From the IMG/VR virus record IMGVR_UViG_3300035670_000191, positions 1,540 to 65,539 of that record: a stretch of 64,000 bases of DNA. The stretch is one strand, 5' to 3'. Within the stretch, counting starts at the first letter, position 1. Each line of letters begins with the position of its first letter. Positions 1 to 64,000 of the stretch are shown in pieces. The stretch is from a virus. Lineage: Duplodnaviria; Caudoviricetes. Below the pieces are notes generated by a model, which saw only the letters and a list, made by a program, of their open reading frames with translations, was not told where the DNA came from and did no database searches. The translations under genes were made by a program, and so were the position numbers.

Positions 1-13
1 CCTTGTGCAATGA

Positions 14-277
14 TTATGGATACTCTTCACCGTATGCGGAGGGTAGAACCTCACCACAGGAACAACATAGTTCATGCTTCTCCCATAAAACATCTATCCC
101 AACGCACCCTTTTGAGATATTCTCAATCAGCAGTAACTTGTTATGTCGGGATTTTAGACAATCCCAACAAACCAACCCGTCCCAATCAAAGATATACAAC
201 GGATAGCCCCCCGGCCAGGCATACTTTTCTTCTGCTTTGATTGTTTTAAGGAGTTGCTTTACACTTGTAAATATCAT
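14..277 (-). CDS. small Cys-containing phage protein (WPGGYP motif, CxxC pairs)
   Basis: 87 aa ORF with GAGGTG RBS upstream on the minus strand; CWDC and CCSCG. Confidence 0.6.
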   Translation of the reverse strand: MIFTSVKQLLKTIKAEEKYAWPGGYPLYIFDWDGLVCWDCLKSRHNKLLLIENISKGCVGIDVLWEKHELCCSCGEVLPSAYGEEYP

Positions 278-382
278 CTTTCACCTCTTCGGTTGTTACA
301 CAATGACCAACTTCGGTCATCCAGGAACATACTCTTAGAATATGCTCTTGGATGATGCCACGTCCTTGTGGAATCCAGAGAT

Positions 383-1864
383 TTACTTCTGGTTATTCAG
401 GTCATACAATCTCTTGTACTCCCCCAGCAACTCTAAGAATGCTTCCATATTCTTAGAGTATGTTAGGTTCTCTTTAGCTCTTGTCATAGCCACGTACAAG
501 AGTTGCAGACTTTGGCTTTCCACTAGGTAGTTATACTTTTGAGCATCGCTCATGTTATCCCAACCTGAGTGAGATGATGTTTCTGGAAGAAAATCATCTG
601 TTAGATGTACATTCTTCCACTCTAATCCCTTAGACTTATGCCCTGTTGCGATGACGATTGTTGCCTTATCTTCACTTGTTACCAAACAACTTTTGATCTT
701 TAGGATAGTTGAGTGGATTGGTGTACATTTTTTTGTAATCCTTACATACTTTTGTATTTCCCCATCCGTGGATTCTTCAACTTCTTTCCAAGAATGAAAG
801 GAAGACATCTGTCTATCAGGATACTTTATCTTCGGTTGTCTCCCGGCTACCCAAGCCGACCATAGTTCCGAAAGATGATACATCTTTTTGAATGTATCCT
901 TCATATCGGCATGGCAAAAGATACTCTCTCCATCATTTGCCCCGGCTATGAGAATGTCCATCATTGTCGCGTTGTTTCTGACAAGATATGTTCGTTGGTC
1001 AAACGAACCAACTCCATCATAGTCTTTCCCCCTACCTAGGACTTTCTTTCCAAATGTTTCTAAGATTAGGTTTGCCTTACTTGCCACAATTGGCCCGAAC
1101 CTGAATGATTCTGATAGTTGGCAGCTTTTCCAATCTTTAGGAATGTTGCTAAAGAAGTTCTTTGCCCCTCTAAACCCGTAAATACTCTGACATTCATCGC
1201 CAACTGCGATAAGTTGAGCCTTCTGCGACAAGAAGACCCCAAGACACACTGGGTTAGTGTCCTGGGCTTCATCTAACATAACTCTTGGATAACCTAAGTT
1301 AGGCTTACTTAAAGCCCACAACTTTAAGTAAACATCATGAGTGGAAAACAGTGCAATCTTAGGATTAGACAGGTTCTCCCACAAGGTCTTGGCATCCTTT
1401 CCGAAACATTGGTGTTCCAGAGGAACTTCATGTTCCACGTATTGTTCCAACGTGGTGGCGTTTGAATTACAAAACCCTTTAACAATGTCCACCGCAAAGG
1501 CCAGCATCTTGTTAGCTGTTCCTTCATCCTCTGGTAGAGACTCTTTTAGGATATCCCTTACAAGCGATGAGTCATAGAATGTAATTATTAGGCTGTCCTT
1601 ACCTTTCCTGAATTGACTCCCAAACTTCGCAAAGGCCAAAGCATGTATTGTCTTGCAGGTTACATGGTTCGGAAACTTGGTTGAGGCTTCTTCGGCAATA
1701 CTCTTGTTAAAAGATATGTAAAGTGTATTCACCGAGTCCTGCCCGGCAATCATCTGCAATGTTGAAGTCTTACCTGTCCCGGCAAGTGCCTGAATGGCGA
1801 TGTTTTTCTTGGATGCAACTGCATCTAAGATAGCCTGCTGCTCAGAAGTCGGTTTAAGTTTCAT
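383..1864 (-). CDS. SF1 UvrD/Rep-like DNA helicase
   Basis: Walker A ALAGTGKT, Walker B LDEAQD, VGDECQSIYGFRGA, HKSKGLEW, LYVAMTRAK. Confidence 0.93.
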   Translation of the reverse strand: MKLKPTSEQQAILDAVASKKNIAIQALAGTGKTSTLQMIAGQDSVNTLYISFNKSIAEEASTKFPNHVTCKTIHALAFAKFGSQFRKGKDSLIITFYDSSLVRDILKESLPEDEGTANKMLAFAVDIVKGFCNSNATTLEQYVEHEVPLEHQCFGKDAKTLWENLSNPKIALFSTHDVYLKLWALSKPNLGYPRVMLDEAQDTNPVCLGVFLSQKAQLIAVGDECQSIYGFRGAKNFFSNIPKDWKSCQLSESFRFGPIVASKANLILETFGKKVLGRGKDYDGVGSFDQRTYLVRNNATMMDILIAGANDGESIFCHADMKDTFKKMYHLSELWSAWVAGRQPKIKYPDRQMSSFHSWKEVEESTDGEIQKYVRITKKCTPIHSTILKIKSCLVTSEDKATIVIATGHKSKGLEWKNVHLTDDFLPETSSHSGWDNMSDAQKYNYLVESQSLQLLYVAMTRAKENLTYSKNMEAFLELLGEYKRLYDLNNQK

Positions 1865-1994
1865 GTTATCACCTAGGATGTTGTAAGTTCACTTTCTCAC
1901 CTTGCCAAACTTCAGGCAAGGTTATGGCCAGCTTGCCACAAGTTCCGGCAAGTTCCAGGCATGACCTGGGCCAGCAATCCGGCTGGCAACCATT

Positions 1995-2023
1995 ATTATA
2001 AAGGGTGACTTGACGGTGTCAAG
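1995..2023 (-). promoter_or_regulatory. leftward sigma70-like promoter with an operator-like palindrome over the -35
   Basis: minus strand TTGACA-16-TATAAT; palindrome CTTGAC-GGT-GTCAAG at 2009-2023. Confidence 0.6.
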
Positions 2024-2086
2024 GCCCAGGCGGAATTATTCCAGTCTGGCAGCTGTACGCCACGTGCATATAATATAATAAGGTAT

Positions 2087-2102
2087 TGCATAATCCATGC
2101 CA
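2087..2102 (-). promoter_or_regulatory. sigma54-like -24/-12 site
   Basis: minus strand TGGCATGGATTATGCA; shares AATCCATGCCAC with sites near 20637 and 20689. Confidence 0.45.
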
Positions 2103-2112
2103 CGCCGACCGC

Positions 2113-2164
2113 AAAAAAAAATTAAAAAAACCGCTTGACGCGCCGCATATTATTATTTTATTAT
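2113..2164 (+). promoter_or_regulatory. rightward sigma70-like early promoter with UP element
   Basis: A-tracts 2113-2130, TTGACG(2135)-18-TATTAT. Confidence 0.65.
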
Positions 2165-2294
2165 AACCACCACAGCCAGGGCAGGCCGTTTTAAGCCAAA
2201 AAGCCTAAAGCCAAAAAAGCAAAAGGCCAAAATCTTTCCAGGACTTTCCCTTATAACAGTGTGGTTCGCCATAAAACTTTTCCAAAGGTCAAAC

Positions 2295-2645
2295 ATGAAA
2301 GACTCAAATTCCCTGTCGTTCGACGAAAGAATGAAGCTATGCTGGAACTTGCCCCAAGAAATCCAAGATGCTGTCTATGCAGAGATAGATAAACAAAGGG
2401 CCGAAGCGGCTGCCCATGAAGCAGACTACGTTGCCGCGCAAAGACAGATGGAGATTGTTGAGGAGCAAAACTACTTTGCAGAAGAATTGCTGGACAACAT
2501 AAGTCTTCTTCTTCAAGAGACAGAGGTGGATATGTTCAACACTCGAAAGTCAGCACAAGCAGTAGCTTTGATAAAGTCTATTCGGGACGCCATGCAAACA
2601 TCGTCTTTTGAAAAAGGTCGCAACAAACCCACAACCAAGAGGTAG
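2295..2645 (+). CDS. hypothetical protein
   Basis: ORF with AAGG RBS before ATG 2295; first gene of the rightward operon. Confidence 0.65.
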   Translation: MKDSNSLSFDERMKLCWNLPQEIQDAVYAEIDKQRAEAAAHEADYVAAQRQMEIVEEQNYFAEELLDNISLLLQETEVDMFNTRKSAQAVALIKSIRDAMQTSSFEKGRNKPTTKR

Positions 2646-2650
2646 TAACA

Positions 2651-3055
2651 ATGTCAACGATACTTATAGCAATCCGCAAGACGGAAACCGGACAAACAAA
2701 CCGCATATACCTGTCCCATCATTGGTTCGACGACTTAAGCCTTCGGTGGAAGTTTGGCCAACTCTACCAGACCACGGATGGTTCATGCGCCCGGACATTA
2801 AACTTAAACATCACAGTCCCGGAGTTCGTAGAACTTATACGCCAGGAAATATGGGCGGGAGTGTCACACCTAACTGTCAAAGACCCGATCAAGTTCATGA
2901 CAGACCTTGCAGACTTAATGGCCTTCGACAGAGCAATCGACGTATACAGACGCCGACCCGAACTTGAGGATGATGCAGCTATGCCAGAATGGCTGTCAAG
3001 CGACTTCAAGATTCTACTTGACTCCCTCTGGGTGTCTATTGGCGGCGACAATTAA
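2651..3055 (+). CDS. hypothetical protein
   Basis: 134 aa, GAGG RBS, tightly packed. Confidence 0.65.
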   Translation: MSTILIAIRKTETGQTNRIYLSHHWFDDLSLRWKFGQLYQTTDGSCARTLNLNITVPEFVELIRQEIWAGVSHLTVKDPIKFMTDLADLMAFDRAIDVYRRRPELEDDAAMPEWLSSDFKILLDSLWVSIGGDN

Positions 3056-3087
3056 CAACATAACAACGTAACAACGTGAGGTGAAAC

Positions 3088-3336
3088 ATGTTTAACAATC
3101 ATTCAGAATACATGCAATACATTGCGACAGAGATGGATGTTGAGGAAAGAAACAGGAACAGTGGATTCAAGGATGAGTATGAGATACGGGGATTCCTTGA
3201 CAGGGCAATGTACCTACGATTTTTAACCCACGCATATCCTGCTGAAAGCGTTTACGAACTCTCTAATAAACTTGGAAGTCAACACGACTTCGGCGAACTA
3301 ATAACCCAGTTGAAAAAGCTGAAAAACAACTCGTAA
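3088..3336 (+). CDS. hypothetical protein
   Basis: 82 aa, GAGGTG RBS. Confidence 0.7.
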   Translation: MFNNHSEYMQYIATEMDVEERNRNSGFKDEYEIRGFLDRAMYLRFLTHAYPAESVYELSNKLGSQHDFGELITQLKKLKNNS

Positions 3337-3386
3337 CCACCGCCTTTGGCGCAAGGACGCGCCTAACCCACGTCCATAAACCCCTT

Positions 3387-4757
3387 ATGCTAAACACCGA
3401 CCAACAAAAAGCCCTAACATTTCTTCGGGCATGGTGGACAAGTCCTGAGATGTTTGCCGTATTGACTGGCCCCGGTGGGGTCGGTAAGACATACATCTTG
3501 GAAGCCTTCATTCAAGAAGTTTCGAGCAAAGACACCGTAAGCCCCTTGTTCCTGGCCCCAACGCATGAAGCCCTTTTACAACTTAGGCAACGTATAAGCG
3601 GTGACTACCCCTTCAAAACTATACATTCCTCTCTTGGGATTGTTCCAACAGGGGAGAAAGAAGTTAGTTTCTCAAAGCTCTCGGGCAAGCTCCCAGATAT
3701 ATGGGAACAGGTTAACCTGTGCATTGTTGACGAAGCGTCAATGATTCCAGAGGACATCCTCAACCTACTTATGTCAACTAAGGTCAAGACCCTGTTCGTC
3801 GGCCATGAGTCACAACTTCCACCTGTAGTGCCGTCACGTCACCGGAATGACCCTTGTATAAGTCCGGTTTTTGCCCAAACCCCGGAATCTTCTCGCCCAC
3901 AATCGCGGTTTGGGTGGGACTCCGTGGCGAACATTCCAAAGGTTGCGCTAACTATTCCGATGCGAAACTCCGGGGACTTATGGGCTTACACACAACAAGT
4001 TGAGGCAAGTCTCGCAAACCCGGCCCAAACTGATATAAAGTCAGTTTTCGACTGCACAAAAGGTGTTTTCAACCGTTACATTCGCTCAACCGAGGGCCAG
4101 GACTCTATCCGTGCTGGCGACACCAAAGTTATTCTATGGTCGAATAAGGGCGTGGCGGCCTATAACGATATTATTCGCCAGGAACTTTTCGGTGAGAAAG
4201 CCTTACTCTCTCGGTTTTTGCCCGGTGACAAGATTCTGTTAACAGAACCCTTGTTCCAGCCGAGTCTGGCAGACTATACAGAAGCCAGGCTCTCACGGCT
4301 TAACAAAGCCCAAACAGACTACTACTTTAGTAATGCACAGGCAACAATCCTTGGATTCTATCCAAAGACCCTTGTTTTCAACAAAGCCTTTTCACTTGAC
4401 GTAACAGTTGCAAAGGTTGCTTTCGTAGACTCCGAAGCTACCATTGTTATTCCGAACAATCCCATGCAAATGGCGGCACTTGCAGCATATTTGGAACACG
4501 TAGCTTGGAACGCCCCCACACCGTCTGATAAGAAGCGGGCCTATGAACGTCGCCGTTTTATCCTATCGTGTTTTGCCAGCGTACTGCACGCTTATGCAGT
4601 AACAACTCACCGTGTCCAGGGCAAGACCATCGACACCGTATTTGTGATGCTGGCTGACATCCGCCGGAATCCAAACCCCATTGAGACAAAAAAGTGCTGG
4701 TATACAGCGGTTAGCCGCGCAAAAAGGCAACTTTTCGTATACAAAGGGGTTGCATAG
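3387..4757 (+). CDS. SF1B Dda/RecD-like helicase
   Basis: GPGGVGKT, APTH, VDEASM, QLPPV, YAVTTHRVQG, YTAVSRA. Confidence 0.9.
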   Translation: MLNTDQQKALTFLRAWWTSPEMFAVLTGPGGVGKTYILEAFIQEVSSKDTVSPLFLAPTHEALLQLRQRISGDYPFKTIHSSLGIVPTGEKEVSFSKLSGKLPDIWEQVNLCIVDEASMIPEDILNLLMSTKVKTLFVGHESQLPPVVPSRHRNDPCISPVFAQTPESSRPQSRFGWDSVANIPKVALTIPMRNSGDLWAYTQQVEASLANPAQTDIKSVFDCTKGVFNRYIRSTEGQDSIRAGDTKVILWSNKGVAAYNDIIRQELFGEKALLSRFLPGDKILLTEPLFQPSLADYTEARLSRLNKAQTDYYFSNAQATILGFYPKTLVFNKAFSLDVTVAKVAFVDSEATIVIPNNPMQMAALAAYLEHVAWNAPTPSDKKRAYERRRFILSCFASVLHAYAVTTHRVQGKTIDTVFVMLADIRRNPNPIETKKCWYTAVSRAKRQLFVYKGVA

Positions 4758-4778
4758 CGCAATTCAGCGTGTTAAACT
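4750..4778 (+). promoter_or_regulatory. sigma70-like promoter
   Basis: TTGCAT-17-TAAACT with extended -10 TG. Confidence 0.55.
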
Positions 4779-4910
4779 ACTATCCATGCAGTCCAGAACG
4801 GACGGCATCCGGCCCCGGTCAACCGCCCCCACCCCAGGTAACAACATGAAGCATCAACCCACAACACGTTACGCACTACGTTACTACAACTTTCCCGGAG
4901 AAACCATTAT

Positions 4911-5315
4911 ATGCTTGAAACAGAAACCCCAACCCCTGTTTACGATTCAGGGTATACTGACGAACGTAAGCATGAACTTGAAGTTGCTTACAAGAAACTT
5001 GAACGACGTGTTGCACGTGGTGAGGGAGAAGTTACACGGACAGAGTTTCGTAATGTCGTTGTTCCTTATATGCGCTGCAAGCGTGTATCTGACTTTCTTC
5101 TGAAAGAACCTAAGCCAAAGCCTGTCAAACCACCCCGGGTCAAAAAGCCCAAGAAACTCACAAAGAAACGTCTGAAAGAGATACTTCCGGGAATAATGGA
5201 GAAGCTGGCAACCGGACAACCGCTGGATGCCGAAGAAATCCAAGCAAAAGAACAGTTTGGATTGGCTTTGCCGGAGGCAGACACGGACACGGACACGGAC
5301 ACGGACTTACTATAA
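4911..5315 (+). CDS. hypothetical basic protein
   Basis: 134 aa, K/P-rich middle; DT tail from an ACACGG tandem repeat. Confidence 0.7.
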   Translation: MLETETPTPVYDSGYTDERKHELEVAYKKLERRVARGEGEVTRTEFRNVVVPYMRCKRVSDFLLKEPKPKPVKPPRVKKPKKLTKKRLKEILPGIMEKLATGQPLDAEEIQAKEQFGLALPEADTDTDTDTDLL

Positions 5316-5360
5316 GCCGCAACACCCAAAGCACACTTTGCAACCCACTGAAACACTAAC

Positions 5361-6227
5361 ATGACAAACACATACACCGCAGAAATCATCGCAGACTCGC
5401 TGTCTGAACATGGCGCAAGAATAACTACACTTAAGTGCCGTTACCCCCTGTTTATCCATGCTGAACTTCTGACTCACAGGATGTTTTCCAGAAACTCAGC
5501 TTCTAGTCGGGCAATCCCAACAACGTCCTTACTCTATGACGTGGAGTCAAACCCTGTTATCCCTGAAGTCCTGTTCAAGAACTGTATCGGGATGCAGGGA
5601 ATGGAAGTTTTGGATGACTCTATCAAAGAGATAATTGCCACAGGACTTGTCAAACACTTATCCCGGACACTTAAACTTGTCAAAGGTCTGCAAGACTATG
5701 GCCTGCACAAACAATCAGCTAACAGATACTTAGCCCCTTTCCAGCACATTGATACACTTCTAACTGCAACAGATTGGACAAACTTCCTAAGTCTGCGCCT
5801 TGCCCCTGATGCTCAACCTGAAATGCAGATGCTTGCCAGGGCTATCAAAGAAGCCCTCGACACGTCCACCCCAGTAAGACTTAAACAAGGCGAATGGCAC
5901 TTGCCTTTTGCAAAAGACTTGCCTCCGATGGACTTATCCCGGCTTAAAGATATTTGTGTCGGAAGGTGTGCCAGGGTAACTTATGGAACAGGGACAGGAC
6001 ACTACACCCCAGAACAGGATGCTAGTCTTGCGAAAAGATTGGCCTCAGCAGGACATGCTTCACCTTTTGAACACATTGCCAGACCCTTTACCGGAAGTGA
6101 ATGGCAGTTAGCCCGGGATATACAGACACTTGCCAGACATTCCCCGCATGGACTAATGTTTAACAATCCAATGTATAGTAGGAATTTGTTTGGATGGGTT
6201 TCTTATAGAAGAGAGATGGGGCTATGA
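5361..6227 (+). CDS. thyX: flavin-dependent thymidylate synthase (phage ThyX-like)
   Basis: ELLTHRMFSRNSASSRAIP, HKQSANRYL, LRLAPDAQPEM, HASPFEH. Confidence 0.85.
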   Translation: MTNTYTAEIIADSLSEHGARITTLKCRYPLFIHAELLTHRMFSRNSASSRAIPTTSLLYDVESNPVIPEVLFKNCIGMQGMEVLDDSIKEIIATGLVKHLSRTLKLVKGLQDYGLHKQSANRYLAPFQHIDTLLTATDWTNFLSLRLAPDAQPEMQMLARAIKEALDTSTPVRLKQGEWHLPFAKDLPPMDLSRLKDICVGRCARVTYGTGTGHYTPEQDASLAKRLASAGHASPFEHIARPFTGSEWQLARDIQTLARHSPHGLMFNNPMYSRNLFGWVSYRREMGL

Positions 6228-6320
6228 TTGTCAGCCATGCCGGTGGCCCTCAGCCAACAGAAATACTTGGCTTAGTGTAGCATTCAAATAGTAAGACTTA
6301 GACATCAAGAGGTAACAACA

Positions 6321-6623
6321 ATGGCAAAAGTAATAACACTTTACGCTGCGGCACGGGATAAGCGCAAATTCACCGAAGGGGAAGCACGGAGCCTCCTATA
6401 CATACTCGGAAAGTATTGCAGTGCCGACATAAAAAACAAACTTAAGGCAGCTTTTGAGGCTATGCCAACCGAGCCAACTATAAGAAAAGCCTTAACAACT
6501 ATGGACGAGTCAAACAGCCTTAAACTTTACGAAACAGATGCTTTTTATGAACCCGAAAACTCGTACAAAGATGAAATCCGCAAGATTCGCCAAGCATTCC
6601 TAACGCCCCGGAGCCAAAAATGA
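6321..6623 (+). CDS. hypothetical protein
   Basis: 100 aa, GAGG RBS, overlaps the next start. Confidence 0.7.
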   Translation: MAKVITLYAAARDKRKFTEGEARSLLYILGKYCSADIKNKLKAAFEAMPTEPTIRKALTTMDESNSLKLYETDAFYEPENSYKDEIRKIRQAFLTPRSQK

Positions 6624-7639
6624 CACTACAAACCCTATTCCCCTTCCACTTCTCCCCATCCACTATGTCAGACCTTTGGTCATGCGAGTTCGCTTTCTAC
6701 CGTAAGCACATCCAAAAACTCAGACCAATGGCCCAAACTGACAGTAACTTGTATGCAGGGGGGTTGTTTGCCTCAGCTTGTGAAATCACGCGCAAGGCTT
6801 TCTTCAACGATAAGGTTCCAGAAGATACGGCTATCCAACTTGGCAAAACCCACATTCTGGAAGCAGATTCAACCGAAGATGACTTGAAGTCTAACGAACG
6901 CCTTGCATACGTCTTTGAGAAATACTTTCAACACTACCCGGTTGACAAAGACCTTACACCTTGTGAACTGGAAGATGGGACATACGCCATCGAGTATTAC
7001 TTCGACCTAGGCTTGGGGATTCCACATCCTGACTTTCCAGACAAGGAACTGTCATTTGTTGGGCGGCTGGACTTTTTGGGTGAACGACGCGAGAGTGGCA
7101 AGACCGTCAGATACGTTGTGGACGATAAAACAACCAAAGCTGTGCGTCGTATTACTGGGACAAAAATCCCGGACGTGGCCACAGAGGAAAAAATAGAGTC
7201 TACCCGTGGTCAGTTCATGGCGTACATATACGCGGCCCGTGCAATCGGCGTCAAGGGCATAAACAAGGCACTGATTCGCCGGGTTCCGATCCTGGCAACG
7301 TATGAAAAGCCTTACGAAATCCCACTAACGTATACAGACCACGCCCTAGAATCATGGTTTACGTCCACCACTGATAAAATCATGGACGTACTGGAGCGGT
7401 ATAAATGGCTAAAAGCCAACGGTGAAGAAAATGCGATAAAAGCGTTCCGGCCTGTTTACAATGACGCCTGCAATAGCTATAATCGCCCCTGTACATACAA
7501 AGTAGGCTGCCTTCACCGAGAGGGCGAAGAAATCCTGGCACAAACATGTGAACAGACTGTGCATACTAAGGTTGGGGATACTTGGGTAAACCTGCCCCTA
7601 AAACAAGTTCTGAAAGACCTAAGAGGCACTCCGACGTAA
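6620..7639 (+). CDS. PD-(D/E)XK (RecB/Cas4-like) exonuclease
   Basis: SPS..CE N-terminus, IEY..FVGRLD..VVDDKTT, QFMAY, C-terminal cysteines (DAC..RPC..GC). Confidence 0.8.
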   Translation: MTLQTLFPFHFSPSTMSDLWSCEFAFYRKHIQKLRPMAQTDSNLYAGGLFASACEITRKAFFNDKVPEDTAIQLGKTHILEADSTEDDLKSNERLAYVFEKYFQHYPVDKDLTPCELEDGTYAIEYYFDLGLGIPHPDFPDKELSFVGRLDFLGERRESGKTVRYVVDDKTTKAVRRITGTKIPDVATEEKIESTRGQFMAYIYAARAIGVKGINKALIRRVPILATYEKPYEIPLTYTDHALESWFTSTTDKIMDVLERYKWLKANGEENAIKAFRPVYNDACNSYNRPCTYKVGCLHREGEEILAQTCEQTVHTKVGDTWVNLPLKQVLKDLRGTPT

Positions 7640-7739
7640 CAAGTTACTACCTCCCTTGGGGACATGGATGTTCCTCTTTTTACAAGGATGCAAGCAGCGC
7701 ATAGCGCATCCCCCCAAACACAAACACAAAGGTTAAACT

Positions 7740-8396
7740 ATGAACGCAAACACAACATTCCACATCCCCTGCACGTATCGCGCCCTCCGTGAGTTTTTGA
7801 AACTCAGCAAGGACAGCGCAAGGCTCAAACTTGTAGTTACAAAGAAATACTGCATACTTGCCTCAAGTCCGATAATTATACGGATTCCGCATGAGAAGCC
7901 CCTAGCCCTCAAGGCTGCATTTGAGATAGACTTCGACGATACGAATAATAAGGTTGTTTTTGACACCATAAAAACTCTCCAGGCAAGACTTGCAAAAGAG
8001 TTTATAGGTTTTAGATACTTGGACGACACAACTTCTCCCAAACTGTTAGTTGACACAAACCCGGATGTTGCCTTCGACACAAGAAGTGTAGGGGTCTATC
8101 AACAGGGCAAGGATTGGTACACCCATACAGCAGACTCATACATTGAAAGTGCAAATGGTAACAAAGCTGCACCCGGGATGTTCGAGACATACGCTTACAA
8201 CTGGGAGTATCTGGCTTTTGTCGTGGACTTATACTCTGAAATTAACGCCCCAGTCCAACGACATAAAGCTATCACACCAAGAGACTTCATATACACAACA
8301 ACACAATTCCCTGGGACTAAAGCCCAAAGTCTTATAATGACAACCAAAGGTTCGCATGAACCTTACGAAGCAATCATTGCGCCTGTTACGCTGTAA
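7740..8396 (+). CDS. hypothetical protein (possibly a remote sliding-clamp-like fold)
   Basis: 218 aa ORF; C-terminal YEAIIAPV is only weakly clamp-like. Confidence 0.55.
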   Translation: MNANTTFHIPCTYRALREFLKLSKDSARLKLVVTKKYCILASSPIIIRIPHEKPLALKAAFEIDFDDTNNKVVFDTIKTLQARLAKEFIGFRYLDDTTSPKLLVDTNPDVAFDTRSVGVYQQGKDWYTHTADSYIESANGNKAAPGMFETYAYNWEYLAFVVDLYSEINAPVQRHKAITPRDFIYTTTQFPGTKAQSLIMTTKGSHEPYEAIIAPVTL

Positions 8397-8436
8397 ACCC
8401 TGTTACGCTGCAACCACATACTAAGAGACAAACACC

Positions 8437-8763
8437 ATGAAAATTATTCTGACAAATGCTTTCTCCCTCAACATGCTTGAAGATAACTGTCAGTTGGACG
8501 TATTCACGCTCAACATCGAACAAGTCAAACTTATACTTGAGCAAATTCCTTGGGAGTCAGCCATTGGACACGCTGACACGGCTGCCATGGTCGGGAACCT
8601 GCTCGGAATCGACATTCCCTGTAACCGTGTTAATATAACAATGGAGAGAGGGAATCCCATCATTGTCGCACAATATGTTGGCCCCCGTCTTCCGGAAGGA
8701 ACAACGGTACTCCCAGAAGGCAGCAGCATAGTTTTCAAAAGAGTAGAGAAGTTCTACGCCTAA
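8437..8763 (+). CDS. acrIII-1: DUF1874 / STIV B116 family protein, AcrIII-1-like viral ring nuclease
   Basis: NAFSLNML, SAIGHADTA, NRVNI, QYVGPRLPEG family motifs; 108 aa. Confidence 0.88.
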   Translation: MKIILTNAFSLNMLEDNCQLDVFTLNIEQVKLILEQIPWESAIGHADTAAMVGNLLGIDIPCNRVNITMERGNPIIVAQYVGPRLPEGTTVLPEGSSIVFKRVEKFYA

Positions 8764-8819
8764 CCCTATTGCCTACCTTTCTTTGAAGGGTAGGCTTCCC
8801 TGCAACCCTTGGTGCATCC

Positions 8820-9701
8820 ATGAACAAACAACTTAAAGAACAAACCCCTGACATCCCGGATTCCTCCGTTAAGAAAATAATTCTGTATGGTGCGGGTGGT
8901 ACGGGTAAGTCCACGTCCATAGCAACAACCTTGATTGACGCTCCGGCAAACCGCAGAATAGTTTATCTGATGACAGAACGGAATGCTGTTAGTGGCCTAG
9001 AATATGGTTTGCAGAAACATGGGATAACCCCAACGCCTGGACAAATAGTCTATGTGTTTCCCCAAGAAAAAAAGAAGGCTTTTGTAGACTTGGAGCGGGC
9101 TTTTGCCTTGTACGAACAAACAAGCAAAACCGAAGCCCTCAAAGGTCAGTCTGCAACAACTCAAGGCAAGGAGAACTACGGCTACATCAACAAGATTCTC
9201 AAAACACTCGCAAAATTCACTGGCCAAGACTTTGCCACCGGAGAAACAATCGAAATCGGCAACGTAGGGGACTTGACTTCGTCGGATATACTTGTCATTG
9301 ACGGATTGTCGCCGATTGGCAACGAAATATGGAACAGCATGGTAGGGGATAAGCTTGCTATAAGTATGACAGACTATCGCCCTCCCCAACGCTCAATGTA
9401 TCTTCTGTTTGCCGCTATTGCAAAACTCGATTGCCATGTTATACTGCTCGCCCATGAGAAAGAAGTCTTGAATGATTCAGGTACACTTGACTGCCTCAGA
9501 GTCAATACCTGGGTTGGCAATAGTAACTATGAGACGCTCATGGGCCTCTGGACAGATGTTGTCTATGCGTATAAGCAGGGCAATGCCTTTAAGTGGGCAG
9601 GCCAGCGTCCCAAAACATATACTATTGCACGCAACATCCCTGCGAAAGATAACCTTGAACCTTCTTTTCACACTCACGGAGTATTTTCTACGAAACAGTG
9701 A
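8820..9701 (+). CDS. AAA_24 / Sak4-like ATPase (putative recombinase)
   Basis: LYGAGGTGKST, LVIDGLS, VILLAHE; lies between the exonuclease and the SSB-like gene. Confidence 0.8.
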   Translation: MNKQLKEQTPDIPDSSVKKIILYGAGGTGKSTSIATTLIDAPANRRIVYLMTERNAVSGLEYGLQKHGITPTPGQIVYVFPQEKKKAFVDLERAFALYEQTSKTEALKGQSATTQGKENYGYINKILKTLAKFTGQDFATGETIEIGNVGDLTSSDILVIDGLSPIGNEIWNSMVGDKLAISMTDYRPPQRSMYLLFAAIAKLDCHVILLAHEKEVLNDSGTLDCLRVNTWVGNSNYETLMGLWTDVVYAYKQGNAFKWAGQRPKTYTIARNIPAKDNLEPSFHTHGVFSTKQ

Positions 9702-9761
9702 TGCCAAAGCACTTACGCACTCACACAAACCTACAACCCTAACCCAAACCGAGAAACAACA

Positions 9762-10025
9762 ATGTTCAAAATCTTTCCCATCAAAAATAAGCCCTTGCTG
9801 CCAAAGACTTCTGACCAAGACTTCGCAGACGGTTTGTCAGAGACTTTCCTCTTTTACTTCGTAGATTCTGCGGAAGACTACGAAGCAACAGCCGACTTCT
9901 TATACGCATCACAAGATGATTCACCTGCCTTTATCCAGGGCAGCCGCAAAGCACTAGAATTTATACGGGAGGCGCGAGCAAACGCTAAAAAAGTTACAGA
10001 CATCAAAACCACACTTTCACTTTAA
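9762..10025 (+). CDS. hypothetical protein
   Basis: 87 aa ORF with GAGA RBS. Confidence 0.6.
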   Translation: MFKIFPIKNKPLLPKTSDQDFADGLSETFLFYFVDSAEDYEATADFLYASQDDSPAFIQGSRKALEFIREARANAKKVTDIKTTLSL

Positions 10026-10061
10026 CACACTTCAACACAACACAACCAAAGGTACATTACA

Positions 10062-10730
10062 ATGGGTAGATTTTCAGTTTCAATCGAAGAAATGTCAGAT
10101 AAGGTCGAGATTCTTGACCCGGGTATTTATGCTGCCGAAATAACTGACATCGGCGGTCAAACCCGCGACGGGGACTTCTACATCAAGATTGACGAAGAAC
10201 GGAAATGGAACAGTAAGCTCAAAGCTATGGCATCCACTGGCCAAAAGACTATCCAAGGTGGTTTCACGTACAAGGTTGTGCTGCTTTCTGAAAAAGCCAA
10301 GGCCCAACTTCTTGTTGACGAACCCCAGTTGGTTTGCTTCTTGAACTTACGCTTTGACGAGAAGTATCGCCTTTCTACAAAGCAAAACATTCCGCTGACC
10401 CAGATCATCCGTCTGTTCGACCTAGACTTAACCTCCCTGCTTGAAGAAGCCGAGTCGTCGATTGACTGGGATGAAGTCCACGTCCCGGAAGAATATGAAG
10501 ACTTGCCGGATGCTCAAGCAATGTGGGAATCTGTGGTGTTTCACCGTGAGTTCCTGAATGTTTTGGGCGTGGCTTTGAAGGGCCAAAGGGTACGGGTTAA
10601 AGTAACCCACCGCCCGAACCGCCAGAATAAGTCTGTCATGGAACACGGCATCGACACTGGCGCACCAAGCCAGCCATTCTGCGGACTATTGGCTTATGCA
10701 GACGGCTGTGAGGATGACTTGCAGGAATAA
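10062..10730 (+). CDS. putative ssDNA-binding protein (DUF669-like)
   Basis: LDPGIYAAEI N-terminus, LKGQRVRVKV, acidic tail; position after the Sak4-like gene. Confidence 0.55.
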   Translation: MGRFSVSIEEMSDKVEILDPGIYAAEITDIGGQTRDGDFYIKIDEERKWNSKLKAMASTGQKTIQGGFTYKVVLLSEKAKAQLLVDEPQLVCFLNLRFDEKYRLSTKQNIPLTQIIRLFDLDLTSLLEEAESSIDWDEVHVPEEYEDLPDAQAMWESVVFHREFLNVLGVALKGQRVRVKVTHRPNRQNKSVMEHGIDTGAPSQPFCGLLAYADGCEDDLQE

Positions 10731-10757
10731 TTTTGTAGGGCTTTTGGCCTGACTTAC

Positions 10758-10785
10758 GGGGAGGGGATTAGTCTCCTCCCTTTTT
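10758..10785 (+). terminator. intrinsic terminator
   Basis: GGGAGGGGA/TCTCCTCCC stem followed by TTTTT. Confidence 0.75.
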
Positions 10786-10798
10786 CGTATCCAAACCT

Positions 10799-13381
10799 GT
10801 GGTTAACAACATGCTTAAACGTCCAGCATTCCCAAAACACAAACCCGTTGTTGTTGTCAACGACATTCCTGTAAAGCGAGAAATACTCTCCGGGGACAAG
10901 TTTAGTGAACCAAGTAACCTCTCCCTCCTAACCTCCCTCCGCACTGGCAAAGTAAGTGCAAAGTCTTCTGCGACACCTACACAAGGTTGCTATCCAATAA
11001 ACTCCCTTGACATCCATACGACTTATGTTGACATGACATACTGGGGGGATATAGACCACAATACTGATTGGTGTCAAGAGTTGTCGGCAAAACCCGTAGA
11101 AGGCTGGATTCTGCACGAACATACAAGGGTCTGGTGCAGTCCACGTTTACACGCACAAATAACAGCCTTGGTCGCCGAAATTGAAGCCGTCAAGCCCCTT
11201 ATGGTTATAGTCACCGGGAAATGGGGCTTGTTTTGGTTGTCAGGCTTAGTTCGGTTAAGTGAAACTGCAAACAGCGGGGCGAAACAGAAACCTCTCGGGG
11301 CTTTGGCCAAGTATCGAGCAAGCATTTTATGGCTTGCAGGCAACCCGAGTATCCTACTCTACCCCATGTACCATACAGTGAATGTTCACGGTATGCCTCA
11401 AGCAGCAACAATCATAGAGTTTGACCTCCGACGTGCAGGTGACATCTTACACAATTTGCAGAAGCGCGGCCCTTCTTTCTATAAGAAACCCCCGGTTGAT
11501 GTTGTCCTTGGTACAACACTCCCAGTAGTTCGTGACTTCATAAAGCGAGAAATCCTCCCTGCGCTTGACACTGCTCCCACACTTGTGTCTGTTGACATCG
11601 AAACTATGTTTCACTCGGTGATTGACTGCATAGGTTTGGCCATAACCCCAACACGTGGAATCTGTGTACCGTTTGCCCATCTTGGCAATCCTGTCTACTG
11701 GACACCTGAAGCCGAAATAGAAGTTTGGGACTTGATTCGCAGTGTGTTGCTTCATAAGAACTGTCGGGCATTCGGCCAGAACTTCACTTATGATACGGCG
11801 TATCTAGATAAACTCTATCTTCTCCCTGTTAGAATTGCCCATGATACAATGGTGATGCACCATGCGCTGTATAACACTATGCCGAAAGACTTGGCTTTTT
11901 TGGCCAGCCGCTATTGCCAGCACTACACATACTGGAAGGATGAGATAACTGCGACGGCTGTAAGCCCTGAATCACGTTGGACATACAATGTCAAGGACAT
12001 TCTGTATACATACGAAGTCCTCAAAGAACTACAGGACATTCTTGAAGATGCTGCTGGCCCCAAAGAAGTCTATGACTTCACAGTCAACAGTCTGCTGCCC
12101 GAAGTTGTTAAGACAATGAACCGTGGTGTGTCTGTTGACGTAAGGCGTAAGGAAGACTTGCGGGACTTCTTCTCAAAACTTGCAGACAGTATCTTTGCAG
12201 ATATTCAAAGCACGCTCGGGTTTGAGATAAACCTCAACTCTGTTGCTCAGAAGAAGAAACTCTTTGTAGACTTTTTCGGCATGACCCTGCAAGTCAAGAA
12301 GCGGAAAGACGGAAGTATGGCTGAAACAACAGATGCAAAGGCCATGCTCGAGTATATGGAAACGTATCCTATGTTTCGTCCGTTTCTTGCCCTCATTCTT
12401 GAGTATGTTGCAATAACCAAGTTTACAAACACGTTTCTTGGGATGGGAGTAGATGGGGATAACCGTGTCCGGACACAATACAGAGTATCTGGTACGGCAA
12501 CAGGACGGCTGGCTTCTACTAAAAGTCTGTTTGGAAGTGGCGCAAACCTACAAAATATCCCTACTGGGGGTAAAATCGACCTACAATACGCCGTAGAATT
12601 AGTTGAAGACCACAATGCTATCGAAGACATTGTAACATATACTCAAGAGGGGGCTATTGCGCTCCCAAACATCAAGAGTATCTTTCTCTGTGACCCTGGA
12701 TATGAGATAATGGATTGCGACCTCGGTGGTGCAGACGCCCAGATTGTTGCTGCGGAGTCGGAGTGCAAATGGCTCATAGAATTCTTTGCAAACCCCAAAG
12801 GTAAGTTGTATGCCTACATTGCATCCCAACACTTACAACGGGAGATTACATCCGACAGTCCGGAGTATAAGATATACAAGAGTGTCTGTCACGGAACAAA
12901 CTACAAGCTCGGCATCGACAAGTTGTCCAAGATGCTTGGAATAAGTCTTGACAACGCAAAAGCCCTCCAAGCTTTCTATTTCTCGCTGTGCCCAGAAATC
13001 CCCAAGTGGCACGCCCACCTGGCCACCACCATAGCTCGCCGTGGCTACCTGGAAAATAAGTTTGGTCGCCGTGGCTGGTTCCTGGATAAGAACGACCCTA
13101 ATTTGCTCAACAAGGCGTGTGCGTTCCTGCCCCAGTCTACGGTAGCGGATGTTATAAACCGGGCCTGGATTCGCATTGCAAGCACGCTCCCGGATATACA
13201 GGTGTTGATGCAAGTGCATGACTCGCTTGTGCTTCAATACCCCTTGCAAAAGGCCGCCGAATACCGTAGAATAATCCCCGAACTGATGAGGATTCCCATC
13301 CCGTATAAACCGGTGCTTGTGATTCCGTCTGATTCAAAAATATCCGATACTTCGTATGGCGAAATGAGGAAAAACAAATGA
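10799..13381 (+). CDS. family A DNA polymerase with 3'-5' exonuclease and an N-terminal UDG-like domain
   Basis: VDIET, GQNFTYD, YNVKD exo motifs; TGRLAS, NLQNIP, DLGGAD, KSVCHGTNY, QVHDS; N-terminal EIEAVKP..VTG..YH is UDG-like. Confidence 0.93.
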   Translation: MVNNMLKRPAFPKHKPVVVVNDIPVKREILSGDKFSEPSNLSLLTSLRTGKVSAKSSATPTQGCYPINSLDIHTTYVDMTYWGDIDHNTDWCQELSAKPVEGWILHEHTRVWCSPRLHAQITALVAEIEAVKPLMVIVTGKWGLFWLSGLVRLSETANSGAKQKPLGALAKYRASILWLAGNPSILLYPMYHTVNVHGMPQAATIIEFDLRRAGDILHNLQKRGPSFYKKPPVDVVLGTTLPVVRDFIKREILPALDTAPTLVSVDIETMFHSVIDCIGLAITPTRGICVPFAHLGNPVYWTPEAEIEVWDLIRSVLLHKNCRAFGQNFTYDTAYLDKLYLLPVRIAHDTMVMHHALYNTMPKDLAFLASRYCQHYTYWKDEITATAVSPESRWTYNVKDILYTYEVLKELQDILEDAAGPKEVYDFTVNSLLPEVVKTMNRGVSVDVRRKEDLRDFFSKLADSIFADIQSTLGFEINLNSVAQKKKLFVDFFGMTLQVKKRKDGSMAETTDAKAMLEYMETYPMFRPFLALILEYVAITKFTNTFLGMGVDGDNRVRTQYRVSGTATGRLASTKSLFGSGANLQNIPTGGKIDLQYAVELVEDHNAIEDIVTYTQEGAIALPNIKSIFLCDPGYEIMDCDLGGADAQIVAAESECKWLIEFFANPKGKLYAYIASQHLQREITSDSPEYKIYKSVCHGTNYKLGIDKLSKMLGISLDNAKALQAFYFSLCPEIPKWHAHLATTIARRGYLENKFGRRGWFLDKNDPNLLNKACAFLPQSTVADVINRAWIRIASTLPDIQVLMQVHDSLVLQYPLQKAAEYRRIIPELMRIPIPYKPVLVIPSDSKISDTSYGEMRKNK

Positions 13382-13791
13382 GAAAGATTGAATTGGCGGC
13401 CAAGGAGGCAAGCCTAGTTGACATCACAAGTATGTCAGTTGACGTTTTCATGGAAACCCTATGGTTCATGCACTCGTCCGATACAAGTTTCTCCCAGGCA
13501 ACACTTCTCATAGATGACTTCCTGGTCACGCTTGAGTTTAACTGTAGGGCAAAACCCTACCCGTGCTTGCGCCTGCACAACATAAGTTTGCCAGAAGATA
13601 TGCGTAGCCAAGGATTGTTTACAATGTTCATTAGCAAACTTGAATGTTTGTGTGACTTGATGCCCTTGACACTTGAAGTGTCGTTTTGTCTAAACCCTGC
13701 TTTGTTCAACTACTTTCTAAAGAGGAATTACAATGTCACCAATGAAGACTCAGCCCACCTCCAACGATTCCCCACAGGTTTTCCGGTGTGA
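13378..13791 (+). CDS. putative GNAT-fold acetyltransferase
   Basis: LHNISLPEDMRSQGLF resembles GNAT motif A; N..L..YF.KR.Y. Confidence 0.5.
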   Translation: MRKIELAAKEASLVDITSMSVDVFMETLWFMHSSDTSFSQATLLIDDFLVTLEFNCRAKPYPCLRLHNISLPEDMRSQGLFTMFISKLECLCDLMPLTLEVSFCLNPALFNYFLKRNYNVTNEDSAHLQRFPTGFPV

Positions 13792-13960
13792 ACCCCTTGC
13801 GACACTTGGCCTTGCAATAGTAGTTGTTGCTGCCCTGACCATTGTCATAGTAGTAGGGATGCGAAATGCAACAGAACGGGCTTTCGCCGCACAGGGATTG
13901 CAACAATGTGTTGTAGAAAGGGTTGTTGTGTGGCAGAAAGAATGTTTTAAGTATGAATGA
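13733..13960 (+). CDS. small membrane protein (start uncertain)
   Basis: hydrophobic LGLAIVVVAALTIVIVVG fills the gap between genes. Confidence 0.45.
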   Translation: MSPMKTQPTSNDSPQVFRCEPLATLGLAIVVVAALTIVIVVGMRNATERAFAAQGLQQCVVERVVVWQKECFKYE

Positions 13961-14582
13961 GAGGGCAAGCCTTCGGATTCTAGTTGCTTGTGAAGAATCC
14001 CAAGTTGTTACAGTAGCTTTGCGTGCCCGTGGCCATGAAGCGTATTCCTGTGATATACTTCCTCCGTCGGGGGGGCATCCAGAATGGCACATTCAGCAAG
14101 ATGTTACGGAACTTCTACGTTCCCCACGTGAATGGGATATGTGTATTGCTTTCCCACCGTGTACACATCTTGCTGTAAGTGGCTCACGGCACTTTGCTGC
14201 CAAACAAGCAGATGGTAGGCAAGCAGCCGGTATAGACTTTTTCATGCAATTTGTGCATTCCCCTGTGCCTCTTAAGGCCATAGAAAACCCAGTGGGAATC
14301 ATGTCTACTTTGTACAGAAGACCTGACCAGATAATCCAGCCGTGGATGTTTGGGTATCCTACAACCAAGGCTACTTGTTTATGGTTGTTCAACCTCCCTA
14401 AACTTGTTCCGACAAACATAGTTTCTAAGGGTGAAAATGTCACACTTGGAAGCGGAAAAAAGATGGCGAGATGGCACTATGATCTGAGTTGTCTTAAACA
14501 GTCCGAAAGAGCCAAAGCTAGAAGCAAAACTTTTCAAGGTATTGCAGACGCTATGGCAACACAATGGTCACCCCTTTTATAG
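13953..14582 (+). CDS. phage DNA cytosine-C5 methyltransferase-like protein
   Basis: ILVACEES, SCDI, AFPPCTHL, IENPVG, KATCLWL, RSKTF.GIA.AMA.QW. Confidence 0.85.
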   Translation: MNERASLRILVACEESQVVTVALRARGHEAYSCDILPPSGGHPEWHIQQDVTELLRSPREWDMCIAFPPCTHLAVSGSRHFAAKQADGRQAAGIDFFMQFVHSPVPLKAIENPVGIMSTLYRRPDQIIQPWMFGYPTTKATCLWLFNLPKLVPTNIVSKGENVTLGSGKKMARWHYDLSCLKQSERAKARSKTFQGIADAMATQWSPLL

Positions 14583-14920
14583 CCACAACTATGCGCGAAC
14601 CAGAAGAATCTTACGAACCAACATGCCTTGCAGACCCCGTTGAACTTTATGAAGTATTTAAGCGAACAACAGAAGACTGGCACCCTTCTTATGTTGCTGG
14701 CAACCGCCACCTTGTAAAAGTCCAGCTTTACAAGCCTGTCACTGAACCTGGGGATGTTCCTCGGTGGATTATAAATGTTTGGGGTGCAGATGACTTTGGA
14801 ATGACTGCGGTATTCTACCGGTATACACGGGATGAAGCCTATAGTAAGTTCCTCTACATTCTGATGCAAGACAATATAACCCGCCGCTTTCTTGAATCAC
14901 TTGGCTTTACTGTTGCTTAA
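14564..14920 (+). CDS. hypothetical protein
   Basis: 118 aa ORF in operon; VWGADDFG motif. Confidence 0.65.
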   Translation: MVTPFIATTMREPEESYEPTCLADPVELYEVFKRTTEDWHPSYVAGNRHLVKVQLYKPVTEPGDVPRWIINVWGADDFGMTAVFYRYTRDEAYSKFLYILMQDNITRRFLESLGFTVA

Positions 14921-14974
14921 CCCGGGAAGGGAGGGACAAGTCCTCCCAACCCACTTACACTCTGAGAAACCACA

Positions 14975-15331
14975 ATGACTGCTCCAAACATGAACTTAAC
15001 AACTTATCAAAACCTTGCAATGCGTACCGCGAAGGAACTTCCCTTCACTGAAGCGATGTGCCATGCTGCTCTTGGACTTTCTTCTGAAGCTGGTGAATAT
15101 GCTACGGCTGTGAAGGCAACCATAGTTTACGGGCGTCCTTTGGATGAGGCAAATATCTTTGAAGAACTTGGAGATGTGCTTTGGTTTGTTGCGTATGCTG
15201 CTGCAACGCATGGGTACAATCTGGAAGATGTTGCACTGAACAACATCCGGAAACTACAAAAGCGATTCCCGGAACGGTATTCTGACACTTGTGCTAATGC
15301 ACGTGCAGACAAAACTGAGGGTCAAGTATGA
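14975..15331 (+). CDS. MazG-like NTP pyrophosphohydrolase
   Basis: LGLSSEAGE, EELGDVLWF, NIRKL.KR.P. Confidence 0.9.
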   Translation: MTAPNMNLTTYQNLAMRTAKELPFTEAMCHAALGLSSEAGEYATAVKATIVYGRPLDEANIFEELGDVLWFVAYAAATHGYNLEDVALNNIRKLQKRFPERYSDTCANARADKTEGQV

Positions 15332-15810
15332 ACAACATGAGCCAGGCTTCGTCCACGGGCCAAACTTCGTCCACGGGCCACATTCCCTTTAACTTCCAAC
15401 GAGAACTTGACAGTCTCGGGGCTATGTCAGCCGAAGCCCTCAAAGACCGCGTTACTACACTCGAACGCGACAGACTTATAATGGACAGCCAGCTAACCGG
15501 GTATGAAGAAGGCGTAGACTCTAAGTCAGCCGTTTGGTACAAGCAGGCAAAATATGTTTACCGGGCTAAGGGCTTGTTGATTGAAGCCGCTAACCGGGAG
15601 ATTAAGAAACGGAATGAAAGCTCCCAAGTTGGGAAGTTCGTAGCACTTCTCGCCGAGATGCGCGTGTTTCATAAAGTTGCCGAACGTCAGAACGGGGAGA
15701 CTGGTGTCTTTGTGTGTTTTGGTGAAGGGAAAGATGTTGTGCTTACGTTTGTCAATGGACGTTATACAAATGCCCTGTTCCCGATGCCCATTCCGCGTGA
15801 AACTCTGTAG
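15328..15810 (+). CDS. hypothetical protein
   Basis: 160 aa; 18-bp tandem duplication near the start. Confidence 0.65.
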   Translation: MNNMSQASSTGQTSSTGHIPFNFQRELDSLGAMSAEALKDRVTTLERDRLIMDSQLTGYEEGVDSKSAVWYKQAKYVYRAKGLLIEAANREIKKRNESSQVGKFVALLAEMRVFHKVAERQNGETGVFVCFGEGKDVVLTFVNGRYTNALFPMPIPRETL

Positions 15811-15818
15811 GTGTTTAT

Positions 15819-16721
15819 ATGAATCCGCAAAAAGCCCGGCACCTGTATGTTGAAGAGCAGAAGAAGAAGCCCAACATCAACCATACTTACTTTGTGACTG
15901 AGAAACTGGACGGATGGTATACTTATCTGGATGTTGTCGGCACAGATGTTGGGAGTTTCAGAAGCCGAACTCACAGAGTTATTCCGGCCCTGCTTCCTCA
16001 TCACGCCGAAGCCCGTAGCCTACTACGAAATGCCCTGCCCTTGTTTCAAGACTTCGGAGTTTATAGTTGTAGGGTTTTGTGTGAGACTGTTGTCCCAGAT
16101 ATGGACTTCCATACAGCCAATGGCCTGTTGAACAGGACGGCGAACTTTGCTGAGATAAGCCCAGTGTTCCATATACATGATGTTGTTCCAAGGACAGCAG
16201 AAGGGGCTTGCCCTGGATGGAGTGCCGAAAAGCGATCCCGTTTTGTAGGGATTCTTGGGAGAATTATCCAGACTATGCACTATGATTCTTTTCGCACTGT
16301 TCCGATCCTTGCTGTATCTTCTAAGAAGGATGAGTGGCTTGCAGAGTTCCGTAAAGTAGTTGATGCCGGTGGTGAAGGAGTTGTGTTGAAGCGGGTTGAT
16401 GCGGATTACGCCCCCGGTGTCAGGAACTCTTCGCTCATGAAGATTAAACTTGAAGAGTCTTTTGACCTGTTGTGTGAAGAAGTCGTAGACACCGTGGGGG
16501 AAAAGGGGAATCCTAATAAGAATCTTCGGCTTGTTGATGCAGCCGGAACAAAAGTAGAAGTTAGGCTTGGGGCAGACAAAGACCTTGAGACTATAACAGA
16601 AACTTCACCCGTTGGCCATGTCATAGAGATAAAGTGTATGACAAAGTTGGTCAGTGGTGGATACCGTGAGCCTCGGTTTAAGGCTTTTCGTTGGGATAAA
16701 AGCCCGACAGATATTGACTAG
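15819..16721 (+). CDS. minimal ATP-dependent DNA ligase
   Basis: EKLDG (motif I), FHIHD, EGVVLK, MKIK, REPRF. Confidence 0.9.
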   Translation: MNPQKARHLYVEEQKKKPNINHTYFVTEKLDGWYTYLDVVGTDVGSFRSRTHRVIPALLPHHAEARSLLRNALPLFQDFGVYSCRVLCETVVPDMDFHTANGLLNRTANFAEISPVFHIHDVVPRTAEGACPGWSAEKRSRFVGILGRIIQTMHYDSFRTVPILAVSSKKDEWLAEFRKVVDAGGEGVVLKRVDADYAPGVRNSSLMKIKLEESFDLLCEEVVDTVGEKGNPNKNLRLVDAAGTKVEVRLGADKDLETITETSPVGHVIEIKCMTKLVSGGYREPRFKAFRWDKSPTDID

Positions 16722-16740
16722 AAACTACGGAGTACAGAGT

Positions 16741-17037
16741 ATGAACAAAGTGCAAACAGAAGCCGTTATTCGCGGAATGTTAGAAGAAAGGGGAAGTCGG
16801 TATGGGGACTTTTCAGATGTTGCTGGATGTAGTCAGGGCTTGAAGGCTGTTATGATACAAACCCCTCATTGGTTTGACTTATCAGATGTTCAGAGAGAGG
16901 CTCTTGAGGCCGTTGCTGCCAAAATAAGTAGGATTCTGAGTGGGGATTTTGAGTATAGGGATTCTTGGCAAGATATGGTCGGGTATGTTACACTCGTGCT
17001 TGACAGACTTCCTGACCGTGACAACGGTAATTCTTAA
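16741..17037 (+). CDS. DUF6378-like / nucleotide-modification-associated domain protein
   Basis: LEERGSRYGDF, KISRILSGD..Y.DSW.D..GY. Confidence 0.7.
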   Translation: MNKVQTEAVIRGMLEERGSRYGDFSDVAGCSQGLKAVMIQTPHWFDLSDVQREALEAVAAKISRILSGDFEYRDSWQDMVGYVTLVLDRLPDRDNGNS

Positions 17038-17085
17038 GGCCCGGCCTAGGCGGCATTTGCCAATCTGACTTTGCGGAGTTATCCC

Positions 17086-17475
17086 ATGAAAGCTATAGTT
17101 TTCCTCGTGCTTCTTACAACTACTCAGTATGTTGGGTCAAAACCCCTGTCTCCGGTTGAACAAGATTGTTTAGCCAGGTCACTCTATCATGAAGGTAGAA
17201 GTTTGGGGGCTAGGGATTGGCGAAGGATGTCGAATGTTGTGTTGAACAGAGCAGTGGCGAGACGGAAAAACCGTCGGAAGGTGTTTGGTGCAAGAAGTGG
17301 AAACGTGTGTGATGTTGTTAAGTCAAGTGAGTTTACTACTCGGAGTCGTCTTCTTAGCCGAATCCGTGAGCCGAAGATTTATGAGAAGATACGGCAGTTT
17401 GCTAAGTCTGTTAAGGGGCCGACAGGGCATGAGTTGTTCTTTTCGTCAACGAGAGGGAGGATGCACTACAAGTAA
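17086..17475 (+). CDS. SleB-like cell wall hydrolase (Hydrolase_2), signal peptide
   Basis: CLARSLYHEGR, VVLNR, VCDVV; hydrophobic N-terminus. Confidence 0.75.
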   Translation: MKAIVFLVLLTTTQYVGSKPLSPVEQDCLARSLYHEGRSLGARDWRRMSNVVLNRAVARRKNRRKVFGARSGNVCDVVKSSEFTTRSRLLSRIREPKIYEKIRQFAKSVKGPTGHELFFSSTRGRMHYK

Positions 17476-17538
17476 GCCAGGGCTTGAAGCTCATGAGAGG
17501 CACTTGAGCAAAAAAGTGTGATTTTTTCAAGGAAACTG

Positions 17539-17568
17539 TTGTGCATGGACGCACAAACATGGTAAACT
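17539..17568 (+). promoter_or_regulatory. sigma70-like promoter
   Basis: TTGTGC-18-TAAACT with extended -10 TG. Confidence 0.45.
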
Positions 17569-17633
17569 ACCCCTATCTTTTGGAGATGTTCTCCGAAGAC
17601 CCTAATCCTAGTTTTTGACCCAAGAGGTGAGTT

Positions 17634-18458
17634 ATGAGTGATATTGAACCCGTTGAAGTGGCCGAAGCCACTGGCCGCCCTGTTGTGATGCAAGATGGTA
17701 GTACTGTTGTGTTTGGCGACCGCGCTAACCGTAAGTCTGTTATGGACTTGGACTCGAACAGTATTACGTTCTATATTGCAACGGGTGAGATTATCCGGCA
17801 AGAGTTTGTTGGACTTCAGGCGTTCGATGGACTGGAGAATCTGAGCGTGTTTTTCCGCAGAATTATCCTGGATGGGATTCGTGCGAAGGTTAATAGTCAG
17901 GTTGGGGCTACTCCGCTTGTGAGCGAGGAGTTCATGGAAATTGAAGTAGATGGTCAAAAGGTGAAGAAGCCCACCGGTGGTTTTGTTCACAGTCTGGCAA
18001 AGTCTATTCAGGATTCGTTGGCTGAGATTGCAAGCGGTGTTTATACGAATCGGGCCATGTTGGCTTCTTCGTCACGGCGTAGTTATAGGTCGCTGACTAC
18101 TGAGCAAGAGGCTTATGCTCTGACTGCAATCCACGTGGCTTCTATTTTTGCTGCAAAGCAAGGGACTGTGGAATGGACTGTGGATGGCCTGCATATTCCG
18201 AACGTAACTGCTGATGTTCGTGCCGCATGGGCCGCTTTGCCGAAGGAACAACAAGCTGTTGTCAAAAAGAGCGTTCCGTTCAAGAAGTTTAAGGCTGACC
18301 TGGTGTTTGCGCGTAAGGGTTTTACTGTTGAGTCTCAGGCTGTTGCAACCCCTGTGGGCCTTGTAGCAGTTCCGGACGCCGGACAGTGGGATGTTACTGC
18401 TATGGAACCGGAACCGGAAGCTGACACCGAGGCTGATGCCCTGCCGTTGGCCGCGTAA
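17634..18458 (+). CDS. hypothetical protein, probably highly expressed
   Basis: 274 aa, GAGGTG RBS, own promoter, downstream hairpin. Confidence 0.8.
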   Translation: MSDIEPVEVAEATGRPVVMQDGSTVVFGDRANRKSVMDLDSNSITFYIATGEIIRQEFVGLQAFDGLENLSVFFRRIILDGIRAKVNSQVGATPLVSEEFMEIEVDGQKVKKPTGGFVHSLAKSIQDSLAEIASGVYTNRAMLASSSRRSYRSLTTEQEAYALTAIHVASIFAAKQGTVEWTVDGLHIPNVTADVRAAWAALPKEQQAVVKKSVPFKKFKADLVFARKGFTVESQAVATPVGLVAVPDAGQWDVTAMEPEPEADTEADALPLAA

Positions 18459-18597
18459 GGTTAAGGGCACGGATGCCCTAGCCCCTAGCAAGGTACCTCT
18501 ACAAAGTTGACTTGTAGTCGGGATTTTGGAAACTGGCTTTTTCCCCGGAGCAACTTTTTTCAAATTGACTTGTAGGGTGGGTTATTATAAGGGGCGA

Positions 18598-18690
18598 AGA
18601 GGACACCGGCAAAAGGGGAAATACTAAGCCCCAGTGCCGGTGTCTTGTAGGTGTGGTGAAAAGGCGGGGCTTTAGGGTCTCGCCTTTTTT
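18598..18690 (+). ncRNA. candidate small RNA (stem-loop plus terminator)
   Basis: AGGACACCGGCA/TGCCGGTGTCTT stem with inner GGGG/CCCC; terminator 18659-18690; TTGACT at 18565. Confidence 0.4.
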
Positions 18691-18723
18691 GTGTTTAGCC
18701 TTTGCTTTGGTGTTGGAGTTTGT

Positions 18724-19527
18724 ATGCGTTATCGGTTGTATCAAGGGGATTGCGCCAAAGTTATGGCTTCATTCCCGCCGGGGTCTGTTGACCTTGTTGT
18801 TACAAGTCCACCGTATGATGGGCTTAGGGCATACGAAGGGTATACGTTTGACTTCCCAAAGATTGCTGAAGAACTTTGGAGAGTTGTTACTGAAGGTGGT
18901 ATTGTTGTTTGGGTTATTGGAGATGCTACTGTTAATGGAAGTGAGACAGGAACGTCTTTTAGACAAGTGTTAAAGTTTATGGATGTTGGATTCCGGCTGC
19001 ATGATACTATGATATGGAATAAGGGGAGTTTTACGGCTGTTGGTGCTTTGAAAACACGCTATGGGCCTGTATTCGAGTATATGTTTGTACTGGCAAAGGG
19101 TAAGCCTAGAGTGTTTAATCCGATAAAGGATAGGAGGAATAAGCAAGCGGGAAAAACATCCAACGGACGGCTTCGACTCCCCGACGGTTCCATGAGGCTA
19201 AGAAGTAACCCAGACTATGTTATACCGGAATATGGGCAAAGATTTAACGTCTGGGATATACATCCGGTGAAGACCAACCGAGCCGACGACCATCCTGCCC
19301 CTTTTCCAGAAGCACTTGCAAATGACCATATTGTTTCTTGGTCGAATCCGGGAGACATAATACTTGACCCGTTCGCCGGAAGCGGAACAACATTGTTAGC
19401 GGCTTTGACAAACGGGCGGCAAGCCATTGGAATTGAAACTTCGGAAAAGTATTGTGGTATGATACGTGAGAGGCTGGCAAGACGTGGATTTCTTCCGGGC
19501 GGAAGTATTGTTGCTGTTGAAGGCTAA
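18724..19527 (+). CDS. beta-class DNA methyltransferase (probably N4-cytosine)
   Basis: VTSPPY, HPAPFP, LDPFAGSGTT. Confidence 0.92.
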   Translation: MRYRLYQGDCAKVMASFPPGSVDLVVTSPPYDGLRAYEGYTFDFPKIAEELWRVVTEGGIVVWVIGDATVNGSETGTSFRQVLKFMDVGFRLHDTMIWNKGSFTAVGALKTRYGPVFEYMFVLAKGKPRVFNPIKDRRNKQAGKTSNGRLRLPDGSMRLRSNPDYVIPEYGQRFNVWDIHPVKTNRADDHPAPFPEALANDHIVSWSNPGDIILDPFAGSGTTLLAALTNGRQAIGIETSEKYCGMIRERLARRGFLPGGSIVAVEG

Positions 19528-19573
19528 GGCAAGCCGCAAATTTATGAAAAGTGTTCTTCTGTGAGGTGATGTT

Positions 19574-19654
19574 ATGGTGTTGTTAGATGTTTTTTGGATA
19601 TGTGTTACTGCTTTGGTCACGTTCTCACTGCTCTCGGCGGTTGTAGATGATTAG
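19574..19654 (+). CDS. 26-aa hydrophobic peptide
   Basis: GAGGTG RBS; MVLLDVFWICVTALVTFSLLSAVVDD; below the ORF-track cutoff. Confidence 0.5.
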   Translation: MVLLDVFWICVTALVTFSLLSAVVDD

Positions 19655-20408
19655 GGAGTCAAGCCACGGTAGACTTATACTTGGTAACTGTCTTGACGTG
19701 CTACCCACACTCCGTGATACGTCCGCCGGGATGGTTTTGTGTGATATGCCGTATGGGACGACAGCTTGTAAGTGGGATGTTGTTATTCCTCTTGCGCCAA
19801 TGTGGCGGGAAGTTATGAGGGTTGTGAAGCCAGGCGGTGCAATCGTGCTGACAGCCACACAACCTTTTTCAAGTGTACTTGTTATGAGTCAGCCGGACTT
19901 GTTTAAGTATGCTTGGTATTGGTGTAAGAATTTTAAGACCGGACATTTGAATGCTAAGAAGCAGCCAATGAGGAGCGTGGAAGATATACTTGTGTTTTGC
20001 GATGGGCAGACAGTGTATAATCCGCAAGGGGTTGTGCCGCATGGTAAGGTGAAAGACCGGGGAGTCGGGGCCACGACAAACCGGCCTTGTGGTAGTGTGT
20101 CTTTGCAAACCCACACCGGCTATCCACACCAGCAGTTGTTCTTTGACCGTGACTTACCCTCTGTTCATCCTACGCAAAAGCCTGTTGCACTCTTTGAGTA
20201 TCTTGTAAGGACTTACACCAATCCCGGTGATACAGTAGTTGACTTTTGTTCTGGGAGCGGAACTACTGCTTTGGCGTGCATTGCTTCTGGGCGGAACTAT
20301 GTTTGTGTTGAGAAAGACCCAGGGTTTTATGAAGTAGGGGTTACGCGGGTGGGTGAGGCTGAAGCCATGCAAGCCCTGTGCCAACCGAGCGAATCTCACG
20401 CGCCGTGA
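19647..20408 (+). CDS. beta-class DNA methyltransferase (N6A/N4C)
   Basis: CDMPYG, HPTQKP, VDFCSGSGTT. Confidence 0.92.
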   Translation: MIRESSHGRLILGNCLDVLPTLRDTSAGMVLCDMPYGTTACKWDVVIPLAPMWREVMRVVKPGGAIVLTATQPFSSVLVMSQPDLFKYAWYWCKNFKTGHLNAKKQPMRSVEDILVFCDGQTVYNPQGVVPHGKVKDRGVGATTNRPCGSVSLQTHTGYPHQQLFFDRDLPSVHPTQKPVALFEYLVRTYTNPGDTVVDFCSGSGTTALACIASGRNYVCVEKDPGFYEVGVTRVGEAEAMQALCQPSESHAP

Positions 20409-20412
20409 AAAT

Positions 20413-20607
20413 TTGACAAGTGTGGTTGGGTGTGGTAGGAACGGGTTGACCGCTCTGCTTACCACACTTTTGGCTGTTTGTCAAGAGCCTGTGCCGCCAT
20501 GCACACTTCCGTCGGAATGTCAAGCCGGAAGCTGGCTGTTGACAAAGGGCTTTTGGTGTGGTAGGGCAGGCCAAGCACTTGACACACACCCCAACATGTG
20601 GTAAACC
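20413..20607. promoter_or_regulatory. cluster of sigma70-like sites in both orientations
   Basis: TTGACA-N12-TGTGG-TA at 20413(+), 20484(-), 20539(+), 20579(+); weaker copy at 20523(-). Confidence 0.75.
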
Positions 20608-20632
20608 CCCCCCCCCCACCTGGCCCCCCCCC

Positions 20633-20732
20633 ACAAAATCCATGCCACCCCTCCCTCCCTCCCCCCGGCACGGCCCTTGCACCGTCAAAATCCATGCCAC
20701 CACGCCCGACCCGACCTGGCACGAACCTTGCA
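20633..20732. promoter_or_regulatory. cluster of four sigma54-like sites
   Basis: CGGCACGGCCCTTGCA 20666, TGGCACGAACCTTGCA 20717; TGGCATGGATTTTG twice on the minus strand. Confidence 0.7.
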
Positions 20733-20827
20733 AGTTACCCCGCCACCGATCCGCCACCATAGTAAAGTTCTCGATCAACCTCGTTCTAACTCCCAAAAAA
20801 GTCCAAAAAAGCACCAACTACCCCGGG

Positions 20828-20866
20828 GGCCGCCCACAGCCCCTATCACAAAGCGTGATAACCAGC
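20828..20866 (+). repeat. 39-bp direct repeat, copy 1
   Basis: 31/39 identical to 23467-23505; contains TATCAC-N5-GTGATA. Confidence 0.7.
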
Positions 20867-21049
20867 CCTGAAATTCCCCAGAAAATTCCGGGATAAAAAC
20901 CCTGTAAACCGCATGGTTTTTCCGTGTGGGCAACAAGCGACGCCCAGTGTTGCGCCCACGCAACAATTACAACGGACTGTGATAGGGGGTTGTTGCGCGG
21001 ACGCAACAGCCAAGCCTTCGGCTCCGGTCTCCGACTTTGCATGGCCTGC

Positions 21050-22330
21050 TGCCCAAAGGTTTGCCCAAGTCCGGGTCTGCCTCGCCAAAGGTTTGCCAAA
21101 GTTTTGGTGGAAGGTTTGTCCGAGTCTGCGGCTCCCGGCTCCGGGTGTCAAGTTTCCGACAGGCCCGACAAGCAGGGCCATGGGACTGGTCAGTCCAGAT
21201 CGCCCCACCCAAACATAAACTTGGACTAACTTCCAGGGCTTGGGAGACAAGAACTTAAGGCAAGCCCTGCAAGCCCTGCAAGCCCCAAGTTGAACTTAGT
21301 TGTTGCGGGCCAAGGGCCATGCCCATTCAACAAGTTGAAGTTGGGCCTGTGGCCAAGGGCCATACCCAGTGTCAATTTTCCGACACTTGGACAAGTGGGG
21401 TTTGCCCGGCTGCCCGGCTGCCCGTGTTGCGTGTTTGCAACAAGTGGGCCGGGGCCGAGGGCTTTCCAAGTGGAACTTATTGTTGCCACAGATGTACCTG
21501 CCCACAAGTGGACTTCCAGTTTCACTTGTGGGGCTTGCCAAGTTGGCAACAAATTGACCCCAAGTTGAACTTCCATGAACTTCCATGAACTTCCAGTTGT
21601 TTGCCACAAGTGAAAAGTTAGCCAAGCCTGTTTGCAACAAGGGTGGGGGGGACTTCAATAAGTTGAACCCGGTTGAACCCGGTTGAACCCGGTTGAACGG
21701 CCAAGCCTGTTGGCTTCAATAAGTTTGGTTCCCGCCGGGCAAGCCCTGCCTGCAACAAGTTGAGTCAATGTTGGCTGTGCCATGCAACAAGTTTGGCTCC
21801 CGCCAGTGGAACAATGTTCATGCAACAAGTTAACCCGGTTAACCCTGTTAAACAATGTTTGCCAGTGGAATCCACTGGATTCAACAAGTTGAACACTGTT
21901 CATGGCTTCTTTCAGAAGTTGGGGGGGGGGGGCAATGGGCAGACTTTCAGAAGTGAAACTTATGGGCCAAGGGCAAGGGCAAGCCTGGCCAATCCCGACC
22001 AAGCCTGCAACAAGTTGACCTTGTTGACCCCGGTTGACCCCGGTTGACCCGCCCCGTTCAGCCCTTGTTCAGGTTCATGCGACAGGTTGACAGGGTGACC
22101 TTGTGGCCATGCCCCGGTTGAACCCCGGTTGCCGACAAGCCCACAAGTGTCAGTTTCCCGACAGATGGGCGGGGCAAGCCCGCTGGCTGAACAGACTGAC
22201 TGTTGACAGGCCAAGCCAGGGGCAAGCCCAAAGGGATGGCAGGTGTCAAGTGGGCACAGGGCCAAGCACCGAGGCCAAGCCCTCACGCCCTCACGCTCAC
22301 ACAAGTCGCAGCCCACAGCCCACAGCCCGG
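21050..22330. repeat. non-coding field of short tandem repeats and palindromes
   Basis: CAAGCCCTG, AACTTCCATG, GTTGAACCCG, GTTGACCCCG tandems; TTCAACAAGTTGAA palindromes. Confidence 0.8.
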
Positions 22331-22452
22331 ATTGGCCGAAGGCCTGGCCACGGCCACTTTTTTGCGTGCGGGTGCATGTGTGGATTTATAGTTACCCTAG
22401 TTGTTCTAGTTCGGAGGCCGCCGACCCGCATTCTGCCTAGGGCCGAAGGCCA

Positions 22453-22518
22453 ATAGGTGGGATAAAACAACCAGATAGGGGGGAAAATCCAACCACATAG
22501 GTGGGAAAAAACAACCAC
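22453..22518 (+). repeat. three tandem 22-bp iterons (putative plasmid-type origin)
   Basis: ATAGGTGGGATAAAACAACCAG / ATAGGGGGGAAAATCCAACCAC / ATAGGTGGGAAAAAACAACCAC directly upstream of rep. Confidence 0.85.
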
Positions 22519-22585
22519 AAAAGGGTGAATGGCCCTTGCCCTGCTCACCCCTATCGGCTAGACTGGGGCTTTTTGAGGCAGAGCC

Positions 22586-23422
22586 GTGATCGTGAAAAAC
22601 GTCCCAAGCACCGACAGCAGAATGGTGTGCCCCTTGTTGGCGGGCAACACCCATGCAAGTTTGAGCAACATTTTGTTGAACGGAAGTTTCCCTTTTTCAA
22701 ACACTGAGGCTCTTGCCATTCTTTTGTCACTTGGAGGGGTTAATTCAACTCCGACTGACAACCCTGAAACAGATGCTTACAGGAAGTCAAGAGTTTATGC
22801 GTTCAGCACAAAAGACTATGCGGCTTTGAAAAACTTGGACGCAAGACAGACTTACAGGACTTTTCTGGCAGCAGCAGAGTCCATTTTCAAGAAACACTTT
22901 GTTGTTTTTCCGTCAAAGACAAATAGAGACAAAGTCTTGTGCCGTTGGGTTAGCGAAGTTCATGCTTATGCAGATGCAGACAGGATTGGGTTTGTTTACA
23001 GTCCGACGGTTTACGACTTTATCTTTAACTTGACAGGGGATTTTACGCGGCTAAACACACTTGTGTCTTTGACCATTGAGGGAAAACACCCAAGAAGATT
23101 GTTTATGCTGCTGGAACAACAGCGGTTCAGGGGTCTTGTGGGGCAGGCAGGGTGGGGAATTGAGGAACTTTATGAGTGCTTTGGGGCAACGGAGGCGGCC
23201 AGGGAAGCGAAGGTGTTTTTCAAGGACATTTTCAATCCGTCAGTTGCGGCTTTGAAGGAAGTTGGGTATCTGGATGAGTGCGAAGTTCGGAAGGTTAAGG
23301 CTGGTCGGAACATTTCGGGAGTTGAGTTGGACTTTGTTTTGGCGTCGCAGGAGAAGTTTGCCGAAGTTTACAGGGCAGACTTGGAGCATCTTGCGAAACT
23401 GAAGGCAAGGTGGGGAAGCTAA
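22586..23422 (+). CDS. plasmid-type replication initiator (Rep_3/RepB family)
   Basis: SN.LL....FS..E, FIFNL..DFT, RRLFMLL, IEEL..FG, FFKDIF.PSV, K.GR.I; adjacent iterons. Confidence 0.85.
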   Translation: MIVKNVPSTDSRMVCPLLAGNTHASLSNILLNGSFPFSNTEALAILLSLGGVNSTPTDNPETDAYRKSRVYAFSTKDYAALKNLDARQTYRTFLAAAESIFKKHFVVFPSKTNRDKVLCRWVSEVHAYADADRIGFVYSPTVYDFIFNLTGDFTRLNTLVSLTIEGKHPRRLFMLLEQQRFRGLVGQAGWGIEELYECFGATEAAREAKVFFKDIFNPSVAALKEVGYLDECEVRKVKAGRNISGVELDFVLASQEKFAEVYRADLEHLAKLKARWGS

Positions 23423-23466
23423 CAGCCCCACTCCCGCCTCAAAAAAGCGTCAAAAAACCGACACTA

Positions 23467-23505
23467 GGCCACCCACAGCCAAAATCACATTCCGTGATAC
23501 CCAGC
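23467..23505 (+). repeat. 39-bp direct repeat, copy 2
   Basis: matches 20828-20866; contains AATCAC-N5-GTGATA. Confidence 0.7.
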
Positions 23506-24058
23506 AAAGGGCCGGCAAAGGGACTGTTCAACCTTAGACAAAGCCAGAGGGCGGACAAACTTGTCCAAAGTTCTTGGCGAACAGACAGAGCTATACTCAG
23601 GTTGTGACAGAGCATCATGGCTAAAGTTCCATGAAATCACCGATAGACGACAGTCTACCACAGATTGCCGCCGGGGGGACACGTTTAGGCAACAAACTGG
23701 GAGGGGAGTGTCAAAAAAGTGACACCCAGTGAGGGCGGGGCCGGGCCGGGGCCAAGGACGGACGGGGCAAACCCGTGAAGTGGGAAGCGTGACAGACGGA
23801 CGGGGCAAGCCGGGGGGACAAGCCCCAAAGTCCAACTTAGTCAAAGATTGTGGCGTGGCGAGGCCCAACTTAGTCCAAGTTCGTGCCGAAAGAATGGTAG
23901 ACTTAGTTTGGGGCGAGCCGGGGCAGGCCAGGGTGTACAGGTTTTGTATGGGGGGGGGCTAGCCCTGGGCGGTTGTGTGGATTTTGGCCAAGTGTCAAGA
24001 TTTTGACGGTGGGGGGGGGGGGTGTCGGTGTCCGGGTGTGGGCGGTGGGGTTAGGGTG

Positions 24059-24087
24059 TTGACGGGGAGGAGGGGGTGTGGTAGAGT
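24059..24087 (+). promoter_or_regulatory. sigma70 promoter of the Lcl gene cluster
   Basis: TTGACG-N12-TGTGG-TAGAGT (17-bp spacer, -7 T present). Confidence 0.7.
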
Positions 24088-24153
24088 GTGTGGGAAGGGG
24101 GGGGTGGCCCTCGCCCCAAACAGCAATTCCAAGCACCACCTGGCGAGAGTATC

Positions 24154-24489
24154 ATGACAGACAAATTATACAGCGAGTTTTCTGAAGTCCTAGAAGAAGT
24201 TTTCCTGGAGAGGGAGAAAGTCCCCTTTGAAAAGTCTTCCGTCAATCCTTCTCATGTATGTGTAGCTGAAAGATTTTACAAGGAGGGGTTGAAAGCAGCC
24301 GCCATACAGCTAGGGTATAGCCGGTCTGACTTCTATTTTGCGTGGAAGGTAGCACAAGTAGCAATGTACGAACATAGACAAATGTACAGTTTGCTACTAG
24401 ACAGTGACCGGGCAGACACTATAGCCTACTTTTATGACATTCCGTCATGGAACATGGTTAAAGCAATGATGGATATTTTTACAGAGTAA
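24154..24489 (+). CDS. hypothetical protein
   Basis: ATG 24154 with GAGAG RBS, downstream of the promoter. Confidence 0.65.
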   Translation: MTDKLYSEFSEVLEEVFLEREKVPFEKSSVNPSHVCVAERFYKEGLKAAAIQLGYSRSDFYFAWKVAQVAMYEHRQMYSLLLDSDRADTIAYFYDIPSWNMVKAMMDIFTE

Positions 24490-24500
24490 CAGAAAGTGGA

Positions 24501-24884
24501 GTGAGAGCGGTGCAAAGCATGAGATACGAAACAGTGACAGAAACGGAAGTATTAGACCGAAAGACAGGTTTAATATGGATGAAAGACCCTAAGATTGACC
24601 TAAATTTTGAACAAGCTAAACAATATGCAGAGAGAATTTCTACTATAAATGGAAAATTTTGGAGAATCCCTACAATAGAGGAATTAGTTAGCTTAGTGGA
24701 CTATACATTATGCACACCTAACACACCGGCATCAACATTCCCTAATATGTTACAAAATATCTATTGGTCGTTTTCAAACTATTGGGGTGAGGTTGATAGA
24801 GTCTGGGTCGTAAATTTCTACGATGGTAAGATAATGGATTATGGCCTTGGTGATAATGTTGCATTAGTTCTCCTAGTTCGGTAA
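24501..24884 (+). CDS. Lcl C-terminal / DUF1566 domain protein
   Basis: D.KTGLIW, WRIPTIEEL, YWS, WVVNF.DG, LVR. Confidence 0.88.
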   Translation: MRAVQSMRYETVTETEVLDRKTGLIWMKDPKIDLNFEQAKQYAERISTINGKFWRIPTIEELVSLVDYTLCTPNTPASTFPNMLQNIYWSFSNYWGEVDRVWVVNFYDGKIMDYGLGDNVALVLLVR

Positions 24885-24890
24885 TAAATT

Positions 24891-25292
24891 ATGAATGTCG
24901 AGGTGCAGAGCATGAGATACGTTGAAGTTTCAGAAATACACGACACGCAAACAGGGCTAATTTGGCAAAAAGTATGTCAAGGCTCATTCACTATAGAAGA
25001 AGCCATAGCCTATGTTAAGTCTTTTAACAAAAGCACAGGCATGGAATGGAGAATTCCCACAATCGAGGAACTGAATAGGTTGGTTGACAGAAGCCAATTT
25101 GACCCGGCAACTAAATTCCCAGACAGCCCTAGTGGACTTTTCTGGTCATCTACAAAGTATCTTGGGAGGCCAGAAAGGGTATTCACCAATGAAAACAGCC
25201 ATAGTTATTGGTATATTAACTTCACTAATGGGGAGGTAAGTTTCAACTTAGGGGATTCTGAGTATTACCTAAGGTTAGTCCGTGATAAGTAA
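24891..25292 (+). CDS. Lcl C-terminal / DUF1566 domain protein
   Basis: DTQTGLIWQ, WRIPTIEEL, FWSST, INF.NG, LRLVR. Confidence 0.88.
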   Translation: MNVEVQSMRYVEVSEIHDTQTGLIWQKVCQGSFTIEEAIAYVKSFNKSTGMEWRIPTIEELNRLVDRSQFDPATKFPDSPSGLFWSSTKYLGRPERVFTNENSHSYWYINFTNGEVSFNLGDSEYYLRLVRDK

Positions 25293-25322
25293 TGCGGTTA
25301 AACAGAAACATAAGGCAGAAGC

Positions 25323-25721
25323 ATGAGTAAGTTAAAACAAATTGGTAGGGTAAAAGGTAAGGATTCCGCTAGCGATTCCATTGTATACTTGGAAAAACAC
25401 GCTAAGAGCAATGGGAAACTGTATTACGGTTTAGTTGTTGCAGAGACACCTGACGGAGTGATTAAGCCATATTTAATGGACGACATTATCGCGTCATTTG
25501 ACCTAGATGCACCGCTTATTGGAATGGAGGTTACTGTAGATAACCCACTTGAGTTTATTCAAAGTTGGCGAGACGTTTATAACTTAGAAAGCGTTATAAA
25601 GATGTACCGGAGAAACAACCCAAGCTCCTCTACGTTGCCGTTGTTACAAGCCGACCTGCTAGAGGCTTTAGATAAAATATGGTCTGAATTGACTAATTTG
25701 AAATACCGGAGAAGAATATGA
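25323..25721 (+). CDS. hypothetical protein
   Basis: 132 aa ORF overlapping the next start. Confidence 0.65.
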   Translation: MSKLKQIGRVKGKDSASDSIVYLEKHAKSNGKLYYGLVVAETPDGVIKPYLMDDIIASFDLDAPLIGMEVTVDNPLEFIQSWRDVYNLESVIKMYRRNNPSSSTLPLLQADLLEALDKIWSELTNLKYRRRI

Positions 25722-26086
25722 GATACGTTGAAAAAGCAGAATCAGAAATCCTTGATACCAAAACCAATTTGGTTTGGCAAAGGTCATACGAGACCATGAC
25801 ATTTGATGAGGCTCACGCTTATGCAAAGCGTGTTTCAGATGTTACAGGGCAACAATGGAGGGTGCCGACACTGGATGAATTGACGAGTCTGATTGACAGA
25901 TCAACAAGAAACCCCGCGTCGGCATTTCCTGGTATGCCTCCGGTATGGTTTTGGTCGTCGTCGCCGTACGTCGGCTATACCAGTTGCGTCTGGGGTGTCA
26001 ATTTCGGCGATGGCAGTGTCTACGGCAGCGGCAGCCGTGGCTACGGCTACGGCGCGGTTCGGTTGGTTCGTGATGCAATACCCTAA
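25718..26086 (+). CDS. Lcl/DUF1566 protein with a DGR-type variable region
   Basis: WRVPTLDEL, FWSSS, VRLVR; 3' codons almost all NNY. Confidence 0.88.
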   Translation: MRYVEKAESEILDTKTNLVWQRSYETMTFDEAHAYAKRVSDVTGQQWRVPTLDELTSLIDRSTRNPASAFPGMPPVWFWSSSPYVGYTSCVWGVNFGDGSVYGSGSRGYGYGAVRLVRDAIP

Positions 26087-26169
26087 AGCCCCACATACCC
26101 CGCAATAAGTATTCAAGCCCTGGGTGAGATACCCACGGGAATACCCACGGGAATACCTTTCTGACAAAG

Positions 26170-26215
26170 TTAAGGCCAGCCAATAATACCATGTAAGTAT
26201 TACTGCTGGCCTTAA
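26170..26215. terminator. inverted repeat between convergent operons
   Basis: TTAAGGCCAGC..GCTGGCCTTAA with inner TAATAC/GTATTA. Confidence 0.6.
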
Positions 26216-26222
26216 TCAATCC

Positions 26223-26633
26223 TCACAGGCCAAATTTAGCCTTCTCCGCCCTTCCCCAAGCCCGGATACCCTCCACATAGGCATTGTAGATATTAAACTC
26301 ATCCGAAGGCGCAGTCCGAATAAGTTTAATCTCATCATACAAAGCGTATCGTTCTGCAATCTTTTCCCTAACTCGTGCATTCACCAGAGCAACATGCGGG
26401 CTACTAGCCGAAAGTGCTTCCTTAAGTTCCGGAGTCAGCGTCACAGTTTCAATAGTAATCTGGCTTGGTTGTTCGGGCAATACAAGATTATCAGGTATAC
26501 TTACATACATATATTCGTCAAGTTTTCCAAGAAATGTGGGGAAAGGCCCGTCCATTTCAGTCGAAGGCGTGTATAGTAAGTTGTAGGTAGTATACTCATC
26601 CGATACCGGTATGTATTTAACTATAGAAGGCAT
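26223..26633 (-). CDS. hypothetical protein, possibly a fibre-associated chaperone
   Basis: 136 aa, GAGG RBS, directly after the Mtd-like gene. Confidence 0.75.
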   Translation of the reverse strand: MPSIVKYIPVSDEYTTYNLLYTPSTEMDGPFPTFLGKLDEYMYVSIPDNLVLPEQPSQITIETVTLTPELKEALSASSPHVALVNARVREKIAERYALYDEIKLIRTAPSDEFNIYNAYVEGIRAWGRAEKAKFGL

Positions 26634-26691
26634 TGGTTGTCCTCATTGTGTTAGATTGTGGTAGTTTTGGGCTATCGCTCCAACACTATTT

Positions 26692-28062
26692 TTACAGGTA
26701 AAGGCCGGAGCGGCCGCCCACAGTGTCGTTCGAGTACGACCCTACGTGGCCGAGATAAAACGCCCAAGCCCCGGCACCCGGCCCATGGCCCCAGTAGCCG
26801 CCGGAGATCGGGCACAGGCCGATCGGTTTGTAATCCCCTATCCCGTCTAATCCGAAATGATTAGACCCGGCCCCAGATGCCCCGTCGACCTGCGGTATGC
26901 CCATTCCGGTCAATCGCCAGTTTGGGGTGGTGCGGTCGCTGCTGGCAGCAAATACGCCGTTGGCGGCATTTCCAAACCGCAGGGACTGGTTTGTTCCGGT
27001 CAATGCTCCAGTATCCGTTCCGTATGTGTGGCTGTAAAATACGTCGCTGTTGTACGTAAATGCCGTGTCGGCAGTAATATCCCGACAGGCAACCGCTTCC
27101 TTTAGTAAATACAGCAGTGTGCCGTCTGACGTAATCCCCGGGGTTACTTCCCACATATTTCCGTTTAAGTCAGCTACCCCACAATTCTGACCGTTATGCG
27201 TAGTTTTGGCAAACGGCGTTCCACTGCCAGTTTTGCCGCAGTTGGGGTATCCGTCAGATGTATATTGCACGTTAGTATCGTCAATATCCAGCAGGGCGTT
27301 ATTATTGTTCCCCTTGGGAAAGTTACTGAAACCGCTCGCGTTATACCACGCACACGTTGTGTTACTCGTCACCGCCTGTGCGTGTGCCTGTGCTAGCAAT
27401 GCCAGTGCCGCATATTGATGCCTGAATACAGGGAAAAACTGGGCGCCGTAATACCCGCCCCGAGTTTTACTCGCAGCAAATGCTCCGTCGTATCGGTTCT
27501 GCGCGGAGGTCATCCCGGTCAGGTTGCCCCAGGGGTTATGATCTGCGTGACTTGACAATGGATTTCCATTTTTAATTGAACTAGCCCGGCCTGCATTATT
27601 GGCCCACTGGTATTTATCGACAAAAAATCCGGGTTTTGACACTCCGCCGTCAATAAACCCCCGGTGCAAAGCATATCCTGCCGCATTTGCATCTGTTTCC
27701 GAAGCAAACGTAAAATCGCCAGCAATATCTATGGCATTAGCCCCATATACCGAGTATCTTGGACTACCAGAATTGCCAATTCTATAATAGAATCGGGGTA
27801 TCCAAGCCATGATACTCCCGTCTGTATACATATAATTTCCCCAGTTATCGTGTACTGGGTCATACGTCCCTACCATCGTCGCAAAGTCTGTCGGAACATC
27901 CAGTGGATATGGTGCAATACCAAACCCATAACTCCCGGCAATACCTATGTCACTTGCACCGTGCATATACTGGGGGTGTATCGTGTCCCCCCGTTGTAAC
28001 TCGCTTATTTGCCAAGTCCCGTCTGGTTTTTGAAAAAACTTTAATGGTACTATGTTAGTCAT
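26692..28062 (-). CDS. Mtd-like C-type-lectin (FGE-type) receptor-binding protein with a DGR-type variable region
   Basis: GFFVDKY, THNG..CGVADLNGNMWE, C-terminal ISGGYW..AGAWA..VGGRS. Confidence 0.85.
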   Translation of the reverse strand: MTNIVPLKFFQKPDGTWQISELQRGDTIHPQYMHGASDIGIAGSYGFGIAPYPLDVPTDFATMVGTYDPVHDNWGNYMYTDGSIMAWIPRFYYRIGNSGSPRYSVYGANAIDIAGDFTFASETDANAAGYALHRGFIDGGVSKPGFFVDKYQWANNAGRASSIKNGNPLSSHADHNPWGNLTGMTSAQNRYDGAFAASKTRGGYYGAQFFPVFRHQYAALALLAQAHAQAVTSNTTCAWYNASGFSNFPKGNNNNALLDIDDTNVQYTSDGYPNCGKTGSGTPFAKTTHNGQNCGVADLNGNMWEVTPGITSDGTLLYLLKEAVACRDITADTAFTYNSDVFYSHTYGTDTGALTGTNQSLRFGNAANGVFAASSDRTTPNWRLTGMGIPQVDGASGAGSNHFGLDGIGDYKPIGLCPISGGYWGHGPGAGAWAFYLGHVGSYSNDTVGGRSGLYL

Positions 28063-28071
28063 ACATCACCT

Positions 28072-29484
28072 TTACACTAATGGAATGTTAATACTTGAAC
28101 CGTCAGCCATTTGGCCAGTCAAAGCATAAGTAGGTAGGGTTTGCCAAGTCTTATCCCCACGATAATACTGCAAATTCGTACCTGCTGCAATAGTACCTTC
28201 TTTTGCATCAAGTGCAGTCTGCATAGCAGTAGACACTGGCTTACTTGCATCACTTGTGTTATCCACATTAGCTAAACCAACGTCACTCTTACTTAGAGTA
28301 ACCTCCCCCGTCTTACCCGCTACACTCGTAACAGTATTAACCTGCGCTCCAAGGGCAATTCCAGCCAACTTATCCTTCTCAACTAGCGTGAAATCTTCAC
28401 TTGACAGTCCCTTGCCAGCAATCTTATCAACCTTTTTGTCAAGTTCCGCTTGTGTAGCAGAGCTAACAGGCTTACTTGCATCACTTGTATTGTCAACATT
28501 GGCTAGGCCAACATCTGCCTTCACAAGAGTAACATCACCGGTTTTAGCCGCCACACTTGTAACTACGTTAACCTGTGCCCCTTCGGCAATTCCAGCTAAC
28601 TTAGTTTTCTCAGCCGTGCTGTAGTCTTCTGTAGACAGACCTTTCCCTGCAACCTTATCTACTTTCCCTTCCAGCCCCGTGGTCACACTACCGGAAAGCG
28701 TAGTAATTGCTCCGTCAAGCGAACCATCTGCCGCTTGAAAAGCAGTTACAATCTCACTCAACGAATTCAGTGCCGTTGCATCAACATTTGACAGAATACT
28801 ATCAATCTGTCCTTGCAAAGCAGCATCGCCTGCAACCCGGTTACTTGCCTCCGTTGCAATACTCGTCGTCAGGGTCGCTTCAGCAGATTGCGCTCTAGTA
28901 ACCTCGCTGGCAAGATTGCTTGTAAGCGTAGTATCAGCATTCGCACGTAGCGTAGCTTCATTCGCAATCACCATAGTCATCACGGCTTCGGTCGGAAGAT
29001 AAATTCCATTTACCCTCACGCCTCCGCTGTCCAGCATAACTTCTTCATTCGCTCCGACAATCAAACCTGTCGTTCGAATCTGCGGAACATCAAGTTTCTC
29101 TGGGGCAACTACAATTACAGTCCCAAGGGTAGGGGCGGTGAAGTTAAGCGTAAATGTGTTGAGATTTATATCTGTCTTATTAACAGACAAGATATTACCA
29201 TTCTCATCCTTGACTTGAAACCACAAGTTCTGTGAGTTCAAGTAATGGTTTACCGTCCAGGTTTGTGCAGCCAATCCCTGCGAGTGTATGTAACTTGCCG
29301 TTGCCGTTGCATACGGGTACCAAGTTTCAAGATTCCCGACAAGAATGTAAACGTACATACAGTTATTCTTCATAACCATAGTACCAAGGCGGGGGTTTAG
29401 GGGAAATTCAGTAACTTGACTTACAAGGGCTAGGTTCCCGTGTAAGTCTAAGTCTCCAAGATGATTAACAGTATGCTGTGACAT
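28072..29484 (-). CDS. fibre/whisker-like virion protein
   Basis: two KVDK.AGKGLS.ED and VTSVA.KTG.VTL.K.DVGL.NVDNTSD repeats; coiled coil; WTVNH module. Confidence 0.75.
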   Translation of the reverse strand: MSQHTVNHLGDLDLHGNLALVSQVTEFPLNPRLGTMVMKNNCMYVYILVGNLETWYPYATATASYIHSQGLAAQTWTVNHYLNSQNLWFQVKDENGNILSVNKTDINLNTFTLNFTAPTLGTVIVVAPEKLDVPQIRTTGLIVGANEEVMLDSGGVRVNGIYLPTEAVMTMVIANEATLRANADTTLTSNLASEVTRAQSAEATLTTSIATEASNRVAGDAALQGQIDSILSNVDATALNSLSEIVTAFQAADGSLDGAITTLSGSVTTGLEGKVDKVAGKGLSTEDYSTAEKTKLAGIAEGAQVNVVTSVAAKTGDVTLVKADVGLANVDNTSDASKPVSSATQAELDKKVDKIAGKGLSSEDFTLVEKDKLAGIALGAQVNTVTSVAGKTGEVTLSKSDVGLANVDNTSDASKPVSTAMQTALDAKEGTIAAGTNLQYYRGDKTWQTLPTYALTGQMADGSSINIPLV

Positions 29485-29499
29485 ATTTTACCTGCTTGA

Positions 29500-29913
29500 C
29501 TAGCCAGAATTGTGCGTGATATTAGCCATAACAAGACAAGAACCTGCTGTTGGCCGAAGAAACTGCAAAACAAGTCTTTCAGGCGACACGACTGATTGGC
29601 TACAATCTACTGGCACACCCTCCATATCCTTAACTTGCACCCAACAATCAGTAGCCCCAAGGCCATGTTCGACAGTCCACTGACTTGCAGCCTCCGTTTG
29701 CATGTGAACATAATTCACAGGTATTCGCCCGAATGGACACCAAGCAACGAAGTCTGACTGCGGATTAACCTTAACATAGCCCCAAAACACTCCGTCTTTT
29801 ACAACAAATAATCCTGGCGGAGGATTAGGCGGGAAACTATCTACTTGTGCGAATATCAGCGATGCAACTTCTATATCCGCCAGAATCCGAACATCATCGT
29901 CAGAACTAGACAT
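29500..29913 (-). CDS. paralogue of the N-terminus of the adjacent fibre protein
   Basis: FPPNP..G..V.KD..W.PF, YVH.Q..A..WTVEH.L shared with 28072..29484. Confidence 0.7.
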   Translation of the reverse strand: MSSSDDDVRILADIEVASLIFAQVDSFPPNPPPGLFVVKDGVFWGYVKVNPQSDFVAWCPFGRIPVNYVHMQTEAASQWTVEHGLGATDCWVQVKDMEGVPVDCSQSVVSPERLVLQFLRPTAGSCLVMANITHNSG

Positions 29914-29917
29914 GGGT

Positions 29918-30112
29918 TTAGGTGCTTGTGGGATGTGACAGGCTCTCAGGGTCAGGCGCACCAACGAAAACAACGTCCCCGTTTATGGCCTGCACCATCA
30001 AGTCCAGTAGAAAGTATTGTTCGGACAAAAAAGGGAGGGTTATGGGCGAGTTTTGGATGTTGAAGCGTAACCTCTTAATCCATCCAACAGCTTGACTTGT
30101 CTGAATGCTCAC
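29918..30112 (-). CDS. hypothetical protein
   Basis: 64 aa, tightly packed in the operon. Confidence 0.5.
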   Translation of the reverse strand: MSIQTSQAVGWIKRLRFNIQNSPITLPFLSEQYFLLDLMVQAINGDVVFVGAPDPESLSHPTST

Positions 30113-30327
30113 CCAAGCCCTTCCATTCTTGCCAAAACTTCAAGTCGTTCGTAGTATCGCTTCAGAAAAGCAACATTACTCTTGAATGTATCTGCGTCTT
30201 GTTGGGACATGAAGTCTGTTATTCCAGCAAGTGTTTCCAAGTCACCTAGAGCCTCAATCAATAAGTCCCTAACAACCCGAACACTTGTGATTCCTGAAAT
30301 ATCAACAGACTTCAGTCCCTCGGCCAT
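30109..30327 (-). CDS. hypothetical protein
   Basis: 72 aa in the operon. Confidence 0.65.
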   Translation of the reverse strand: MAEGLKSVDISGITSVRVVRDLLIEALGDLETLAGITDFMSQQDADTFKSNVAFLKRYYERLEVLARMEGLG

Positions 30328-30338
30328 GCTGACGGGCC

Positions 30339-31586
30339 TTAGATGTTAGCCATGCTGGTAACAGACAGGCGAACATTAGCAGCACTCGACAGATAAACAT
30401 CCATCGAGTTAGCATCAGTTGCCTTCACGGAAACAATGTCATTCCGCCAAGAACCATCAGCACGCTGTACCCACACGGTAAAGTCTACAAACTGGCTGTT
30501 CAGATTGTGGGTAACGGTGTGTTGAGTAGCAGCAGAAGCCGAAGCGAACGTGAAACGGCGAGCATTGTAGTCACTCCGAATAGCCGTATCAGCAGCAGTA
30601 CGAGCAGCAACTTCTGCATCAATGTTTGACTGCAAAGTAGTATCAGCAGTCGAACGAGCAGAAGACTCACTAGTAAGGTCAGACTTCAGAGAGTTGATAG
30701 ACCCGACGATAGTCCCTTTTTCAGAAGTAGTAAGAGTGGTCAGGTCACCAATCTTACCATTTACCTGACTTTCAACCGTGGTAACGCGAGTATCAAGAGC
30801 AGTGTCGGCAGCAGCACGAGTTACAAGTTCGGTTGCCAGACCGCTTTCCAGAGTTGATACACGGGCTTTGAAAGCAGTGTCAACGTCTACAACAAAGCCA
30901 GTATCGGTAGAACCGGTTACGCTAATGTAATCCGTGGTACCGGCAACAGCACTATCCGTGTTGTCAATCTTATCAACGCCAGCAGCGGAGTTGAAAACAA
31001 GGCCATCATTCAGGTTGGCATAAAACGGAGTACCGGCTGCACCTACCTTAAAGTAACCAGCAGTTGCTACTTTGTAGTAATCGCCGGTGGCTTTTTGGGC
31101 CAGCGTTTCCATGTCAAGGGCATTGGCGGCATCTGCGCCACCATTGACAGTACCAACATATTCAAAGACGTTACCAAGGGCATCAATCCGTTGTCCCAAA
31201 GCAACTTCGGCAGCCGTTGCACGGGAAACTTCCGTTGCCAGATTAGAAGTCAGGGTAGCTTCGGCAGCGGTGGCACGAGTAACTTCAGCGGCAAGATTGG
31301 TGGTCAGCGTCGCTTCAGCAGCAGTTGCGCGAGCAATCTCGGCATTCAGAGCAGCAGTAACAGTTGCAATGTCAGCAGCCAGGGCTTCAGCAGTTGCAAA
31401 AGTACGAACAACTACTGCACCGGTTGCGTCCAGAGTAGAGTGCTTCCAAACTTTGTCGGTGGTGTTATACCAAGCGCGGCCAGCAGCAACCGGAACCGGA
31501 TCAGAAGCCAACTGCTCTACATGGAAGTTTTCAATGTAAGCATTGGCAGCAAGAGTAATACCGTGATAAATAGGAAAGTCAGCCAT
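30339..31586 (-). CDS. coiled-coil fibre-like virion protein
   Basis: repeated AE..RATAAE..L; C-terminal HTVTHNLNS module; GAGG RBS. Confidence 0.8.
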   Translation of the reverse strand: MADFPIYHGITLAANAYIENFHVEQLASDPVPVAAGRAWYNTTDKVWKHSTLDATGAVVVRTFATAEALAADIATVTAALNAEIARATAAEATLTTNLAAEVTRATAAEATLTSNLATEVSRATAAEVALGQRIDALGNVFEYVGTVNGGADAANALDMETLAQKATGDYYKVATAGYFKVGAAGTPFYANLNDGLVFNSAAGVDKIDNTDSAVAGTTDYISVTGSTDTGFVVDVDTAFKARVSTLESGLATELVTRAAADTALDTRVTTVESQVNGKIGDLTTLTTSEKGTIVGSINSLKSDLTSESSARSTADTTLQSNIDAEVAARTAADTAIRSDYNARRFTFASASAATQHTVTHNLNSQFVDFTVWVQRADGSWRNDIVSVKATDANSMDVYLSSAANVRLSVTSMANI

Positions 31587-31587
31587 C

Positions 31588-31785
31588 TTAAGACCTCAAG
31601 AATTTTTTAAGTGAGAGAAGTTCAAAATCCACTCCCCTGCAACAACTATTGCTGTGCCGGACTCGCCACTCAGATTCAGATAAGTCTGTCTCGAACCAAA
31701 AACACCCACTCTTGTATTCTGTGAATACCGCCCCGTGATACTTCATGTATGCCGCAAGATGTAGGTCTTTGACCCGTATAAGCAT
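31588..31785 (-). CDS. small DUF5659-like protein
   Basis: KDLHLAAYM...G...F.F pattern; GAGG RBS. Confidence 0.5.
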   Translation of the reverse strand: MLIRVKDLHLAAYMKYHGAVFTEYKSGCFWFETDLSESEWRVRHSNSCCRGVDFELLSLKKFLRS

Positions 31786-31789
31786 AGCC

Positions 31790-32050
31790 TCAGTATATTT
31801 CATTTGTGCGTCCAATACCAAACACGACATCGGCATATCCTGCGGTTGGGTAAGTGAATGATAGAATTAACTCATTTGCAGTCAATGTGTGACTTGGTAT
31901 TTGTCTGCGGCCCTGTAAGTCGAAGACTTGATAGTTTAAGAAGTTTGTCCCTCTATTGTGGGATATTGTCCAAGTCTTTTGAGGAAGCGGAAAATGGTAA
32001 CGAGTATTCCCACCGAGGCTTGCTGTAATTGTGCGCTTAATTATACTCAT
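31790..32050 (-). CDS. small protein consisting of the WT..H module
   Basis: TWTISHNRG..QVFD..L.F..PTAG. Confidence 0.7.
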   Translation of the reverse strand: MSIIKRTITASLGGNTRYHFPLPQKTWTISHNRGTNFLNYQVFDLQGRRQIPSHTLTANELILSFTYPTAGYADVVFGIGRTNEIY

Positions 32051-32058
32051 GCACTGCC

Positions 32059-32430
32059 TCAGTATATCTCTGTCACTTTAGCTGCCCCGTCGGCAATGTC
32101 CCATATACAGGACAGGGGGCCAGTATAGGAGAATGTTTCCCACAACAATGTGTCGCCTGGATAAAGCAAGAATGTATATTCTGCCGGGCTTGCTTGCAGG
32201 GCAAACGCTAACCGCATAACCCCAAATTGCGTATCGTTCAACACAACAAATGTTCGTCTCGCGTCATTTGCAGGAAGCAACAGCACAGACGCCGTTGTAG
32301 CCGCGACACTTGTGATTGTCGCATTTGGACACTTTACATCAAGTCCATTAAGATTAAGTGTCGAATCTGTGAAGTTTAGATTAGTCCCTGTTGGAACATC
32401 CGTTGAAGTATATGTTGGTGGGAACGACAT
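32059..32430 (-). CDS. hypothetical virion-associated beta protein
   Basis: LL.AN..RR....N, LYPGD, YTG. Confidence 0.65.
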   Translation of the reverse strand: MSFPPTYTSTDVPTGTNLNFTDSTLNLNGLDVKCPNATITSVAATTASVLLLPANDARRTFVVLNDTQFGVMRLAFALQASPAEYTFLLYPGDTLLWETFSYTGPLSCIWDIADGAAKVTEIY

Positions 32431-32441
32431 ACTTCACACAA

Positions 32442-32681
32442 TCAACCGGCATACATTTCCGTGTCGCGTGCATCTGCTTTCCCTTTCCCAATGTGCAGAC
32501 CATAGACAAATGCCTTATTCACAAGGGCTTGGATTTTCTCTCGGAACTCGGCTTCTGTTTGCGCAAGTGCTGCATCTTGAGCCGGAACAGTAGGATAGGA
32601 GGCAAGTGCTGCCATCTTAACCATGTCAAAGATTGGTTTGAAATCGTCATGTTCGACTTCAACAATATGTTTAACCTGCAT
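32442..32681 (-). CDS. hypothetical protein
   Basis: 79 aa, GGAGAG RBS. Confidence 0.7.
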   Translation of the reverse strand: MQVKHIVEVEHDDFKPIFDMVKMAALASYPTVPAQDAALAQTEAEFREKIQALVNKAFVYGLHIGKGKADARDTEMYAG

Positions 32682-33098
32682 CTATCTCTCCACTGAATTT
32701 GTTTGTGTCGCGGGGACTGCGGGCGCAGACTCTTTGAAGAATTGCATAAACGCCTTAACAGCACTTCGGCCATTATCTGTTAGAATGAACCTGGCCATCA
32801 TATCACTAGCCTGCGAATGTCTGTTTTCCTGCGCTAACCATTGTTGTTCGTCATTTGATAAAACTGAACCTATGGCAAACATAAGGTAGTCTTTCCCAGG
32901 AGCCTTGTCTACCACAGGTTCAGAAGTTGACTTTTGTGCCAGAGCAACAAGCTCTGCTTTCACGACTTCTCGGATTGTATCACGTAGGGCGTCTGGTGTC
33001 AAACTTGGCTGAACCTGTGCGGGGGTCACGACAGGGTTCGTCCGAATCTGACTTTGCAACGCCATTAGTTGTGCTTGGAGTTGGTCTAAGTTTGTCAT
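32682..33098 (-). CDS. hypothetical Q/P-rich protein
   Basis: 138 aa abutting the next gene. Confidence 0.7.
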   Translation of the reverse strand: MTNLDQLQAQLMALQSQIRTNPVVTPAQVQPSLTPDALRDTIREVVKAELVALAQKSTSEPVVDKAPGKDYLMFAIGSVLSNDEQQWLAQENRHSQASDMMARFILTDNGRSAVKAFMQFFKESAPAVPATQTNSVER

Positions 33099-33223
33099 CC
33101 GAGCGAGACTTCTTTGTATATGTTTTAGATTGAGGGGTGGAGTCTTGACCCTCTAGAAGAACAAGACCGTTACGGGTTGTGGCTTTCCTGGTGTCAGGAG
33201 AAGTAGTAGCCTGCTCCTCTCCC

Positions 33224-34084
33224 CTACAGCACTCGCGTATTGGCAGCAGTTTGCTGGCCTGCTTGACCGGTCATCGTGCCCAAGTTTACAACACTTTGAG
33301 TATTGCGCTGAATCTCACCTACAAGTTGTTGCAACAACGTAGTTTGCAGAACTGCCTGCTGTTGTTGCTGCTGCTGTAGCTGGTTCTGGTTAATGTTGTT
33401 GGTAACATTCACCCCACCTGCATCAACAGCCGAACGAGTACGCAAGTCTGCAATTTGATTGTTCAACTCCGTGACGAGATTCGCCATAATCATTGCACGA
33501 GTTTTATCCCCGTCGGCAGATATTTCCCGCGTAACATTGTTGAAGCCCTGCAACATATTAGTGTTGAGAGCATTCATCTGAGACGAAAGGGCAGACTCAG
33601 ACTCGTGAATCTCATTGACGATATTGCCACTTGTGGTAGCGATAGCCGTCTTAATTTCCCCTTGCCCCATCAGGTTGGCAATTTGTGCTTGCAACTGCTG
33701 GATGAGGATCGTCTGATTGCCTTGCGTAATACTAGCGTTAATGGCATTTTCAGCCGCGCTAATAGAAGATATTACTTCTTGGGAGGAGTCCTGGATGTCC
33801 TTCAGAAGCAACATGCTGTTGTTGTTGGCCTGGTTAGCGTTTGCCAAAGCTGCTGAAACTGCGGCATCAATAGCAAGTTGTTGGGCATTCGGATCAATGA
33901 CTCCGCCACCGTTCGGCCCCCAAAGATTACCTCCGTTTCGCAAAAGCGAGCCAAGAATAAGTCCGCCAATTAAACCATTGCTGTCCTGTCCACCAAACAA
34001 ATTACCCATATTTGCACCTTTCAGAAGTGAGTCAAGAGTCATATCGCCTAAACCGGGAGTCGTTCCCGGACTTGCTTCAACCAT
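33224..34084 (-). CDS. Gly-rich, Q/N-rich coiled-coil protein
   Basis: GGLILGSLL N-terminus, poly-Q near the C-terminus; GAGG RBS. Confidence 0.8.
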   Translation of the reverse strand: MVEASPGTTPGLGDMTLDSLLKGANMGNLFGGQDSNGLIGGLILGSLLRNGGNLWGPNGGGVIDPNAQQLAIDAAVSAALANANQANNNSMLLLKDIQDSSQEVISSISAAENAINASITQGNQTILIQQLQAQIANLMGQGEIKTAIATTSGNIVNEIHESESALSSQMNALNTNMLQGFNNVTREISADGDKTRAMIMANLVTELNNQIADLRTRSAVDAGGVNVTNNINQNQLQQQQQQQAVLQTTLLQQLVGEIQRNTQSVVNLGTMTGQAGQQTAANTRVL

Positions 34085-34114
34085 ATAGATACCTCTTAGG
34101 TTGTGGGAGAATCA

Positions 34115-34366
34115 TCACAAGACAATGTGAAGCCTATCCCCGGCTGCTCCAGTAACTCGCACGTGCGTAACCGGGGATAAAATTGCTGCAACAAGAAGTG
34201 GTGCGAGTGTTACATCAGGTCTCACCGAAACAAAGTCTGCTCCACCGTTGGTAGAGACAAATATGTTTCGGGAAGGCGACGAGGAGTTAAGGGTCACAGT
34301 CATTGGAACTGACGCACTCGGAAGATCGAGGGTTAGAGTCGGTGAATCCAATGTATATGACATCAT
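34115..34366 (-). CDS. hypothetical protein
   Basis: 83 aa, beta-rich. Confidence 0.65.
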   Translation of the reverse strand: MMSYTLDSPTLTLDLPSASVPMTVTLNSSSPSRNIFVSTNGGADFVSVRPDVTLAPLLVAAILSPVTHVRVTGAAGDRLHIVL

Positions 34367-34381
34367 GACGGAACTTGCCGG

Positions 34382-34849
34382 TTAGCGTTTGTTTATCTGC
34401 TGCACCAACGTCTCATACGAAAGTTGGAAGTGCATACCATCCGGGCTTTTCCACTCGCCACCCCAGTCAAAACCTGCATCAGTGAAGCACTTAATAAGTT
34501 TTGCAGACATCTTTGAGGGCTTTCCCATACGATTCCATGCGGCATTTATATCTATGGCAACACCCCAGGAATGAAGGGAACGAGTAGTTGCGTTACGTTT
34601 GGGACGTATGTTGAAACATCCGTCCCAAGTGAGTAGTTCATTGACAAGTTCTTGTTGGATAATTGAGGCAAATGCTTGCGAAAGGGGTTCTACCATGTAT
34701 TTGCAGCAATAAAGCCGCTTTGGTATAACCCCTATCTCATACTCTGCTGGGACATCCCATAAGAGCATGTTGGCTTCCTTTTCGGGTCTGCCTAGAAGTT
34801 CGTTACAGTGTTTTGCGGTGAGAAGCATTAGGAGTCTCCGGGAACGCAC
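34382..34849 (-). CDS. endolysin, M15-family peptidase
   Basis: GCFNIR, SLHSWGVAIDIN, WGGEW..DGMHFQ. Confidence 0.9.
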   Translation of the reverse strand: MRSRRLLMLLTAKHCNELLGRPEKEANMLLWDVPAEYEIGVIPKRLYCCKYMVEPLSQAFASIIQQELVNELLTWDGCFNIRPKRNATTRSLHSWGVAIDINAAWNRMGKPSKMSAKLIKCFTDAGFDWGGEWKSPDGMHFQLSYETLVQQINKR

Positions 34850-34867
34850 GTCCTTGTGCAGACAACA

Positions 34868-36565
34868 TTAAGTATACGACAGAGTCAGCAACGTCCCTAA
34901 ACTTTCAGACGCAGATGCCGTGTTTCTGAAAGTAAGGTCACGTGCGGCATAAGAGGCAATCGTACTGTTAGTGATGTTGGTTAATTGAAGTCGATTGAAC
35001 GTAAGCGCAGTCTTACTGTTTCCAGTCATGTAGGCTATTTTCAACTCATGCTCATTCTCAAGTTCTTGTTCCGGTACATAAGCCCCGGTCTTTTGGTCTT
35101 CCAAGATTGTGAATGTGACATCGGACGGGCTTGCTCCTTTTGACCAACTATCATAAGTGCTGACACGAAACCGGTTATACTCAAACCCGGTTAAATTAGG
35201 GGCGGCCAACTTGTCGAACACTACGTTAGAATCCGCGTCAATGTTGACAACAACTTCTTGGCTGTTTACGGTTTTATTTGGCCCTGTTTTCGGCTTCCAC
35301 GTAAATGCGGGAGCCGTACTTCCTTTGTTTGGGTAGATTGGGGTTAATACCAAGCCACCATCAGCATAATTTGCCGCAGGAGTGTTTGCCAAAACAGACT
35401 TTTGTACAATGTCCCAATTCCCAAACGTACCGGAGACACTTACAGTGTCCGTTCTCGCTTCTCCGTCTCCGGAAGCAAGGGTCGCCTCTAGGTCAAATAA
35501 CTTTTTGACTTCAGCCGCAGTCATTTTCGGGGTTATTTTGGCTAGAACGGGATAGAGGGATACCCGACTCAACAAGTAGAGAGTTGAGGCAAAAGTAATG
35601 GTCAATCCCCCGAAAGTAATTATGTCTTCGGCAGCGGGGGCCGTCGCTGTAGGGACAGACAACTCATAGGCTTTTGCTCCCCGTAGTCTCAAAGCGCAAT
35701 TAGTGATGTTTGCAGCCGAAACAGTACCGGTAATGGTCTCTTTCTGCTTTTGAAGTTTTGTCGTGTCTGCAATAACTTTCTTCTTATCTGCAACGCCGCC
35801 ATAATTCCCAAAGAAGTTCCACTTCAGTCTGGGCTTAGTCCCGATAACCATATCAAAGTCAATCGTTCCACGGGCATTAGTCAGTGTGTAGACTTTGTGA
35901 TTGACGGCCATATCTTCTGATGACCTACGTATTTCCAGGGTCATGTAGGCATCAGTATTTTCAATGTTTGAAAACTGCACTTGTTTGTTAGACGTTGTAG
36001 CCTTAAACCCGCAAGTTTCAAACCATTCCTTTGCGATGATGTCGTTATCTGTGGGAACGCCAGTAACTTCGCCAAGAACAGGCAAGAATGTCTCAAAGTC
36101 TACTTTAGCCGTCCAGTCTGTGATAACAGTAGTTTCCGCACGGTCAAGATGACTTCCTGCATACTGGAAGGCTTCTGAACTGATTTCAGACGAACTAAAG
36201 TTCAGATTTAGCACGGCCAAGCAATTCCGGGGGCCAAGACCTACTGAGTAATTTTTTCCGGTTATAGCAGTTGCAAGGGGTTCGACAAGAGTAGCAGCCG
36301 TGTCAGACGTAACTGACGCAATTTGCCCAACCATACTCCCGTCTCCTTGATACAAGTAGGCACCTGGGGTTAATTGTCCGGCATTCTGTACCCCTTCCTT
36401 GCTGTTCTTGAAATAAGTTCCGGTTCCGGTAACTGCCGTTCCAGTCACAGAAATAGTGCCGTGAGACTGCACTCCCGTAATAATTACAGGGATATTTTCC
36501 CCTTTTTGCAATACCCCAAAGATGGCGATTGCACGTTCATGAAACTTTGCCATATCAAACCTCAA
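34868..36565 (-). CDS. major tail tube protein with inserted domains
   Basis: position after the neck genes; ARGTIDF..G..P.L...F.G.Y; 565 aa. Confidence 0.7.
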   Translation of the reverse strand: MRFDMAKFHERAIAIFGVLQKGENIPVIITGVQSHGTISVTGTAVTGTGTYFKNSKEGVQNAGQLTPGAYLYQGDGSMVGQIASVTSDTAATLVEPLATAITGKNYSVGLGPRNCLAVLNLNFSSSEISSEAFQYAGSHLDRAETTVITDWTAKVDFETFLPVLGEVTGVPTDNDIIAKEWFETCGFKATTSNKQVQFSNIENTDAYMTLEIRRSSEDMAVNHKVYTLTNARGTIDFDMVIGTKPRLKWNFFGNYGGVADKKKVIADTTKLQKQKETITGTVSAANITNCALRLRGAKAYELSVPTATAPAAEDIITFGGLTITFASTLYLLSRVSLYPVLAKITPKMTAAEVKKLFDLEATLASGDGEARTDTVSVSGTFGNWDIVQKSVLANTPAANYADGGLVLTPIYPNKGSTAPAFTWKPKTGPNKTVNSQEVVVNIDADSNVVFDKLAAPNLTGFEYNRFRVSTYDSWSKGASPSDVTFTILEDQKTGAYVPEQELENEHELKIAYMTGNSKTALTFNRLQLTNITNSTIASYAARDLTFRNTASASESLGTLLTLSYT

Positions 36566-36570
36566 TCTGT

Positions 36571-36996
36571 TTAAGAAACTCTTGGCATCACCAATCCAAC
36601 TACTTCACTCCACCAAACCTTCTTGTTTGTCTCCGCTTTACAAACCGCCTCGATAAAGGTCAATGACGAATAGTTAGAATCACCTTCAAAGGGACTCCAC
36701 CCGGTATACGCCTTACGTATGTTACTCCGAGTTTCTGCCCAGTTATCCCTCAAGCAAACATAGTTTATCTCAGACACAAGGAGTTCTTGGTTCTCCAATT
36801 CCATGTATCCGTTTGCAAAAAGATTACCCTTATCCTGAAGTTGGATTCCAAGATGCCCAACATACAGACGGGGAAGTGCCTCTGTTGTGTTAATCAAGTC
36901 TACCTGTTTTCCAGGCGACACACTCACAACATACATTGTCTCGGAAGCCAGCCGGGCTACCAATACACTTTCATTATACACTTGTAACATCCTCAA
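36571..36996 (-). CDS. putative tail terminator
   Basis: synteny directly before the tail tube gene; 141 aa. Confidence 0.55.
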   Translation of the reverse strand: MRMLQVYNESVLVARLASETMYVVSVSPGKQVDLINTTEALPRLYVGHLGIQLQDKGNLFANGYMELENQELLVSEINYVCLRDNWAETRSNIRKAYTGWSPFEGDSNYSSLTFIEAVCKAETNKKVWWSEVVGLVMPRVS

Positions 36997-37303
36997 GGGT
37001 TGTTATAACATCCAGCCATCCAGCAAGGGAGTTCTGTACAGAGTTTACAGAGAATGTGTACCTTCGTCCCCTACTTTCGTACCAAAACTCAGTTCCGGGG
37101 GCCAAACCCACGGCTGTTTCAGCCTTAAATATGACGCGAATAGTCTGCTTCTCGACTTCGTAAAGTGCGCTGTCTTCCACAGCCGCCACAGCCGTATACA
37201 GAAACCCCTTCAACACCCCTGTCGGAGCCGCAAATGTAAACTCGTCACCGAGGGCTTCAAGCAACACATCCCTATCTTCTAATTCATGGATACTGGCCGT
37301 CAT
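36974..37303 (-). CDS. putative head-tail joining protein (FII-like)
   Basis: synteny; size; Y.V..V...G pattern. Confidence 0.5.
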   Translation of the reverse strand: MTASIHELEDRDVLLEALGDEFTFAAPTGVLKGFLYTAVAAVEDSALYEVEKQTIRVIFKAETAVGLAPGTEFWYESRGRRYTFSVNSVQNSLAGWLDVITTLEDVTSV

Positions 37304-37974
37304 TTCATAGCCTCTGCAAGTGCAATTTTTTCAATACGCTGAACGGCATTAGCCAGTGCATATTGCAACGGCAATCCGGGTTGTCTCCAACACCATGCAG
37401 CCATGTCTGCCAGACTAGGCCCGAAGATAAGTTTAAGTGGGTAGGGGTCGCGGGTTAACCGGACAAACATTTGGTCAGGATAGCCCTCACGCCGGTACAA
37501 GATATTCCCTTCTTTGTCCCGTGGGGTGAATCCACCGAATCCCTTTTTATTCCGCCAATTTGCCCCATATACTTTTTGCTGCCCGACTTCTGTCAGAATC
37601 CCTGCTAAATGTACCCAACCTTGTCGGCGTTTCTTCTGCCGCAAATTGCCCCAATAGTAGGATATGGGGAACAGGGTTATATTCCGGGGCTTATGTTCGT
37701 ATAGAAACCCACGGGTTATAACCCTTTTAGCCATAGTTCGGTAGTTAGACGTGCGATATGTCTTATACACATCCCCAAGTTTATGCTTGTCACCGAACGT
37801 CTGCTTGACTTGTTCCCGTAAAGCAAAATGGATTTCACGCTCAGAAATAGCAATAGACTTTGCTATTTCCAAGTCCAACTTACTCCGGTTGGCCAGATGC
37901 AACACTTTACGGATGTTGTCAATCTGGCCTTGAAAATCCCTATCCTTCCGTGTGTACGGAGTAAATTGAGCCAA
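37300..37974 (-). CDS. putative tail completion protein (gpZ-like)
   Basis: basic protein with R....YPL..IFGPS motif; synteny. Confidence 0.6.
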   Translation of the reverse strand: MAQFTPYTRKDRDFQGQIDNIRKVLHLANRSKLDLEIAKSIAISEREIHFALREQVKQTFGDKHKLGDVYKTYRTSNYRTMAKRVITRGFLYEHKPRNITLFPISYYWGNLRQKKRRQGWVHLAGILTEVGQQKVYGANWRNKKGFGGFTPRDKEGNILYRREGYPDQMFVRLTRDPYPLKLIFGPSLADMAAWCWRQPGLPLQYALANAVQRIEKIALAEAMK

Positions 37975-37988
37975 TGCCCGCCCCTAAA

Positions 37989-39191
37989 CTACTTAACCTT
38001 CCAAGTCACGAAGCCATTGATGTTCAAATTCCCCATCACAAACGAGGAATGGAACTCCCATTCTTCTTGGCCGGTTTTAGGATTCATCCAGTAGTTCATC
38101 CAACGGGGCATAGCCATCCAGTTTGCTTTCGGGTGCATTATACGTCCGTGGATTTTTACAAAACCACTAGACGGAATAACATTCACCCAGCCTTCTCCGA
38201 TATAACGCTTACGTTCACCGGTGTTGCGGTCATGGTAAACTGCCTTATAAGTATAGATAGGCAGAATCCGACCATTACCAAAGTTAATGGTACGTTGGAA
38301 GTGCAGACTATCAACAGTGTCCAGACGCGGCAAAATGTCACGCTGAATCTGCAACAGAGTCAGGGTTTCAGTGTTTGCCGCTTCTTTGAAATGCGTCTCA
38401 ATGTCAAAGTTAAACATCTCATACGCATCTTGCGACATGTGAATAGCAGTTGCTCTGTCCCATTCATCAGCCGTCTGCACCATTTTCAACACATCCTTGT
38501 ACGGGGTAGCGGTGCCAGCAGTAATGTTGGTTTTGTTCCAAGTCTTCTCACCAGCAGTATACGGTGCAGACGTGGGAACAACCGGAAGTACTACTTGGGC
38601 AGAGTTCCACGGAGCCGTGACCGGATTGGTCGTCAGATTGACAGACGGAATAAGGTCTTGGGCAAAGACAGCAGCAGTAGTACCAACAGTGCGACCGAAG
38701 TCATATACATACAGCGGGTACTTCTCGGAGACCGCCCCATACCCGCCGTACAGCATAATTTCAGCAGCAACTTTCTCAAACAGATTTTCGAACCTCTGCT
38801 CTACCTGTGCTGCTTTCAGATTCCACCGCAGGGCTTTGTTAGCCAAGATATTAGGCTGACCAAACTGCTCACCCAACTGGCGAGAGTTTAACTCCTCAAA
38901 GCCGTCGGATACGAATCCTTCTTTGGCGTATGAGAAACTCAGTTCCTTATGGCCAAAAGTCGGCAACATTACCGGATCAACGTCTGCATTCGGAAGTGCA
39001 AACATACCCATGACATTCCGGGTTGCAAACTGTTGGTCAAAGTTTACGGTCTCGCGGTCAGTCGTTGACGGGGCCGGATAAAAAGATTGCAGCCAATTCG
39101 GGCGTTTGGGTTGCCCATCATTAAGAGCCTTCAGCACCCCGGACAGAATCTTCTGCGAAGTATACGGGTCAGCAAAAATCATCTCACTCAT
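37989..39191 (-). CDS. major capsid protein (lambda gpE-like)
   Basis: 400 aa after the decoration gene; WL..F, E..AAEIM..G, YDFGR. Confidence 0.85.
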   Translation of the reverse strand: MSEMIFADPYTSQKILSGVLKALNDGQPKRPNWLQSFYPAPSTTDRETVNFDQQFATRNVMGMFALPNADVDPVMLPTFGHKELSFSYAKEGFVSDGFEELNSRQLGEQFGQPNILANKALRWNLKAAQVEQRFENLFEKVAAEIMLYGGYGAVSEKYPLYVYDFGRTVGTTAAVFAQDLIPSVNLTTNPVTAPWNSAQVVLPVVPTSAPYTAGEKTWNKTNITAGTATPYKDVLKMVQTADEWDRATAIHMSQDAYEMFNFDIETHFKEAANTETLTLLQIQRDILPRLDTVDSLHFQRTINFGNGRILPIYTYKAVYHDRNTGERKRYIGEGWVNVIPSSGFVKIHGRIMHPKANWMAMPRWMNYWMNPKTGQEEWEFHSSFVMGNLNINGFVTWKVK

Positions 39192-39201
39192 TGTTAAATC
39201 C

Positions 39202-39672
39202 TCAGTACATTTCGCCAGGTTTCAGGATGCCCAACTGTTCAAAGTGGGTGTTTTCGACAAACTTACGTTTCAGCAAGTCAGTGTTGGCTCCGGTGTCGTA
39301 AGCAGTACAAGCCACTTCGGTACCGTCGGCTTTAACAATCTTGTCCGTAGCAACATCCACCTTCCAAACAAGTGCCGAGGCATAGAACGACGCATGAGTA
39401 TAAACTGTTGCGTCCACATCAGCAGCCGAAGCATCAACATCCATCAACAGCACACCGGTGATTTCTTGTCGGGGTGCCGTGGGGTCGGTTTCTACTCCGG
39501 GGTGTGCGATTGCTTTACCGGTAGCATCACTTGCCACAAACGAATGCTTCTTCAGCACTTGGCCCGACTTGACCGTTACGGTCTTAGTATAAGTTGGGAT
39601 TGCGCGAAAGAACGTGCCCTGATAGTTTGCTTTGTCGGCATAAGCCCGAAACCCGCCATTATAGTCTGCCAT
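39202..39672 (-). CDS. head decoration protein (gpD-like)
   Basis: TVKSGQVLK, GVL..DVDAS..D..A.VY....F...L.W. Confidence 0.85.
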   Translation of the reverse strand: MADYNGGFRAYADKANYQGTFFRAIPTYTKTVTVKSGQVLKKHSFVASDATGKAIAHPGVETDPTAPRQEITGVLLMDVDASAADVDATVYTHASFYASALVWKVDVATDKIVKADGTEVACTAYDTGANTDLLKRKFVENTHFEQLGILKPGEMY

Positions 39673-39693
39673 TGTAACCTCCAACGGTCAAAG

Positions 39694-40974
39694 TTATTGG
39701 GTCAGGGATGCGAGTGCCGCATTGCCCTGCATAATAGATTCAAACGGACTCATGGCTTTTGCAGGCGCACTGTCCATACGTTCCGAAGCCGTAGGCTGTA
39801 CAGCAGAAGCAACAGGCGTCGGATTCGACATTTGCATAACTTCTTTGACAGTTTCAAACATGGCAACAACAGCCGATGCGTCCGTTCCGGCACTAATTTG
39901 TTTCATGGCAATGTCAGCAGACATACCAAAGACTTTTGCCGATTCCAGAATTTCATTGCACCGGTTACGTTCAGCCGCTACTGCTTTTGCAACAGCCCCA
40001 CTTGCTTCAAGTTTAACTTTTTCAAGGTCACTTGCCAGCAGTGCATTCTTTTCGATTGCTTCTTCAAGCGTCATAATTACACCTTTTTCAGACATACTGT
40101 ATATGGAGGATGGAATGTGGAAAGAGTTAGTGTAGGGATACCCTTCCACAACTCCGGTTTTAATTATTTCTTCCAGGGTTATATCGTAAGAGTCTATTAC
40201 TTTGTCGATTAACCCGAGGGATAATGCTTCTGTGCCTAGAACCGTTTGACCATTCAGCGTGTTGATTGTTTCTTCTGACAGGCTTTCTCGTTGTTTCGTC
40301 AACAACCCGATCATAAGACTGTCAATTTCCATGACTCTGTCAAAAACTGACAACTCCAACTTACTCGTAAGGGGTTCGTGAGGGTTGCCGAGAGCCTTGT
40401 CTTCCCGGCTCCTGATAACTTTCCAATCGTAGCCGTCCATCTTATCCTTAGCTACTTGTGAAAAGAGTGCTGACAACACCCCAATAGAACCAATCTCTGA
40501 TGAGTTTGTGGCAATAATATACTGGGTTGCGGATGCCAAAACATAGCCAGCCGAACAACATGGCCCGTCAACAAGAGCCAGGGTCTTAACCCCATATTGC
40601 TTTGGCAACGACGTTATGAACTCGGCCAACCCAAAACATCCATTAACCTCTCCTCCATAAGTTGCCATTGAGAACACGAGGGTTGTTGCTCGTGCTTCAA
40701 TCATATTCTTGACAGAATTTGCAATCCCTTCATACGATGTATATCCGCTGTCCCCTGCTCCGGCTTTTGCCACAAGACTTCCATGTACTTTCACAACCCC
40801 TACGTTGTTTCGCACATACGAAGATGACCCGGCGGTGTCCGCAGAGTCAAAGAACTTTGAGGGTTTCTCCCCTGCAAGAAGTTTCAACGTGACATTGCTT
40901 GTTATGATGTCAAGTTTACTTTCTGCAATGAGAAGCGGTGTGTTATACAGCCGACTTAGGATACGTTCATACAT
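39694..40974 (-). CDS. S49 prohead protease with C-terminal scaffold (gpC/Nu3-like)
   Basis: GGEVNG, CSAGY.LAS, GSIGV, GLID; helical C-terminus with an internal Met. Confidence 0.9.
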   Translation of the reverse strand: MYERILSRLYNTPLLIAESKLDIITSNVTLKLLAGEKPSKFFDSADTAGSSSYVRNNVGVVKVHGSLVAKAGAGDSGYTSYEGIANSVKNMIEARATTLVFSMATYGGEVNGCFGLAEFITSLPKQYGVKTLALVDGPCCSAGYVLASATQYIIATNSSEIGSIGVLSALFSQVAKDKMDGYDWKVIRSREDKALGNPHEPLTSKLELSVFDRVMEIDSLMIGLLTKQRESLSEETINTLNGQTVLGTEALSLGLIDKVIDSYDITLEEIIKTGVVEGYPYTNSFHIPSSIYSMSEKGVIMTLEEAIEKNALLASDLEKVKLEASGAVAKAVAAERNRCNEILESAKVFGMSADIAMKQISAGTDASAVVAMFETVKEVMQMSNPTPVASAVQPTASERMDSAPAKAMSPFESIMQGNAALASLTQ

Positions 40975-41005
40975 GGTAGTGGTCAGGCAGAAGGCTCATG
41001 CTCAG

Positions 41006-41035
41006 ATTGTCTCACAAAGGTTTGGATTTTGTCAA
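41006..41035 (-). promoter_or_regulatory. possible internal promoter for the capsid genes
   Basis: minus strand TTGACA-18-GACAAT. Confidence 0.4.
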
Positions 41036-41036
41036 G

Positions 41037-42503
41037 TCAAAGTGACGTTGATTTTGCATTTGCCTCAACATTTGTAGCCTGGTTGGTGGATTGGGGCATT
41101 GCAGCAAAGTCAATCCCAAACTGTTTCAGTTCCTCCCGCCTGCGACAATCTTCAACAATTTCTTCAAAAGTGGTGTGTCTTTCCTGAAGTTTGCTTTCCA
41201 GGGTTGCCATACCATACTGGATTTCGAGAAGGTCGGCTTGTGCATCCTTCAATTCATCTACGCCGTATTGACGCGGCATCTGATACGTCGGTTCCGCAGA
41301 GCCAACATTCTTATACCGGCTTGCGAGGGCTTTGAAATACTTTGTCAGCGGGGCAAGTCCCATTGCAATAGTTTGGGTTTGGTGAACATGCTCCATCCGA
41401 ACCCTAAGTTCTATTGTGATTGCCCGCAGCGTTGAGAAGTCAATGCCGGACGTATCTCCGGTGAGTTGGTGGTAGGGAACTTTGACTGCATTGGCAATTC
41501 GACGTAGTTCTGTTTCGCAGAGTTTGACAAAGTTGGCTCCAATGTCAGCCCCTTGATGAAACACTATATCTTCGTTCTTGTTTAGATACTGGACGTTTGT
41601 TCCTTGAGACTTGAACACAAGTTTATCCTTCTCCTCTTTGTCCTTGACATACGTCGGCACACCTACAGGAACAGGGTTGAGGGGATTGGTGTTTTTGACA
41701 ATCCAGCTTATAGCTTGGGATGCTTTCTGCCTTGCAACAGTGGCATCCATAAGTTCATCCAACTCGTAGAGGGGGATTAAGACCGAAGCCAGGAACGGAA
41801 TGCCTATGAATTGTGCTGGAATGTCACGTTGGAATATGTGTAGGATTTCGTCCGCAGGGATTTCAGTAACACTCATGCCCACAAGCGGGGGACTCCCCAC
41901 TTTGTACCACATATCTTCGTATATGTTGTCCCGGAAGAAGTAAGACACTGGCCGCTTGTCCACAAAACCAATCCCATGTCTAATCATTTGGGGCTTGGTC
42001 GGAGTGTCGCCAAAATACCCCAAGTGGTGAAGTTCTGAGCGAATTGGCTCAAGTTTCAGCGGAACAGTAGAGGGGTTCCCTTTTCGGCGTATGTGCAAAC
42101 GGGTAAAAGCATTACCTGTGGAGAATATGGACGAATGCCATAAGTTCTGCACATTTTCAAGTGTCCCGATACCATCCAGACAAGGGTTTGCGGCGAACTC
42201 GTCCCACATATCCTGCATCCTAAGATGATTCCTGCCTTTCGCATCCTTCCAAACAACTTTGACTGCCCCCAGATTCGTGACGTATTTGTCAAGGGCCGTT
42301 CGAGCATAGCCATTGTTGCGAATAGCATGGGCGGATCGCATTTGCAGCAGCAACAACTCCCGTGATGCAATTTGGTCAGGCGAACCATTGACAAGATTGT
42401 TTCTATCCTCTCGATAGCGTTTGGCCGCACCCTCAAAAGCCGGGGAACTCAATTCACCATACAAGAAGCTATACGGAGTAACGGGAGTTGATTCTGTTGT
42501 CAT
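41037..42503 (-). CDS. portal protein (lambda gpB family)
   Basis: RS.H.IRNNGYA, GI.F....RP..Y, EILHIF, LTGD.S..DFST.R. Confidence 0.9.
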   Translation of the reverse strand: MTTESTPVTPYSFLYGELSSPAFEGAAKRYREDRNNLVNGSPDQIASRELLLLQMRSAHAIRNNGYARTALDKYVTNLGAVKVVWKDAKGRNHLRMQDMWDEFAANPCLDGIGTLENVQNLWHSSIFSTGNAFTRLHIRRKGNPSTVPLKLEPIRSELHHLGYFGDTPTKPQMIRHGIGFVDKRPVSYFFRDNIYEDMWYKVGSPPLVGMSVTEIPADEILHIFQRDIPAQFIGIPFLASVLIPLYELDELMDATVARQKASQAISWIVKNTNPLNPVPVGVPTYVKDKEEKDKLVFKSQGTNVQYLNKNEDIVFHQGADIGANFVKLCETELRRIANAVKVPYHQLTGDTSGIDFSTLRAITIELRVRMEHVHQTQTIAMGLAPLTKYFKALASRYKNVGSAEPTYQMPRQYGVDELKDAQADLLEIQYGMATLESKLQERHTTFEEIVEDCRRREELKQFGIDFAAMPQSTNQATNVEANAKSTSL

Positions 42504-42521
42504 GTGTATATCCTGTGAATG

Positions 42522-42797
42522 TCACGAACCCAACTTACCAACAACAAGTGGCACAGACGCCCCATGTCTGTAGACCGGTGTTGATAGTTCGATGCTTTGT
42601 ATCTGTTGGAGAATCTCGTCCCGGTGTTGTTTGAGCGCGACAAGTGTCACTTCCCCATATCTGTAGCGACGTGAGAAACTACCATTCCCAACAACCAATT
42701 CGAGAATCTGTTTCCCGGCTATAAGATTGCTGATGGCCGTGTTGACCGTCGTTAACTGGGTTTGCAGTTCGGCGAGTGTAAGTGTCCCGGTTGACAT
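42522..42797 (-). CDS. head completion protein (gpW-like)
   Basis: AI..L..GK, R..Y....L..L; between terminase and portal. Confidence 0.75.
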   Translation of the reverse strand: MSTGTLTLAELQTQLTTVNTAISNLIAGKQILELVVGNGSFSRRYRYGEVTLVALKQHRDEILQQIQSIELSTPVYRHGASVPLVVGKLGS

Positions 42798-42805
42798 ATT
42801 GGCCT

Positions 42806-44827
42806 CTATGAGTAGTAATAGCGTTCTAGACTTTCCCAGTGTTCATTTGTATAGTGCCGGATACCAGCAGCAAAACTCGCGTGCAATGCCAGTTTCTCAC
42901 AGTCCATTGCCTCCTTACGTTTGCCAGGTATAAGTTTGTAGACTTCACGTACGTTTCCGTAACGGTCTTCATCAAAGATTTTACGACACGACGTACATTG
43001 TTCTTCATACTGTCCATAGGATTGGTAGTTAAACCAATGGATGTCAGTCTTATAGTCGTTGGGTCTTTCTCTTGCCAACTTTGACAAGTAGATACGTCGC
43101 AAAACTTCACTTTGGGCTTTATGTGCCCCTACTTGGTAAACGGCAATACCAATACGTTCATACAGGGTCTTTCTGACTTGTGATGTTGAACCTATGTCGA
43201 GTCCTGCCGGTTCCTTGTATATGTCGTCGTCTGAAAAGCGAAGTTCACGAACACCACGTGCAGCCATAACACCCTGGTTATGTCTCTGCATCTCACAAAT
43301 CCAACGATATGTTACTTCTGTTGCATACGCTGTATCTACGCTAACATACGAAGGATAGATTGTTTTGCCCGAAGCATGTGGTATTGCCCCAGTAACAACT
43401 TCACGCTCAAGTTCGGCCCAAACGTCCGAATCCGGATTCAACACATCGCCAAAGATTTCTTTCCATGTTATGAGCCAAGAATTACCGTTCCGGCCCCATC
43501 CCCTCTTAACAATAGCAAACCTGTTGTCCTGAACATCCACACCGACAGTAACAACAAGGGCTTCCATTGGACAAACATGCTCAGGATAGTTTAAGCGCAA
43601 CCCTCGCATCTCCTCAGCTTCCATCATAACTTGGCCAGAAGCATAAGGCTCCCCGCGCTTGTTATTCATGTAAGACTTCATCAGAAGTTCCTTTCCAACC
43701 GCAAGTTCCTTTTTGGCTACGATTTCGGCCTTTGCCAATTCTACGAAGTTTGAGCCGTCGAATGGGCTTAACATCTCCGAAAACGAGAACCCAAAAACTT
43801 CAGTTATCTGGGGTTTTAGCGGATGCCAGCCCTTCGAAAAGTTACCCGTGTGGTCGGTGAAACCATGGGCCTTACCTGCAACAATGTTAGCATTCTTCTG
43901 GTCAAATGTCCACTCGACCGAGCAATGCGGACAAATGAACTTGGTGGTTGCCGGGTCATACTTACCATATACTGTGTCAATGAACCGGGCCGGATACTCG
44001 TCATAACGTAAGTTTTCAAAACTTGACCCATCCATCGGCACAAGTTCATGGCAGGCATGGCACTCTGCCTTGAACACAAGATAGTTGCTTTCGCGGATTG
44101 CCTTCTCAACCCGACTTAGGTCTTTGAACGTCGGTGTGCCCCCAAAGATAAACTTTCGGCGTGTCAATGGCACGAGTTTCTGACGTTCCTTAAGGTTGGC
44201 AAACGTGTCACCCTGTCCTGCTACTTCGTCCGGGGCATCGTCTGGTTCTTCAATCTCAATATATTCAAGGTTGACAGACTTTTGGTTAACAATAGACCCT
44301 AGTGTTGCAAAGCGCAAATGTCCACCGGGGAAGTCATAGTCAAATATACTTTTGCGATTCTCTGCAATCCCAAAGTTCACCAAGCCATCCAGCACAGGAC
44401 AGTTTTTCAGAAACTCTACCCACTTCTCCTTTGCAAATATCTTGGCAGCTGTACCTGTGGCAAACCCAACCAGCATTGTTGTTGGGTCAATATGGATGCG
44501 CTTTCCTCGGTAGTTGTTAATGGTTTCCGTCCATGCAATTCGGGCAGACTTCATGGCAACAATCGTTGGGATGCCAGGGTTGTCGAGACAATCGTAAACA
44601 TACTCCATGTAGGGCGTCAGGTCTGGGTTAAACCTACCTTCGCCGAACGAAGTCTCCTTTTTGGTAATAATTCTGTATTTGCGTGACCACTCCATTGTTG
44701 AGACATACGGGGCTTTGTGAAACAACCGGAGTAGTTGGCCAATGAAGCCACGCTCAGATATGTTTGACAAGTCCCGTGGGATTTCAGGAGTTGGCCCCGG
44801 GTTCCCTCCTTCGCTTGCTTCAATCAT
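42806..44827 (-). CDS. terminase large subunit (lambda gpA family)
   Basis: TPYM, KSARIAWTE, GTPT, CHAC/CPHC, GVDVQ, EAMDC. Confidence 0.93.
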   Translation of the reverse strand: MIEASEGGNPGPTPEIPRDLSNISERGFIGQLLRLFHKAPYVSTMEWSRKYRIITKKETSFGEGRFNPDLTPYMEYVYDCLDNPGIPTIVAMKSARIAWTETINNYRGKRIHIDPTTMLVGFATGTAAKIFAKEKWVEFLKNCPVLDGLVNFGIAENRKSIFDYDFPGGHLRFATLGSIVNQKSVNLEYIEIEEPDDAPDEVAGQGDTFANLKERQKLVPLTRRKFIFGGTPTFKDLSRVEKAIRESNYLVFKAECHACHELVPMDGSSFENLRYDEYPARFIDTVYGKYDPATTKFICPHCSVEWTFDQKNANIVAGKAHGFTDHTGNFSKGWHPLKPQITEVFGFSFSEMLSPFDGSNFVELAKAEIVAKKELAVGKELLMKSYMNNKRGEPYASGQVMMEAEEMRGLRLNYPEHVCPMEALVVTVGVDVQDNRFAIVKRGWGRNGNSWLITWKEIFGDVLNPDSDVWAELEREVVTGAIPHASGKTIYPSYVSVDTAYATEVTYRWICEMQRHNQGVMAARGVRELRFSDDDIYKEPAGLDIGSTSQVRKTLYERIGIAVYQVGAHKAQSEVLRRIYLSKLARERPNDYKTDIHWFNYQSYGQYEEQCTSCRKIFDEDRYGNVREVYKLIPGKRKEAMDCEKLALHASFAAGIRHYTNEHWESLERYYYS

Positions 44828-45927
44828 ACTGCCCCCACTGTAAAAGTAGGAACGAAGGGCAGCGTAGAAGATATTTCGTCTACCGGTGTGTCAAGCACAT
44901 GCTGAATAAACTTCTTGGAATCTTCGTCTGCTTCTTCCATAATTGTATCGCCAAAATCTGCAAGATACCGCAAGGCTTCTTCTATTCGGGGGCGGGTAAC
45001 CGGGAAGTCAAGGCTTAGTCCGACAAGTGTTTGCTTGATGAGCATTAGCAGCGGGGTATAGAGTTTGTACAATTCAGACTTAACCAAAAGTTCTTTTCGT
45101 TGCTCGGCAATGGAAAGCCATGCCTTTGTCTCATTCGCCCTGTCCGTTCTGAGTTTCTGCATAATTTGCTTCTTCACCAAAGGGTGCATGGCGTCGTCCA
45201 GCACAAACTCCCCATCTTCTCCGTAGGAAACATCTAAGTTCTTACCAGGTCTGTACCTAGCCTTGTCTCTCGCGTTCAATGGAACCCCATCTCCTCCATC
45301 CCGAATCTTTTGTTCCAACGTAGCGATGCGGGCTTCATAAGTTTTGGCTTCAGACAAACGGGTTGCCTTACTTTCCCGCAAGTTCTCCGCCAGTCTCTCC
45401 ATTTCCTCAAAGGCTCCTGCGAGTTTTGACTCAAATTCCCTAATGGTTGCATGGGCTTTTGTCACGGCATTTTCATCTGCGAGCAATGCACGTTCTTTGA
45501 CTCTGGTGGCTTCAACATCAGCCTCGATAGCCTGCTTCCGGATTTCGGCATCGGTTTTGATCCGTAGCTTTTCCTCTTGAAACAACCGTTCTTCTTCAAT
45601 AGTTTTCAGCCGTGCCAGACGCTCCGTCTCTTCCTTAGCTACTTTTAAGTCTACAGACTTAATCATAGATTGCCGATAGGCATACATAGCCTCCCTGTAA
45701 GTCATTTCTGTCAGGGGCTTTGTACCGTATCGGCCTTGCTGGAACTCTTGGTACAACCCTGATATGTTCTGGCCCCACAAAGCAGCCAACATTGTCGGAC
45801 TTACTTTATCCTCCATGTCTATGACAAATGTCGTAGGGGGAGTTACTGTATCTTCTGGGGAACTTTGAGGGGTTTCAGTGTCTAATATGTTTGTCATGTC
45901 TGTCATATTTGTCTCTCGTCTCACCAC
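44824..45927 (-). CDS. terminase small subunit (Nu1-like, enlarged coiled coil)
   Basis: overlaps the TerL start; N-terminal HTH-like segment; long coiled coil. Confidence 0.65.
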   Translation of the reverse strand: MVRRETNMTDMTNILDTETPQSSPEDTVTPPTTFVIDMEDKVSPTMLAALWGQNISGLYQEFQQGRYGTKPLTEMTYREAMYAYRQSMIKSVDLKVAKEETERLARLKTIEEERLFQEEKLRIKTDAEIRKQAIEADVEATRVKERALLADENAVTKAHATIREFESKLAGAFEEMERLAENLRESKATRLSEAKTYEARIATLEQKIRDGGDGVPLNARDKARYRPGKNLDVSYGEDGEFVLDDAMHPLVKKQIMQKLRTDRANETKAWLSIAEQRKELLVKSELYKLYTPLLMLIKQTLVGLSLDFPVTRPRIEEALRYLADFGDTIMEEADEDSKKFIQHVLDTPVDEISSTLPFVPTFTVGAV

Positions 45928-45942
45928 GTCATAACCTTTGGG

Positions 45943-45971
45943 TTGCCTTGAGCCGACACCCGTGCTATAAT
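45943..45971 (+). promoter_or_regulatory. sigma70 promoter of the rightward tail operon
   Basis: TTGCCT-17-TATAAT with extended -10 TG. Confidence 0.7.
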
Positions 45972-46033
45972 TCTACACAAGTCTGGCGGTAAATGCAACT
46001 GTCTTTGACCCGCAACATCTTTTGGAGTTCCTA

Positions 46034-46303
46034 ATGGAAGCAATATCACCCTGGCAACAATTTGGTTTACCCGGCATGGTTATCGGGGCACTGTTCATAA
46101 CCATTTGGATTATCGGTAAAGGCATAATCCTACGGCTTTTGGAGTTACAACAACAAGAGCGGGCAGAGTGGCGAGAAGCATTCACGGAAGCGATGGGAGA
46201 ACACAATGAAGTGTTGCGTGAGTTGTCAAAAGCAGTTGGGGAGTTGAAGCAGACCCAGTGTCCGAAAGAACCCATTAACTATGTTCACATGAGGCGAGAA
46301 TGA
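46034..46303 (+). CDS. putative holin-like single-TM protein
   Basis: GGAG RBS; FGLPGMVIGALFITIWII followed by a coiled coil. Confidence 0.5.
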   Translation: MEAISPWQQFGLPGMVIGALFITIWIIGKGIILRLLELQQQERAEWREAFTEAMGEHNEVLRELSKAVGELKQTQCPKEPINYVHMRRE

Positions 46304-46743
46304 AGAAGTTATATTTGAAACTTCAAAGCCCGGTTATTGAACTCAAAGTTCAGTGTCGGGATGGCAGTGGTGCGAGTACGTCGTTTGTTGTAGGCTTCAA
46401 TCGTCACGGAAAAACAGAAGCAGAAAACAGACTTAAAGCCTTCCAGGATATGTTTACTGAGGCTGTACAGACAGGTTTGCTTGACAAGTTTATCAAAGAC
46501 GAGATTCTCTATGTTAAAGACATTGAGTTTGATGTCGAGGACACGGAAACTGGGGCTGTTACCCATATACTTGTGAAAGATTCCAGGAAGGAAAAGAAGG
46601 GGGATGCGTGGGAAGACGCCGACGAGTGTTTGGAACTTCTGAAATCCCTGCTCTTTGACTCGAATCCTTATGCAACGGCCATATACGGAGCCTATCCAAA
46701 AGCCCTTGTTAACGTAGACTTGTCAAACGAATTGGGAAACTAA
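46300..46743 (+). CDS. tail assembly chaperone (gpG-like)
   Basis: upstream of the tape measure gene; ends in slippery G GGA AAC. Confidence 0.8.
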   Translation: MKKLYLKLQSPVIELKVQCRDGSGASTSFVVGFNRHGKTEAENRLKAFQDMFTEAVQTGLLDKFIKDEILYVKDIEFDVEDTETGAVTHILVKDSRKEKKGDAWEDADECLELLKSLLFDSNPYATAIYGAYPKALVNVDLSNELGN

Positions 46744-47150
46744 TAGAGGCAGGGGAGGCACTTGCTTATTGCAGCCTCCCCGCACCACATGCAGAAGAAC
46801 AACGTAAACAAGCAGAAGACGAAGAAGCCTTAGACGCCCTTTTCAGAAGTTATGGGGACGACGGGGGCGGGCTGCCCCCAACCCCACAACCGACAGAACC
46901 CGACGAAATCGTAGAAGTACTACTGTTTGAGACAAACAAACCTATCTATGACCTGTATGTTATACTCAGGCACTATTGCAACGCCGAGTATACCTTAGAC
47001 TCTGCAATACTGTTGCGGCTAATTGACGAGTTCAAACTCCCGCTAACAGATACGCTTACCAAAATCCCCTATATCCATTCCGGGTATGTGAATAAGATGC
47101 AGGATTACCATAATGGCCAAAACCGAAAACTCTTTAGTAATCAACATTGA
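46734..47150 (+). CDS. -1 frameshift extension of the tail chaperone (gpGT-like)
   Basis: GGGAAAC at 46734-46740; -1 frame open from 46740 to TGA 47148-47150 with no usable ATG. Confidence 0.8.
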   Translation, partial: GKLIEAGEALAYCSLPAPHAEEQRKQAEDEEALDALFRSYGDDGGGLPPTPQPTEPDEIVEVLLFETNKPIYDLYVILRHYCNAEYTLDSAILLRLIDEFKLPLTDTLTKIPYIHSGYVNKMQDYHNGQNRKLFSNQH

Positions 47151-50100
47151 GAGCAGACTTTCTGGGGAGGATACATACGCTCGGCTGTCAGAAAGGCTGA
47201 AGGCTCTTGGAGTTGAAGTTTCGAGGCTGAACTCTGTCCTAACTTTCAGTGAAGATACGTCAACAACGTATCGGCATAACATTGAAATGCTTGGGGAAGT
47301 TACAAGTAAGTCGGTCAAAGATATAAAGGCCGCAGTATCCGCAATCTTTGGTGACGTTGGTTGGGCACAAGATCAATTTAATCAAGCAAAAAACGCTTAC
47401 ACGGCCAATCTCCAGAAAAGTCATGACGAAATCCTAAGACTCACTCGCAGAGCCGCCCAAGAACGCACGCTTGCAGTAACTCAAGAAGGGGACTTGGAAG
47501 TCGCGGCTGTAAAAGCCAACAACAACATTCGCATTCTGCTCGAAGAAGCAACAAATGCGGCTTTGGAAAGGGAACGGCTGGCCCATAAGAATCGTTTGGC
47601 TGTGCTTATGGAACAAGCAGCGGTTACTGCAACCCCCGAAGCACTTGCAGCCGAAGTAGAAGCAGAAACCGCTTTGTTGCGTCAACGTGAAAAAGCAATA
47701 ACCGAGACATACAAACACCACCTTGAACTTGTAAAAGACGAGGAGTCACTCAACAAGGAACTTACGAACAACTGGGAAGATTCAATCGACCTTCAAGTTG
47801 CTGCAATGCGACATGGTGTTGACAGCATCAAGTATCTTGAAGTCAAGAAAAAGAAGGACATCTTACAGATTGAACGGGAACTCGGGAAAGAACTTGTTGC
47901 TGCCCAACAAACACAAGCCCCGCAAGCAGCCGTCGAAGCAATAATAAACAAGTATCACCAACAGATTGAAGCCGTACATTTGTTGGCTGAAGAACAGATT
48001 GCTGCCCTTAAACAAGTTCAACAAGAGGAAAAGGCGGCTGCCAACAGATTCCGCATAATCCAGAAGGAACGGGCCGATGACCAGATTACGGCTGTTAAAG
48101 AAGGGATGGCCGTTGTCAAACATGGACTAGACTCGGAGGTTGTTCAGAATCTTCACGCTGCCAATGAAATCCGGCGAATCCGTAGAGATTTAGCGCGAGA
48201 CTTACGGGAACTGTCAGCACAGCCTGGCCCTGAAACTGAGAATCTTATAACGCAACGAATCTCCGAAGCTACGCGGGGGATTACATCTTGGGAAGCCGTG
48301 ATTCTGCAAAACCAGCGGGAAGCTGAGGCTTTGCGGGCAGGCCATGCTCAAAGATTGGCTGAGATGGCAGAATATGGAAAGAAGTCGGACGAACAGCAGC
48401 AACAACTATACCGGCTTCGTGAAATCACTGAGCGTAAGGGTGAACAGTCAATCGAAGCCGCCCAAGCCCGTTACAAACTTCGCTTTGTACAAGTTGAGCA
48501 ACGGATTGACACGCACAGAAACAAACTTAAGAAGTCTTATGAAGAAGGGGTTATTGACCTTCAGACTTTTATAAATCGTTATGACCGGCTGCAAAACATA
48601 GAACTTCGGGCCAAGGATGCAACACTTAGGGCTTTGGCACGTAGAAGGAGTGCTATTGCCGTGCAAAAAGAACAGGAAGCAGACTACAAGATTGTAGAAG
48701 AAGGTATCCGCAGCCGGGAGAAAACAGAACTTGCGCGGGCAAAGGCCCATGAACAGGCACAAACAGACGTTGCCCTGTATGCCGCAAAGCAACGCCTAGA
48801 TACTTTTGATGCAGAATGGCGAGCCAAAGTTGCGGCAATGCGGTCTGGCTATGAGACTCAGAAAGCGGTAACGCTGAATGGGGAGACTTCGCTGCAAGCC
48901 CTTCAAGCAGCAGCCGCCGAAAAAGAGAAAAAGATACTTCTAGACTTGGAAAAAGCCAAGGCTGAAATCCGGCAGAAGTATTACAATGAGGGCTTGGGAC
49001 AACCTGCAATGCGGGGCCAGACTACAAAAGCCGTTGGGAAAGCAACAAAAGCCCTTACAGAAGCATATGCCCCTGTCCAACAATACATGGATGAACAGCG
49101 GGTTATAGATTCTTTGTTGGCGGCTCACAAGAACTTAACGCGCTCTCGCCAGCAAGAACTAGAAGAACTTGCACGTTACAATGCCCTTGTCCAGAAGTAT
49201 GGCCCTGAACACCGGCTTGTCCAAGTGGAACTTGTGAACAGGAAAGAGAAAGAGGCACGTCGGCGATACTCTAGCGACATGCTTCAAATTGAACAGGACA
49301 TTCAAAACAAACTTATACGAACGGATGCAGAAGCAGCGGCAAAACGCCGGGCTATCGAGTCCCACTACTACGAAACGCTTAGAGGATTGGCTGCACAACG
49401 TGACATACTGTCCCCTACGAACAATGAGTTTCACCGGCTCAACAGAGGCTTTTCTGGTCTCCTGAAATATGTTTTTGAGACTTATGTTGCGTGGGGTGCT
49501 GTAAACAGAGTTGCAACGGCTTTCTCTACAACAATCCGCGACATTATCCCAGTTGGTATCGCCCTTGACAGTGTCCGAGCAACACTAACTGCTACTATGG
49601 GTTCGGCTGCCGGTGCAGAGGCCGCCATAAATGCTTTGAACAAAGAAGCGTCCCGTACAGGCAAAAACATAAGTGAACTACGTAAAAGTTTCACAACATT
49701 CCAAGCATCTACAAGTCTGGCAGGCATATCCACGGAACGCACGTGGACTATGTTTACGAAGTTGAATGCTGTAATGACGGCTCTGCATAAGTCTGCCGAC
49801 GAAACTCAGCACGTCTATCTTGCGCTCTCACAGATTTTCAACAAGTCCAAAGTTCAATCAGAAGAACTTGTCAAACAGCTAGGTAACCTGTTGCCCGGTG
49901 CCTTCGCGGCATTTGCAGAAAGTATGGGCATACTTCCGTCAGAACTCTCAAAGAAGATGAAGGACGGGATGGTTTTTGCCCAGGAAACTATGGATGGCTT
50001 CATTGACTACATGCACAGGAAGTTTGCTCCCTCATTCGCTATTGCGGCAACAATGTTGAATGCTGACATTGAGCGAATGAAGAATGAGTTGATTCTCCTG

Positions 50101-53100
50101 CAAGAAACCCTCTACAGACTAAGCGAAGATAAAATTCAAGATTTTGTGAGGGCAGTCACGGATGGGATGCGCTCCTTCCGGGAGTTGGCATCCGAGGGTA
50201 AAACCCTGCGCTACATCATCGACGGATTACAAGTTGGAATGCACGGACTTGCAGGGTTGGGAGTTACTATTCTTGCGGTTAAGTTTGCCGAACTTGTCAA
50301 GCACATCATAGAAGCGCAAAAGTACTCAGGGGCACTGCTCGGTACGTTTAAGCAGTTTGCCTCAACCGTGTCGATTATTGGTGCAGCCTATGCAGCCCTC
50401 ACGGAGTCCCTGCACCAATATAATCTTGAGCAAAGTTCGGCTGCCACTGGCACAAAAGATTTCTTCACAAACTTGCGTCGGGAGTTGAAAGAGACAAATG
50501 ATGCAGGGAACATAATTATTCGGCTTGAAGAAGACCCGGATGTTAGGAAACTTGATGCTTTTATGCAGGGACTTGCCGAACGGTCAAAAGACGTCCAGAC
50601 TTGGATAAAGTCAGCCTCCCAAGTAGAAGTTGACGCTTTGCGTGATGCTGCTCTAGCCGCCCAAGATGTTATAACCACTCAACACCGACGGGAAGTCAAG
50701 TCTATTGTAGACTCTATGCGGCCTTTGGCTGAAAAGCAACGAATGTTGAAAGCCCTGCACGAAGAATACACAACAGACCTACAAGATGTAAACACGGCCC
50801 TACAAGCCAACGTCAGAACTGAAAAAGGCTATAGCCTTGCGTCCGCAGCACTCAACAGACTTCTTGGGAAACAACGGGAAACGCTGCTTGATATTGCTGC
50901 CATCAAAATGCGGGACAAAACCGAAGAGGAAGCAACAAAGGCTGCTGAAACTCGCTACAAACCCGACCCAACAACAACACTCAAACGCTCAGACGAACTG
51001 GAAGCCGAGGCAACAATACTTGGTGTTCAGGCCAAACGTATGACAGAAATGGGAGATGCTGCTGGCTACCTTAAGGTTAAACTTGGGGAGTTGGATGTGG
51101 CACGCCAGGCTGCTTCTGCTAAACTCGAAGAGAAGTTTAAGGCTGACATTGCCATTCAGCAAGAGAACATGAAGGCAATGGATGACTATGTTGAAGCCCA
51201 ACGCAAAAAGGGAGTTGCAGAAAGCGTAATATGGAATAAGACTGACCTTGACCAAAAACAACATATCCAAGAGCAAATGCTCCGGCTGTTCAAAGAACAT
51301 GCAGCAGCCCAAGCGAAACTAGAATATGATTTCGGCGAAGAGACACGGAAGGCTCAAGACGACATGCTGAAGATGCGGCTTGACGGTAGTAAGAAGACAC
51401 TTGATGCTGTCAAAACAGACCTGCAAGAGAAACTTAGGCTTGCCAAAGACTATAAGCGTAACGAAGAACAGATACTTCGTACCGAGATTGAGACAGCCGA
51501 CAAAGAATTTGCGGCGGGAACACTTGGATTCACAGACTACTACGAGCGACTCGAAGAAGCAAACAAGCGCATAAACGCAATTCAGCAAGAACGACTCGCC
51601 CAACAACAATCCATAAACACTGCCCTTGAAGCGCAAAACAACATTCTTACAGAAGCCTCTGCTTCGTTTGACAAGATGATTGTTGCTGTTCGGCGGATGG
51701 AGTCTAGCCGGGTTGCCCCACTCCCCGGAACCGAAAACATAACTTCCCCAAAGGGCGCAAGAGGCACTATGCAAGTCACGCCGATTGCATGGAAAGAAGT
51801 TGTTGGGGATGTAAAGGGTTATGCAACCGCCACAGCAGTAGAACTTGACCGTGTTGGACAAGAGTATTTTGCAAAACAATTACGCCGGTTCAAAGACTTC
51901 CAAGTTGCAGTCATGGCTTATAATATGGGGGACACTCGCACAAGTGCCCTGTATAAACGCCTCGGCATTCAAGAAGGAACACTTGACCCAACAGCTTTGG
52001 CTCGTGTGAAAACAGACCCAAGTGTTCCGGAAGAAACCCGTGGGGCTATGGAACGGGCGCAAAACTACTTGTTGGAAGGCAACACGCTCCTGAAGCAACG
52101 CCAAGAAACAATCAGGAACATCAGCAATGAATTAAACATTCAGCAAAACATAGAGGAGACAACCGAAGCAGGTAAGCAACGCCTACTGCAACTTGAGACA
52201 AAACGCTTAGGTGCGCTGGCAAAGTATACAGACCTTACGGAAAAGATGAAAGAACAGGCTGTTGCTTTGTCTGGCGCACAAGCAGAGTCTAGACTCATAC
52301 GTTACGAACGGAGTACTGCGGAATGGCGGAAGATGAATCTGGACTTGCTTGCCAAAGGCACAGCAGAACAGAAGCAAAAAGCCGCAATAGAAGAACAAGT
52401 GTATCAGACGGGCTTGGCCAATGCACGCCTTCTGACAACACTAGATACTTTGTCGGACAAACAGGCGGGGAAACAGGTGGCTTATGAAAGCCAACTGCAA
52501 CGCATCCAAACTTTACAATCACAAGGGTCACTGACAGAGTTAGAGGCCGCTATACAAACAGATGCGATTGTTGCTAAACAAATTAAAGACCAAGAAGCCC
52601 TTATCGCAAAACTCAAAGAGAAACAAGCAGAAGCAGCCAAAGCAATCCCAGGTGGAATGACCAATGTTGAAGTTACAACAGAGATTGGTAAGGCTCAAGC
52701 AACACTTGATAGTTTGCAGCTAAAAAGCACGGAGACTGCCATGGTTATGAAACAAGAGTTGACTCAAGCCTTCCGCCAACCCTTTGAAGCCTTCATCCAA
52801 GGAACCTTGTCTGCCGGGGATGCAGCAAAGCAATTTGCCAGCAATGTCTTGCAATCTTTCCAAAGGATTCTTACTGACAAGATAACACAAAGTTTGGCTG
52901 ATATGTTTATGTCTTCTGGAGCAGGTAAAGGGCTTATGGGGTTTGTTACAGGACTACTTACTGGCTCTCCTACTCCTAGCGCAAAAGGTAACATAGTTCA
53001 AAACGGGAGTATAACCCCATTTGCTTCCGGCGGAATAGTAACATCCCCAACCCTATTCCCACTTGCAAAAGGGACTGGACTTATGGGAGAGGCTGGGCCT

Positions 53101-53340
53101 GAAGCAATCATTCCCCTCAAGCGCAACCGGGAAGGCAAACTTGGGGTTGCAGGCGGACAACAAACATCGTATAATACAGTGAACAACATCTCTGTAACCA
53201 TAGAAAAGTATACGGGTAATGACAATCCTGAAACTACTGCTGCAAAAATCGCTGAAGCAATATCTAGGAAGATTGCAAAAGAGGAAATTGCATCTGCAAG
53301 TCGTAAAGGCGGACGGCTCGCCCCTGTAGGAGCATTCTAA
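47113..53340 (+). CDS. tape measure protein with a lytic transglycosylase domain
   Basis: 2075 aa helical; ALSQIFNK.KVQSEEL..QL; MESS..SPKGARGTMQV..AYN.G; C-terminal GEAGPEAIIPL. Confidence 0.93.
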   Translation: MAKTENSLVINIESRLSGEDTYARLSERLKALGVEVSRLNSVLTFSEDTSTTYRHNIEMLGEVTSKSVKDIKAAVSAIFGDVGWAQDQFNQAKNAYTANLQKSHDEILRLTRRAAQERTLAVTQEGDLEVAAVKANNNIRILLEEATNAALERERLAHKNRLAVLMEQAAVTATPEALAAEVEAETALLRQREKAITETYKHHLELVKDEESLNKELTNNWEDSIDLQVAAMRHGVDSIKYLEVKKKKDILQIERELGKELVAAQQTQAPQAAVEAIINKYHQQIEAVHLLAEEQIAALKQVQQEEKAAANRFRIIQKERADDQITAVKEGMAVVKHGLDSEVVQNLHAANEIRRIRRDLARDLRELSAQPGPETENLITQRISEATRGITSWEAVILQNQREAEALRAGHAQRLAEMAEYGKKSDEQQQQLYRLREITERKGEQSIEAAQARYKLRFVQVEQRIDTHRNKLKKSYEEGVIDLQTFINRYDRLQNIELRAKDATLRALARRRSAIAVQKEQEADYKIVEEGIRSREKTELARAKAHEQAQTDVALYAAKQRLDTFDAEWRAKVAAMRSGYETQKAVTLNGETSLQALQAAAAEKEKKILLDLEKAKAEIRQKYYNEGLGQPAMRGQTTKAVGKATKALTEAYAPVQQYMDEQRVIDSLLAAHKNLTRSRQQELEELARYNALVQKYGPEHRLVQVELVNRKEKEARRRYSSDMLQIEQDIQNKLIRTDAEAAAKRRAIESHYYETLRGLAAQRDILSPTNNEFHRLNRGFSGLLKYVFETYVAWGAVNRVATAFSTTIRDIIPVGIALDSVRATLTATMGSAAGAEAAINALNKEASRTGKNISELRKSFTTFQASTSLAGISTERTWTMFTKLNAVMTALHKSADETQHVYLALSQIFNKSKVQSEELVKQLGNLLPGAFAAFAESMGILPSELSKKMKDGMVFAQETMDGFIDYMHRKFAPSFAIAATMLNADIERMKNELILLQETLYRLSEDKIQDFVRAVTDGMRSFRELASEGKTLRYIIDGLQVGMHGLAGLGVTILAVKFAELVKHIIEAQKYSGALLGTFKQFASTVSIIGAAYAALTESLHQYNLEQSSAATGTKDFFTNLRRELKETNDAGNIIIRLEEDPDVRKLDAFMQGLAERSKDVQTWIKSASQVEVDALRDAALAAQDVITTQHRREVKSIVDSMRPLAEKQRMLKALHEEYTTDLQDVNTALQANVRTEKGYSLASAALNRLLGKQRETLLDIAAIKMRDKTEEEATKAAETRYKPDPTTTLKRSDELEAEATILGVQAKRMTEMGDAAGYLKVKLGELDVARQAASAKLEEKFKADIAIQQENMKAMDDYVEAQRKKGVAESVIWNKTDLDQKQHIQEQMLRLFKEHAAAQAKLEYDFGEETRKAQDDMLKMRLDGSKKTLDAVKTDLQEKLRLAKDYKRNEEQILRTEIETADKEFAAGTLGFTDYYERLEEANKRINAIQQERLAQQQSINTALEAQNNILTEASASFDKMIVAVRRMESSRVAPLPGTENITSPKGARGTMQVTPIAWKEVVGDVKGYATATAVELDRVGQEYFAKQLRRFKDFQVAVMAYNMGDTRTSALYKRLGIQEGTLDPTALARVKTDPSVPEETRGAMERAQNYLLEGNTLLKQRQETIRNISNELNIQQNIEETTEAGKQRLLQLETKRLGALAKYTDLTEKMKEQAVALSGAQAESRLIRYERSTAEWRKMNLDLLAKGTAEQKQKAAIEEQVYQTGLANARLLTTLDTLSDKQAGKQVAYESQLQRIQTLQSQGSLTELEAAIQTDAIVAKQIKDQEALIAKLKEKQAEAAKAIPGGMTNVEVTTEIGKAQATLDSLQLKSTETAMVMKQELTQAFRQPFEAFIQGTLSAGDAAKQFASNVLQSFQRILTDKITQSLADMFMSSGAGKGLMGFVTGLLTGSPTPSAKGNIVQNGSITPFASGGIVTSPTLFPLAKGTGLMGEAGPEAIIPLKRNREGKLGVAGGQQTSYNTVNNISVTIEKYTGNDNPETTAAKIAEAISRKIAKEEIASASRKGGRLAPVGAF

Positions 53341-53712
53341 ATGGCAAACTTCATAGCGTTACCGCTTCCTGAAAAGATACTTGTTGATGCGTCAAAGACA
53401 ACGACCTTTCGGACACTCCGTGCTTCTTTTGGTGACGGCTATAGTCAACGTGCCCCTGATGGCATAAATTCCAGAATTGATAGTTGGACTTTGCGATGGG
53501 GGGCTTTGACGCCTGCGGAACTACAAGTTGTTGAGGCCGCACTCGATTCTGTCGGGGGTTATGGGGTTTTGCTCTGGACACCTATCGGGGAGACTGTGCA
53601 AAAGAAGTTTGTCAACACCAAAGCAACGTACTCACGGACAAGAGTCAATAGCAATGCCTACACGGTGAGCGTAACGCTCGACGAAGTTTTTGACATTCTA
53701 CCGCCAGCGTAA
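53341..53712 (+). CDS. distal tail protein (lambda gpM-like)
   Basis: FGDGYSQR..DGIN, WTP.GE. Confidence 0.9.
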   Translation: MANFIALPLPEKILVDASKTTTFRTLRASFGDGYSQRAPDGINSRIDSWTLRWGALTPAELQVVEAALDSVGGYGVLLWTPIGETVQKKFVNTKATYSRTRVNSNAYTVSVTLDEVFDILPPA

Positions 53713-53724
53713 CAAGGATACTTT

Positions 53725-54222
53725 ATGGCTTCCGTCGAATCTCCCTTCATCGAATTATTTGAACTCCATATCCCTGCGGCCATTCCGCTTACTCCCGGCA
53801 TATCCCGCGACTTCTACTTCTGTAATTCAGGGAATGTTACGTTCACTCGCGGCGGATTACCGCAAGACTATGTTGCCTTTCCAATAGCCATAAGCGGCAT
53901 TGCCCAAACATCTAACGGTGCGCCACCACGGCCTAAACTTAGCCTGTCTACAGTTGACTCGCTGATTAGTCAATTAGCCTTTCTTTACTCCGACATCGTA
54001 GGAACAAAAGTAGTTTACATACGGACATTTAGTGAGTACCTCACTAGCGGGATTGGTTCCTACCCACTAAACATGGAGATACTTGCTAAAACAAGTCATA
54101 ATAAGAATGGCCTTGAATTTGAACTACGGTTTCCAACTGACAGAGAAACAGATTATCTTCCAAAGAAACAGATGCTTAGGAATGAATACCCTGGTATGGG
54201 GACAAATAAGAGGGCGATGTAA
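53725..54222 (+). CDS. minor tail protein (lambda gpL-like), lacking the Cys cluster
   Basis: IELFEL, Y.AFPI..SG, G.PPRP.L, RTF..YL, FEL, LP.KQ. Confidence 0.82.
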   Translation: MASVESPFIELFELHIPAAIPLTPGISRDFYFCNSGNVTFTRGGLPQDYVAFPIAISGIAQTSNGAPPRPKLSLSTVDSLISQLAFLYSDIVGTKVVYIRTFSEYLTSGIGSYPLNMEILAKTSHNKNGLEFELRFPTDRETDYLPKKQMLRNEYPGMGTNKRAM

Positions 54223-54224
54223 CA

Positions 54225-54983
54225 ATGGTTGCAAGTAATGACTTCAAGAACTTGTCGGCTGAAACGTGGGAGCAAATAGCTGAACTAGCCCTGTCCCGCT
54301 TTCCAAAAGAACTATGCGGGGTACTGCATGGCGGTGAGTTTATAGAACTTGAGAATATCGCAGAAGAACCTGAAACATCCTTCAGGTTTGACCCTGCACA
54401 GTATGTTCACTATGAATCTTGCGACGCAATAATCCATAGCCATACGAAGAAACATAAGCGGGCTTATAGGCTAGACCTCCGCACTCCGTCACGTGCCGAT
54501 AGAATTGGCCAGATTGAAAGTAACAAGCCTTGGGGAATAATTGCAACGGATGGAAACAGCGTTATGGAACCTATTTGGCTTCCAAGGACGCCGAACAATA
54601 GCTATTTGGGCCGCCCCTTTATATGGTTTATCAACGATTGCTACACCCTTGTACAAGACTACTACTTACATGAGTTCGGCATCCGTCTGATAGACCATGC
54701 ACTTGAGTTTGACTATATGCAGGGGCACCGTTTGCAAGACAAGGTATTTGAGAAATACATTAGTGCAGCGGGCTTCGTCGAACGGGATGTTGTAGGGGAA
54801 CTTCGCAAAGGAGAGTTGCTGTTGTTGAATCATGCCGGTGTTGAACAGTCCCATCTAGGTATTTATACAGGGGGTACTGTCTTGCATCAAGACATACTGT
54901 CTACAGTAGTTTCCATTGACAGAGTATACCACAAGATAAGTAGAGTGCTGACGCATCCTGCCGTTAAACTGGAGGCTGTATGA
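54225..54983 (+). CDS. tail assembly protein (lambda gpK-like, JAB plus NlpC/P60)
   Basis: E.CG, HSH..PS.AD, DCYTLV.DYY, HLGIY. Confidence 0.9.
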   Translation: MVASNDFKNLSAETWEQIAELALSRFPKELCGVLHGGEFIELENIAEEPETSFRFDPAQYVHYESCDAIIHSHTKKHKRAYRLDLRTPSRADRIGQIESNKPWGIIATDGNSVMEPIWLPRTPNNSYLGRPFIWFINDCYTLVQDYYLHEFGIRLIDHALEFDYMQGHRLQDKVFEKYISAAGFVERDVVGELRKGELLLLNHAGVEQSHLGIYTGGTVLHQDILSTVVSIDRVYHKISRVLTHPAVKLEAV

Positions 54984-55600
54984 TAGTTATGCCTATGGGG
55001 AAATATGATGTTTTTCCAAAGAAAGAAATACCTGCAACCACGCTACGACAACTTCTTGCTGGACTTCGCAGGGAATATGGCCAACACTTTATACAATCTG
55101 TCCGTGGGCACGCAATACTGTTTAGCGGTGACACAAGCGTACCGCCCCTTGCACTTGTCGAGCATGGCTTTGACATTGATATAAGTGCTTATGGGTATCT
55201 TGGGATAGTGCCGGAAGTAACGGGGAATGAGCCATTTTCATTAACTGCTATTGCGGCAAATATAGTAGCCTACTCCGGAGTTGTTTCCGCATTCAGTTTA
55301 TCTGCAAGTACAGCACTTTTTCTTGTTGATGCCGTTGTACTTGTCTTACAAGTAGGTCTTGCAATCGGCCTTGGTATGCTTGCCCAAGCAATATCACCAA
55401 CGCCTACAACAAAAGATGCTAAACAAGCACAAAAGCGTGAGTCTAGCCTATGGAATGGTAACCAAGCAACAAATATAGAAGGTAGTGTGCTACCAATGGT
55501 ATTTGGTAGCCCTTTTTGTGGCGGCGGGGTTATGGTAGCCAATAGTCTTACGACAGAAGACGTTTCACTTATCACGCCAACTACTCCTATACAGCCATGA
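54980..55600 (+). CDS. tail assembly protein (lambda gpI-like)
   Basis: VP.V.G, hydrophobic middle, EG..LP.VFG. Confidence 0.8.
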   Translation: MIVMPMGKYDVFPKKEIPATTLRQLLAGLRREYGQHFIQSVRGHAILFSGDTSVPPLALVEHGFDIDISAYGYLGIVPEVTGNEPFSLTAIAANIVAYSGVVSAFSLSASTALFLVDAVVLVLQVGLAIGLGMLAQAISPTPTTKDAKQAQKRESSLWNGNQATNIEGSVLPMVFGSPFCGGGVMVANSLTTEDVSLITPTTPIQP

Positions 55601-58455
55601 CAAGTCCTTTCACGCACAAAAGCAACACCGGAACCGGGCTAACTATTTACGGTGAGGGTAAAGGTGGTAAAGGCGGTGGAAGTGCCCCGATTGAAGAAGA
55701 TGATACTCTTGCAAGTAAACAAGTATTGCGTGTGCTGTATGCCGTTAGTAATGGGCCAATACACTCCGTGCAAGAAGTTTACATAAATAGAGTTAAACTA
55801 GCACAAGATGCCGACGGGAAGTATAACATACCTGGGGTAATAACAGACTATCGTGACGGGGCTATTGTACAGGCCGTTATACGGGGGTTTTCAGCAGTAG
55901 AAGCGATTTCCGACATAGCGACACCCCTAAAGGTTCGGAAGTCCGGCAACCAGTATAGAATAATACCTGTCCCTGCCTCCCGCGATAGACTTCGCATAAC
56001 TATGGTGTTAGACAGCCTGCGGTTTGTAGATGAAGACGGTAACATTAGGAAGTATGAAGTTAGCTTTTCCTTTGCAACAGGGCTTAACAATACCTATAGC
56101 TCATTCGATATAGGTTCTAAGCAAACTGTTACCAAGTCAGGTAAATCCTCCGGGGCGTACGCATTCGATGTAATCGTTGAAAAGCCATTAGCAGCAGAAC
56201 TTGTAACTACCCCTTGGTACGTCCTGGTTGAGCGTGTCACAGAAGATGATGACGACACTATCACGAAACGAACAAAGTATTCGTCTGCAACGATTGCCGC
56301 CCTCACTGAAATAACAGACGTTAAACTCACATATCCTACTACTGCCCTTATAGGGATGACATTTCTAAAGGCTAAACGATTAGGCGGGGCATTCCCTGAC
56401 CTTATTTATAAAGTACGTGGGATACTTGTGCCTGTGCCGAGTGCAACCTATTATACCCCCGAAACAGGAGTATACTCTGGTATATGGAATCTGACAAGTT
56501 GGGCAAACATAGGCTACCCAAGTGCTAATCCTGCCTGGCAAATACTGTACTTGTTACGCGATACTACTTTCGGGTTAGGTATTAGCGACAGCGATATAGA
56601 CATTGGGGCATTCTATGCTTTTGCAAAGTATTGCGACGAAGCCATACCTATGTATGAGTTTACCCTTAACGAGGCTACGGGCCAATGGACGTATAAGCAA
56701 ACGGGTACAAGAAGACGCTATGAACTCCACAACCAGTTTAATGAAAGGGAACCGGCTATACAAATGCTGGCCTATTTCTATAGTGCAGGTATAGCGCGTC
56801 CAACAATTAGTAAAGAGGGTTTACATTCTGTTGTTTGGGACAGGCCACGGCTTCCATCAATACTTGTGACGAATAACAATGTTGTTGACGGGGTGTTTAC
56901 TTATGGGTCAAACTCACTCGATGAAAGGTATACTACTGTAACGGCCATATACAACGACATAAATGAAGTTGGGAAAACTACTACTGTAACTGTTCCGCTT
57001 ACGCCTTCACAAGATTACTGGGAAGCCGAGGAAAGGATACTGGCAGCAAGATACGGGTACAAGTCCCTAGACTTACCCCTTATAGGCTGTTATAATCGTG
57101 ACCAGGCGATAGTTAAAGCACGTTGGGCACTCTACAGGAACTCTATCCTAACGGAAACATTGGCATTTGCCGTGCTATTTGACGGATTGTCGTTTGAAAT
57201 AGGGGATATTATACAAGTAATGGATGAGTTCCGCAACGCAAGTGCTATGCAGGGAAGGATAGAAATAGCAATGCCTGATAGCAAAGAACTTATGTTGGAC
57301 AGGACGCTTACGTTTGTTGGCGGCACTACGTATACAATTCATTACTATTCTGCCTCATTTGGGCTAACCAGTAAGCAAATAGTGCCGTATAGCGCGGCTA
57401 CTGATACCGCAAACGGGGTTATGCTTGCCTCATGGGTTCCGCCTATCCCGGAATCCCCATTTATAATAACATCGTCTGCAACCGCTGGTACGCTTTGGGA
57501 AATAGTAGGGCTTTCTGTCAGTGAAGACACACAACAAATAGCTGTTAGTTGTGTCGCGTATAGCGATGCTCTCTACGGGTATCTATACCGCCCTGCTCGT
57601 ATGGCAGCCAAACCCATCTATGAATCTGTTGCTGCAAGTTCCTACGCTTGCCCGCCTCCAGAATCCCTCGAAGTCATTATTGACGAAGATGACACGATAA
57701 ATAAGAATATAACGCTGACTTGGGAATGGTTTAACTCGGAAGAAGAAAGGGACAAGTATAAGGCTATGAAAACTGCCGCCCTTAGTAATGCTGACATTAC
57801 CCCGTATATCCCAAACCCTTATAGCCCTGAGTTTCAAGTATGGTATCGGCATGTATCAACCGGCGATACCTATACTAAACTTGAAAACATCGTCAATAGG
57901 TCAGTGGAAATACCAATGGCAAAAGAGGGTGAGTATGAGTTCAATGTATTTGCCATAAACGGTAAAGGTCTTGTGTCGAAAGCAGCAACATACGTTTACA
58001 ACCATGTACTCCGTGATGTTGAGAGCATATCTTTTAATTTTGCAAACATAGCCCCTAATGCAAAAGGCATCCTACAGGGGCAGTTAATAGCAAAACGCTA
58101 CGAAGTTGAACTTGTTAAGGTAAGTGCGCCTTGTAGGCTTAGGCTTTATAAAGAAGTTAAACAAGACACGCAATATACGATACCGTCAAGTGAGCTAGAC
58201 AGGTTGGCAAGTGAAGCAATTATACCTATTGCGGCGGTAACAAATAGCTACGCCCCTTTCCTAGACATTACACTTGAAGAAGGTGGGACGTATGACTTCG
58301 ATGCTGTTAGGTCTAAAGCAATTCCAAAAGGGGCAAGCAGCACCATTTCCTACGACGCGCCACTTTATAACAGAAAAACAACCGTAGTTGTCACTAACAT
58401 TAGTGAAGTAGCTACAAGCATAGACGTAACTGTATGGTATAGGGTATTAGCATGA
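55597..58455 (+). CDS. central tail tip / host-specificity protein (lambda gpJ-like)
   Basis: G.GKGG, S.GPI, L.YP.TA, NPAW, YCDE, N.V.G.F.Y, GC....QA, GD.I.V.D; FN3-like region. Confidence 0.88.
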   Translation: MTSPFTHKSNTGTGLTIYGEGKGGKGGGSAPIEEDDTLASKQVLRVLYAVSNGPIHSVQEVYINRVKLAQDADGKYNIPGVITDYRDGAIVQAVIRGFSAVEAISDIATPLKVRKSGNQYRIIPVPASRDRLRITMVLDSLRFVDEDGNIRKYEVSFSFATGLNNTYSSFDIGSKQTVTKSGKSSGAYAFDVIVEKPLAAELVTTPWYVLVERVTEDDDDTITKRTKYSSATIAALTEITDVKLTYPTTALIGMTFLKAKRLGGAFPDLIYKVRGILVPVPSATYYTPETGVYSGIWNLTSWANIGYPSANPAWQILYLLRDTTFGLGISDSDIDIGAFYAFAKYCDEAIPMYEFTLNEATGQWTYKQTGTRRRYELHNQFNEREPAIQMLAYFYSAGIARPTISKEGLHSVVWDRPRLPSILVTNNNVVDGVFTYGSNSLDERYTTVTAIYNDINEVGKTTTVTVPLTPSQDYWEAEERILAARYGYKSLDLPLIGCYNRDQAIVKARWALYRNSILTETLAFAVLFDGLSFEIGDIIQVMDEFRNASAMQGRIEIAMPDSKELMLDRTLTFVGGTTYTIHYYSASFGLTSKQIVPYSAATDTANGVMLASWVPPIPESPFIITSSATAGTLWEIVGLSVSEDTQQIAVSCVAYSDALYGYLYRPARMAAKPIYESVAASSYACPPPESLEVIIDEDDTINKNITLTWEWFNSEEERDKYKAMKTAALSNADITPYIPNPYSPEFQVWYRHVSTGDTYTKLENIVNRSVEIPMAKEGEYEFNVFAINGKGLVSKAATYVYNHVLRDVESISFNFANIAPNAKGILQGQLIAKRYEVELVKVSAPCRLRLYKEVKQDTQYTIPSSELDRLASEAIIPIAAVTNSYAPFLDITLEEGGTYDFDAVRSKAIPKGASSTISYDAPLYNRKTTVVVTNISEVATSIDVTVWYRVLA

Positions 58456-61400
58456 CCGCATCAATGACAGTGCCCAACCGTGGGCAAACACTTTCGTCAA
58501 TTATATCTTCGGTTAAATCCGCGCTTGGGTCATCAGCCACGCTGGATGTTGGTATAGGTTCGAATGAAGTTCCATTAAATGCTTATCTTGGGGCACTTGC
58601 ATACACAAATGCAGACGAATTAAGCCTAAGCTATTCGCAAATAACAGATGTTCCTGTTGATTTCTCACCAGCAACAAGTGTGACTTCGGTCTCCCTTGGA
58701 ACAGGGAATAAAACTTTTACCATTCAGGCGGCCCGCTCTCTAACTATTGGGATGAGCGTAAAAGTAGCCCTTACAAGTAACCCCTCTACATGGATGCACG
58801 GGGATGTAACGGCCTATAATCCGGTCACCGGAGTCTTGTCTGTAAATGTAAATATGTTTAACGGACAAGGAACTTATGCAGCATGGACAATTAGTCTTTC
58901 TGCCCCACCAATGCCTCTGTTAGGACAACTCGCTTCTGGTGAGGAAATAGACATATCTGCCACGCACGCACTTGCCATTGCCAGCACAACTGCAATACCA
59001 GTGGCAAATGCTACTGCTCCAGGCGGAATAAAGTTAGGGTTTTCCCAGACAGGACTACATTATGCTGTTACATTAAATGAGGCTCTTCAAGCGTACGTGC
59101 ATGTACCTTGGTCAGATACGACGTATAGTTTGTCCGCAGGTGTTGCTAAAGGGACTGTTGTTTTTACAGCGTCCGACGGGACTGCCCAAACCATAAGTAT
59201 TCCGGGATTAGAAAGTGCTGCCTATACACGAGCAGATACATACGTTCAAAAGTGGGAGGCAGGGGCACTTGCTTACAGAAACACAATAGACTATAGTGAA
59301 GTTACAGGAACCCCTGTAATTCCAGTACAGGAAAAAGCTGACTGGGAACAGGTTGCAACTGACCAACTGTCTTACATACAAAACAAACCGAAACTTGCAA
59401 CAATAGCAACAAGCGGTAAATACACTGACTTGCTGGACAAGCCGGACTTGTCAGTTTATGCCGAAGAATGGAAACTAGGGGCACTTGCATACGAAAACGC
59501 CGACGACCTACAGATTGACTACGAACAAATAATAAATGTACCTGTTGACTTCTCTCCGGCAACAAGCACAACTTCACTTACACTAGGCACTGGGGTTAAA
59601 ACATTAACAATCCAGCAGGCACGCTCCCTAACTGTTGGAATGAGTGTTAAACTTGCACTTACCAGTAGTCCTACTGTTTGGATGCACGGAGATGTCACTG
59701 CATATAATGCCACCACAGGCAGCCTTTCTGTAGATGTAAACATATACAATGGACAAGGTACGCATTCTGGCTGGACAGTCAGCCTATCTGCTCCACCTAT
59801 GCCGATACTTGGGTTGTTGGCATCCGGCGATGAAATAGATATATCCGCAACACGTGCGTTAGCTATTGCCAGCACAACTGCTATTCCAGTAGCGAATACT
59901 GTCGCTCCTGGTGGGATAAAAATAGGGTTTGCAGCAACAGGGGTACAATACGGTGTGCAACTCGATGCGGAGTTGAAGGCTTATGTACAAGTCCCGTGGA
60001 CAAATACGACGTATAGTTTTGCTTCCGGTACTACCGACGGCGCATTTACAGTAACGCCTTCTGGAGCCTCGCCTCTCTCAATCCAAATTGCAGGGCTTAA
60101 AAGTGCTGCCTATACCCTCAGCAGTGACTACGCTAAAGCAGAACATAGTCATGAAGTGTATGTTGAAAAATGGGCATTAGGGGGACTCGCCTACAGAGAT
60201 ACCATTGACTATGCAGAAGTAAGTAATACTCCGGCACCACAGGTTAATGCAGATTGGAATAGCGTCGCTACGGATTCGCCTGCGAGAATACTTAACAAGC
60301 CTAGTCTAGCGACTATTGCCACAAGTGGGTTATATGCTGACTTGCAGGGCACACCTGACCTTAGCGTTTATGCTAAAAGATGGGAAATAGGGGCACTTGC
60401 TTACCGGGACAACATTGATTATAGTGAGATTAGCAACACCCCTACTATTCCGGCTGCACAAGTACAAAGTGATTGGAGTGCAGCAAGCACAGACGCCATC
60501 TCTTACATAAAAAACAAACCGATATTAGGAACTGCTGCAAGCCGTAACATAGGTACTACTTCAGGACAAATACCCGTACTAGATGCAAATGGTAAACTTG
60601 TAACAAGTATTCTTCCAGGAATGGCATTAACTAGCGTAACCCCAGTAGCTACTGTGGCGGCTATGAATGCTCTTACCGGAGTAGAAAGCGGTGATGTCGC
60701 AGTAGTAGCAGATGTACGAAAATCATACGTGTATAATGGAAGTGGCTGGACTGAGTTACTTACGCCAACAGATGCAGTAACAAGTGTCGCAGGGAAAACG
60801 GGGGTTGTTACACTTACGAAAAGTGACGTAGGTCTGCATCTTGTAGATAATACAAGTGACGTTGGCAAGCCCTTAAGCACTGCTATGATTGCGGCTTTGT
60901 CTGCAAAACAAGATATTTGGGCTTTAGGAGCTTTAGCCTATCGTGACTGGATTGATTATGCGGAGTTAACGAACTCACCAACAAAACTTAGTTCGTTCAC
61001 GAATGATAGTAGTTTTCTCACAGCGGCTACACTTACAACAGACGTTTTACCCAGTATTCCGCCGAGTAAACTACAAACACTGACAACTGATAAACTCCCG
61101 ACAATTCCTGTAAGTAAACTTGCGACGCTTACAACGGACGTTATACCTAGCCTACCTACAAGTAAGGTAACAGGGTTAGGTACTGCGGCAACGAAAAACA
61201 TTCCTGCAAGTGGGGACGCAGGGACAACTGAAGTAGTTTTAGGGAGCGATAGTAGGCTTGTGAAACCGGTGGATGTTAGTTGGGCATTCGGAGCAATGGC
61301 CTACCGAGATACTATAGAATACAGTGAGTTATCAGGCCAACCTACTATTCCAGCCGCCCAAGTACAAAGTGATTGGAATGCCACGAGTACAAGTGACCTG

Positions 61401-63638
61401 ACGTATATTAAAAACAAGCCAACACTAGGTACTGCTGCAAGCAAAAACACGGGAACAGGTGGTGGTAATGTTCCCCTGTTGGACAGCCTTGGGAAACTTT
61501 CAAGCAGTGTTATACCTTTTGGCATTACCAGTAGTTCTGTTGCTTATGGGAACCATACACATACTATCTATGCAGCTGTTGACCATACTCATACAGGGTA
61601 TTTGTCTGCGGTTCCAACGGCAGCCGATACTGTTACAGGCGGAGTAAGGACAGGATATACTGAATCAGGAACTACTTATGCGGTTAAACTAGACGCTAAT
61701 TCTAAAGCGTATGTAAATGTTCCTTTGGCAAGTCATTCTCATACAGAGTATTCTAGTACGTACCATTCGCATAGCAGTTTTAGCAACGACTTACTTATAA
61801 ATAGCCTGACTTGTGGTAGAGGTAACGGCAATAGTACGTCTAATGTTGCTTTTGGATATAACTGTTTCAAAGCTAATTCAGGAACGCATAATATAGCTAT
61901 AGGAAATGAAGCACTGAAAAATAACACAACGGGCACGCGAAATACCGCAGTTGGAAGCCAAACTTTTGGCTCCCTAACAGCCACTAGTGACAATACCGGT
62001 ATTGGTTACGGGGCACTTAACGGCACGACAGGGACGGAAAATACTTGCGTAGGGTCTTATGCAGGGTATCTTACAACTTCTGGTGGCTATAATACCGTTA
62101 TTGGAAGTAAGGCTTTTTACACAAACACGGCTGGTTACGGCAATACCATTTTAGGCGCATCTGCTGGCAATGCGTTAACAAGTAATTTTAACGTAATACT
62201 AGGTTATAAAGCGGCAGAATTTTTAGGTGCATCAGATAATAATACTATAGTTGGGTATAATACCGCGCAGAACCTAGTTAATGGAACACAAAACACTGTA
62301 ATTGGAAGTAGGATAAATACAGGTAATGTGTCAAACCACGTATTTATTGGTGATGGTGGGGGGAATATAAGGGCAAAACATGACGGCACTGATTGGATAA
62401 TGAATGGTCGCGTGTATGCCACAGGGTTTTCTTTCAATTCGTCTAATATGCTGTTAGGAAGTGGCGCAGGGAACTCAATAACAGCAAATGCAGCAAGAAA
62501 TGTTGCTATAGGTCAAGACGCACTGCGAGCTAACGTACAAGGGTCTGGAAATGTCGCCATTGGGAGCAATGCTCTATACGCCTCTGGTGGGGGTAGTAAC
62601 ATATCCATAGGTGAGAACTCTCTCAATAAGTATACCGGGTCAACATCTATAGCAATAGGGGCTTATGCACTACAGGAAAACATTTGTGATATAGGGAATA
62701 TAGCCATTGGCTATGAAAGCCTAAAAATGGCAAAAGTTAGAAATGCAATAACTGGCTTAATCTCTGTTACAACAGGCAGTACCATAGTAACAGGGCATTC
62801 CACTTTATTTCTATCTGAGTTGTCCGTCAATGCCTTTATTGGTACAACTTCTGGGTATTTTTTAGGGCAAATAGGCTCAATTCAGTCAAACACCCAACTT
62901 ACGCTGAAATCTGTATCAAATTATACCTTGTCTTTTGTAGGGCTAAATAACCCTAATGTTGTATTTGCCTACAATCTTGCTATAGGGAATTACTCTGGAA
63001 ACAGAATCAGCACGGGTACAAATAACTTTATTATAGGCAGTAACTCTGGGAAAAGTTTAACTACAGAAAACAATAATTTAATTATTGGCTCGAATACTTC
63101 AACTGATAATAGTGGGAACTATGGTATAGTCAATGTTGGCGGCAGCACAGGTGGAGGTAATACCGTAATAGGCAGCGACCTATTAAATAACATTAAAATC
63201 TCTACAAACAACAATGTTTTTATTGGGTCTAATGGAACAATCAGAGCTAGATACTACGGCGATACCAGTAAATGGGAGTTTATAGGGCCAATACAAAAAT
63301 TAAGACAAGCCCATAACAGTGGGGTTCTTATAACTTCTGGTGCAATAGAATTAGACTGCTCTGTTTATCAGTCCTTTTGGGTGCATCGCACAGCAAACAT
63401 TACTAGCATAAATATAATCAATGCCCAAGGCCCAGAGTTTATAATTAGAATCTATTTCCAATCCGACTCCGCAGGAACCCTTAGGACAGTATCTTGGCCA
63501 TCATCATTCAGGTGGATGAATGCTACAGCAGATACGCTTACGCAAACGGCAAACAGAGTTGATATAATGGAATTGTCTACATTAAATAATGGAGGTACTT
63601 GGTATGTATTACGCAACAGACAAAATGTTTCTTTGTAA
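58452..63638 (+). CDS. long modular tail fibre
   Basis: duplicated N-terminal module, seven GALAY-type repeats, DW..YI.NKP repeats, N.AIG..AL repeats, C-terminal tip domain. Confidence 0.85.
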   Translation: MTASMTVPNRGQTLSSIISSVKSALGSSATLDVGIGSNEVPLNAYLGALAYTNADELSLSYSQITDVPVDFSPATSVTSVSLGTGNKTFTIQAARSLTIGMSVKVALTSNPSTWMHGDVTAYNPVTGVLSVNVNMFNGQGTYAAWTISLSAPPMPLLGQLASGEEIDISATHALAIASTTAIPVANATAPGGIKLGFSQTGLHYAVTLNEALQAYVHVPWSDTTYSLSAGVAKGTVVFTASDGTAQTISIPGLESAAYTRADTYVQKWEAGALAYRNTIDYSEVTGTPVIPVQEKADWEQVATDQLSYIQNKPKLATIATSGKYTDLLDKPDLSVYAEEWKLGALAYENADDLQIDYEQIINVPVDFSPATSTTSLTLGTGVKTLTIQQARSLTVGMSVKLALTSSPTVWMHGDVTAYNATTGSLSVDVNIYNGQGTHSGWTVSLSAPPMPILGLLASGDEIDISATRALAIASTTAIPVANTVAPGGIKIGFAATGVQYGVQLDAELKAYVQVPWTNTTYSFASGTTDGAFTVTPSGASPLSIQIAGLKSAAYTLSSDYAKAEHSHEVYVEKWALGGLAYRDTIDYAEVSNTPAPQVNADWNSVATDSPARILNKPSLATIATSGLYADLQGTPDLSVYAKRWEIGALAYRDNIDYSEISNTPTIPAAQVQSDWSAASTDAISYIKNKPILGTAASRNIGTTSGQIPVLDANGKLVTSILPGMALTSVTPVATVAAMNALTGVESGDVAVVADVRKSYVYNGSGWTELLTPTDAVTSVAGKTGVVTLTKSDVGLHLVDNTSDVGKPLSTAMIAALSAKQDIWALGALAYRDWIDYAELTNSPTKLSSFTNDSSFLTAATLTTDVLPSIPPSKLQTLTTDKLPTIPVSKLATLTTDVIPSLPTSKVTGLGTAATKNIPASGDAGTTEVVLGSDSRLVKPVDVSWAFGAMAYRDTIEYSELSGQPTIPAAQVQSDWNATSTSDLTYIKNKPTLGTAASKNTGTGGGNVPLLDSLGKLSSSVIPFGITSSSVAYGNHTHTIYAAVDHTHTGYLSAVPTAADTVTGGVRTGYTESGTTYAVKLDANSKAYVNVPLASHSHTEYSSTYHSHSSFSNDLLINSLTCGRGNGNSTSNVAFGYNCFKANSGTHNIAIGNEALKNNTTGTRNTAVGSQTFGSLTATSDNTGIGYGALNGTTGTENTCVGSYAGYLTTSGGYNTVIGSKAFYTNTAGYGNTILGASAGNALTSNFNVILGYKAAEFLGASDNNTIVGYNTAQNLVNGTQNTVIGSRINTGNVSNHVFIGDGGGNIRAKHDGTDWIMNGRVYATGFSFNSSNMLLGSGAGNSITANAARNVAIGQDALRANVQGSGNVAIGSNALYASGGGSNISIGENSLNKYTGSTSIAIGAYALQENICDIGNIAIGYESLKMAKVRNAITGLISVTTGSTIVTGHSTLFLSELSVNAFIGTTSGYFLGQIGSIQSNTQLTLKSVSNYTLSFVGLNNPNVVFAYNLAIGNYSGNRISTGTNNFIIGSNSGKSLTTENNNLIIGSNTSTDNSGNYGIVNVGGSTGGGNTVIGSDLLNNIKISTNNNVFIGSNGTIRARYYGDTSKWEFIGPIQKLRQAHNSGVLITSGAIELDCSVYQSFWVHRTANITSINIINAQGPEFIIRIYFQSDSAGTLRTVSWPSSFRWMNATADTLTQTANRVDIMELSTLNNGGTWYVLRNRQNVSL

Positions 63639-63650
63639 AATAGGTGAAAT

Positions 63651-63971
63651 ATGTTTAAGCAGGCAGAATTAGTTGAACTTAGAAGAAGTAGAAGCCTAGA
63701 GGGGGCTATTACTGGAGTCGCCTTTACTGTAAGAATTGAAGATACCCATAATGGAAGTATCTTATATGAAATAAAGTTGGATGACTCTGAATTGGCCAAC
63801 GTCTTAGCTATAGAGAATAAGCAGCAGCAGGGGGAATATGTTAAGGCTTTACTTGCTCCTAAGATTAAGATGATTTACGCTAATTGGGAACTGACGTTTC
63901 CGAAAGAGCGTATAAATGGGGCAGACGTTGCTGAGATGTTCGGAGTGACTCCCGTTATCACAGCGGAATAA
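63651..63971 (+). CDS. hypothetical protein (possible fibre chaperone)
   Basis: 106 aa, AGGTG RBS, follows the fibre gene. Confidence 0.6.
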   Translation: MFKQAELVELRRSRSLEGAITGVAFTVRIEDTHNGSILYEIKLDDSELANVLAIENKQQQGEYVKALLAPKIKMIYANWELTFPKERINGADVAEMFGVTPVITAE

Positions 63972-64000
63972 CCTTAAAAGGTTGCAGAGGGTTTTGGTAC

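What the first reader, a model, noticed from the sequence alone, without database searches (positions are those of the whole stretch)
20410..24090. 3.7-kb mostly non-coding collection of host-transcription-like sites around a rep gene: candidate DNA decoy or regulatory array
Seen: apart from rep, no convincing gene lies between 20408 and 24154. The DNA carries several distinct motif families, each repeated: five sigma70-like sites, four sigma54-like sites, six GTC-N8-GAC boxes, three TGTTGC-N6-GCAACA palindromes, two ATCAC-N5-GTGAT palindromes, many (T/G)CAACAAGTT(GA) units, and GAACTT hexamers resembling the sigmaE -35. Most have no ORF to drive and several occur in both orientations. Inference: the block may titrate host RNA polymerase holoenzymes and enhancer-binding proteins (amplified if the element replicates as a plasmid), or it may be a complex origin, injection or lifestyle control region. 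I do not know a described phage system of this form.
Basis: partly seen in the sequence, partly recalled or inferred. Interest (0 to 1): 0.85.

Follow-up and report, generated by a model that had tools for sequence, protein, structure and literature searches.

The report
Phage replication origin in repeat-rich DNA
A tailed phage from freshwater and subsurface metagenomes keeps a plasmid-type replication initiator gene and its binding repeats inside about 2.9 kb of real, gene-free, repeat-packed DNA, which most likely is the phage's replication origin plus a large control region rather than a decoy for host transcription proteins.

Summary
Between the methylase stop (20408) and the next gene (ATG 24154), only rep looks coding, by codon statistics and family searches.

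rep is a two-winged-helix, Rep3/RepE-type initiator. Three 22-bp iterons lie 67 bp upstream of it, next to a modest A+T-rich patch and a promoter-like site. That is an iteron origin.

The other ~2.9 kb holds:
- three palindrome families and one family of direct repeats;
- many 7-11-bp tandem arrays;
- two near-consensus sigma54-type sites, with a third just outside;
- a border cluster of -35/extended -10-like units;
- mirror-image C-rich and G-rich borders carrying the window's only long G/C homopolymers.

Contigs from three separate studies hold the parts of the region in the same order at phage-like depth, so it is neither a chimera nor a multicopy plasmid. One module recurs 21 kb away in another untranslated stretch, so at least that family is phage-wide regulatory DNA.

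Best reading (0.5): the phage origin embedded in an unusually large cis-regulatory hub. The decoy idea is untested and unsupported (about 0.06). No distant relative carrying the region could be fetched, so motif conservation remains untested.

The parts
20369..20383 (-). Sigma54-type site TGGCAC-N5-TTGCA, pointing left, inside the 3' end of the methylase gene
   Evidence: The consensus is recalled from memory, not from a tool.
20413..20607 (.). Border cluster of -35/extended -10-like units TTGACA-N14-TGGTA: three on + (20413, 20539, 20579) and one on - (20484), plus a degenerate unit on -. None of the four has T at the last -10 position.
   Evidence: (family D11). 0 such units occur in the rest of the window; the fifth is at 24059.
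20576..20760 (+). C-rich border: C12 (20606-20617), C9 (20624-20632) and three ~52-nt tandem units. These are the most C-over-G-skewed 100-nt windows of the whole 64 kb.
   Evidence: (D12)
20666..20731 (+). Two sigma54-type sites 51 nt apart (CGGCAC-N5-TTGCA at 20666; TGGCAC-N5-TTGCA at 20717), pointing into the region
   Evidence: (2 observed against 0.01-0.02 expected, 0 of 200 shuffles)
20794..20866 (+). Module m1: two A-tracts plus the palindrome TATCAC-N5-GTGATA. It is the left copy of a ~75-bp direct repeat.
   Evidence: alignment score 40 against 19.6 +/- 2.2 in 100 shuffles. Also (D17).
20948..21008 (.). Two TGTTGCG-N4-CGCAACA palindromes (20948, 20991). A third lies at 21425-21442. 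They share the half-site GCAACA with the CAACAAGTT units.
21145..21162 (.). First of six GTGTCAA-N4-YYGACAC palindromes. The others are at 21369-21386, 22147-22164, 23447-23464, 23708-23725 and 23992-24009.
   Evidence: (D9, D10)
21040..22330 (+). Core of short repeats. It holds 8 same-strand (T/G)CAA(C/T)AAGTT units and tandem arrays of period 7-11: GCAAGCCCT x2.9, TGCCCGGC x2.8, TGAACTTCCA x3, GTTGAACCCG x3.7, GTTAACCCG x2.6, GTTGACCCCG x2.8, CAGCCCA x2.9. It also holds G12 at 21921-21932.
   Evidence: Repeat-unit copy number differs between strains (table 4).
22375..22415 (.). Modest A+T-rich patch: 61% A+T against 44% for the surrounding non-coding DNA, with CTAGTT x3. Candidate unwinding element.
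   Evidence: Its role is an inference.
22453..22519 (+). Three tandem 22-bp iterons (consensus ATAGGTGGGAAAAAACAACCAC). No further copy with 7 or fewer mismatches exists anywhere in the window.
   Evidence: D5; period 22, 3.0 copies
22536..22564 (+). rep promoter-like site TTGCCC-N17-TAGACT (8 of 12 to consensus), abutting the iterons. GAGG lies 7 nt before the GTG at 22586.
   Evidence: Read by eye. It falls below the threshold of the scan.
22586..23425 (+). rep: a 278-aa Rep3/RepE-type initiator with two winged-helix domains
   Evidence: Pfam Rep3_N, E 5e-13. PHROG 4402. 27% identity to Acinetobacter RepM over 90% of its length. Model pLDDT 91.6. Fold match to RepE54, Rep-iteron/DUE complexes and pi, TM 0.84-0.89 by target.
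23440..23505 (+). Module m2: the right copy of the ~75-bp direct repeat (A-tracts, GTC-N8-GAC, AATCAC-N5-GTGATA)
   Evidence: (D17). A third copy lies in the record's left end, outside the window.
23926..24125 (+). G-rich border, the mirror image of the C-rich one: G9 (23950), G12 (24011), G8 (24097). It forms a 16-nt perfect inverted repeat with 20605-20620. These are the most G-over-C-skewed windows of the 64 kb.
   Evidence: (I4, I5, I15-I17)
24059..24087 (+). Promoter TTGACG-N14-TGG-TAGAGT, 67 nt before the ATG of the next gene
   Evidence: (9 of 12, TG present)
24154..24489 (+). First gene to the right (111 aa, no family). It marks the end of the untranslated block.

Best explanation
The block is the phage's replication-origin locus set inside an unusually large cis-regulatory hub.

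SHOWN. rep encodes a RepE/pi-type two-winged-helix initiator. Three 22-bp tandem iterons lie 67 bp upstream of it and abut a promoter-like site. The remaining ~2.9 kb is untranslated, real, and single-copy with the phage. It is packed with non-random sites.

INFERRED.
- Rep monomers bind the iterons, open the nearby A+T-richer patch and recruit the phage's own helicases and PolA.
- Iteron occupancy also shuts off the rep promoter.
- The palindrome families (GTGTCAA-N4-YYGACAC x6, TGTTGCG-N4-CGCAACA x3, TATCAC-N5-GTGATA x2 plus one elsewhere in the genome) and the 8 same-strand CAAYAAGTT units are operators or handles for dimeric DNA-binding proteins, of phage or host origin and not yet identified. 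These proteins would set when the origin fires and when the flanking gene blocks are read.
- The border promoter cluster and the two sigma54-type promoters send conditional transcription into the origin. Activation would depend on a host activator, since the phage record encodes none.
- The mirror-image C-rich and G-rich borders make any inward, untranslated RNA C-rich. That would be Rho-sensitive and so insulate the origin from read-through transcription.
For: - Rep family and fold.
- Iterons at 22-bp phasing next to rep, and nowhere else in the window.
- In Rep_3 plasmids, tandem repeats near the rep start codon together with an A+T-rich patch are the usual origin signature (PMC7315799, passages read).
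- rep scores as coding under the phage's own codon statistics, and its G+C is phage-like.
- Motif families are non-random.
- Module m1/m2 recurs in a third untranslated stretch 21 kb away at the record's left end, beside ordinary phage genes.
- The 24059 unit sits in promoter position for the next gene.
- Contigs from three studies hold the parts in the same order. The left half matches the left flank in depth (13.5 against 13.7; 7.9 against 8.9).
- The rep contig has 1.2-2x the depth of both flanks in two runs. That would fit origin-proximal excess, but it is one figure per contig and only a weak hint.
- The borders are the two most extreme C-G skew windows of the 64 kb, with opposite sign.
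- The record holds PolA, helicases and a ligase, but no integrase, ParA, ParB, Xre-type HTH or sigma54 activator.
Against: - No consensus DnaA box (TTWTNCACA) is present in the region, and the A+T patch is modest at 61%.
- Only three iterons are present, and no inverted half-iteron operator was found.
- An iteron origin normally needs a few hundred bases, so about 2.5 kb of the block is not explained by origin function. Its binding proteins are unknown, and no DNA-binding family was detected in about 40 ORFs scanned.
- Part of the block is dispensable or replaceable. One strain has 1481 other letters in place of 23553-23749, and tandem-unit numbers vary.
- No distant relative with the region could be fetched. 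The only relative's contig reaching this spot ends 135 bp upstream of the next gene, in tandem repeats. So conservation of motif families is untested.
- No RNA data are available, so no promoter here is demonstrated.
Confidence: 0.5

Rival explanations
1. Plasmid-type maintenance module or mobile mini-replicon. Either the phage persists as a low-copy plasmid prophage, with rep plus iterons as the plasmid origin and the flanking arrays as copy-control and centromere-like sites (as in P1 incC-repA-incA). Or a small Rep3 plasmid once recombined into the phage and can loop out between the ~75-bp direct repeats as a ~2.65-kb circle.
For: - Rep's nearest named relatives are plasmid RepM proteins: 244 plasmid records matched and 0 phage records.
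- Direct repeats m1 and m2 bracket the repeat core, iterons and rep.
- The ends of the block are imperfect inverted repeats (I4, I5, I15-I17).
- The flanks are 54-56% G+C against 46% for the phage.
- The gene order around the block differs in the one relative that reaches it.
- Arrays of ~10-bp tandem repeats resemble plasmid centromeres (recalled).
Against: - No ParA, ParB, integrase or Xre-type repressor is found in the 65.5-kb record, estimated 78% complete.
- The gene set looks virulent: PolA, helicases, ligase, ThyA, MazG.
- rep has phage-like codon use and G+C.
- Depth is phage-like, not multicopy.
- The 22-bp iteron is not repeated downstream of rep, unlike P1 incA.
- No looped-out joint appears among the contigs. 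Contigs would rarely show one.
Confidence: 0.15
2. A genome-end, injection or packaging control region of the T5/T7 kind. Untranslated arrays of direct repeats, inverted repeats and palindromes next to clustered early promoters would act in DNA entry, end formation or concatemer processing.
For: - The T5 untranslated repeat regions (629 + 188 + ~1200 bp) are a comparable 'Russian doll' of repeats and palindromes (10.1101/866236, section 3.3).
- Tandem promoter-like units sit at the border.
- A relative's contig ends in tandem repeats 135 bp upstream of the homologous gene.
- This record's own left end is a 9 x 16-bp tandem array followed by related motifs.
Against: - The block lies in the middle of the record, 19 kb from the terminase genes.
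- Contig breaks fall at homopolymers, not at depth steps of 2x.
- An initiator gene with iterons sits inside the block.
- There are no DnaA boxes, which are the conserved feature of the T5 region.
- TerL is not T5-like; the best cultured match is 33% identical, to a Marinobacter phage.
Confidence: 0.12
3. The sites soak up host sigma70 and sigma54 holoenzymes and enhancer-binding proteins as the phage DNA multiplies, re-wiring host transcription.
For: - Three near-consensus sigma54-type sites lie within 350 bp, against about 0.02 expected.
- No phage-encoded activator exists to fire them.
- Four of the five TTGACN-N14-TGGTA units have a perfect -35 and a TG extension but lack the final T of the -10. 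They might bind polymerase without opening.
- Most sites have no ORF to drive.
- Sigma54 is scarce in E. coli and its holoenzyme sits stably on promoters without an activator (recalled), so titration by some hundred genome copies is numerically conceivable.
Against: - No binding or expression data exist.
- The strict sigma70 scan shows no excess: 5 sites against 3.1 +/- 1.8.
- 4 of the 13 TTGACA hexamers are arms of palindromes, which suggests another protein.
- GAACTT is barely enriched.
- The majority of the repeated words (CAAYAAGTT, GCAAGCCC, GTTGAACCCG, GGCC-rich palindromes) resemble no host promoter element.
- Segments are replaceable between strains.
- One module serves another intergenic region.
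Confidence: 0.06
4. An assembly artefact. Two mis-joins at poly-C and poly-G tracts would have stitched an unrelated Rep3 plasmid fragment into a phage contig.
For: - The block is bounded by C12 and G12 tracts, the kind of sequence at which assemblers fail.
- Logan contigs of all laid runs break there, and none bridges 20617-20660 among the rows listed.
- The G+C of the flanks differs from the phage's.
Against: - The pieces co-occur, in the same order and at matching depth, in runs from three studies.
- Motif families cross the homopolymers. TTGACN-N14-TGGTA units lie outside both tracts, and GTC-N8-GAC and the TATCAC module lie inside and in distant phage DNA.
- rep uses the phage's codon statistics.
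- One Logan contig spans the internal G12 tract (record 11).
Confidence: 0.03

Closest known systems
Iteron-type theta origins with Rep3/RepE/pi initiators (mini-F oriS/repE, R6K gamma ori/pi, pPS10, Acinetobacter Rep_3 plasmids)
   Same: Both have a two-winged-helix initiator. Both have tandem ~22-bp direct repeats immediately upstream of rep with an A+T-richer patch beside them (PMC7315799 passages). The repeats abut the rep promoter-like site.
   Different: This one sits in a tailed phage that has its own PolA and helicases. It has only three iterons, no consensus DnaA box and no inverted half-iteron operator. It is surrounded by ~2.5 kb of further repeat families that are not iteron copies. 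Rep is only ~27% identical to named plasmid Reps.
P1 plasmid-prophage replicon (incC-repA-incA) and RepA/parABS mycobacteriophage prophages
   Same: A rep gene in a phage is flanked on both sides by repeat arrays. Some RepA mycobacteriophages have an extra repeat locus just downstream of repA (PMC7157519, section read).
   Different: The arrays downstream of rep here are not copies of the iteron. No parAB or lysogeny genes were found in the 78%-complete record. The P1 details are recalled, not checked here.
Untranslated repeat regions of T5-like phages (the 'injection stop signal' region)
   Same: Both are a kilobase-scale untranslated block in a virulent-looking siphovirus, made of many different direct repeats, inverted repeats and palindromes nested in one another (10.1101/866236, abstract and section 3.3).
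   Different: The T5 regions lie in the terminal repeat. They are defined by eight DnaA boxes and hold no initiator gene. Here there are no DnaA boxes, an initiator with iterons is present, the position is internal, and the phages are unrelated.
Sigma54 promoters with upstream enhancer sites
   Same: Two tandem sites and one divergent site match GG-N10-GC with TGGCAC-N5-TTGCA. A 190-bp cluster of repeated units in both orientations lies between the divergent sites, where enhancers would sit.
   Different: No activator gene is in the record. No gene lies downstream for 1.9 kb. Host and expression are unknown. The consensus is recalled.

Membership tests
Rep3/RepE-type iteron replicon | Initiator with the Rep_3 N-terminal winged-helix domain (WH1) | tested here: met
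   Pfam PF01051, E 5.2e-13, 50 bits against a cut-off of 22.4, residues 27-176. PDB sequence hit 6h24 WH1, E 7e-4.
Rep3/RepE-type iteron replicon | Two winged-helix domains (WH1 + WH2), as in iteron-bound RepE54 and pi | tested here: met
   AlphaFold model pLDDT 91.6, pTM 0.88. Foldseek matches to 8ac8, 7sgc, 1rep and 2nra at E 4e-11 to 6e-10, with TM by target 0.73-0.89 over ~234 columns.
Rep3/RepE-type iteron replicon | Tandem direct repeats (iterons) of ~17-22 bp at helical phasing next to rep | tested here: met
   Three copies of a 22-bp unit at 22453-22519, 82% matches, ending 67 bp before the rep start.
Rep3/RepE-type iteron replicon | A+T-rich unwinding element beside the iterons | tested here: inconclusive
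   22375-22415 is 61% A+T against 44% for the surrounding non-coding DNA, but only slightly above the phage average of 54%.
Rep3/RepE-type iteron replicon | DnaA box(es) in the origin | tested here: not met
   0 matches to TTWTNCACA on either strand of the non-coding block. The best by eye is 7 of 9 at about 22378. Not all members of the family need one (recalled).
Rep3/RepE-type iteron replicon | Rep binds the iterons and the fragment replicates autonomously | not testable with these tools
   Needs EMSA or footprinting and a replication assay in the unknown host.
Phage-plasmid (P1/N15/RepA-parABS type) | Partition system (ParA/ParB or equivalent) and lysogeny control genes | tested here: not met
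   PF13614, PF02195, PF00589 and PF01381 each give 0 matches at E <= 1 in the 65.5-kb record, while controls ring in 11-14 of 14 genomes. The record is estimated 78% complete, so absence is not proven.
T5-type untranslated repeat / iss region | Paired DnaA boxes in inverted repeats, located in the terminal repeat | tested here: not met
   No DnaA boxes. The block is internal to the record. Virion ends are unknown.
Sigma54-dependent promoter | -24 GG and -12 GC elements at fixed spacing | tested here: met
   TGGCAC-N5-TTGCA at 20717+ and 20383-, and CGGCAC-N5-TTGCA at 20666+. 0 of 200 shuffles reach the count.
Sigma54-dependent promoter | A cognate enhancer-binding activator, and a transcript starting ~12 nt downstream | tested here: inconclusive
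   No PF00158 match in the phage record. A host activator cannot be assessed because the host is unknown. No RNA run was listed.

The most novel reading that the evidence does not exclude
The block is a replicating sink for host transcription machinery. It carries near-consensus sigma54 sites with no activator and no gene to drive. It also carries -35/extended -10 units that lack the base needed for promoter opening. These would hold E-sigma54 and E-sigma70 in dead-end complexes. Because the sites sit next to the phage's own origin, their number rises with every round of replication. That would drain a scarce sigma factor and shut down host sigma54 regulons during infection.
Probability: 0.06. 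Interest if true: 0.85.

Novelty: new variant of a known kind. Interest (0 to 1): 0.5.

Why it matters
Phage genomes are normally packed with genes. About 2.9 kb of untranslated DNA, roughly 4% of this record, with at least five non-random site families is rare and is cheap to test.

If the reading is right, the locus offers three things:
- a compact, portable origin (patch, iterons, rep) for an uncultured freshwater/subsurface host lineage;
- a set of operator sequences with which to fish out the unknown regulators of this phage group;
- a natural case of sigma54-type promoters feeding a viral origin, which would tie phage replication to a host physiological signal.

It also has a practical side. 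The homopolymer and tandem-repeat borders break short-read assemblies of this phage group. That probably explains why relatives in databases are fragments that stop at exactly such regions.

Tried and rejected
SEARCHES FOR RELATIVES CARRYING THE REGION ALL FAILED.
- Rep protein or the Rep pair alignment in viral contigs and metagenome contigs: no confirmed locus.
- ORF24154 in metagenome contigs: none.
- PolA and the 274-aa neighbour in viral contigs: none.
- The Lcl_C gene and ORF24154 found only one relative contig (G001). It ends 135 bp upstream of the gene.
- TerL found 11 related fragments. tblastn of 205 window ORFs against 11 records shows that none of them holds rep or the block, and they show no similar G+C-rich or motif-rich stretch.
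- TerL in genome contigs: none, so no prophage or host clue.
- DNA searches of the block against phages and plasmids: no match.
- A pattern scan for the A-tract + ATCAC palindrome module in viral contigs gave 13 hits. That is about the number I estimate by chance, and 0 of 13 carry the other motif families.

OTHER DEAD ENDS.
- The k-mer protein search found only the query's own cluster.
- A self-BLAST of the block shows only short repeats.
- Sliding RNA folds give mean z -0.6, with 11 of 128 windows below -2, all at the palindromes. There is no sign of a large structured RNA.
- ORF24154 has no family and no usable Atlas lead.
- No RNA holder was listed among the sequencing runs, so expression is untested.
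- Uncovered stretches in runs X4 and X5 say nothing.

LITERATURE. Searches turned up no description of a block like this one. They were narrow and do not show that none exists. This includes the supplement of 10.1101/866236 that lists the T5 repeats, and Table S3 of PMC7315799 with the iteron sequences.

REJECTED READINGS.
- CRISPR array, tRNA or other known RNA genes.
- Hidden protein genes.
- Multicopy plasmid contamination.

Full report
WHERE THIS IS. The window is bases 1540-65539 of a 65.5-kb linear IMG/VR virus record, estimated 78% complete. It is a siphovirus-type phage:
- Structural genes: large terminase, portal, protease, major head protein, a 2075-aa tape measure, and tail tip and fibre genes.
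- Its own DNA machinery: PolA, two helicases, a PD-(D/E)XK nuclease, a Sak4-like protein, ligase, thymidylate synthase, MazG and two N6/N4 methylases.
- Cultured relatives: the nearest by terminase are only 33% identical.
- Metagenomic relatives: eleven fragments share 51-65% terminase identity.

- Coding. A 3-periodic Markov coding score trained on 24 of the phage's genes is positive in the methylase, in rep and in the ORF at 24154. It is negative in all six frames across 20390-22590 and 23360-24100.
- Open frames. The many open frames there exist because stop codons are rare in this composition. The 10 longest give no Pfam hit and nothing meaningful in PHROGs.
- Known RNAs. There is no tRNA and no Rfam family.
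- Extent. The untranslated DNA therefore amounts to 2177 + 728 = 2905 nt around an 840-nt gene.
- Repeat density. It holds 58 distinct 9-mers in three or more copies. Markov-3 shuffles give 8.3 +/- 3.3 (0 of 100 reach 58), and 37 other same-size segments of the window give at most 10.
They check out one by one against 200 Markov-1 and 200 Markov-3 shuffles (positions):
  - six GTC-N8-GAC palindromes;
  - three TGTTGC-N6-GCAACA palindromes;
  - two ATCAC-N5-GTGAT palindromes;
  - nine CAAYAAGTT units, eight on one strand;
  - five TTGACN-N14-TGGTA units.
  For each of these, 0 of 200 shuffles reach the count, and the rest of the window holds none or almost none (GTC-N8-GAC is the one that also occurs there, 11 sites in 59.5 kb).
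- Sigma54-type sites. I count two inside the block and one just outside it, not four.
- Weak items. GAACTT (9 of 200 Markov-3 shuffles reach the count) and bare TTGACA (7 of 200) are only weakly enriched. A strict sigma70 scan finds no excess.

IT IS NOT AN ARTEFACT. Logan contigs of four runs were laid on 18500-26000.
- Run X2 is a second sample of the likely source study. Four contigs tile the stretch at depths 13.7, 13.5, 20.5 and 17.5, breaking only at the homopolymers.
- Run X3 is from an independent freshwater study. A roughly 97%-identical strain shows the same order (depths 8.9, 7.9, 16.8, 11.6), and one contig crosses the internal G12 tract.
- Run X5 is from a third study. It holds the methylase side and the iteron/rep start.
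- The depths are phage-like, so this is not a multicopy plasmid.
- Differences between strains are mostly whole repeat units: 20 and 10 nt missing from the two 10-bp arrays, and 4 nt from the G tract. In addition, 23553-23749 is replaced by 1481 other letters.
- No listed contig bridges the C12 tract. For that join I rely on three things: the record itself, the co-occurrence of the pieces, and motif families that occur on both sides of the tracts.

WHAT REP IS.
- Pfam places residues 27-176 in Rep3_N (E 5e-13), and PHROG 4402 is 'replication initiation protein'.
- tblastn finds 244 plasmid records, mostly Acinetobacter RepM at ~27% identity over 90% of the length, and no phage record.
- An exhaustive HMMER search gives 108 representatives. 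Only one is above 31% identity, a 48%-identical protein on a 1.7-kb contig that I could not fetch.
- A 38-sequence alignment gives a confident model (pLDDT 91.6). It superposes on iteron-bound RepE54 of mini-F, on Rep-iteron/DUE complexes and on pi of R6K, with TM 0.73-0.89 by target.
- Three 22-bp tandem repeats lie at 22453-22519 and have no further copy in the window. A 61% A+T patch with CTAGTT x3 lies just upstream. A TTGCCC-N17-TAGACT site and a GAGG lie between the last repeat and the GTG (read).
- This is the standard anatomy of an iteron origin (PMC7315799, passages). It lacks a consensus DnaA box.

THE REST OF THE BLOCK, FROM LEFT TO RIGHT.
1. A sigma54-type site pointing left, inside the methylase 3' end.
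2. A 190-bp cluster of TTGACA-N14-TGGTA units in both orientations. None of these four units ends its -10 with T.
3. A C-rich stretch with C12 and C9 tracts. It is built of three ~52-nt units, two of which are sigma54-type sites pointing right.
4. Module m1 (A-tracts plus TATCAC-N5-GTGATA).
5. Two TGTTGCG-N4-CGCAACA palindromes.
6. A 1.3-kb core holding:
   - three GTGTCAA-N4-YYGACAC palindromes;
   - the CAAYAAGTT units, which share the half-site GCAACA with the TGTTGC palindromes;
   - seven or more short tandem arrays of period 7-11;
   - a G12 tract.
7. The A+T patch, the iterons and rep.
8. Module m2. This is a ~75-bp direct repeat of m1, with alignment score 40 against 19.6 +/- 2.2 in shuffles.
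9. More palindromes and short repeats.
10. A G-rich stretch with G9, G12 and G8 tracts. It mirrors the C-rich one, including a 16-nt perfect inverted repeat (I4).
11. A unit with a good -10 (TGG-TAGAGT), 67 nt before the next gene.

Two further features set the block apart. All six G/C runs of 8 or more in the window lie in this block. The two borders are the most extreme C-minus-G windows of the 64 kb, with opposite sign.

A CLUE FROM OUTSIDE THE WINDOW. The first 400 bases of the record are also untranslated.
- They start with nine copies of a 16-bp G+C-rich unit, where the assembly stops.
- They then carry AAGTT/CAACTT-type words and a third copy of the A-tract + AATCAC-N5-GTGATA module.
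- That module lies next to the end of the leftward helicase operon.
So at least this module is a recurrent phage regulatory element, not a speciality of the rep block. Its 17-bp geometry with TATCAC half-sites recalls lambdoid operators. That is recalled from memory and is a resemblance only. No Xre-type HTH gene was found.

HOW IT MOST LIKELY WORKS. I commit, at 0.5, to this reading: the phage's origin of replication lies inside a large control hub.
- Shown: the initiator, the iterons, the non-coding and non-random nature of the block, and its physical reality.
- Inferred: Rep opens the adjacent patch and autoregulates. The palindromes are operators for unidentified dimeric proteins. The border units and sigma54-type sites deliver conditional transcription toward the origin. 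The C-rich-inward borders terminate untranslated read-through by Rho.
- Gene content: the record has no integrase, ParA, ParB or sigma54 activator. Rep therefore more likely serves lytic replication, and the sigma54 sites would need a host activator.
- Depth hint: the rep contig's 1.2-2x depth excess over both flanks in two runs would fit an origin, but contig depths are too coarse to count for much.

RIVALS.
- Plasmid-prophage or looped-out mini-replicon reading (0.15). It explains the direct repeats, the inverted ends and the plasmid affinity of Rep. It lacks partition and lysogeny genes and any depth signal.
- T5/T7-like end or injection region (0.12). It explains the repeat architecture and why contigs of relatives stop in such DNA. 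It fits poorly with an internal position, an initiator gene and the absence of DnaA boxes.
The data do not exclude it. The sigma54 sites without activator or target gene, and the -35/TG units without a proper -10, are its best points. But most repeated words resemble no host promoter element, and nothing measures binding.
- Mis-assembly (0.03). Unlikely, for the reasons given above.

COMPARISON WITH WHAT IS KNOWN, AND NOVELTY.
- The core is a member of the iteron/Rep3 replicon kind. Of the five features I could test, three are met (WH1 domain, WH1+WH2 fold, iterons), the A+T-rich element is inconclusive and the DnaA box is not met.
- What is unusual is the setting: a virulent-looking phage with its own replisome, and ~2.5 kb of additional, structured, untranslated DNA bracketed by mirror-image homopolymer-rich borders and carrying sigma54-type sites.
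- The nearest described phage analogue in form is the T5 untranslated repeat regions. In function the nearest are plasmid and P1-type origin control regions.
- I rate it a new variant of a known kind, with interest 0.5.

THE MAIN GAP. No distant relative with the block could be retrieved.

Noticed in passing
L030 (record G000:C1) 1-400, left of the window: The record's left end is untranslated. It has nine tandem copies of a 16-bp G+C-rich unit at the very end, then AAGTT/CAACTT-rich words, then a third copy of the A-tract + AATCAC-N5-GTGATA module, and then a hairpin ending the leftward operon. The assembly stops in the tandem array.
   Followed up: partly
L013 1-135 (relative contig, G001): The only relative reaching this spot starts with 3 x 16-bp tandem repeats. 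It then has a canonical extended -10 promoter and a 2 x 10-bp repeat just before the homologue of ORF24154. In that phage the methylase homologue lies downstream of this gene instead of upstream of the block, so the junction is rearranged between relatives.
   Followed up: partly
window 23553-23749: In run X3 a contig of 3530 bases carries 1481 other letters in place of these 197 bases, starting inside the GGACAAACTTGTCC palindrome. The content of the insert could not be read (table 5).
   Followed up: no
window 18700-19529: The first of the two methylase genes is absent from the X3 strain. The contig skips 830 bases with 14 other letters in between (tables 5 and 5c).
   Followed up: no
window 24048-24092: A 1797-base contig of run X2, at phage-like depth 16.2, shares these 45 bases (the promoter unit) and then continues with sequence not present in the record. 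It is either a second copy of the promoter in the missing ~22% of the genome or a co-occurring variant.
   Followed up: partly
whole window: GATC is strongly avoided outside the block, at 0.33 per kb where about 3.9 would be expected from length alone. GGCC is 4.5-fold and CCGG 2.4-fold denser in the untranslated block than elsewhere. This may relate to host restriction or to the two phage methylases.
   Followed up: no
window 24501-26086: Three small paralogous genes with the Lcl C-terminal domain (PF07603; E 1e-21 to 1e-25) follow the block. Two are 87-89% identical to those of the relative G001, far more conserved than the terminase at 65%.
   Followed up: no
window 22586 vs 22724: The IMG gene call for rep is 232 aa, starting at an internal TTG. 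The conserved N-terminal HAS..N motif shared with distant homologues lies upstream of that start, so the 278-aa form (or a start at Met13) is the better call.
   Followed up: partly

Follow-up and report, generated by a model that had tools for sequence, protein, structure and literature searches.

A bidirectional array of candidate extended -10 promoters without the -7 T at the border of a Rep3/iteron block in a siphovirus-type phage

The sites reported here most resemble extended -10 promoters, known in a TGn and a TRTG ('-16 region') form, the latter name being of Gram-positive origin. The A1-A3 promoters of phage T7 and the early promoters of phage T5 are sets of several strong host-type promoters lying close together in a phage genome; they keep the T at position -7 (-7T), are spaced by ~100 bp or more and are all directed into early genes. 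Pairs on opposite strands that share a short piece of DNA and exclude each other's occupancy are represented by pR/pL of coliphage 186, which are convergent with starts 62 bp apart, and by the symmetric bidirectional promoters of Warman et al., in which the -10 hexamers reportedly overlap and the starts are said to be 18 bp apart. Repeated sites also adjoin the Rep3_N initiator genes of Rep3-family plasmids, the iterons of which are whole-unit direct repeats (~19-22 bp).

Outside the Alphaproteobacteria, 90-99 % of promoters have a T at -7 (PMC7703639). Across three alphaproteobacteria, the -7T is present in only 30-43 % of promoters and absent from 57-70 %, the use of bases at -7 is roughly equal, and CarD activates the promoters that lack the T (PMC7703639; PMC8407463). 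Such promoters without -7T, which include rrn and rpsM of R. sphaeroides, are active in vivo (PMC7703639, PMC12976309). The alphaproteobacterial CarD promoters combine strong function with an intrinsic opening defect, for which an extended -10 compensates (PMC7703639, PMC8407463, PMC12976309). In the rrnB promoter of R. sphaeroides, substitutions creating an extended -10 or a -7T raised activity most and abolished CarD dependence (PMC7703639; PMC8407463). Promoters bound by CarD retain -12T and -11A, are without -7T and require negative supercoiling (PMC12976309).

The DNA analysed here, called the window, is a stretch of 64,000 nt (positions 1,540-65,539) of the 65.5-kb IMG/VR record IMGVR_UViG_3300035670_000191, a virus record classed as linear and 78 % complete by the CheckV estimate. 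The phage is of the siphovirus type, with lambda-like tail genes, a terminase, a portal and a capsid protease, and on the + strand it carries a replication module of helicases, ThyX, a family A DNA polymerase, a ligase and two N6/N4 DNA methylases. The module is followed by 2.2 kb with no convincing ORF and with dense short tandem and inverted repeats, then by a Rep3_N-type initiator gene (rep), a further 0.66 kb of non-coding DNA and a row of Lcl_C-domain genes from 24088 onwards. The GC content, ~47 % over the window, is 54-55 % between 20 and 24 kb. Rfam and tRNA scans of the window gave no match. The array and its surroundings comprise the following features (P1 to P6, promoter-like sites):

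19647..20408, + strand: N6/N4 DNA methylase gene (PF01555, E 6e-23), last gene of the replication module; stop codon at 20406-20408
20409..22585, no strand: ORF-poor, repeat-rich DNA of 54-55 % GC between the methylase gene and rep, with the array as its left edge
20413..20441, + strand: P1, TTGACA-N12-TGTGG-TAGGAA (TTGACA 20413-20418, TGTGG 20431-20435, TAGGAA 20436-20441), pointing right
20456..20484, - strand: P2, TTGACA-N12-TGTGG-TAAGCA (TTGACA 20484-20479, TAAGCA 20461-20456), pointing left
20495..20523, - strand: P5, partial copy TTGACA-N12-TGTGC-ATGGCG without TA (-35 at 20523-20518)
20539..20567, + strand: P3, TTGACA-N12-TGTGG-TAGGGC (TTGACA 20539-20544, TAGGGC 20562-20567), pointing right
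20579..20607, + strand: P4, TTGACA-N12-TGTGG-TAAACC (TTGACA 20579-20584, TAAACC 20602-20607)
20606..20850, + strand: C-rich, G-poor stretch with a GC skew of -0.45 to -0.57, starting with runs of C12 and C9
22453..22529, + strand: three 22-bp direct repeats, likely iterons, just upstream of rep (from a repeat listing)
22586..23422, + strand: Rep3_N-type replication initiator gene, rep (PF01051, E 5e-13; phrog_4402)
24059..24087, + strand: P6, TTGACG-N12-TGTGG-TAGAGT, which keeps -7T; right edge of the block, before the Lcl_C gene row

Direct reading confirmed the original prediction of four TTGACA-N12-TGTGG-TA sites with a 17-bp spacer and an extended -10, in positions, strands and hexamers: within 20413-20607, four exact sites are distributed over both strands. 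In each of P1-P4, the -35 matches TTGACA at 6/6 positions, the spacer is 17 bp, TG stands at -15/-14, and -12T and -11A (the TA) are kept; TGTGG immediately precedes this TA in P1-P4 and in P6. The statement that all four lack -7T holds as well, the -7 bases being A, A, C and C, albeit with a P of ~0.37 at 22 % T, which is not significant against an unconstrained position (n=4). The absence is unusual only against the 90-99 % T reported outside the Alphaproteobacteria (PMC7703639). The 12-nt spacer parts have no sequence in common, and the invariant bases are the sigma contacts, in agreement with the earlier view that only positions contacted by RNAP are shared. As the spacers are unrelated, P1-P4 are not recent duplicates, and recent duplication as their origin is ruled out. 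A fifth, weaker copy had also been proposed: its minus-strand TTGACA is present, but the lack of TA means that P5 shares only part of the motif, and it is doubtful as a genuine site.

The array is ordered P1> <P2 <P5 P3> P4>. P1 begins 4 nt past the methylase stop codon and stands face to face with P2; the two are interdigitated, with their -10 hexamers 14 bp apart, so that the predicted starts nearly coincide near 20448-20449 and joint occupancy is impossible. P5 is located 39 bp upstream of P2 on the same strand and P4 40 bp downstream of P3; between P5 and P3, arranged back to back, 15 bp separate the -35s. The predicted bubbles of the four sites are GC-rich (7, 8, 9 and 10 of 13), and the -10 of P4 runs directly into the C12 tract of the C-rich stretch, which is the first DNA that rightward transcripts from P3 and P4 would copy. 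No ORF is found for ~2 kb downstream of P1, P3 or P4; P2 and P5 face the 3' end of the methylase gene, into which they would transcribe antisense. Contigs of two freshwater DNA runs, ~94 % identical to the window, span most of the array (20295-20557 with 16 differences, 20256-20595 with 20 differences).

P1-P4 thus have the perfect -35, the 17-bp spacer, the TG at -15/-14 after TR, the -12T and the -11A of extended -10 promoters; unlike these, the last base of their hexamers is never T, and -10 is G or A instead of T. The same core followed by TATAAT-like hexamers is common in the phage back-to-back pairs described below, and it is also found in strong promoters of Thermotoga (PMC2412878). With the CarD- and supercoiling-dependent promoters, P1-P4 share the retention of -12T and -11A and the absence of -7T, but those promoters are cellular and 85 % of them have no extended -10, whereas the present sites belong to a phage, combine a consensus -35 with an extended -10, and are packed 39-40 bp apart or interdigitated. 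The likeness to the T7 and T5 early promoters lies in the proximity of several strong host-type sites. P1/P2 resemble the 186 and symmetric pairs in their mutually exclusive use of a short piece of DNA and differ from them in the 14 bp between the hexamers and in predicted starts at almost the same position. Rep3 iterons repeat as whole units in direct orientation, whereas P1-P4 share two short boxes with free spacers on both strands; their differing spacers rule them out as iterons. Two further candidates were rejected: no alternative -10 hexamer with A at 2 and T at 6 fits at 16-19 bp, which disposes of a shifted register, and TGTGGTA is incompatible with the DnaA box TGTGNAWAA.

Exact matches to the motif would be expected in the window ~0.002 times, and four were observed; no further exact copy of TTGACA-N12-TGTGGTA is present in the whole 65.5-kb record. 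Allowing up to two mismatches, eight matches were obtained against a shuffle mean of 2.37, and 0/100 shuffles reached eight. In the window as a whole, both strands included, TTGACA occurs 95 times against ~31 expected from length alone, and TGTGGTA 15 times against ~8.

Various other repeats are present in the block. Just upstream of rep, the 22-bp direct repeat unit ATAGGTGGGAnAAAACAACCAn occurs three times (22453-22529), ending 57 bp before the initiator gene; together with this gene, the repeats look like a plasmid-type iteron origin within a lytic-looking siphovirus. The C12 and C9 runs at the left edge of the block (20605-20632) are mirrored by G9 and G12 runs at its right edge (23944-24023), the arms of a perfect inverted repeat of 16 nt being separated by 3.4 kb; in public runs, contigs break at 20607/20609 and 24011. 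Repeats of 10 bp in tandem are GAACTTCCAT (three copies, 21569-21598), GTTGAACCCG (four copies, 21664-21702) and GTTGACCCCG (three copies, 22025-22056); a related contig is shorter by 20 nt at 21662 and by 10 nt at 22019, which shows that their copy number varies between strains. A palindromic 17-19-mer, GTGTCA-N5/6-(C/T)GACAC, is present in at least six copies on both sides of rep (21145, 21369, 22147, 23448, 23707 and 23992) and looks like a putative operator for a regulator. The motif ATCCATGCCAC(C)ACGCC(C)GACC occurs twice just to the right of the array (20634-20650 and 20688-20715) and again 18 kb away at 2092-2110, in the divergent control region 1865-2275. A 39-nt direct repeat, 79 % identical and containing ATCACA-N-CGTGATA, flanks rep (20828-20866 and 23467-23505). 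Directly downstream of the block, three paralogous small Lcl_C (DUF1566) genes lie in a row in 24501-26086, along with two similar-sized genes without an assigned family.

Sites in front of genes of the same phage are built differently. The claim that the array motif recurs at 24059-24087 with -7T stands as far as the hexamer is concerned (TAGAGT), whereas the -35 of this site, P6, is TTGACG and not TTGACA. A canonical, strong-looking TTGACA-N14-TGA-TACAAT lies on the minus strand (33002-32974), and TTGCCT-N17, ending in TGc and followed by TATAAT (45939-45967, + strand), heads the + strand genes from 46035. All three of these consensus-like sites keep -7T (3/3, each in front of genes), from which it follows that the host polymerase presumably prefers -7T. 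On the minus strand at 23652-23662, TGTGGTAGACT reads as an extended -10 with -7T and no good -35; it faces the 3' end of rep and is a possible antisense promoter.

The design is not confined to this phage. A tandem scan, which demanded two copies of TTGACA-N12-TGTGG 5-35 nt apart and left the TA and the -7 base free, returned 27 stretches from viral contigs, 95 from metagenome contigs and 19 from a 596-Gb genome collection, the latter against ~2 expected by chance, an expectation computed for this collection only. With TTGACA and TGTGG fixed, the scans cover exact boxes and not looser sites; families are megablast clusters, and the orientation of ORFs was taken from plain ORF lists. In the viral set, TA follows in 39/43 distinct sites although it was not demanded, and the -7 base of these 39 is a T four times, a G 23 times, an A nine times and a C three times. 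Clustering of the 122 viral and metagenome loci gave 66 families, 29 of which are other kinds of repeats without TA; the 37 TA-type tandem families divide into 19 without any -7T (GC 0.32 to 0.60), 6 mixed ones and 12 that always have it.

Two further viral scans, in which the pair geometry was fixed, gave 15 back-to-back families of the full TTGACA-N12-TGTGGTA core and two face-to-face families. Fourteen of the back-to-back families keep -7T on both arms, mostly as TATAAT or TACAAT, so that always having -7T is a property of 14/15 back-to-back against 12/37 tandem families (Fisher P 1e-4 for all families, 2e-5 for viral ones only). One of the face-to-face families is a single locus that keeps -7T. 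The other comprises 25 loci with a fixed 19-nt centre (22 nt in P1/P2), and 0/7 of its distinct hexamers have -7T; the nearest ORF of at least 80 aa points away on the left at 22/22 loci and on the right at 15/19, which places this pair, face to face as P1/P2 are, between divergent gene blocks. The core motif normally continues into a canonical -10. Loss of -7T accompanies either tight packing of the sites, co-directional or interdigitated, or certain phage lineages, two factors that are not separable here.

Individual arrays differ in their setting. Three sites without -7T lie just upstream of a fourth with -7T in one contig (L061), and two precede one in another (L030), while L089 has ten sites, none with -7T, on the same strand as the adjacent small ORFs listed. 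The arrays of L024, L090, Microcystis phage Mic1 and the window are all located in DNA poor in ORFs and rich in repeats, and related arrays of other contigs are in some cases near contig ends. L024, a 93.8-kb viral record that has direct terminal repeats, closely parallels the window in architecture: at 1380-2300, five sites without -7T, two leftward and three rightward, are found within 170 bp, ~2.7 kb from the genome end in ORF-poor short-repeat DNA. None of the loci from the motif scans is similar to the window itself (blastn of 19600-24300; tblastn of window ORFs). Megablast of 19600-22600 against phages gave no match, nor did tblastn of the capsid against phages; the methylase gave eight loci (40-51 % identity), none with the motif, a search of viral contigs with the DNA polymerase gave no pattern match, and no relatives of the Rep3 protein were confirmed in viral, metagenome or genome contigs. 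A full-text literature search covering sources other than subscription journals found no account of phage arrays without -7T; its matches to the motif were primer noise and ordinary TGTGG-TATAAT promoters.

Copies of the design that lack -7T are also found before RNA genes. Co-directional sites with TATAAG/TATAAC are found upstream of 16S rRNA genes in L059 and L056, and L113 also has the motif before 16S rRNA; in the three-locus family of the latter, the hexamers are TATACT, TACAAT, TATAAG and TATAAC (given per family, not per locus). Co-directional sites also stand upstream of tRNA-Ile in L020 and of tRNA-Leu in L110 and L125. The tandem rRNA promoters of L059 (1501-1581) and L056 (827-879) are the same, with identical spacers, in MAG contigs labelled Endomicrobiaceae and Paceibacterota, and one of these bins may carry a wrong label.

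An array family shares 94 % identity with Microcystis phage Mic1 (L040, record positions 65221-79546). Its sites read TTGACA-N12-TGTG(G/A)-TAG, with hexamers such as TAGATG and TAGCTG, some of them within repeats of 57-58 bp, and none of the nine found shares its strand with the annotated small genes, those at 7565/7623, 9094, 9829, 12054 and 13549 facing the 3' ends of gp73, gp71, gp70, gp69 and gp67, respectively. The predicted promoters of these genes themselves keep -7T (PMC7156551), and in another Microcystis phage the promoter logos are of the TANNNT type (PMC5780444). Within Mic1, the array region overlaps the genes gp69-gp73 of the immediate-early cluster, the peak of which is at 0.5 h (PMC11237433); by the description in that report, the RNA library was not strand-specific, and it does not tell which strand was read. 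The accessible portions of the published Mic1 accounts make no mention of the array sites.

It is very probable, judging from the build and the recurrence of the sites, that P1-P4 are sites for RNA polymerase holoenzyme with the primary sigma factor. Two boxes at a fixed spacing, shared by phages of 28-61 % GC and present before rRNA genes, imply a universal reader, and this would be the primary-sigma holoenzyme; that the invariant positions are exactly those contacted by sigma and that TA follows in nearly all viral sites lends good support to this reading. The binding step of the earlier proposal, according to which holoenzyme may bind and fire poorly, therefore stands well, whereas its poor-firing step found no support. 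Against an equation of absent -7T with poor firing as a rule weigh the sites before 16S rRNA and tRNA genes, small phage ORFs and divergent gene blocks, as does the published record that CarD or supercoiling can make promoters without -7T productive and that the T can be substituted by an extended -10 (PMC7703639, PMC12976309). Taken with the literature, this placement is indirect evidence that such sites can fire.

Our preferred reading, which we hold with belief and doubt in about equal measure, is that P1-P4 are real primary-sigma promoters with strong recruitment, difficult opening and conditional firing in both directions at the border of the Rep3/iteron block. A perfect -35, an optimal 17-bp spacer and a TRTG-type extended -10, with only -12T and -11A kept of the hexamer, would let holoenzyme bind very well as a closed complex, while opening would be reluctant owing to the missing -7T and to the GC-rich region that has to be melted. 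Firing would then need help from negative supercoiling of freshly entered or replicating DNA, from a CarD-like host factor or from the extended -10 itself, and short-lived open complexes might allow closely packed sites to coexist. Located where the operon of replication genes meets the repeat-rich Rep3/iteron origin block and pointing both ways, the cluster could send untranslated C-rich transcripts from P1, P3 and P4 into the origin block, towards the iterons and rep, and antisense transcripts from P2, and perhaps P5, into the methylase operon. Such transcription may activate or control the origin block, and it may insulate the converging operon or control it in antisense. As the same design recurs in many unrelated phages, the array is probably a deliberate kind of conditional promoter and not an accident. 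A phage factor may yet be involved; no sigma region-2 domain (PF04542) was found in the 65.5-kb record, which is itself an estimated 78 % of the genome, no match to the CarD domain (PF02559) was obtained in the record at E values up to 0.1, and the 63 ORFs scanned contained no Pfam regulator family. By tail and terminase, the nearest relatives infect Proteobacteria, among them the beta and gamma classes, which lack CarD; this counts against the preferred reading.

Several observations count against these conditional promoters and speak for non-productive docking, in which holoenzyme would be bound tightly as a closed complex and rarely open. The orientation of the sites leaves no ordinary gene to be served, P1 and P2 are mutually exclusive and P3 and P4 just 40 bp apart, too close for simultaneous use, and -7T is absent from all four, over GC-rich bubbles, while gene-proximal sites of the same phage keep it. 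The Mic1 sites point in the same direction, being opposite to the annotated small genes, some facing gene 3' ends, in a phage whose predicted gene promoters keep -7T, and so do the series in L061 and L030, in which sites without -7T precede one that has it, and the far more frequent lack of -7T in tandem arrays than in back-to-back pairs. Such traps might serve to sequester host polymerase, might form a roadblock or insulator that stops read-through out of the replication operon and into the origin, or might be a local reservoir handing polymerase to true promoters. Elongating polymerases usually dislodge promoter-bound ones, which counts against a trap, and four sites per genome make a small sink unless the copy number is high. 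As the design is also found elsewhere before rRNA and tRNA genes, and upstream of small ORFs of phages, and as published promoters without -7T are active in vivo, we consider pure trapping an unlikely account of P1-P4.

That P1-P4 are ordinary strong promoters, the missing T being meaningless to a host polymerase indifferent to -7T such as that of an alphaproteobacterium, appears a rather poor prospect. An unconstrained -7 would give four sites without T 37 % of the time, the roughly equal use of bases at -7 in Alphaproteobacteria (PMC8407463, PMC7703639) would fit, and the widest matches of the tail protein include Rhizobium phages, as the terminase list includes phages of Rhodobacter and Wolbachia. 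Set against this, the best matches of the terminase are to phages of gamma- and betaproteobacteria. In tblastn, the terminase and tail proteins have 25-33 % identity to phages from several proteobacterial classes, an indecisive result as to the host, and a protein atlas search for the host returned viral clusters only. The other consensus-like sites of this phage all keep -7T, and the split between array sites and gene promoters is also seen in Mic1, the host of which is a cyanobacterium, with TANNNT in the logos of another Microcystis phage (PMC5780444).

Binding of another protein of the origin block (the Rep3 initiator, a partition protein or a phage regulator), with a coincidental or secondary likeness to promoters, is improbable: the cluster does edge a block full of short repeats and palindromes, its sites share seven contiguous invariant bases (TGTGGTA), a stricter demand than is usual for polymerase, and P1/P2 form a large imperfect palindrome, but the same blocks and spacing recur in unrelated phages and before rRNA genes, which indicates a reader that is universal rather than phage-specific, the orientation of the sites is variously direct, inverted and everted, their spacer sequence is free, unlike that of iterons, and the likely Rep iterons, the repeats at 22453-22529, are unlike the motif.

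Returning to promoters of conditional firing, it is conceivable, albeit speculative, that the arrays form a distinct class of cis-element in many unrelated phages: packed sites for host polymerase that combine TGTGGTAR with a perfect -35 and a 17-bp spacer, systematically avoid -7T and would be built for closed-complex binding over efficient opening, the -7T contrast with back-to-back pairs then reflecting function and not host lineage. Members of such a class would tend to lie in ORF-poor, repeat-rich DNA, some facing gene 3' ends. They might serve as landing pads, sinks, insulators or promoters gated by supercoiling or a host factor, and would either way mark origin or early-control regions.

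In conclusion, the design is not peculiar to this phage. The array suggests that the Rep3/iteron block of this phage is under bidirectional control by host polymerase. Promoter finders and phage annotation assume TAnnnT, as a consequence of which such sites are missed or scored as weak. If the arrays are indeed a regular phage device, they would provide a sequence handle on early-control or origin regions in uncultured phages and a natural test set for the trade-off between recruitment and DNA opening in overlapping promoters. They would also extend the story of -7T, CarD and supercoiling from alphaproteobacterial chromosomes to phages, including phages of hosts that otherwise use -7T as a rule, an example being the cyanobacterium infected by Mic1.

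Follow-up and report, generated by a model that had tools for sequence, protein, structure and literature searches.

A C-rich border of a replication module

The window, by which we mean the whole stretch of 64,000 nt that was analyzed, holds a 3.7-kb module that is nearly free of ORFs and that combines a Rep_3 initiator with 22-bp iterons. Four sigma-54-type boxes, S1 to S4 (20632-20732), lie in its C-rich left border. The rep gene (22586-23422, plus strand) encodes a Rep_3-type replication initiator (PF01051, E 5.2e-13) with phage-like codon usage, and three iterons of 22 bp lie immediately upstream of it (22453-22529, plus strand). An initiator with tandem iterons at its gene is the mark of a Rep_3 iteron origin, and it is the module that has these, not S1-S4. 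The word TGTGTGGATTT at 22378-22388 is DnaA-box-like. At 20790-20866 (plus strand), paired A6 tracts, CCCACAGCC, and a palindrome, ATCAC-N5-GTGAT, form a cassette that recurs at 23430-23505, right after the rep stop codon. From 20870 to 22350 the DNA is ORF-poor, GC-rich, and laden with repeats: same-strand words of the CAACAAGTTGA type, 10-bp tandem repeats, and palindromes of the type GTGTCA-N6-TGACAC.

The left border is C-rich and G-poor on the plus strand (20600-20850; C 48%, G 14%), with C12 at 20606-20617, C9 at 20624-20632, and CCCCTCCCTCCCTCCCCCC. The right border is G-rich (23944-24056, plus strand) and carries imperfect inverted versions of the left-border words, namely G12, GATTTTGACGGTG, and GGTTGTGTGGATTTTG; the mirror-image tract at 23950-24100 is 57% G. 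The inverted copy of the S1/S3 word found there is not sigma-54-like. On its minus strand the C-rich tract has two G-quadruplex-type motifs (20606-20632 and 20648-20676), and 6 of the 10 such motifs of the window fall in 20606-24056. As plus-strand RNA the same tract is unstructured (z = -0.30, -23 kcal/mol for a stretch of 200 nt), so that by composition and folding it has what defines a rut site, a long, C-rich, G-poor, and unstructured transcript. Sliding RNA folds gave only strand-symmetric signals, which are thus attributable to DNA palindromes. A search of RNA families (Rfam) returned none at gathering score and one chance-level match (E 0.59), and a tRNA search found none.

Directly upstream of S1-S4 are three tandem sigma-70-type promoter-like motifs, each an instance of TTGAC-N13-TGTGGTA on the plus strand: P1 (20413-20437, an exact match), P2 (20539-20563), and P3 (20579-20603), which has the C12 tract right behind it. 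A further copy on the minus strand, P(-) (20460-20484), faces P1 and forms with it an inverted repeat of about 72 bp. The fifth exact copy, P4 (24059-24083, plus strand), precedes a row of DUF1566/Lcl_C genes.

Sigma-54-type boxes in the window

The boxes of the window form one cluster at 20368-20732, plus one solitary site. S1 (20632-20648, minus strand; GTGGCATGGATTTTGTG), S2 (20665-20681, plus; CCGGCACGGCCCTTGCA), S3 (20684-20700, minus; GTGGCATGGATTTTGAC), and S4 (20716-20732, plus; CTGGCACGAACCTTGCA) follow each other in strand order -+-+ with start-to-start spacings of 33, 19, and 32 nt, and S2 and S3 stand face to face with a gap of 2 nt. S0 (20368-20384, minus; TTGGCACAGGGCTTGCA) is a strong box antisense to the 3′ end of the methyltransferase gene at 19647-20408. 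The solitary box, also strong (2087-2103, minus; GTGGCATGGATTATGCA), is flanked by divergent early promoters, TTGACA-N16-TATAAT at 2022-1995 (minus) and TTGACG at 2135-2140 (plus). It is directed toward the leftward helicase operon.

As in bacterial sigma-54 promoters, S0, S2, S4, and the 2087 site have GG at -24 and GC at -12 at the exact spacing, within the blocks TGGCAYR and TTGCW and around a variable 4-nt spacer; S2 has a C and not a T before its GG. S1 and S3 keep the -24 half and fail at -12, where GT and GA, respectively, replace the consensus GC, and for this reason they are the weaker boxes. The preliminary description had reported S1-S4, and direct reading and re-extraction agree with the four sequences and their positions. 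It had matched S2 and S4 to the -24/-12 consensus, which we can confirm, S4 being a perfect match, and it had pointed correctly to the related site at 2087. However, it had treated both minus-strand copies as complete matches, when each lacks the -12 C, and it had overlooked S0.

How surprising are these sites? Allowing up to one mismatch, TGGCACG-N4-TTGC has 4 matches in the window versus 1.16 expected, a number reached in 1 of 100 shuffles, and three of the four fall in 20369-20731 (S4 without mismatch, S2 and S0 with one each). The RpoN matrix scan that had been proposed as a check was run on both strands of the window (128 kb) with a weight matrix that is heuristic: its base frequencies were not taken from a database, and it was composed after the sites had been seen. 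The four highest scores are S4 (20.2), the 2087 site (18.6), S2 (17.3), and S0 (16.6). Across 300 shuffles (dinucleotide, in 500-nt blocks), a score of at least 16.6 was reached by an average of 0.23 sites per window and by 2 at most, so none of the 300 produced the 4 observed. S1 (13.8) and S3 (12.7), each taken alone, are within the range of background scores. Nine E. coli sites bound in ChIP-seq, whose 17-mers come from PMC4591121, score 12.9-17.4 and the six sites of the window 12.7-20.2; on this heuristic matrix, the window scores equal or exceed those of these sites bound in vivo.

S1-S4 are two copies of one unit of about 51-52 nt, and therefore they do not count as four independent events. 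The copies agree at 16/16 and 14/17 positions in the boxes, at 8/15 in the linker, and at 6/20 downstream. The 16/16 identity of S1 and S3 runs across CAAAATCCATGCCACC and includes the spacer positions, which sigma-54 should not constrain, and this hints at either a different binder or a recent copy. The S1/S3 word shares 12 nt with the 2087 site. Could chance matches, multiplied by tandem duplication in GC-rich repeat DNA, have produced all this? The repeated unit is what one would expect in that case, and TGGCA and TGCA are indeed about 1.5-fold over-represented in the window. But the block shuffles never reach the observed number of high-scoring sites, the duplicated unit includes neither S0 nor the 2087 site, and the register of the boxes recurs in other phages (see below). 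We consider this explanation very unlikely and give it next to no weight.

Recurrence of the array in other viral contigs

We scanned viral contigs for GGCACG-N4-TTGCA occurring twice within 25-50 nt, using the same pattern read backwards as a control. Tandem boxes were found at no fewer than 119 viral loci (that is, at least 119), versus 1 for the control. Among the matches listed, 90 of the 119 loci have clusters of at least three boxes, often in strict alternation, and the neighbors keep a register: 90/110 convergent pairs are 18-22 nt apart, 71/100 divergent pairs have a distance of 22-25 or 31-35 nt, and 115/297 same-strand pairs are at 25-29 nt. Two of the loci illustrate the alternation, with successive spacings of 19, 33, 18, 31, and 18 nt (L095) and of 19, 35, 19, 35, and 19 nt (L171). 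The 33, 19, and 32 nt of the window fit the convergent/divergent register of these other arrays. We define the class here as at least three boxes within 150 nt of each other, with alternating strands, convergent neighbors at 18-22 nt, and divergent neighbors at 22-25 or 31-35 nt; in box number, strand alternation, and register, the window array belongs to it. The element is a compact series of alternating sigma-54-type -24/-12 boxes in fixed register, accompanied by tracts rich in C/G homopolymers, and the architecture seen in the window is also present in many other viral contigs.

In four phage records that are at least 94% complete, there is one box cluster per genome, and the backwards control finds 0. 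The boxes inside that one cluster number 16 of 16 in G003, 14 of 16 in G001, and 5 of 5 in G005. At positions that the search pattern leaves free, T or C precedes TGG in 83% and a purine follows CAYR in 72%, while the 4-nt spacer is variable; these preferences are those of the extended sigma-54 consensus. The pattern itself selects for the sigma-54 consensus, so the apparent universality is partly built in. The same tandem pattern occurs in 0 of 401 bacterial genomes, all of one phylum, and is in that sense rare in bacteria, which is not a formal comparison with the viral rate.

Among the matches listed, a C/G tract lies within 120 nt of 34/83 arrays, compared with 38/727 control windows, and ORF cover is 0.38 at the arrays against 0.66 in the controls. 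The window shows both traits, with C12, C9, and CCCCTCCCTCCCTCCCCCC by the array and an ORF-poor neighborhood. One can then ask whether it is the C-rich and G-rich DNA that is functional, for loading Rho onto transcripts that enter the origin module or as G-quadruplex/i-motif marks of the borders, with an incidental likeness to sigma-54 sites. The base composition of the two borders, the unstructured plus-strand RNA, the concentration of G-quadruplex-type motifs in the module, and the C/G tracts by arrays elsewhere all speak for it. It leaves unexplained, however, why there are four consensus-grade boxes, conserved against diverged linkers, and why the recurrence is specific to the boxes in other phages whose C tracts at the arrays are only 9-11 nt long. 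We give this idea a small chance of being right.

How far does the recurrence reflect common descent? A single clade, whose arrays lie no more than about 1.5 kb from terS/terL, accounts for 33/119 loci among the matches listed, and one single-linkage group takes in 74/119 among the matches listed; to a large extent, then, the recurrence could be lineage-specific. The array-bearing contigs range in GC from 0.29 to 0.68 among the matches listed. The promoter pattern TTGACN-N16-18-TANNNT is not enriched by the arrays (7/83 among the matches listed vs. 74/727). In one viral clade, sigma-54 boxes alternate with host-type promoters like P1-P3 ahead of an operon. Five array-bearing records with a motif of the TTGAC-N12-14-TGTGGTA type lack both a homologue of this phage's polymerase and a Rep3_N domain, which points to a shared host signal and not to shared ancestry. 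Beyond the terminase gene row of the terS/terL clade, we found no protein family common to the array-bearing loci, and for the array-bearing clades we found no cultured relatives.

These observations bear on a serious rival, if a rather doubtful one: that the boxes are the recognition array of some other DNA-binding protein, phage-encoded or from the host, of the iteron, centromere, or terminase-recognition kind, and that a bipartite site resembles sigma-54 sites by coincidence. The dense arrays (25-29 nt) and the alternating ones do look like iterons and operator inverted repeats, the four near-complete genomes have a single cluster each, a large share of the loci falls to one clade or one linkage group, and here the array borders an origin module. 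The spacer-spanning identity of S1 and S3 fits such a protein as well, and so does the lack of an enhancer-binding protein in six phage records (next section). Against this, the conserved positions are exactly those of sigma-54, that is, TGGCA(C/T)(G/A), a variable 4-nt spacer, and TTGC(A/T), with the upstream purine/pyrimidine preferences, and they persist across that range of GC content and in phages with no homologous polymerase or Rep. S1-S4 do not resemble the 22-bp iterons of this Rep and lie 1.7 kb from them; as a terminase recognition site (cos/pac) they would be 22 kb off TerL (42806-44827, minus strand); and outside the clade's terminase gene row we found no protein family that goes with the arrays.

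The array can also be compared with the iterons and operators of Rep_3 plasmids and lambdoid origins. Shared are the short direct or inverted repeats by an initiator gene, the ORF-free DNA, and, in the four near-complete records, the single cluster per genome. But iterons are usually alike along their full length, whereas the boxes keep only the sigma-54 contact positions, and this Rep has true iterons of another kind, the 22-bp repeat.

Promoters or docking sites

Sigma-54 holoenzyme without an activator forms a stable, silent closed complex. Among bacterial sigma factors, sigma-54 alone first binds a promoter and then stays waiting there, which makes a cluster of its sites a natural trap. 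Neighboring boxes that face each other across 2 nt cannot all fire as promoters. Taking these two points together, we read the array as a docking platform. Our preferred reading of the sequence, to which we give a probability of roughly 45%, is that S1-S4 represent a non-coding phage element that recurs elsewhere, an array for docking host sigma-54 or its holoenzyme, and not a set of ordinary promoters. Host sigma-54, alone or in its holoenzyme, would bind the boxes, and in the absence of an activator the holoenzyme would stay on them as a silent closed complex. As a protein obstacle or a competitor, the bound holoenzyme may then gate the sigma-70 transcription that runs from P1-P3 toward the origin module, and at high phage copy number the array could also pull sigma-54 off host promoters.

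What genes could the boxes drive as promoters? In 20409-22585, every ORF of at least 90 aa has a negative codon score and none is coding-like, and downstream of the array there is no coding ORF over 1.85 kb. A gene for an enhancer-binding ATPase (PF00158) was found neither in this 65.5-kb record (78% complete) nor in five other array-bearing phage records, six in all. No enhancer-like inverted repeat was recognized near the array at the usual upstream distance. PF04552 was not found in the phage record. A search for the sigma-54 DNA-binding domain gave a single match, which is below threshold (11.9 bits), contains a stop codon, and was treated as noise. Five array-bearing records gave no match to single-subunit RNA polymerase (PF00940), in a search that had no positive control.

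An alternative to weigh is nonetheless that the boxes work as sigma-54 promoters, switched on by an enhancer-binding protein of the host or an unrecognized activator of the phage. S2 and S4 would then transcribe rightward into the origin region, for origin activation or a non-coding RNA, and S0, S1, and S3 leftward, giving a G-rich antisense RNA. Origins can be activated by nearby transcription, as in phage lambda; the boxes are of consensus quality; and the solitary 2087 site is aimed at an operon. In one other contig (L071), single boxes are scattered among small ORFs. A precedent is phage YuA, with annotated -24/-12 promoters and a reported dependence on sigma-54 (sources below). But the 2-nt gap between S2 and S3 excludes two polymerases at once, and a box every 25 nt, as in some arrays, is too dense for promoters. 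There is no coding ORF, activator gene, or recognized enhancer-like repeat for S1-S4 to work with, and the distances between box and start codon in L071 show no regular leader or ribosome-binding site. On this evidence we hold the promoter explanation to be unlikely.

The preliminary description had spoken of sites without an adjacent gene at which the phage either sequesters RpoN or couples its own control to host sigma-54 signaling. The statement about genes is right for the interval 20409-22585, but P1-P3 upstream and the Rep_3/iteron module downstream were missed. The resemblance to RpoN sites stands in large part, being real, statistically strong, and recurrent in phages, with the exception of S1 and S3 and their missing -12 C. 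As to sequestering, the closely packed face-to-face boxes, the empty downstream region, and the lack of a phage enhancer-binding protein favor binding or sequestering over ordinary promoters, as far as sequence can tell.

A wider proposal would be that a DNA “sponge” for sigma-54 exists in many phage lineages, in the form of ordered arrays that capture the factor or its holoenzyme as silent closed complexes. The outcome might be a shutdown of the sigma-54 regulon (stress, RNA-repair, motility, and nitrogen genes), or else a barrier of polymerase by which the modules for replication and early genes are insulated. Either would amount to a protein-free, sequence-only route of host takeover. We regard this generalization as speculative and rather improbable. 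If arrays do turn out to be a common phage device, they would represent a new kind of manipulation of host polymerase that needs no phage protein, they would account for one class of the non-coding DNA that is conserved in uncultured phages, and they would provide a simple sequence signature predicting rpoN in the phage's host. If a phage protein binds them instead, the arrays would still be a cis-element of origins and early regions that is widespread and has escaped annotation.

Comparison with known systems

Unlike bacterial sigma-54 promoters, the array has no downstream gene, enhancer-binding protein, or recognizable enhancer, its boxes are crowded together, some face to face and some back to back, at 19 and 32 nt, and two of the four lack the -12 C. 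The concept of a docking array is that of transcription-factor decoys, in which many non-regulatory sites titrate a DNA-binding protein. Our literature searches found no account of sigma-54-box arrays or of sigma-factor decoys in phages.

Among phages, strict dependence on host sigma-54 is reported for Pseudomonas phage YuA, in PMC5053324 and bioRxiv 10.1101/2023.10.13.562163; the former calls the use of sigma-54 by phages rare, in a passage that names only YuA. The GenBank record of YuA annotates three “-24/-12” promoters that were active in a promoter trap. The early regions of YuA (Yuavirus, a siphovirus) and of the phage of the window both encode a helicase, an exonuclease V-like protein, an enzyme of the thymidylate type, and DNA polymerase A. 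Its sigma-54 sites, however, are single promoters before late structural genes, whereas the boxes of the window are arrayed, gene-free, and at a replication module; in the matrix scan, no strong sigma-54-type box lies ahead of the window's structural genes. The three YuA promoter fragments are also weak, with none reaching 10 on our heuristic matrix, in contrast to the consensus-grade boxes of the window.

E. coli has sigma-54 sites with no obvious driven gene, intragenic antisense sites included, according to Bonocora et al. 2015 (PMC4591121). The phage boxes are similar in that no obvious gene is driven, and S0 is likewise antisense and intragenic. Those E. coli sites are solitary and chromosomal, whereas the phage boxes form an ordered array that recurs across phages.

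T7-type phages have clustered early promoters for the host polymerase, A1, A2, and A3. P1-P3 are similar, being several strong host-type promoters in tandem within a short gene-free stretch; unlike the T7 cluster, they are in the middle of the genome and lead into non-coding DNA. We know of no sigma-54 element at the T7 promoter cluster.

Relatives and public sequence data

Nucleotide searches with 19500-22500 and with 20400-24100 against phages and plasmids gave no match. Related loci sought in viral and metagenome contigs through Rep, the ORF at 17634-18458, the DNA polymerase, and P0002 were not found, and no viral contig had the S1/S3 word occurring twice. The closest relative of Rep is P0002 (48% identity), and the alignment of Rep homologues has no segment conserved enough to serve as a search query. 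In a word-indexed protein search for relatives the query protein matched only itself, a search of genome contigs with TerL gave no match, and a protein atlas offered Rep3_N clusters only.

TerL, the polymerase, and Rep have only distant matches (25-33% identity) in phages and plasmids of various Proteobacteria and others. The homologues of the DUF1566 protein reach 48% on short segments and at most 37% over most of the protein, and they come from Myxococcota, Spirochaetes, Campylobacterota, Burkholderiales, and others; at such distances they are too weak for naming a host.

The sequence is present in 13 public runs from subsurface and freshwater metagenomes, none of them an RNA run. A variant from another study has 28 letter differences and 32 gap positions over 20609-21664, and contigs from the public runs end at the C12 and G12 tracts.

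Sigma-54-type boxes

On re-reading the sequence, we find all four of the interleaved boxes that a preliminary description had reported as sigma-54 (RpoN)-like, here S1 to S4. Its claim of a match to the RpoN consensus holds for the plus-strand boxes S2 (20665-20681) and S4 (20716-20732), which differ from TGGCACG-N4-TTGCA at one position and at none, respectively, and only in part for the minus-strand boxes S1 (20632-20648, TGGCATGGATTTTGT) and S3 (20684-20700, TGGCATGGATTTTGA), in which the -24 half is preserved and the -12 GC is replaced by GT and GA, respectively. The related early-region site lies at 2087-2103 on the minus strand, with GG and GC both retained. A further minus-strand box, S0 (20368-20384), had been overlooked; it falls inside the second methyltransferase gene, at the end. 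The solitary 2087 box sits between a consensus promoter, TTGACA-N16-TATAAT, for the leftward helicase operon (1995-2022, minus strand) and a TTGACG promoter-like word for the rightward operon (2135-2140, plus strand), and phased A-tracts come next.

Repeat analysis resolves S1-S4 into two copies of a unit of about 52 nt. The two copies agree at 16/16 and 14/17 positions within the boxes, against 8/15 in the linker and 6/20 downstream; the boxes are the part that has been retained.

Could such a set of boxes arise by chance? Allowing at most one mismatch, TGGCACG-N4-TTGCA has 4 matches in the window where 1.16 are expected, three of them inside 363 nt. We also scored the whole window, a check suggested in the preliminary description, with a heuristic 17-position matrix modelled on published logos; that it was drawn up after the sites had been seen is a weakness. 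The best four scores (16.6-20.2) belong to S4, the 2087 site, S2 and S0, and the next unrelated match reaches 12.9. In 300 rounds of shuffling in 500-nt blocks, a mean of 0.23 sites scored at least 16.6, with a maximum of 2. A chance origin is thus most improbable. On the same matrix, nine ChIP-seq-bound E. coli sites, whose 17-mers come from an excerpt of PMC4591121, score 12.9-17.4; they include pspG with TTGT and another site with TTGA at the -12 element, so that S1 and S3 fall in the range of sites bound in vivo.

Genome context and the putative origin module

The source record (65.5 kb, linear, IMG/VR, rated 78% complete, 64 kb of it in the window) is a siphovirus-type phage, for which database searches found no close relative among GenBank phages or plasmids. 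After an operon of leftward helicase genes comes an extended series of rightward genes for replication and nucleotide metabolism: Dda-like helicase, thymidylate synthase, exonuclease, DNA polymerase A (10799-13381), MazG, ligase and two N6/N4 methyltransferases ending at 20408. Further on are a DUF1566/Lcl_C gene row (24088-26086), leftward head, portal and terminase genes (26223-45927) and rightward tail genes, including a 2075-aa tape measure. At 24501-26086 the DUF1566/Lcl_C row comprises three tandem paralogues of about 130 aa (mutual identity 43-48%; top bacterial homologues 37% identical across most of the protein) and two small unrelated ORFs. The phage that encodes the two methyltransferases also avoids certain motifs across the whole window: GATC is seen 24 times against 248 expected and RGATCY 0 times against 62, GGATCC, CGATCG and GGCGCC are likewise avoided, and AGCT, CTAG, TCGA, CGCG and GCGC stand at 0.36-0.45 of expectation.

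A 3.7-kb stretch (about 20410-24090), with the array at its left edge, is unlike the remaining phage DNA. Its GC content is 54% (about 47% elsewhere in the window), and its ORFs of at least 90 aa have non-coding codon usage, in agreement with the earlier statement that the array has no adjacent gene. The sole exception is a plus-strand Rep_3-type initiator gene (22586-23422; PF01051, E 5.2e-13; phrog_4402) with phage-like codon usage; its product shares 48% identity with the closest relative in a set of 1.8 billion representatives. Upstream of rep are three 22-bp iterons and a DnaA-box-like word. On this basis the module looks like the theta-type origin of the phage.

The module borders mirror each other. 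On the plus strand the left border (20600-20850) is 48% C and 14% G, the right border (23950-24100) is 57% G, and several words occur as imperfect inverted copies at both. The motif TTGAC-N13-TGTGGTA, a putative sigma-70-type promoter with extended -10, has five exact copies in the window, all flanking the module: three rightward and one leftward at 20413-20603 and one at 24059. The left border reads S0, promoter cluster, C12, C9, S1, C-rich linker, S2, S3, S4, A-tracts and palindrome, and about 1.5 kb of repeats separates this palindrome from the iterons. Plus-strand RNA from the array region is predicted to be unstructured (z = -0.30), and no match to an Rfam family was found.

Recurrence in other viral contigs

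We searched viral contigs for GGCACG-N4-TTGCA occurring twice within 25-50 nt, with the pattern read backwards as control. The pattern is found at no fewer than 119 viral loci, a lower bound, and the control at 1; the tandem pattern occurs in none of 401 bacterial genomes from a single phylum, a comparison that, with the viral count a lower bound, falls short of a formal enrichment test. Since one clade accounts for 33 of the loci, and 74 of 119 are linked through at least one shared protein (both among the matches listed), locus counts overstate the number of independent events. Four phage records with completeness of at least 94% lack the backwards pattern; three have a single box cluster per genome (16/16, 14/16 and 5/5 boxes), and the fourth has two boxes in each terminal repeat copy, although a "terminal repeat" in assembled contigs may be merely the point where the assembler broke a circle.

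Among the 119 matches listed, we observe 753 matrix boxes in 1.0 Mb (0.75 per kb, compared with 0.08 in the window) and clusters of three or more boxes in 90. Two architectures recur in these matches. One is a same-strand array, mostly with 25-29 nt spacing (115 of 297 same-strand neighbour pairs); the other alternates strictly between strands, with spacings of 18-22 nt in 90 of 110 convergent pairs and of 22-25 or 31-35 nt in 71 of 100 divergent pairs. The window array (-+-+ at 33, 19 and 32) belongs to the alternating kind, as do loci L095 (19, 33, 18, 31, 18) and L171 (19, 35, 19, 35, 19). Some reverse boxes at other loci are closely similar to the S1/S3 word of the window, for example GCAAAACCCATGCCAAC in L079, L087 and L139. 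One same-strand case is L154 5434-5948 (equal to G003 18550-19063), with fifteen boxes in 515 nt, many exactly 25 nt apart; G003 is a complete 67.7-kb phage genome whose 16 strict boxes all lie inside 1.2 kb. L099 has at 6940-7037 a perfect 27-nt tandem repeat with CGGCACGATAATTGCA in every unit, which shows that arrays can expand by recent unit duplication.

What might bind these boxes? In 438 distinct strict sites, the positions free of search constraint match the extended sigma-54 consensus, and the spacer varies; the search pattern itself, however, selects for the consensus so recovered. The conserved positions are the sigma-54 contacts and recur in contigs with GC from 0.29 to 0.68, which favours a conserved host binder as the easiest explanation. 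The main rival is a phage-encoded protein with binding sites of the iteron, centromere or terminase-recognition type. In its favour are the iteron-like box density, the 33-locus clade (among the matches listed) in which the array adjoins terS/terL, and the S1/S3 word being identical at 16/16 positions; we regard it as a serious but less likely reading. Among the matches listed, arrays are situated in ORF-poor DNA, and C/G tracts adjoin 34 of 83 arrays, compared with 38 of 727 control windows. The tracts would fit a C/G element with a purely structural role; with the contact positions conserved as they are, this seems quite improbable.

In one contig group the boxes, lying ahead of an operon, are interleaved with TTGACA-N12-TGTGGTA, the motif also present in the window. 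These records have no homologue of the window phage's polymerase or Rep, and for this reason the common signals look host-derived rather than inherited. L082, L139, L141, L156, L162 and L183 combine two perfect DnaA boxes (CCTGTGGATAAC twice) with a C-rich tract and four to five sigma-54 boxes in tandem, and an alternating array follows; as in the window, the setting is origin-like.

Possible docking or promoter role

Sigma-54 holoenzyme forms a stable closed complex on promoters and requires an AAA+ activator to start. Taken individually, the window boxes have the sequence of sigma-54 promoters, but they overlap head to head, no gene follows, and a domain search of the phage record found neither a sigma-54 DNA-binding domain nor an activator ATPase (the latter is also absent from all five array-bearing records examined). 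Ordinary activator-dependent promoters are unlikely on these grounds. For the same reasons we read the array as a docking platform for sigma-54 holoenzyme, with a probability of about 45%, where binding, host and effect are all inferred. The proposal that the phage sequesters RpoN or couples its control to host sigma-54 signalling is supported in part, on the side of sequestration. The array stands just past three putative sigma-70-type promoters and ahead of the presumed origin, where docked holoenzyme could obstruct transcription into the module or compete with it; at phage copy number, the array could draw sigma-54 off host promoters.

Among phages, the nearest precedent is YuA of Pseudomonas, which citing papers (PMC5053324; bioRxiv 10.1101/2023.10.13.562163) describe as relying strictly on sigma-54 of the host. 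Its GenBank record has three annotated -24/-12 promoters in the late region; these are single, of weak consensus and ahead of structural genes, whereas the window phage has a gene-free array. E. coli has many bound, non-productive sigma-54 sites, all solitary in the portion of PMC4591121 consulted, in contrast to the ordered array here. Literature searches turned up no account of phages with sigma-54-box arrays or sigma-factor decoys. We would class the element as a new, ordered and recurrent phage architecture built of known boxes, with a putative function.

Other repeats of the module

P1, the first TTGAC-N13-TGTGGTA copy (20413-20437, plus strand), forms with the minus-strand copy an inverted repeat of about 72 bp (20413-20484) in which both predicted start points fall at the same place, an unusual arrangement if the two are real promoters; the motif is therefore possibly also a protein-binding word. 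The ORF-poor, GC-rich 1.5 kb or so at 20870-22350 has CA(A/C)AAGT(T/G)-type words about 25 times, on one strand only, several of them making TTCAACAAGTTGAA palindromes. Among the words are 9-10-bp tandem repeats, GGTTGAACCC x3-4 at 21664-21695, GGTTGACCCC at 22025-22056 and GCAAGCCCT x3 at 21260-21286. Such an array may be centromere-like or serve as an accessory origin.

A cassette of about 75 nt, with two A6 tracts, CCCACAGCC and the palindrome ATCAC-N5-GTGAT, occurs after the sigma-54 array (20790-20866) and directly after the rep stop codon (23430-23505), with 72-79% identity, and portions reappear in the early control region near 2110-2235. GTGTCA-N6-TGACAC-type palindromes overlapping TTGACA words (21145, 21369, 22147, 23707, 23992 and 2005-2027) are common to the module and the early divergent control region, and resemble a set of operators bound by a dimeric regulator.

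In another study, a population variant departs from the window sequence at 21662, 22019, 22220-22286 and 23552-23750. It lacks entire repeat units, of 20 nt and of 10 nt, has a 65-nt stretch swapped for 67 other letters and, just downstream of rep, a 197-nt stretch swapped for 1481 other letters; the rep gene has only 15 differences in 1267 letters.
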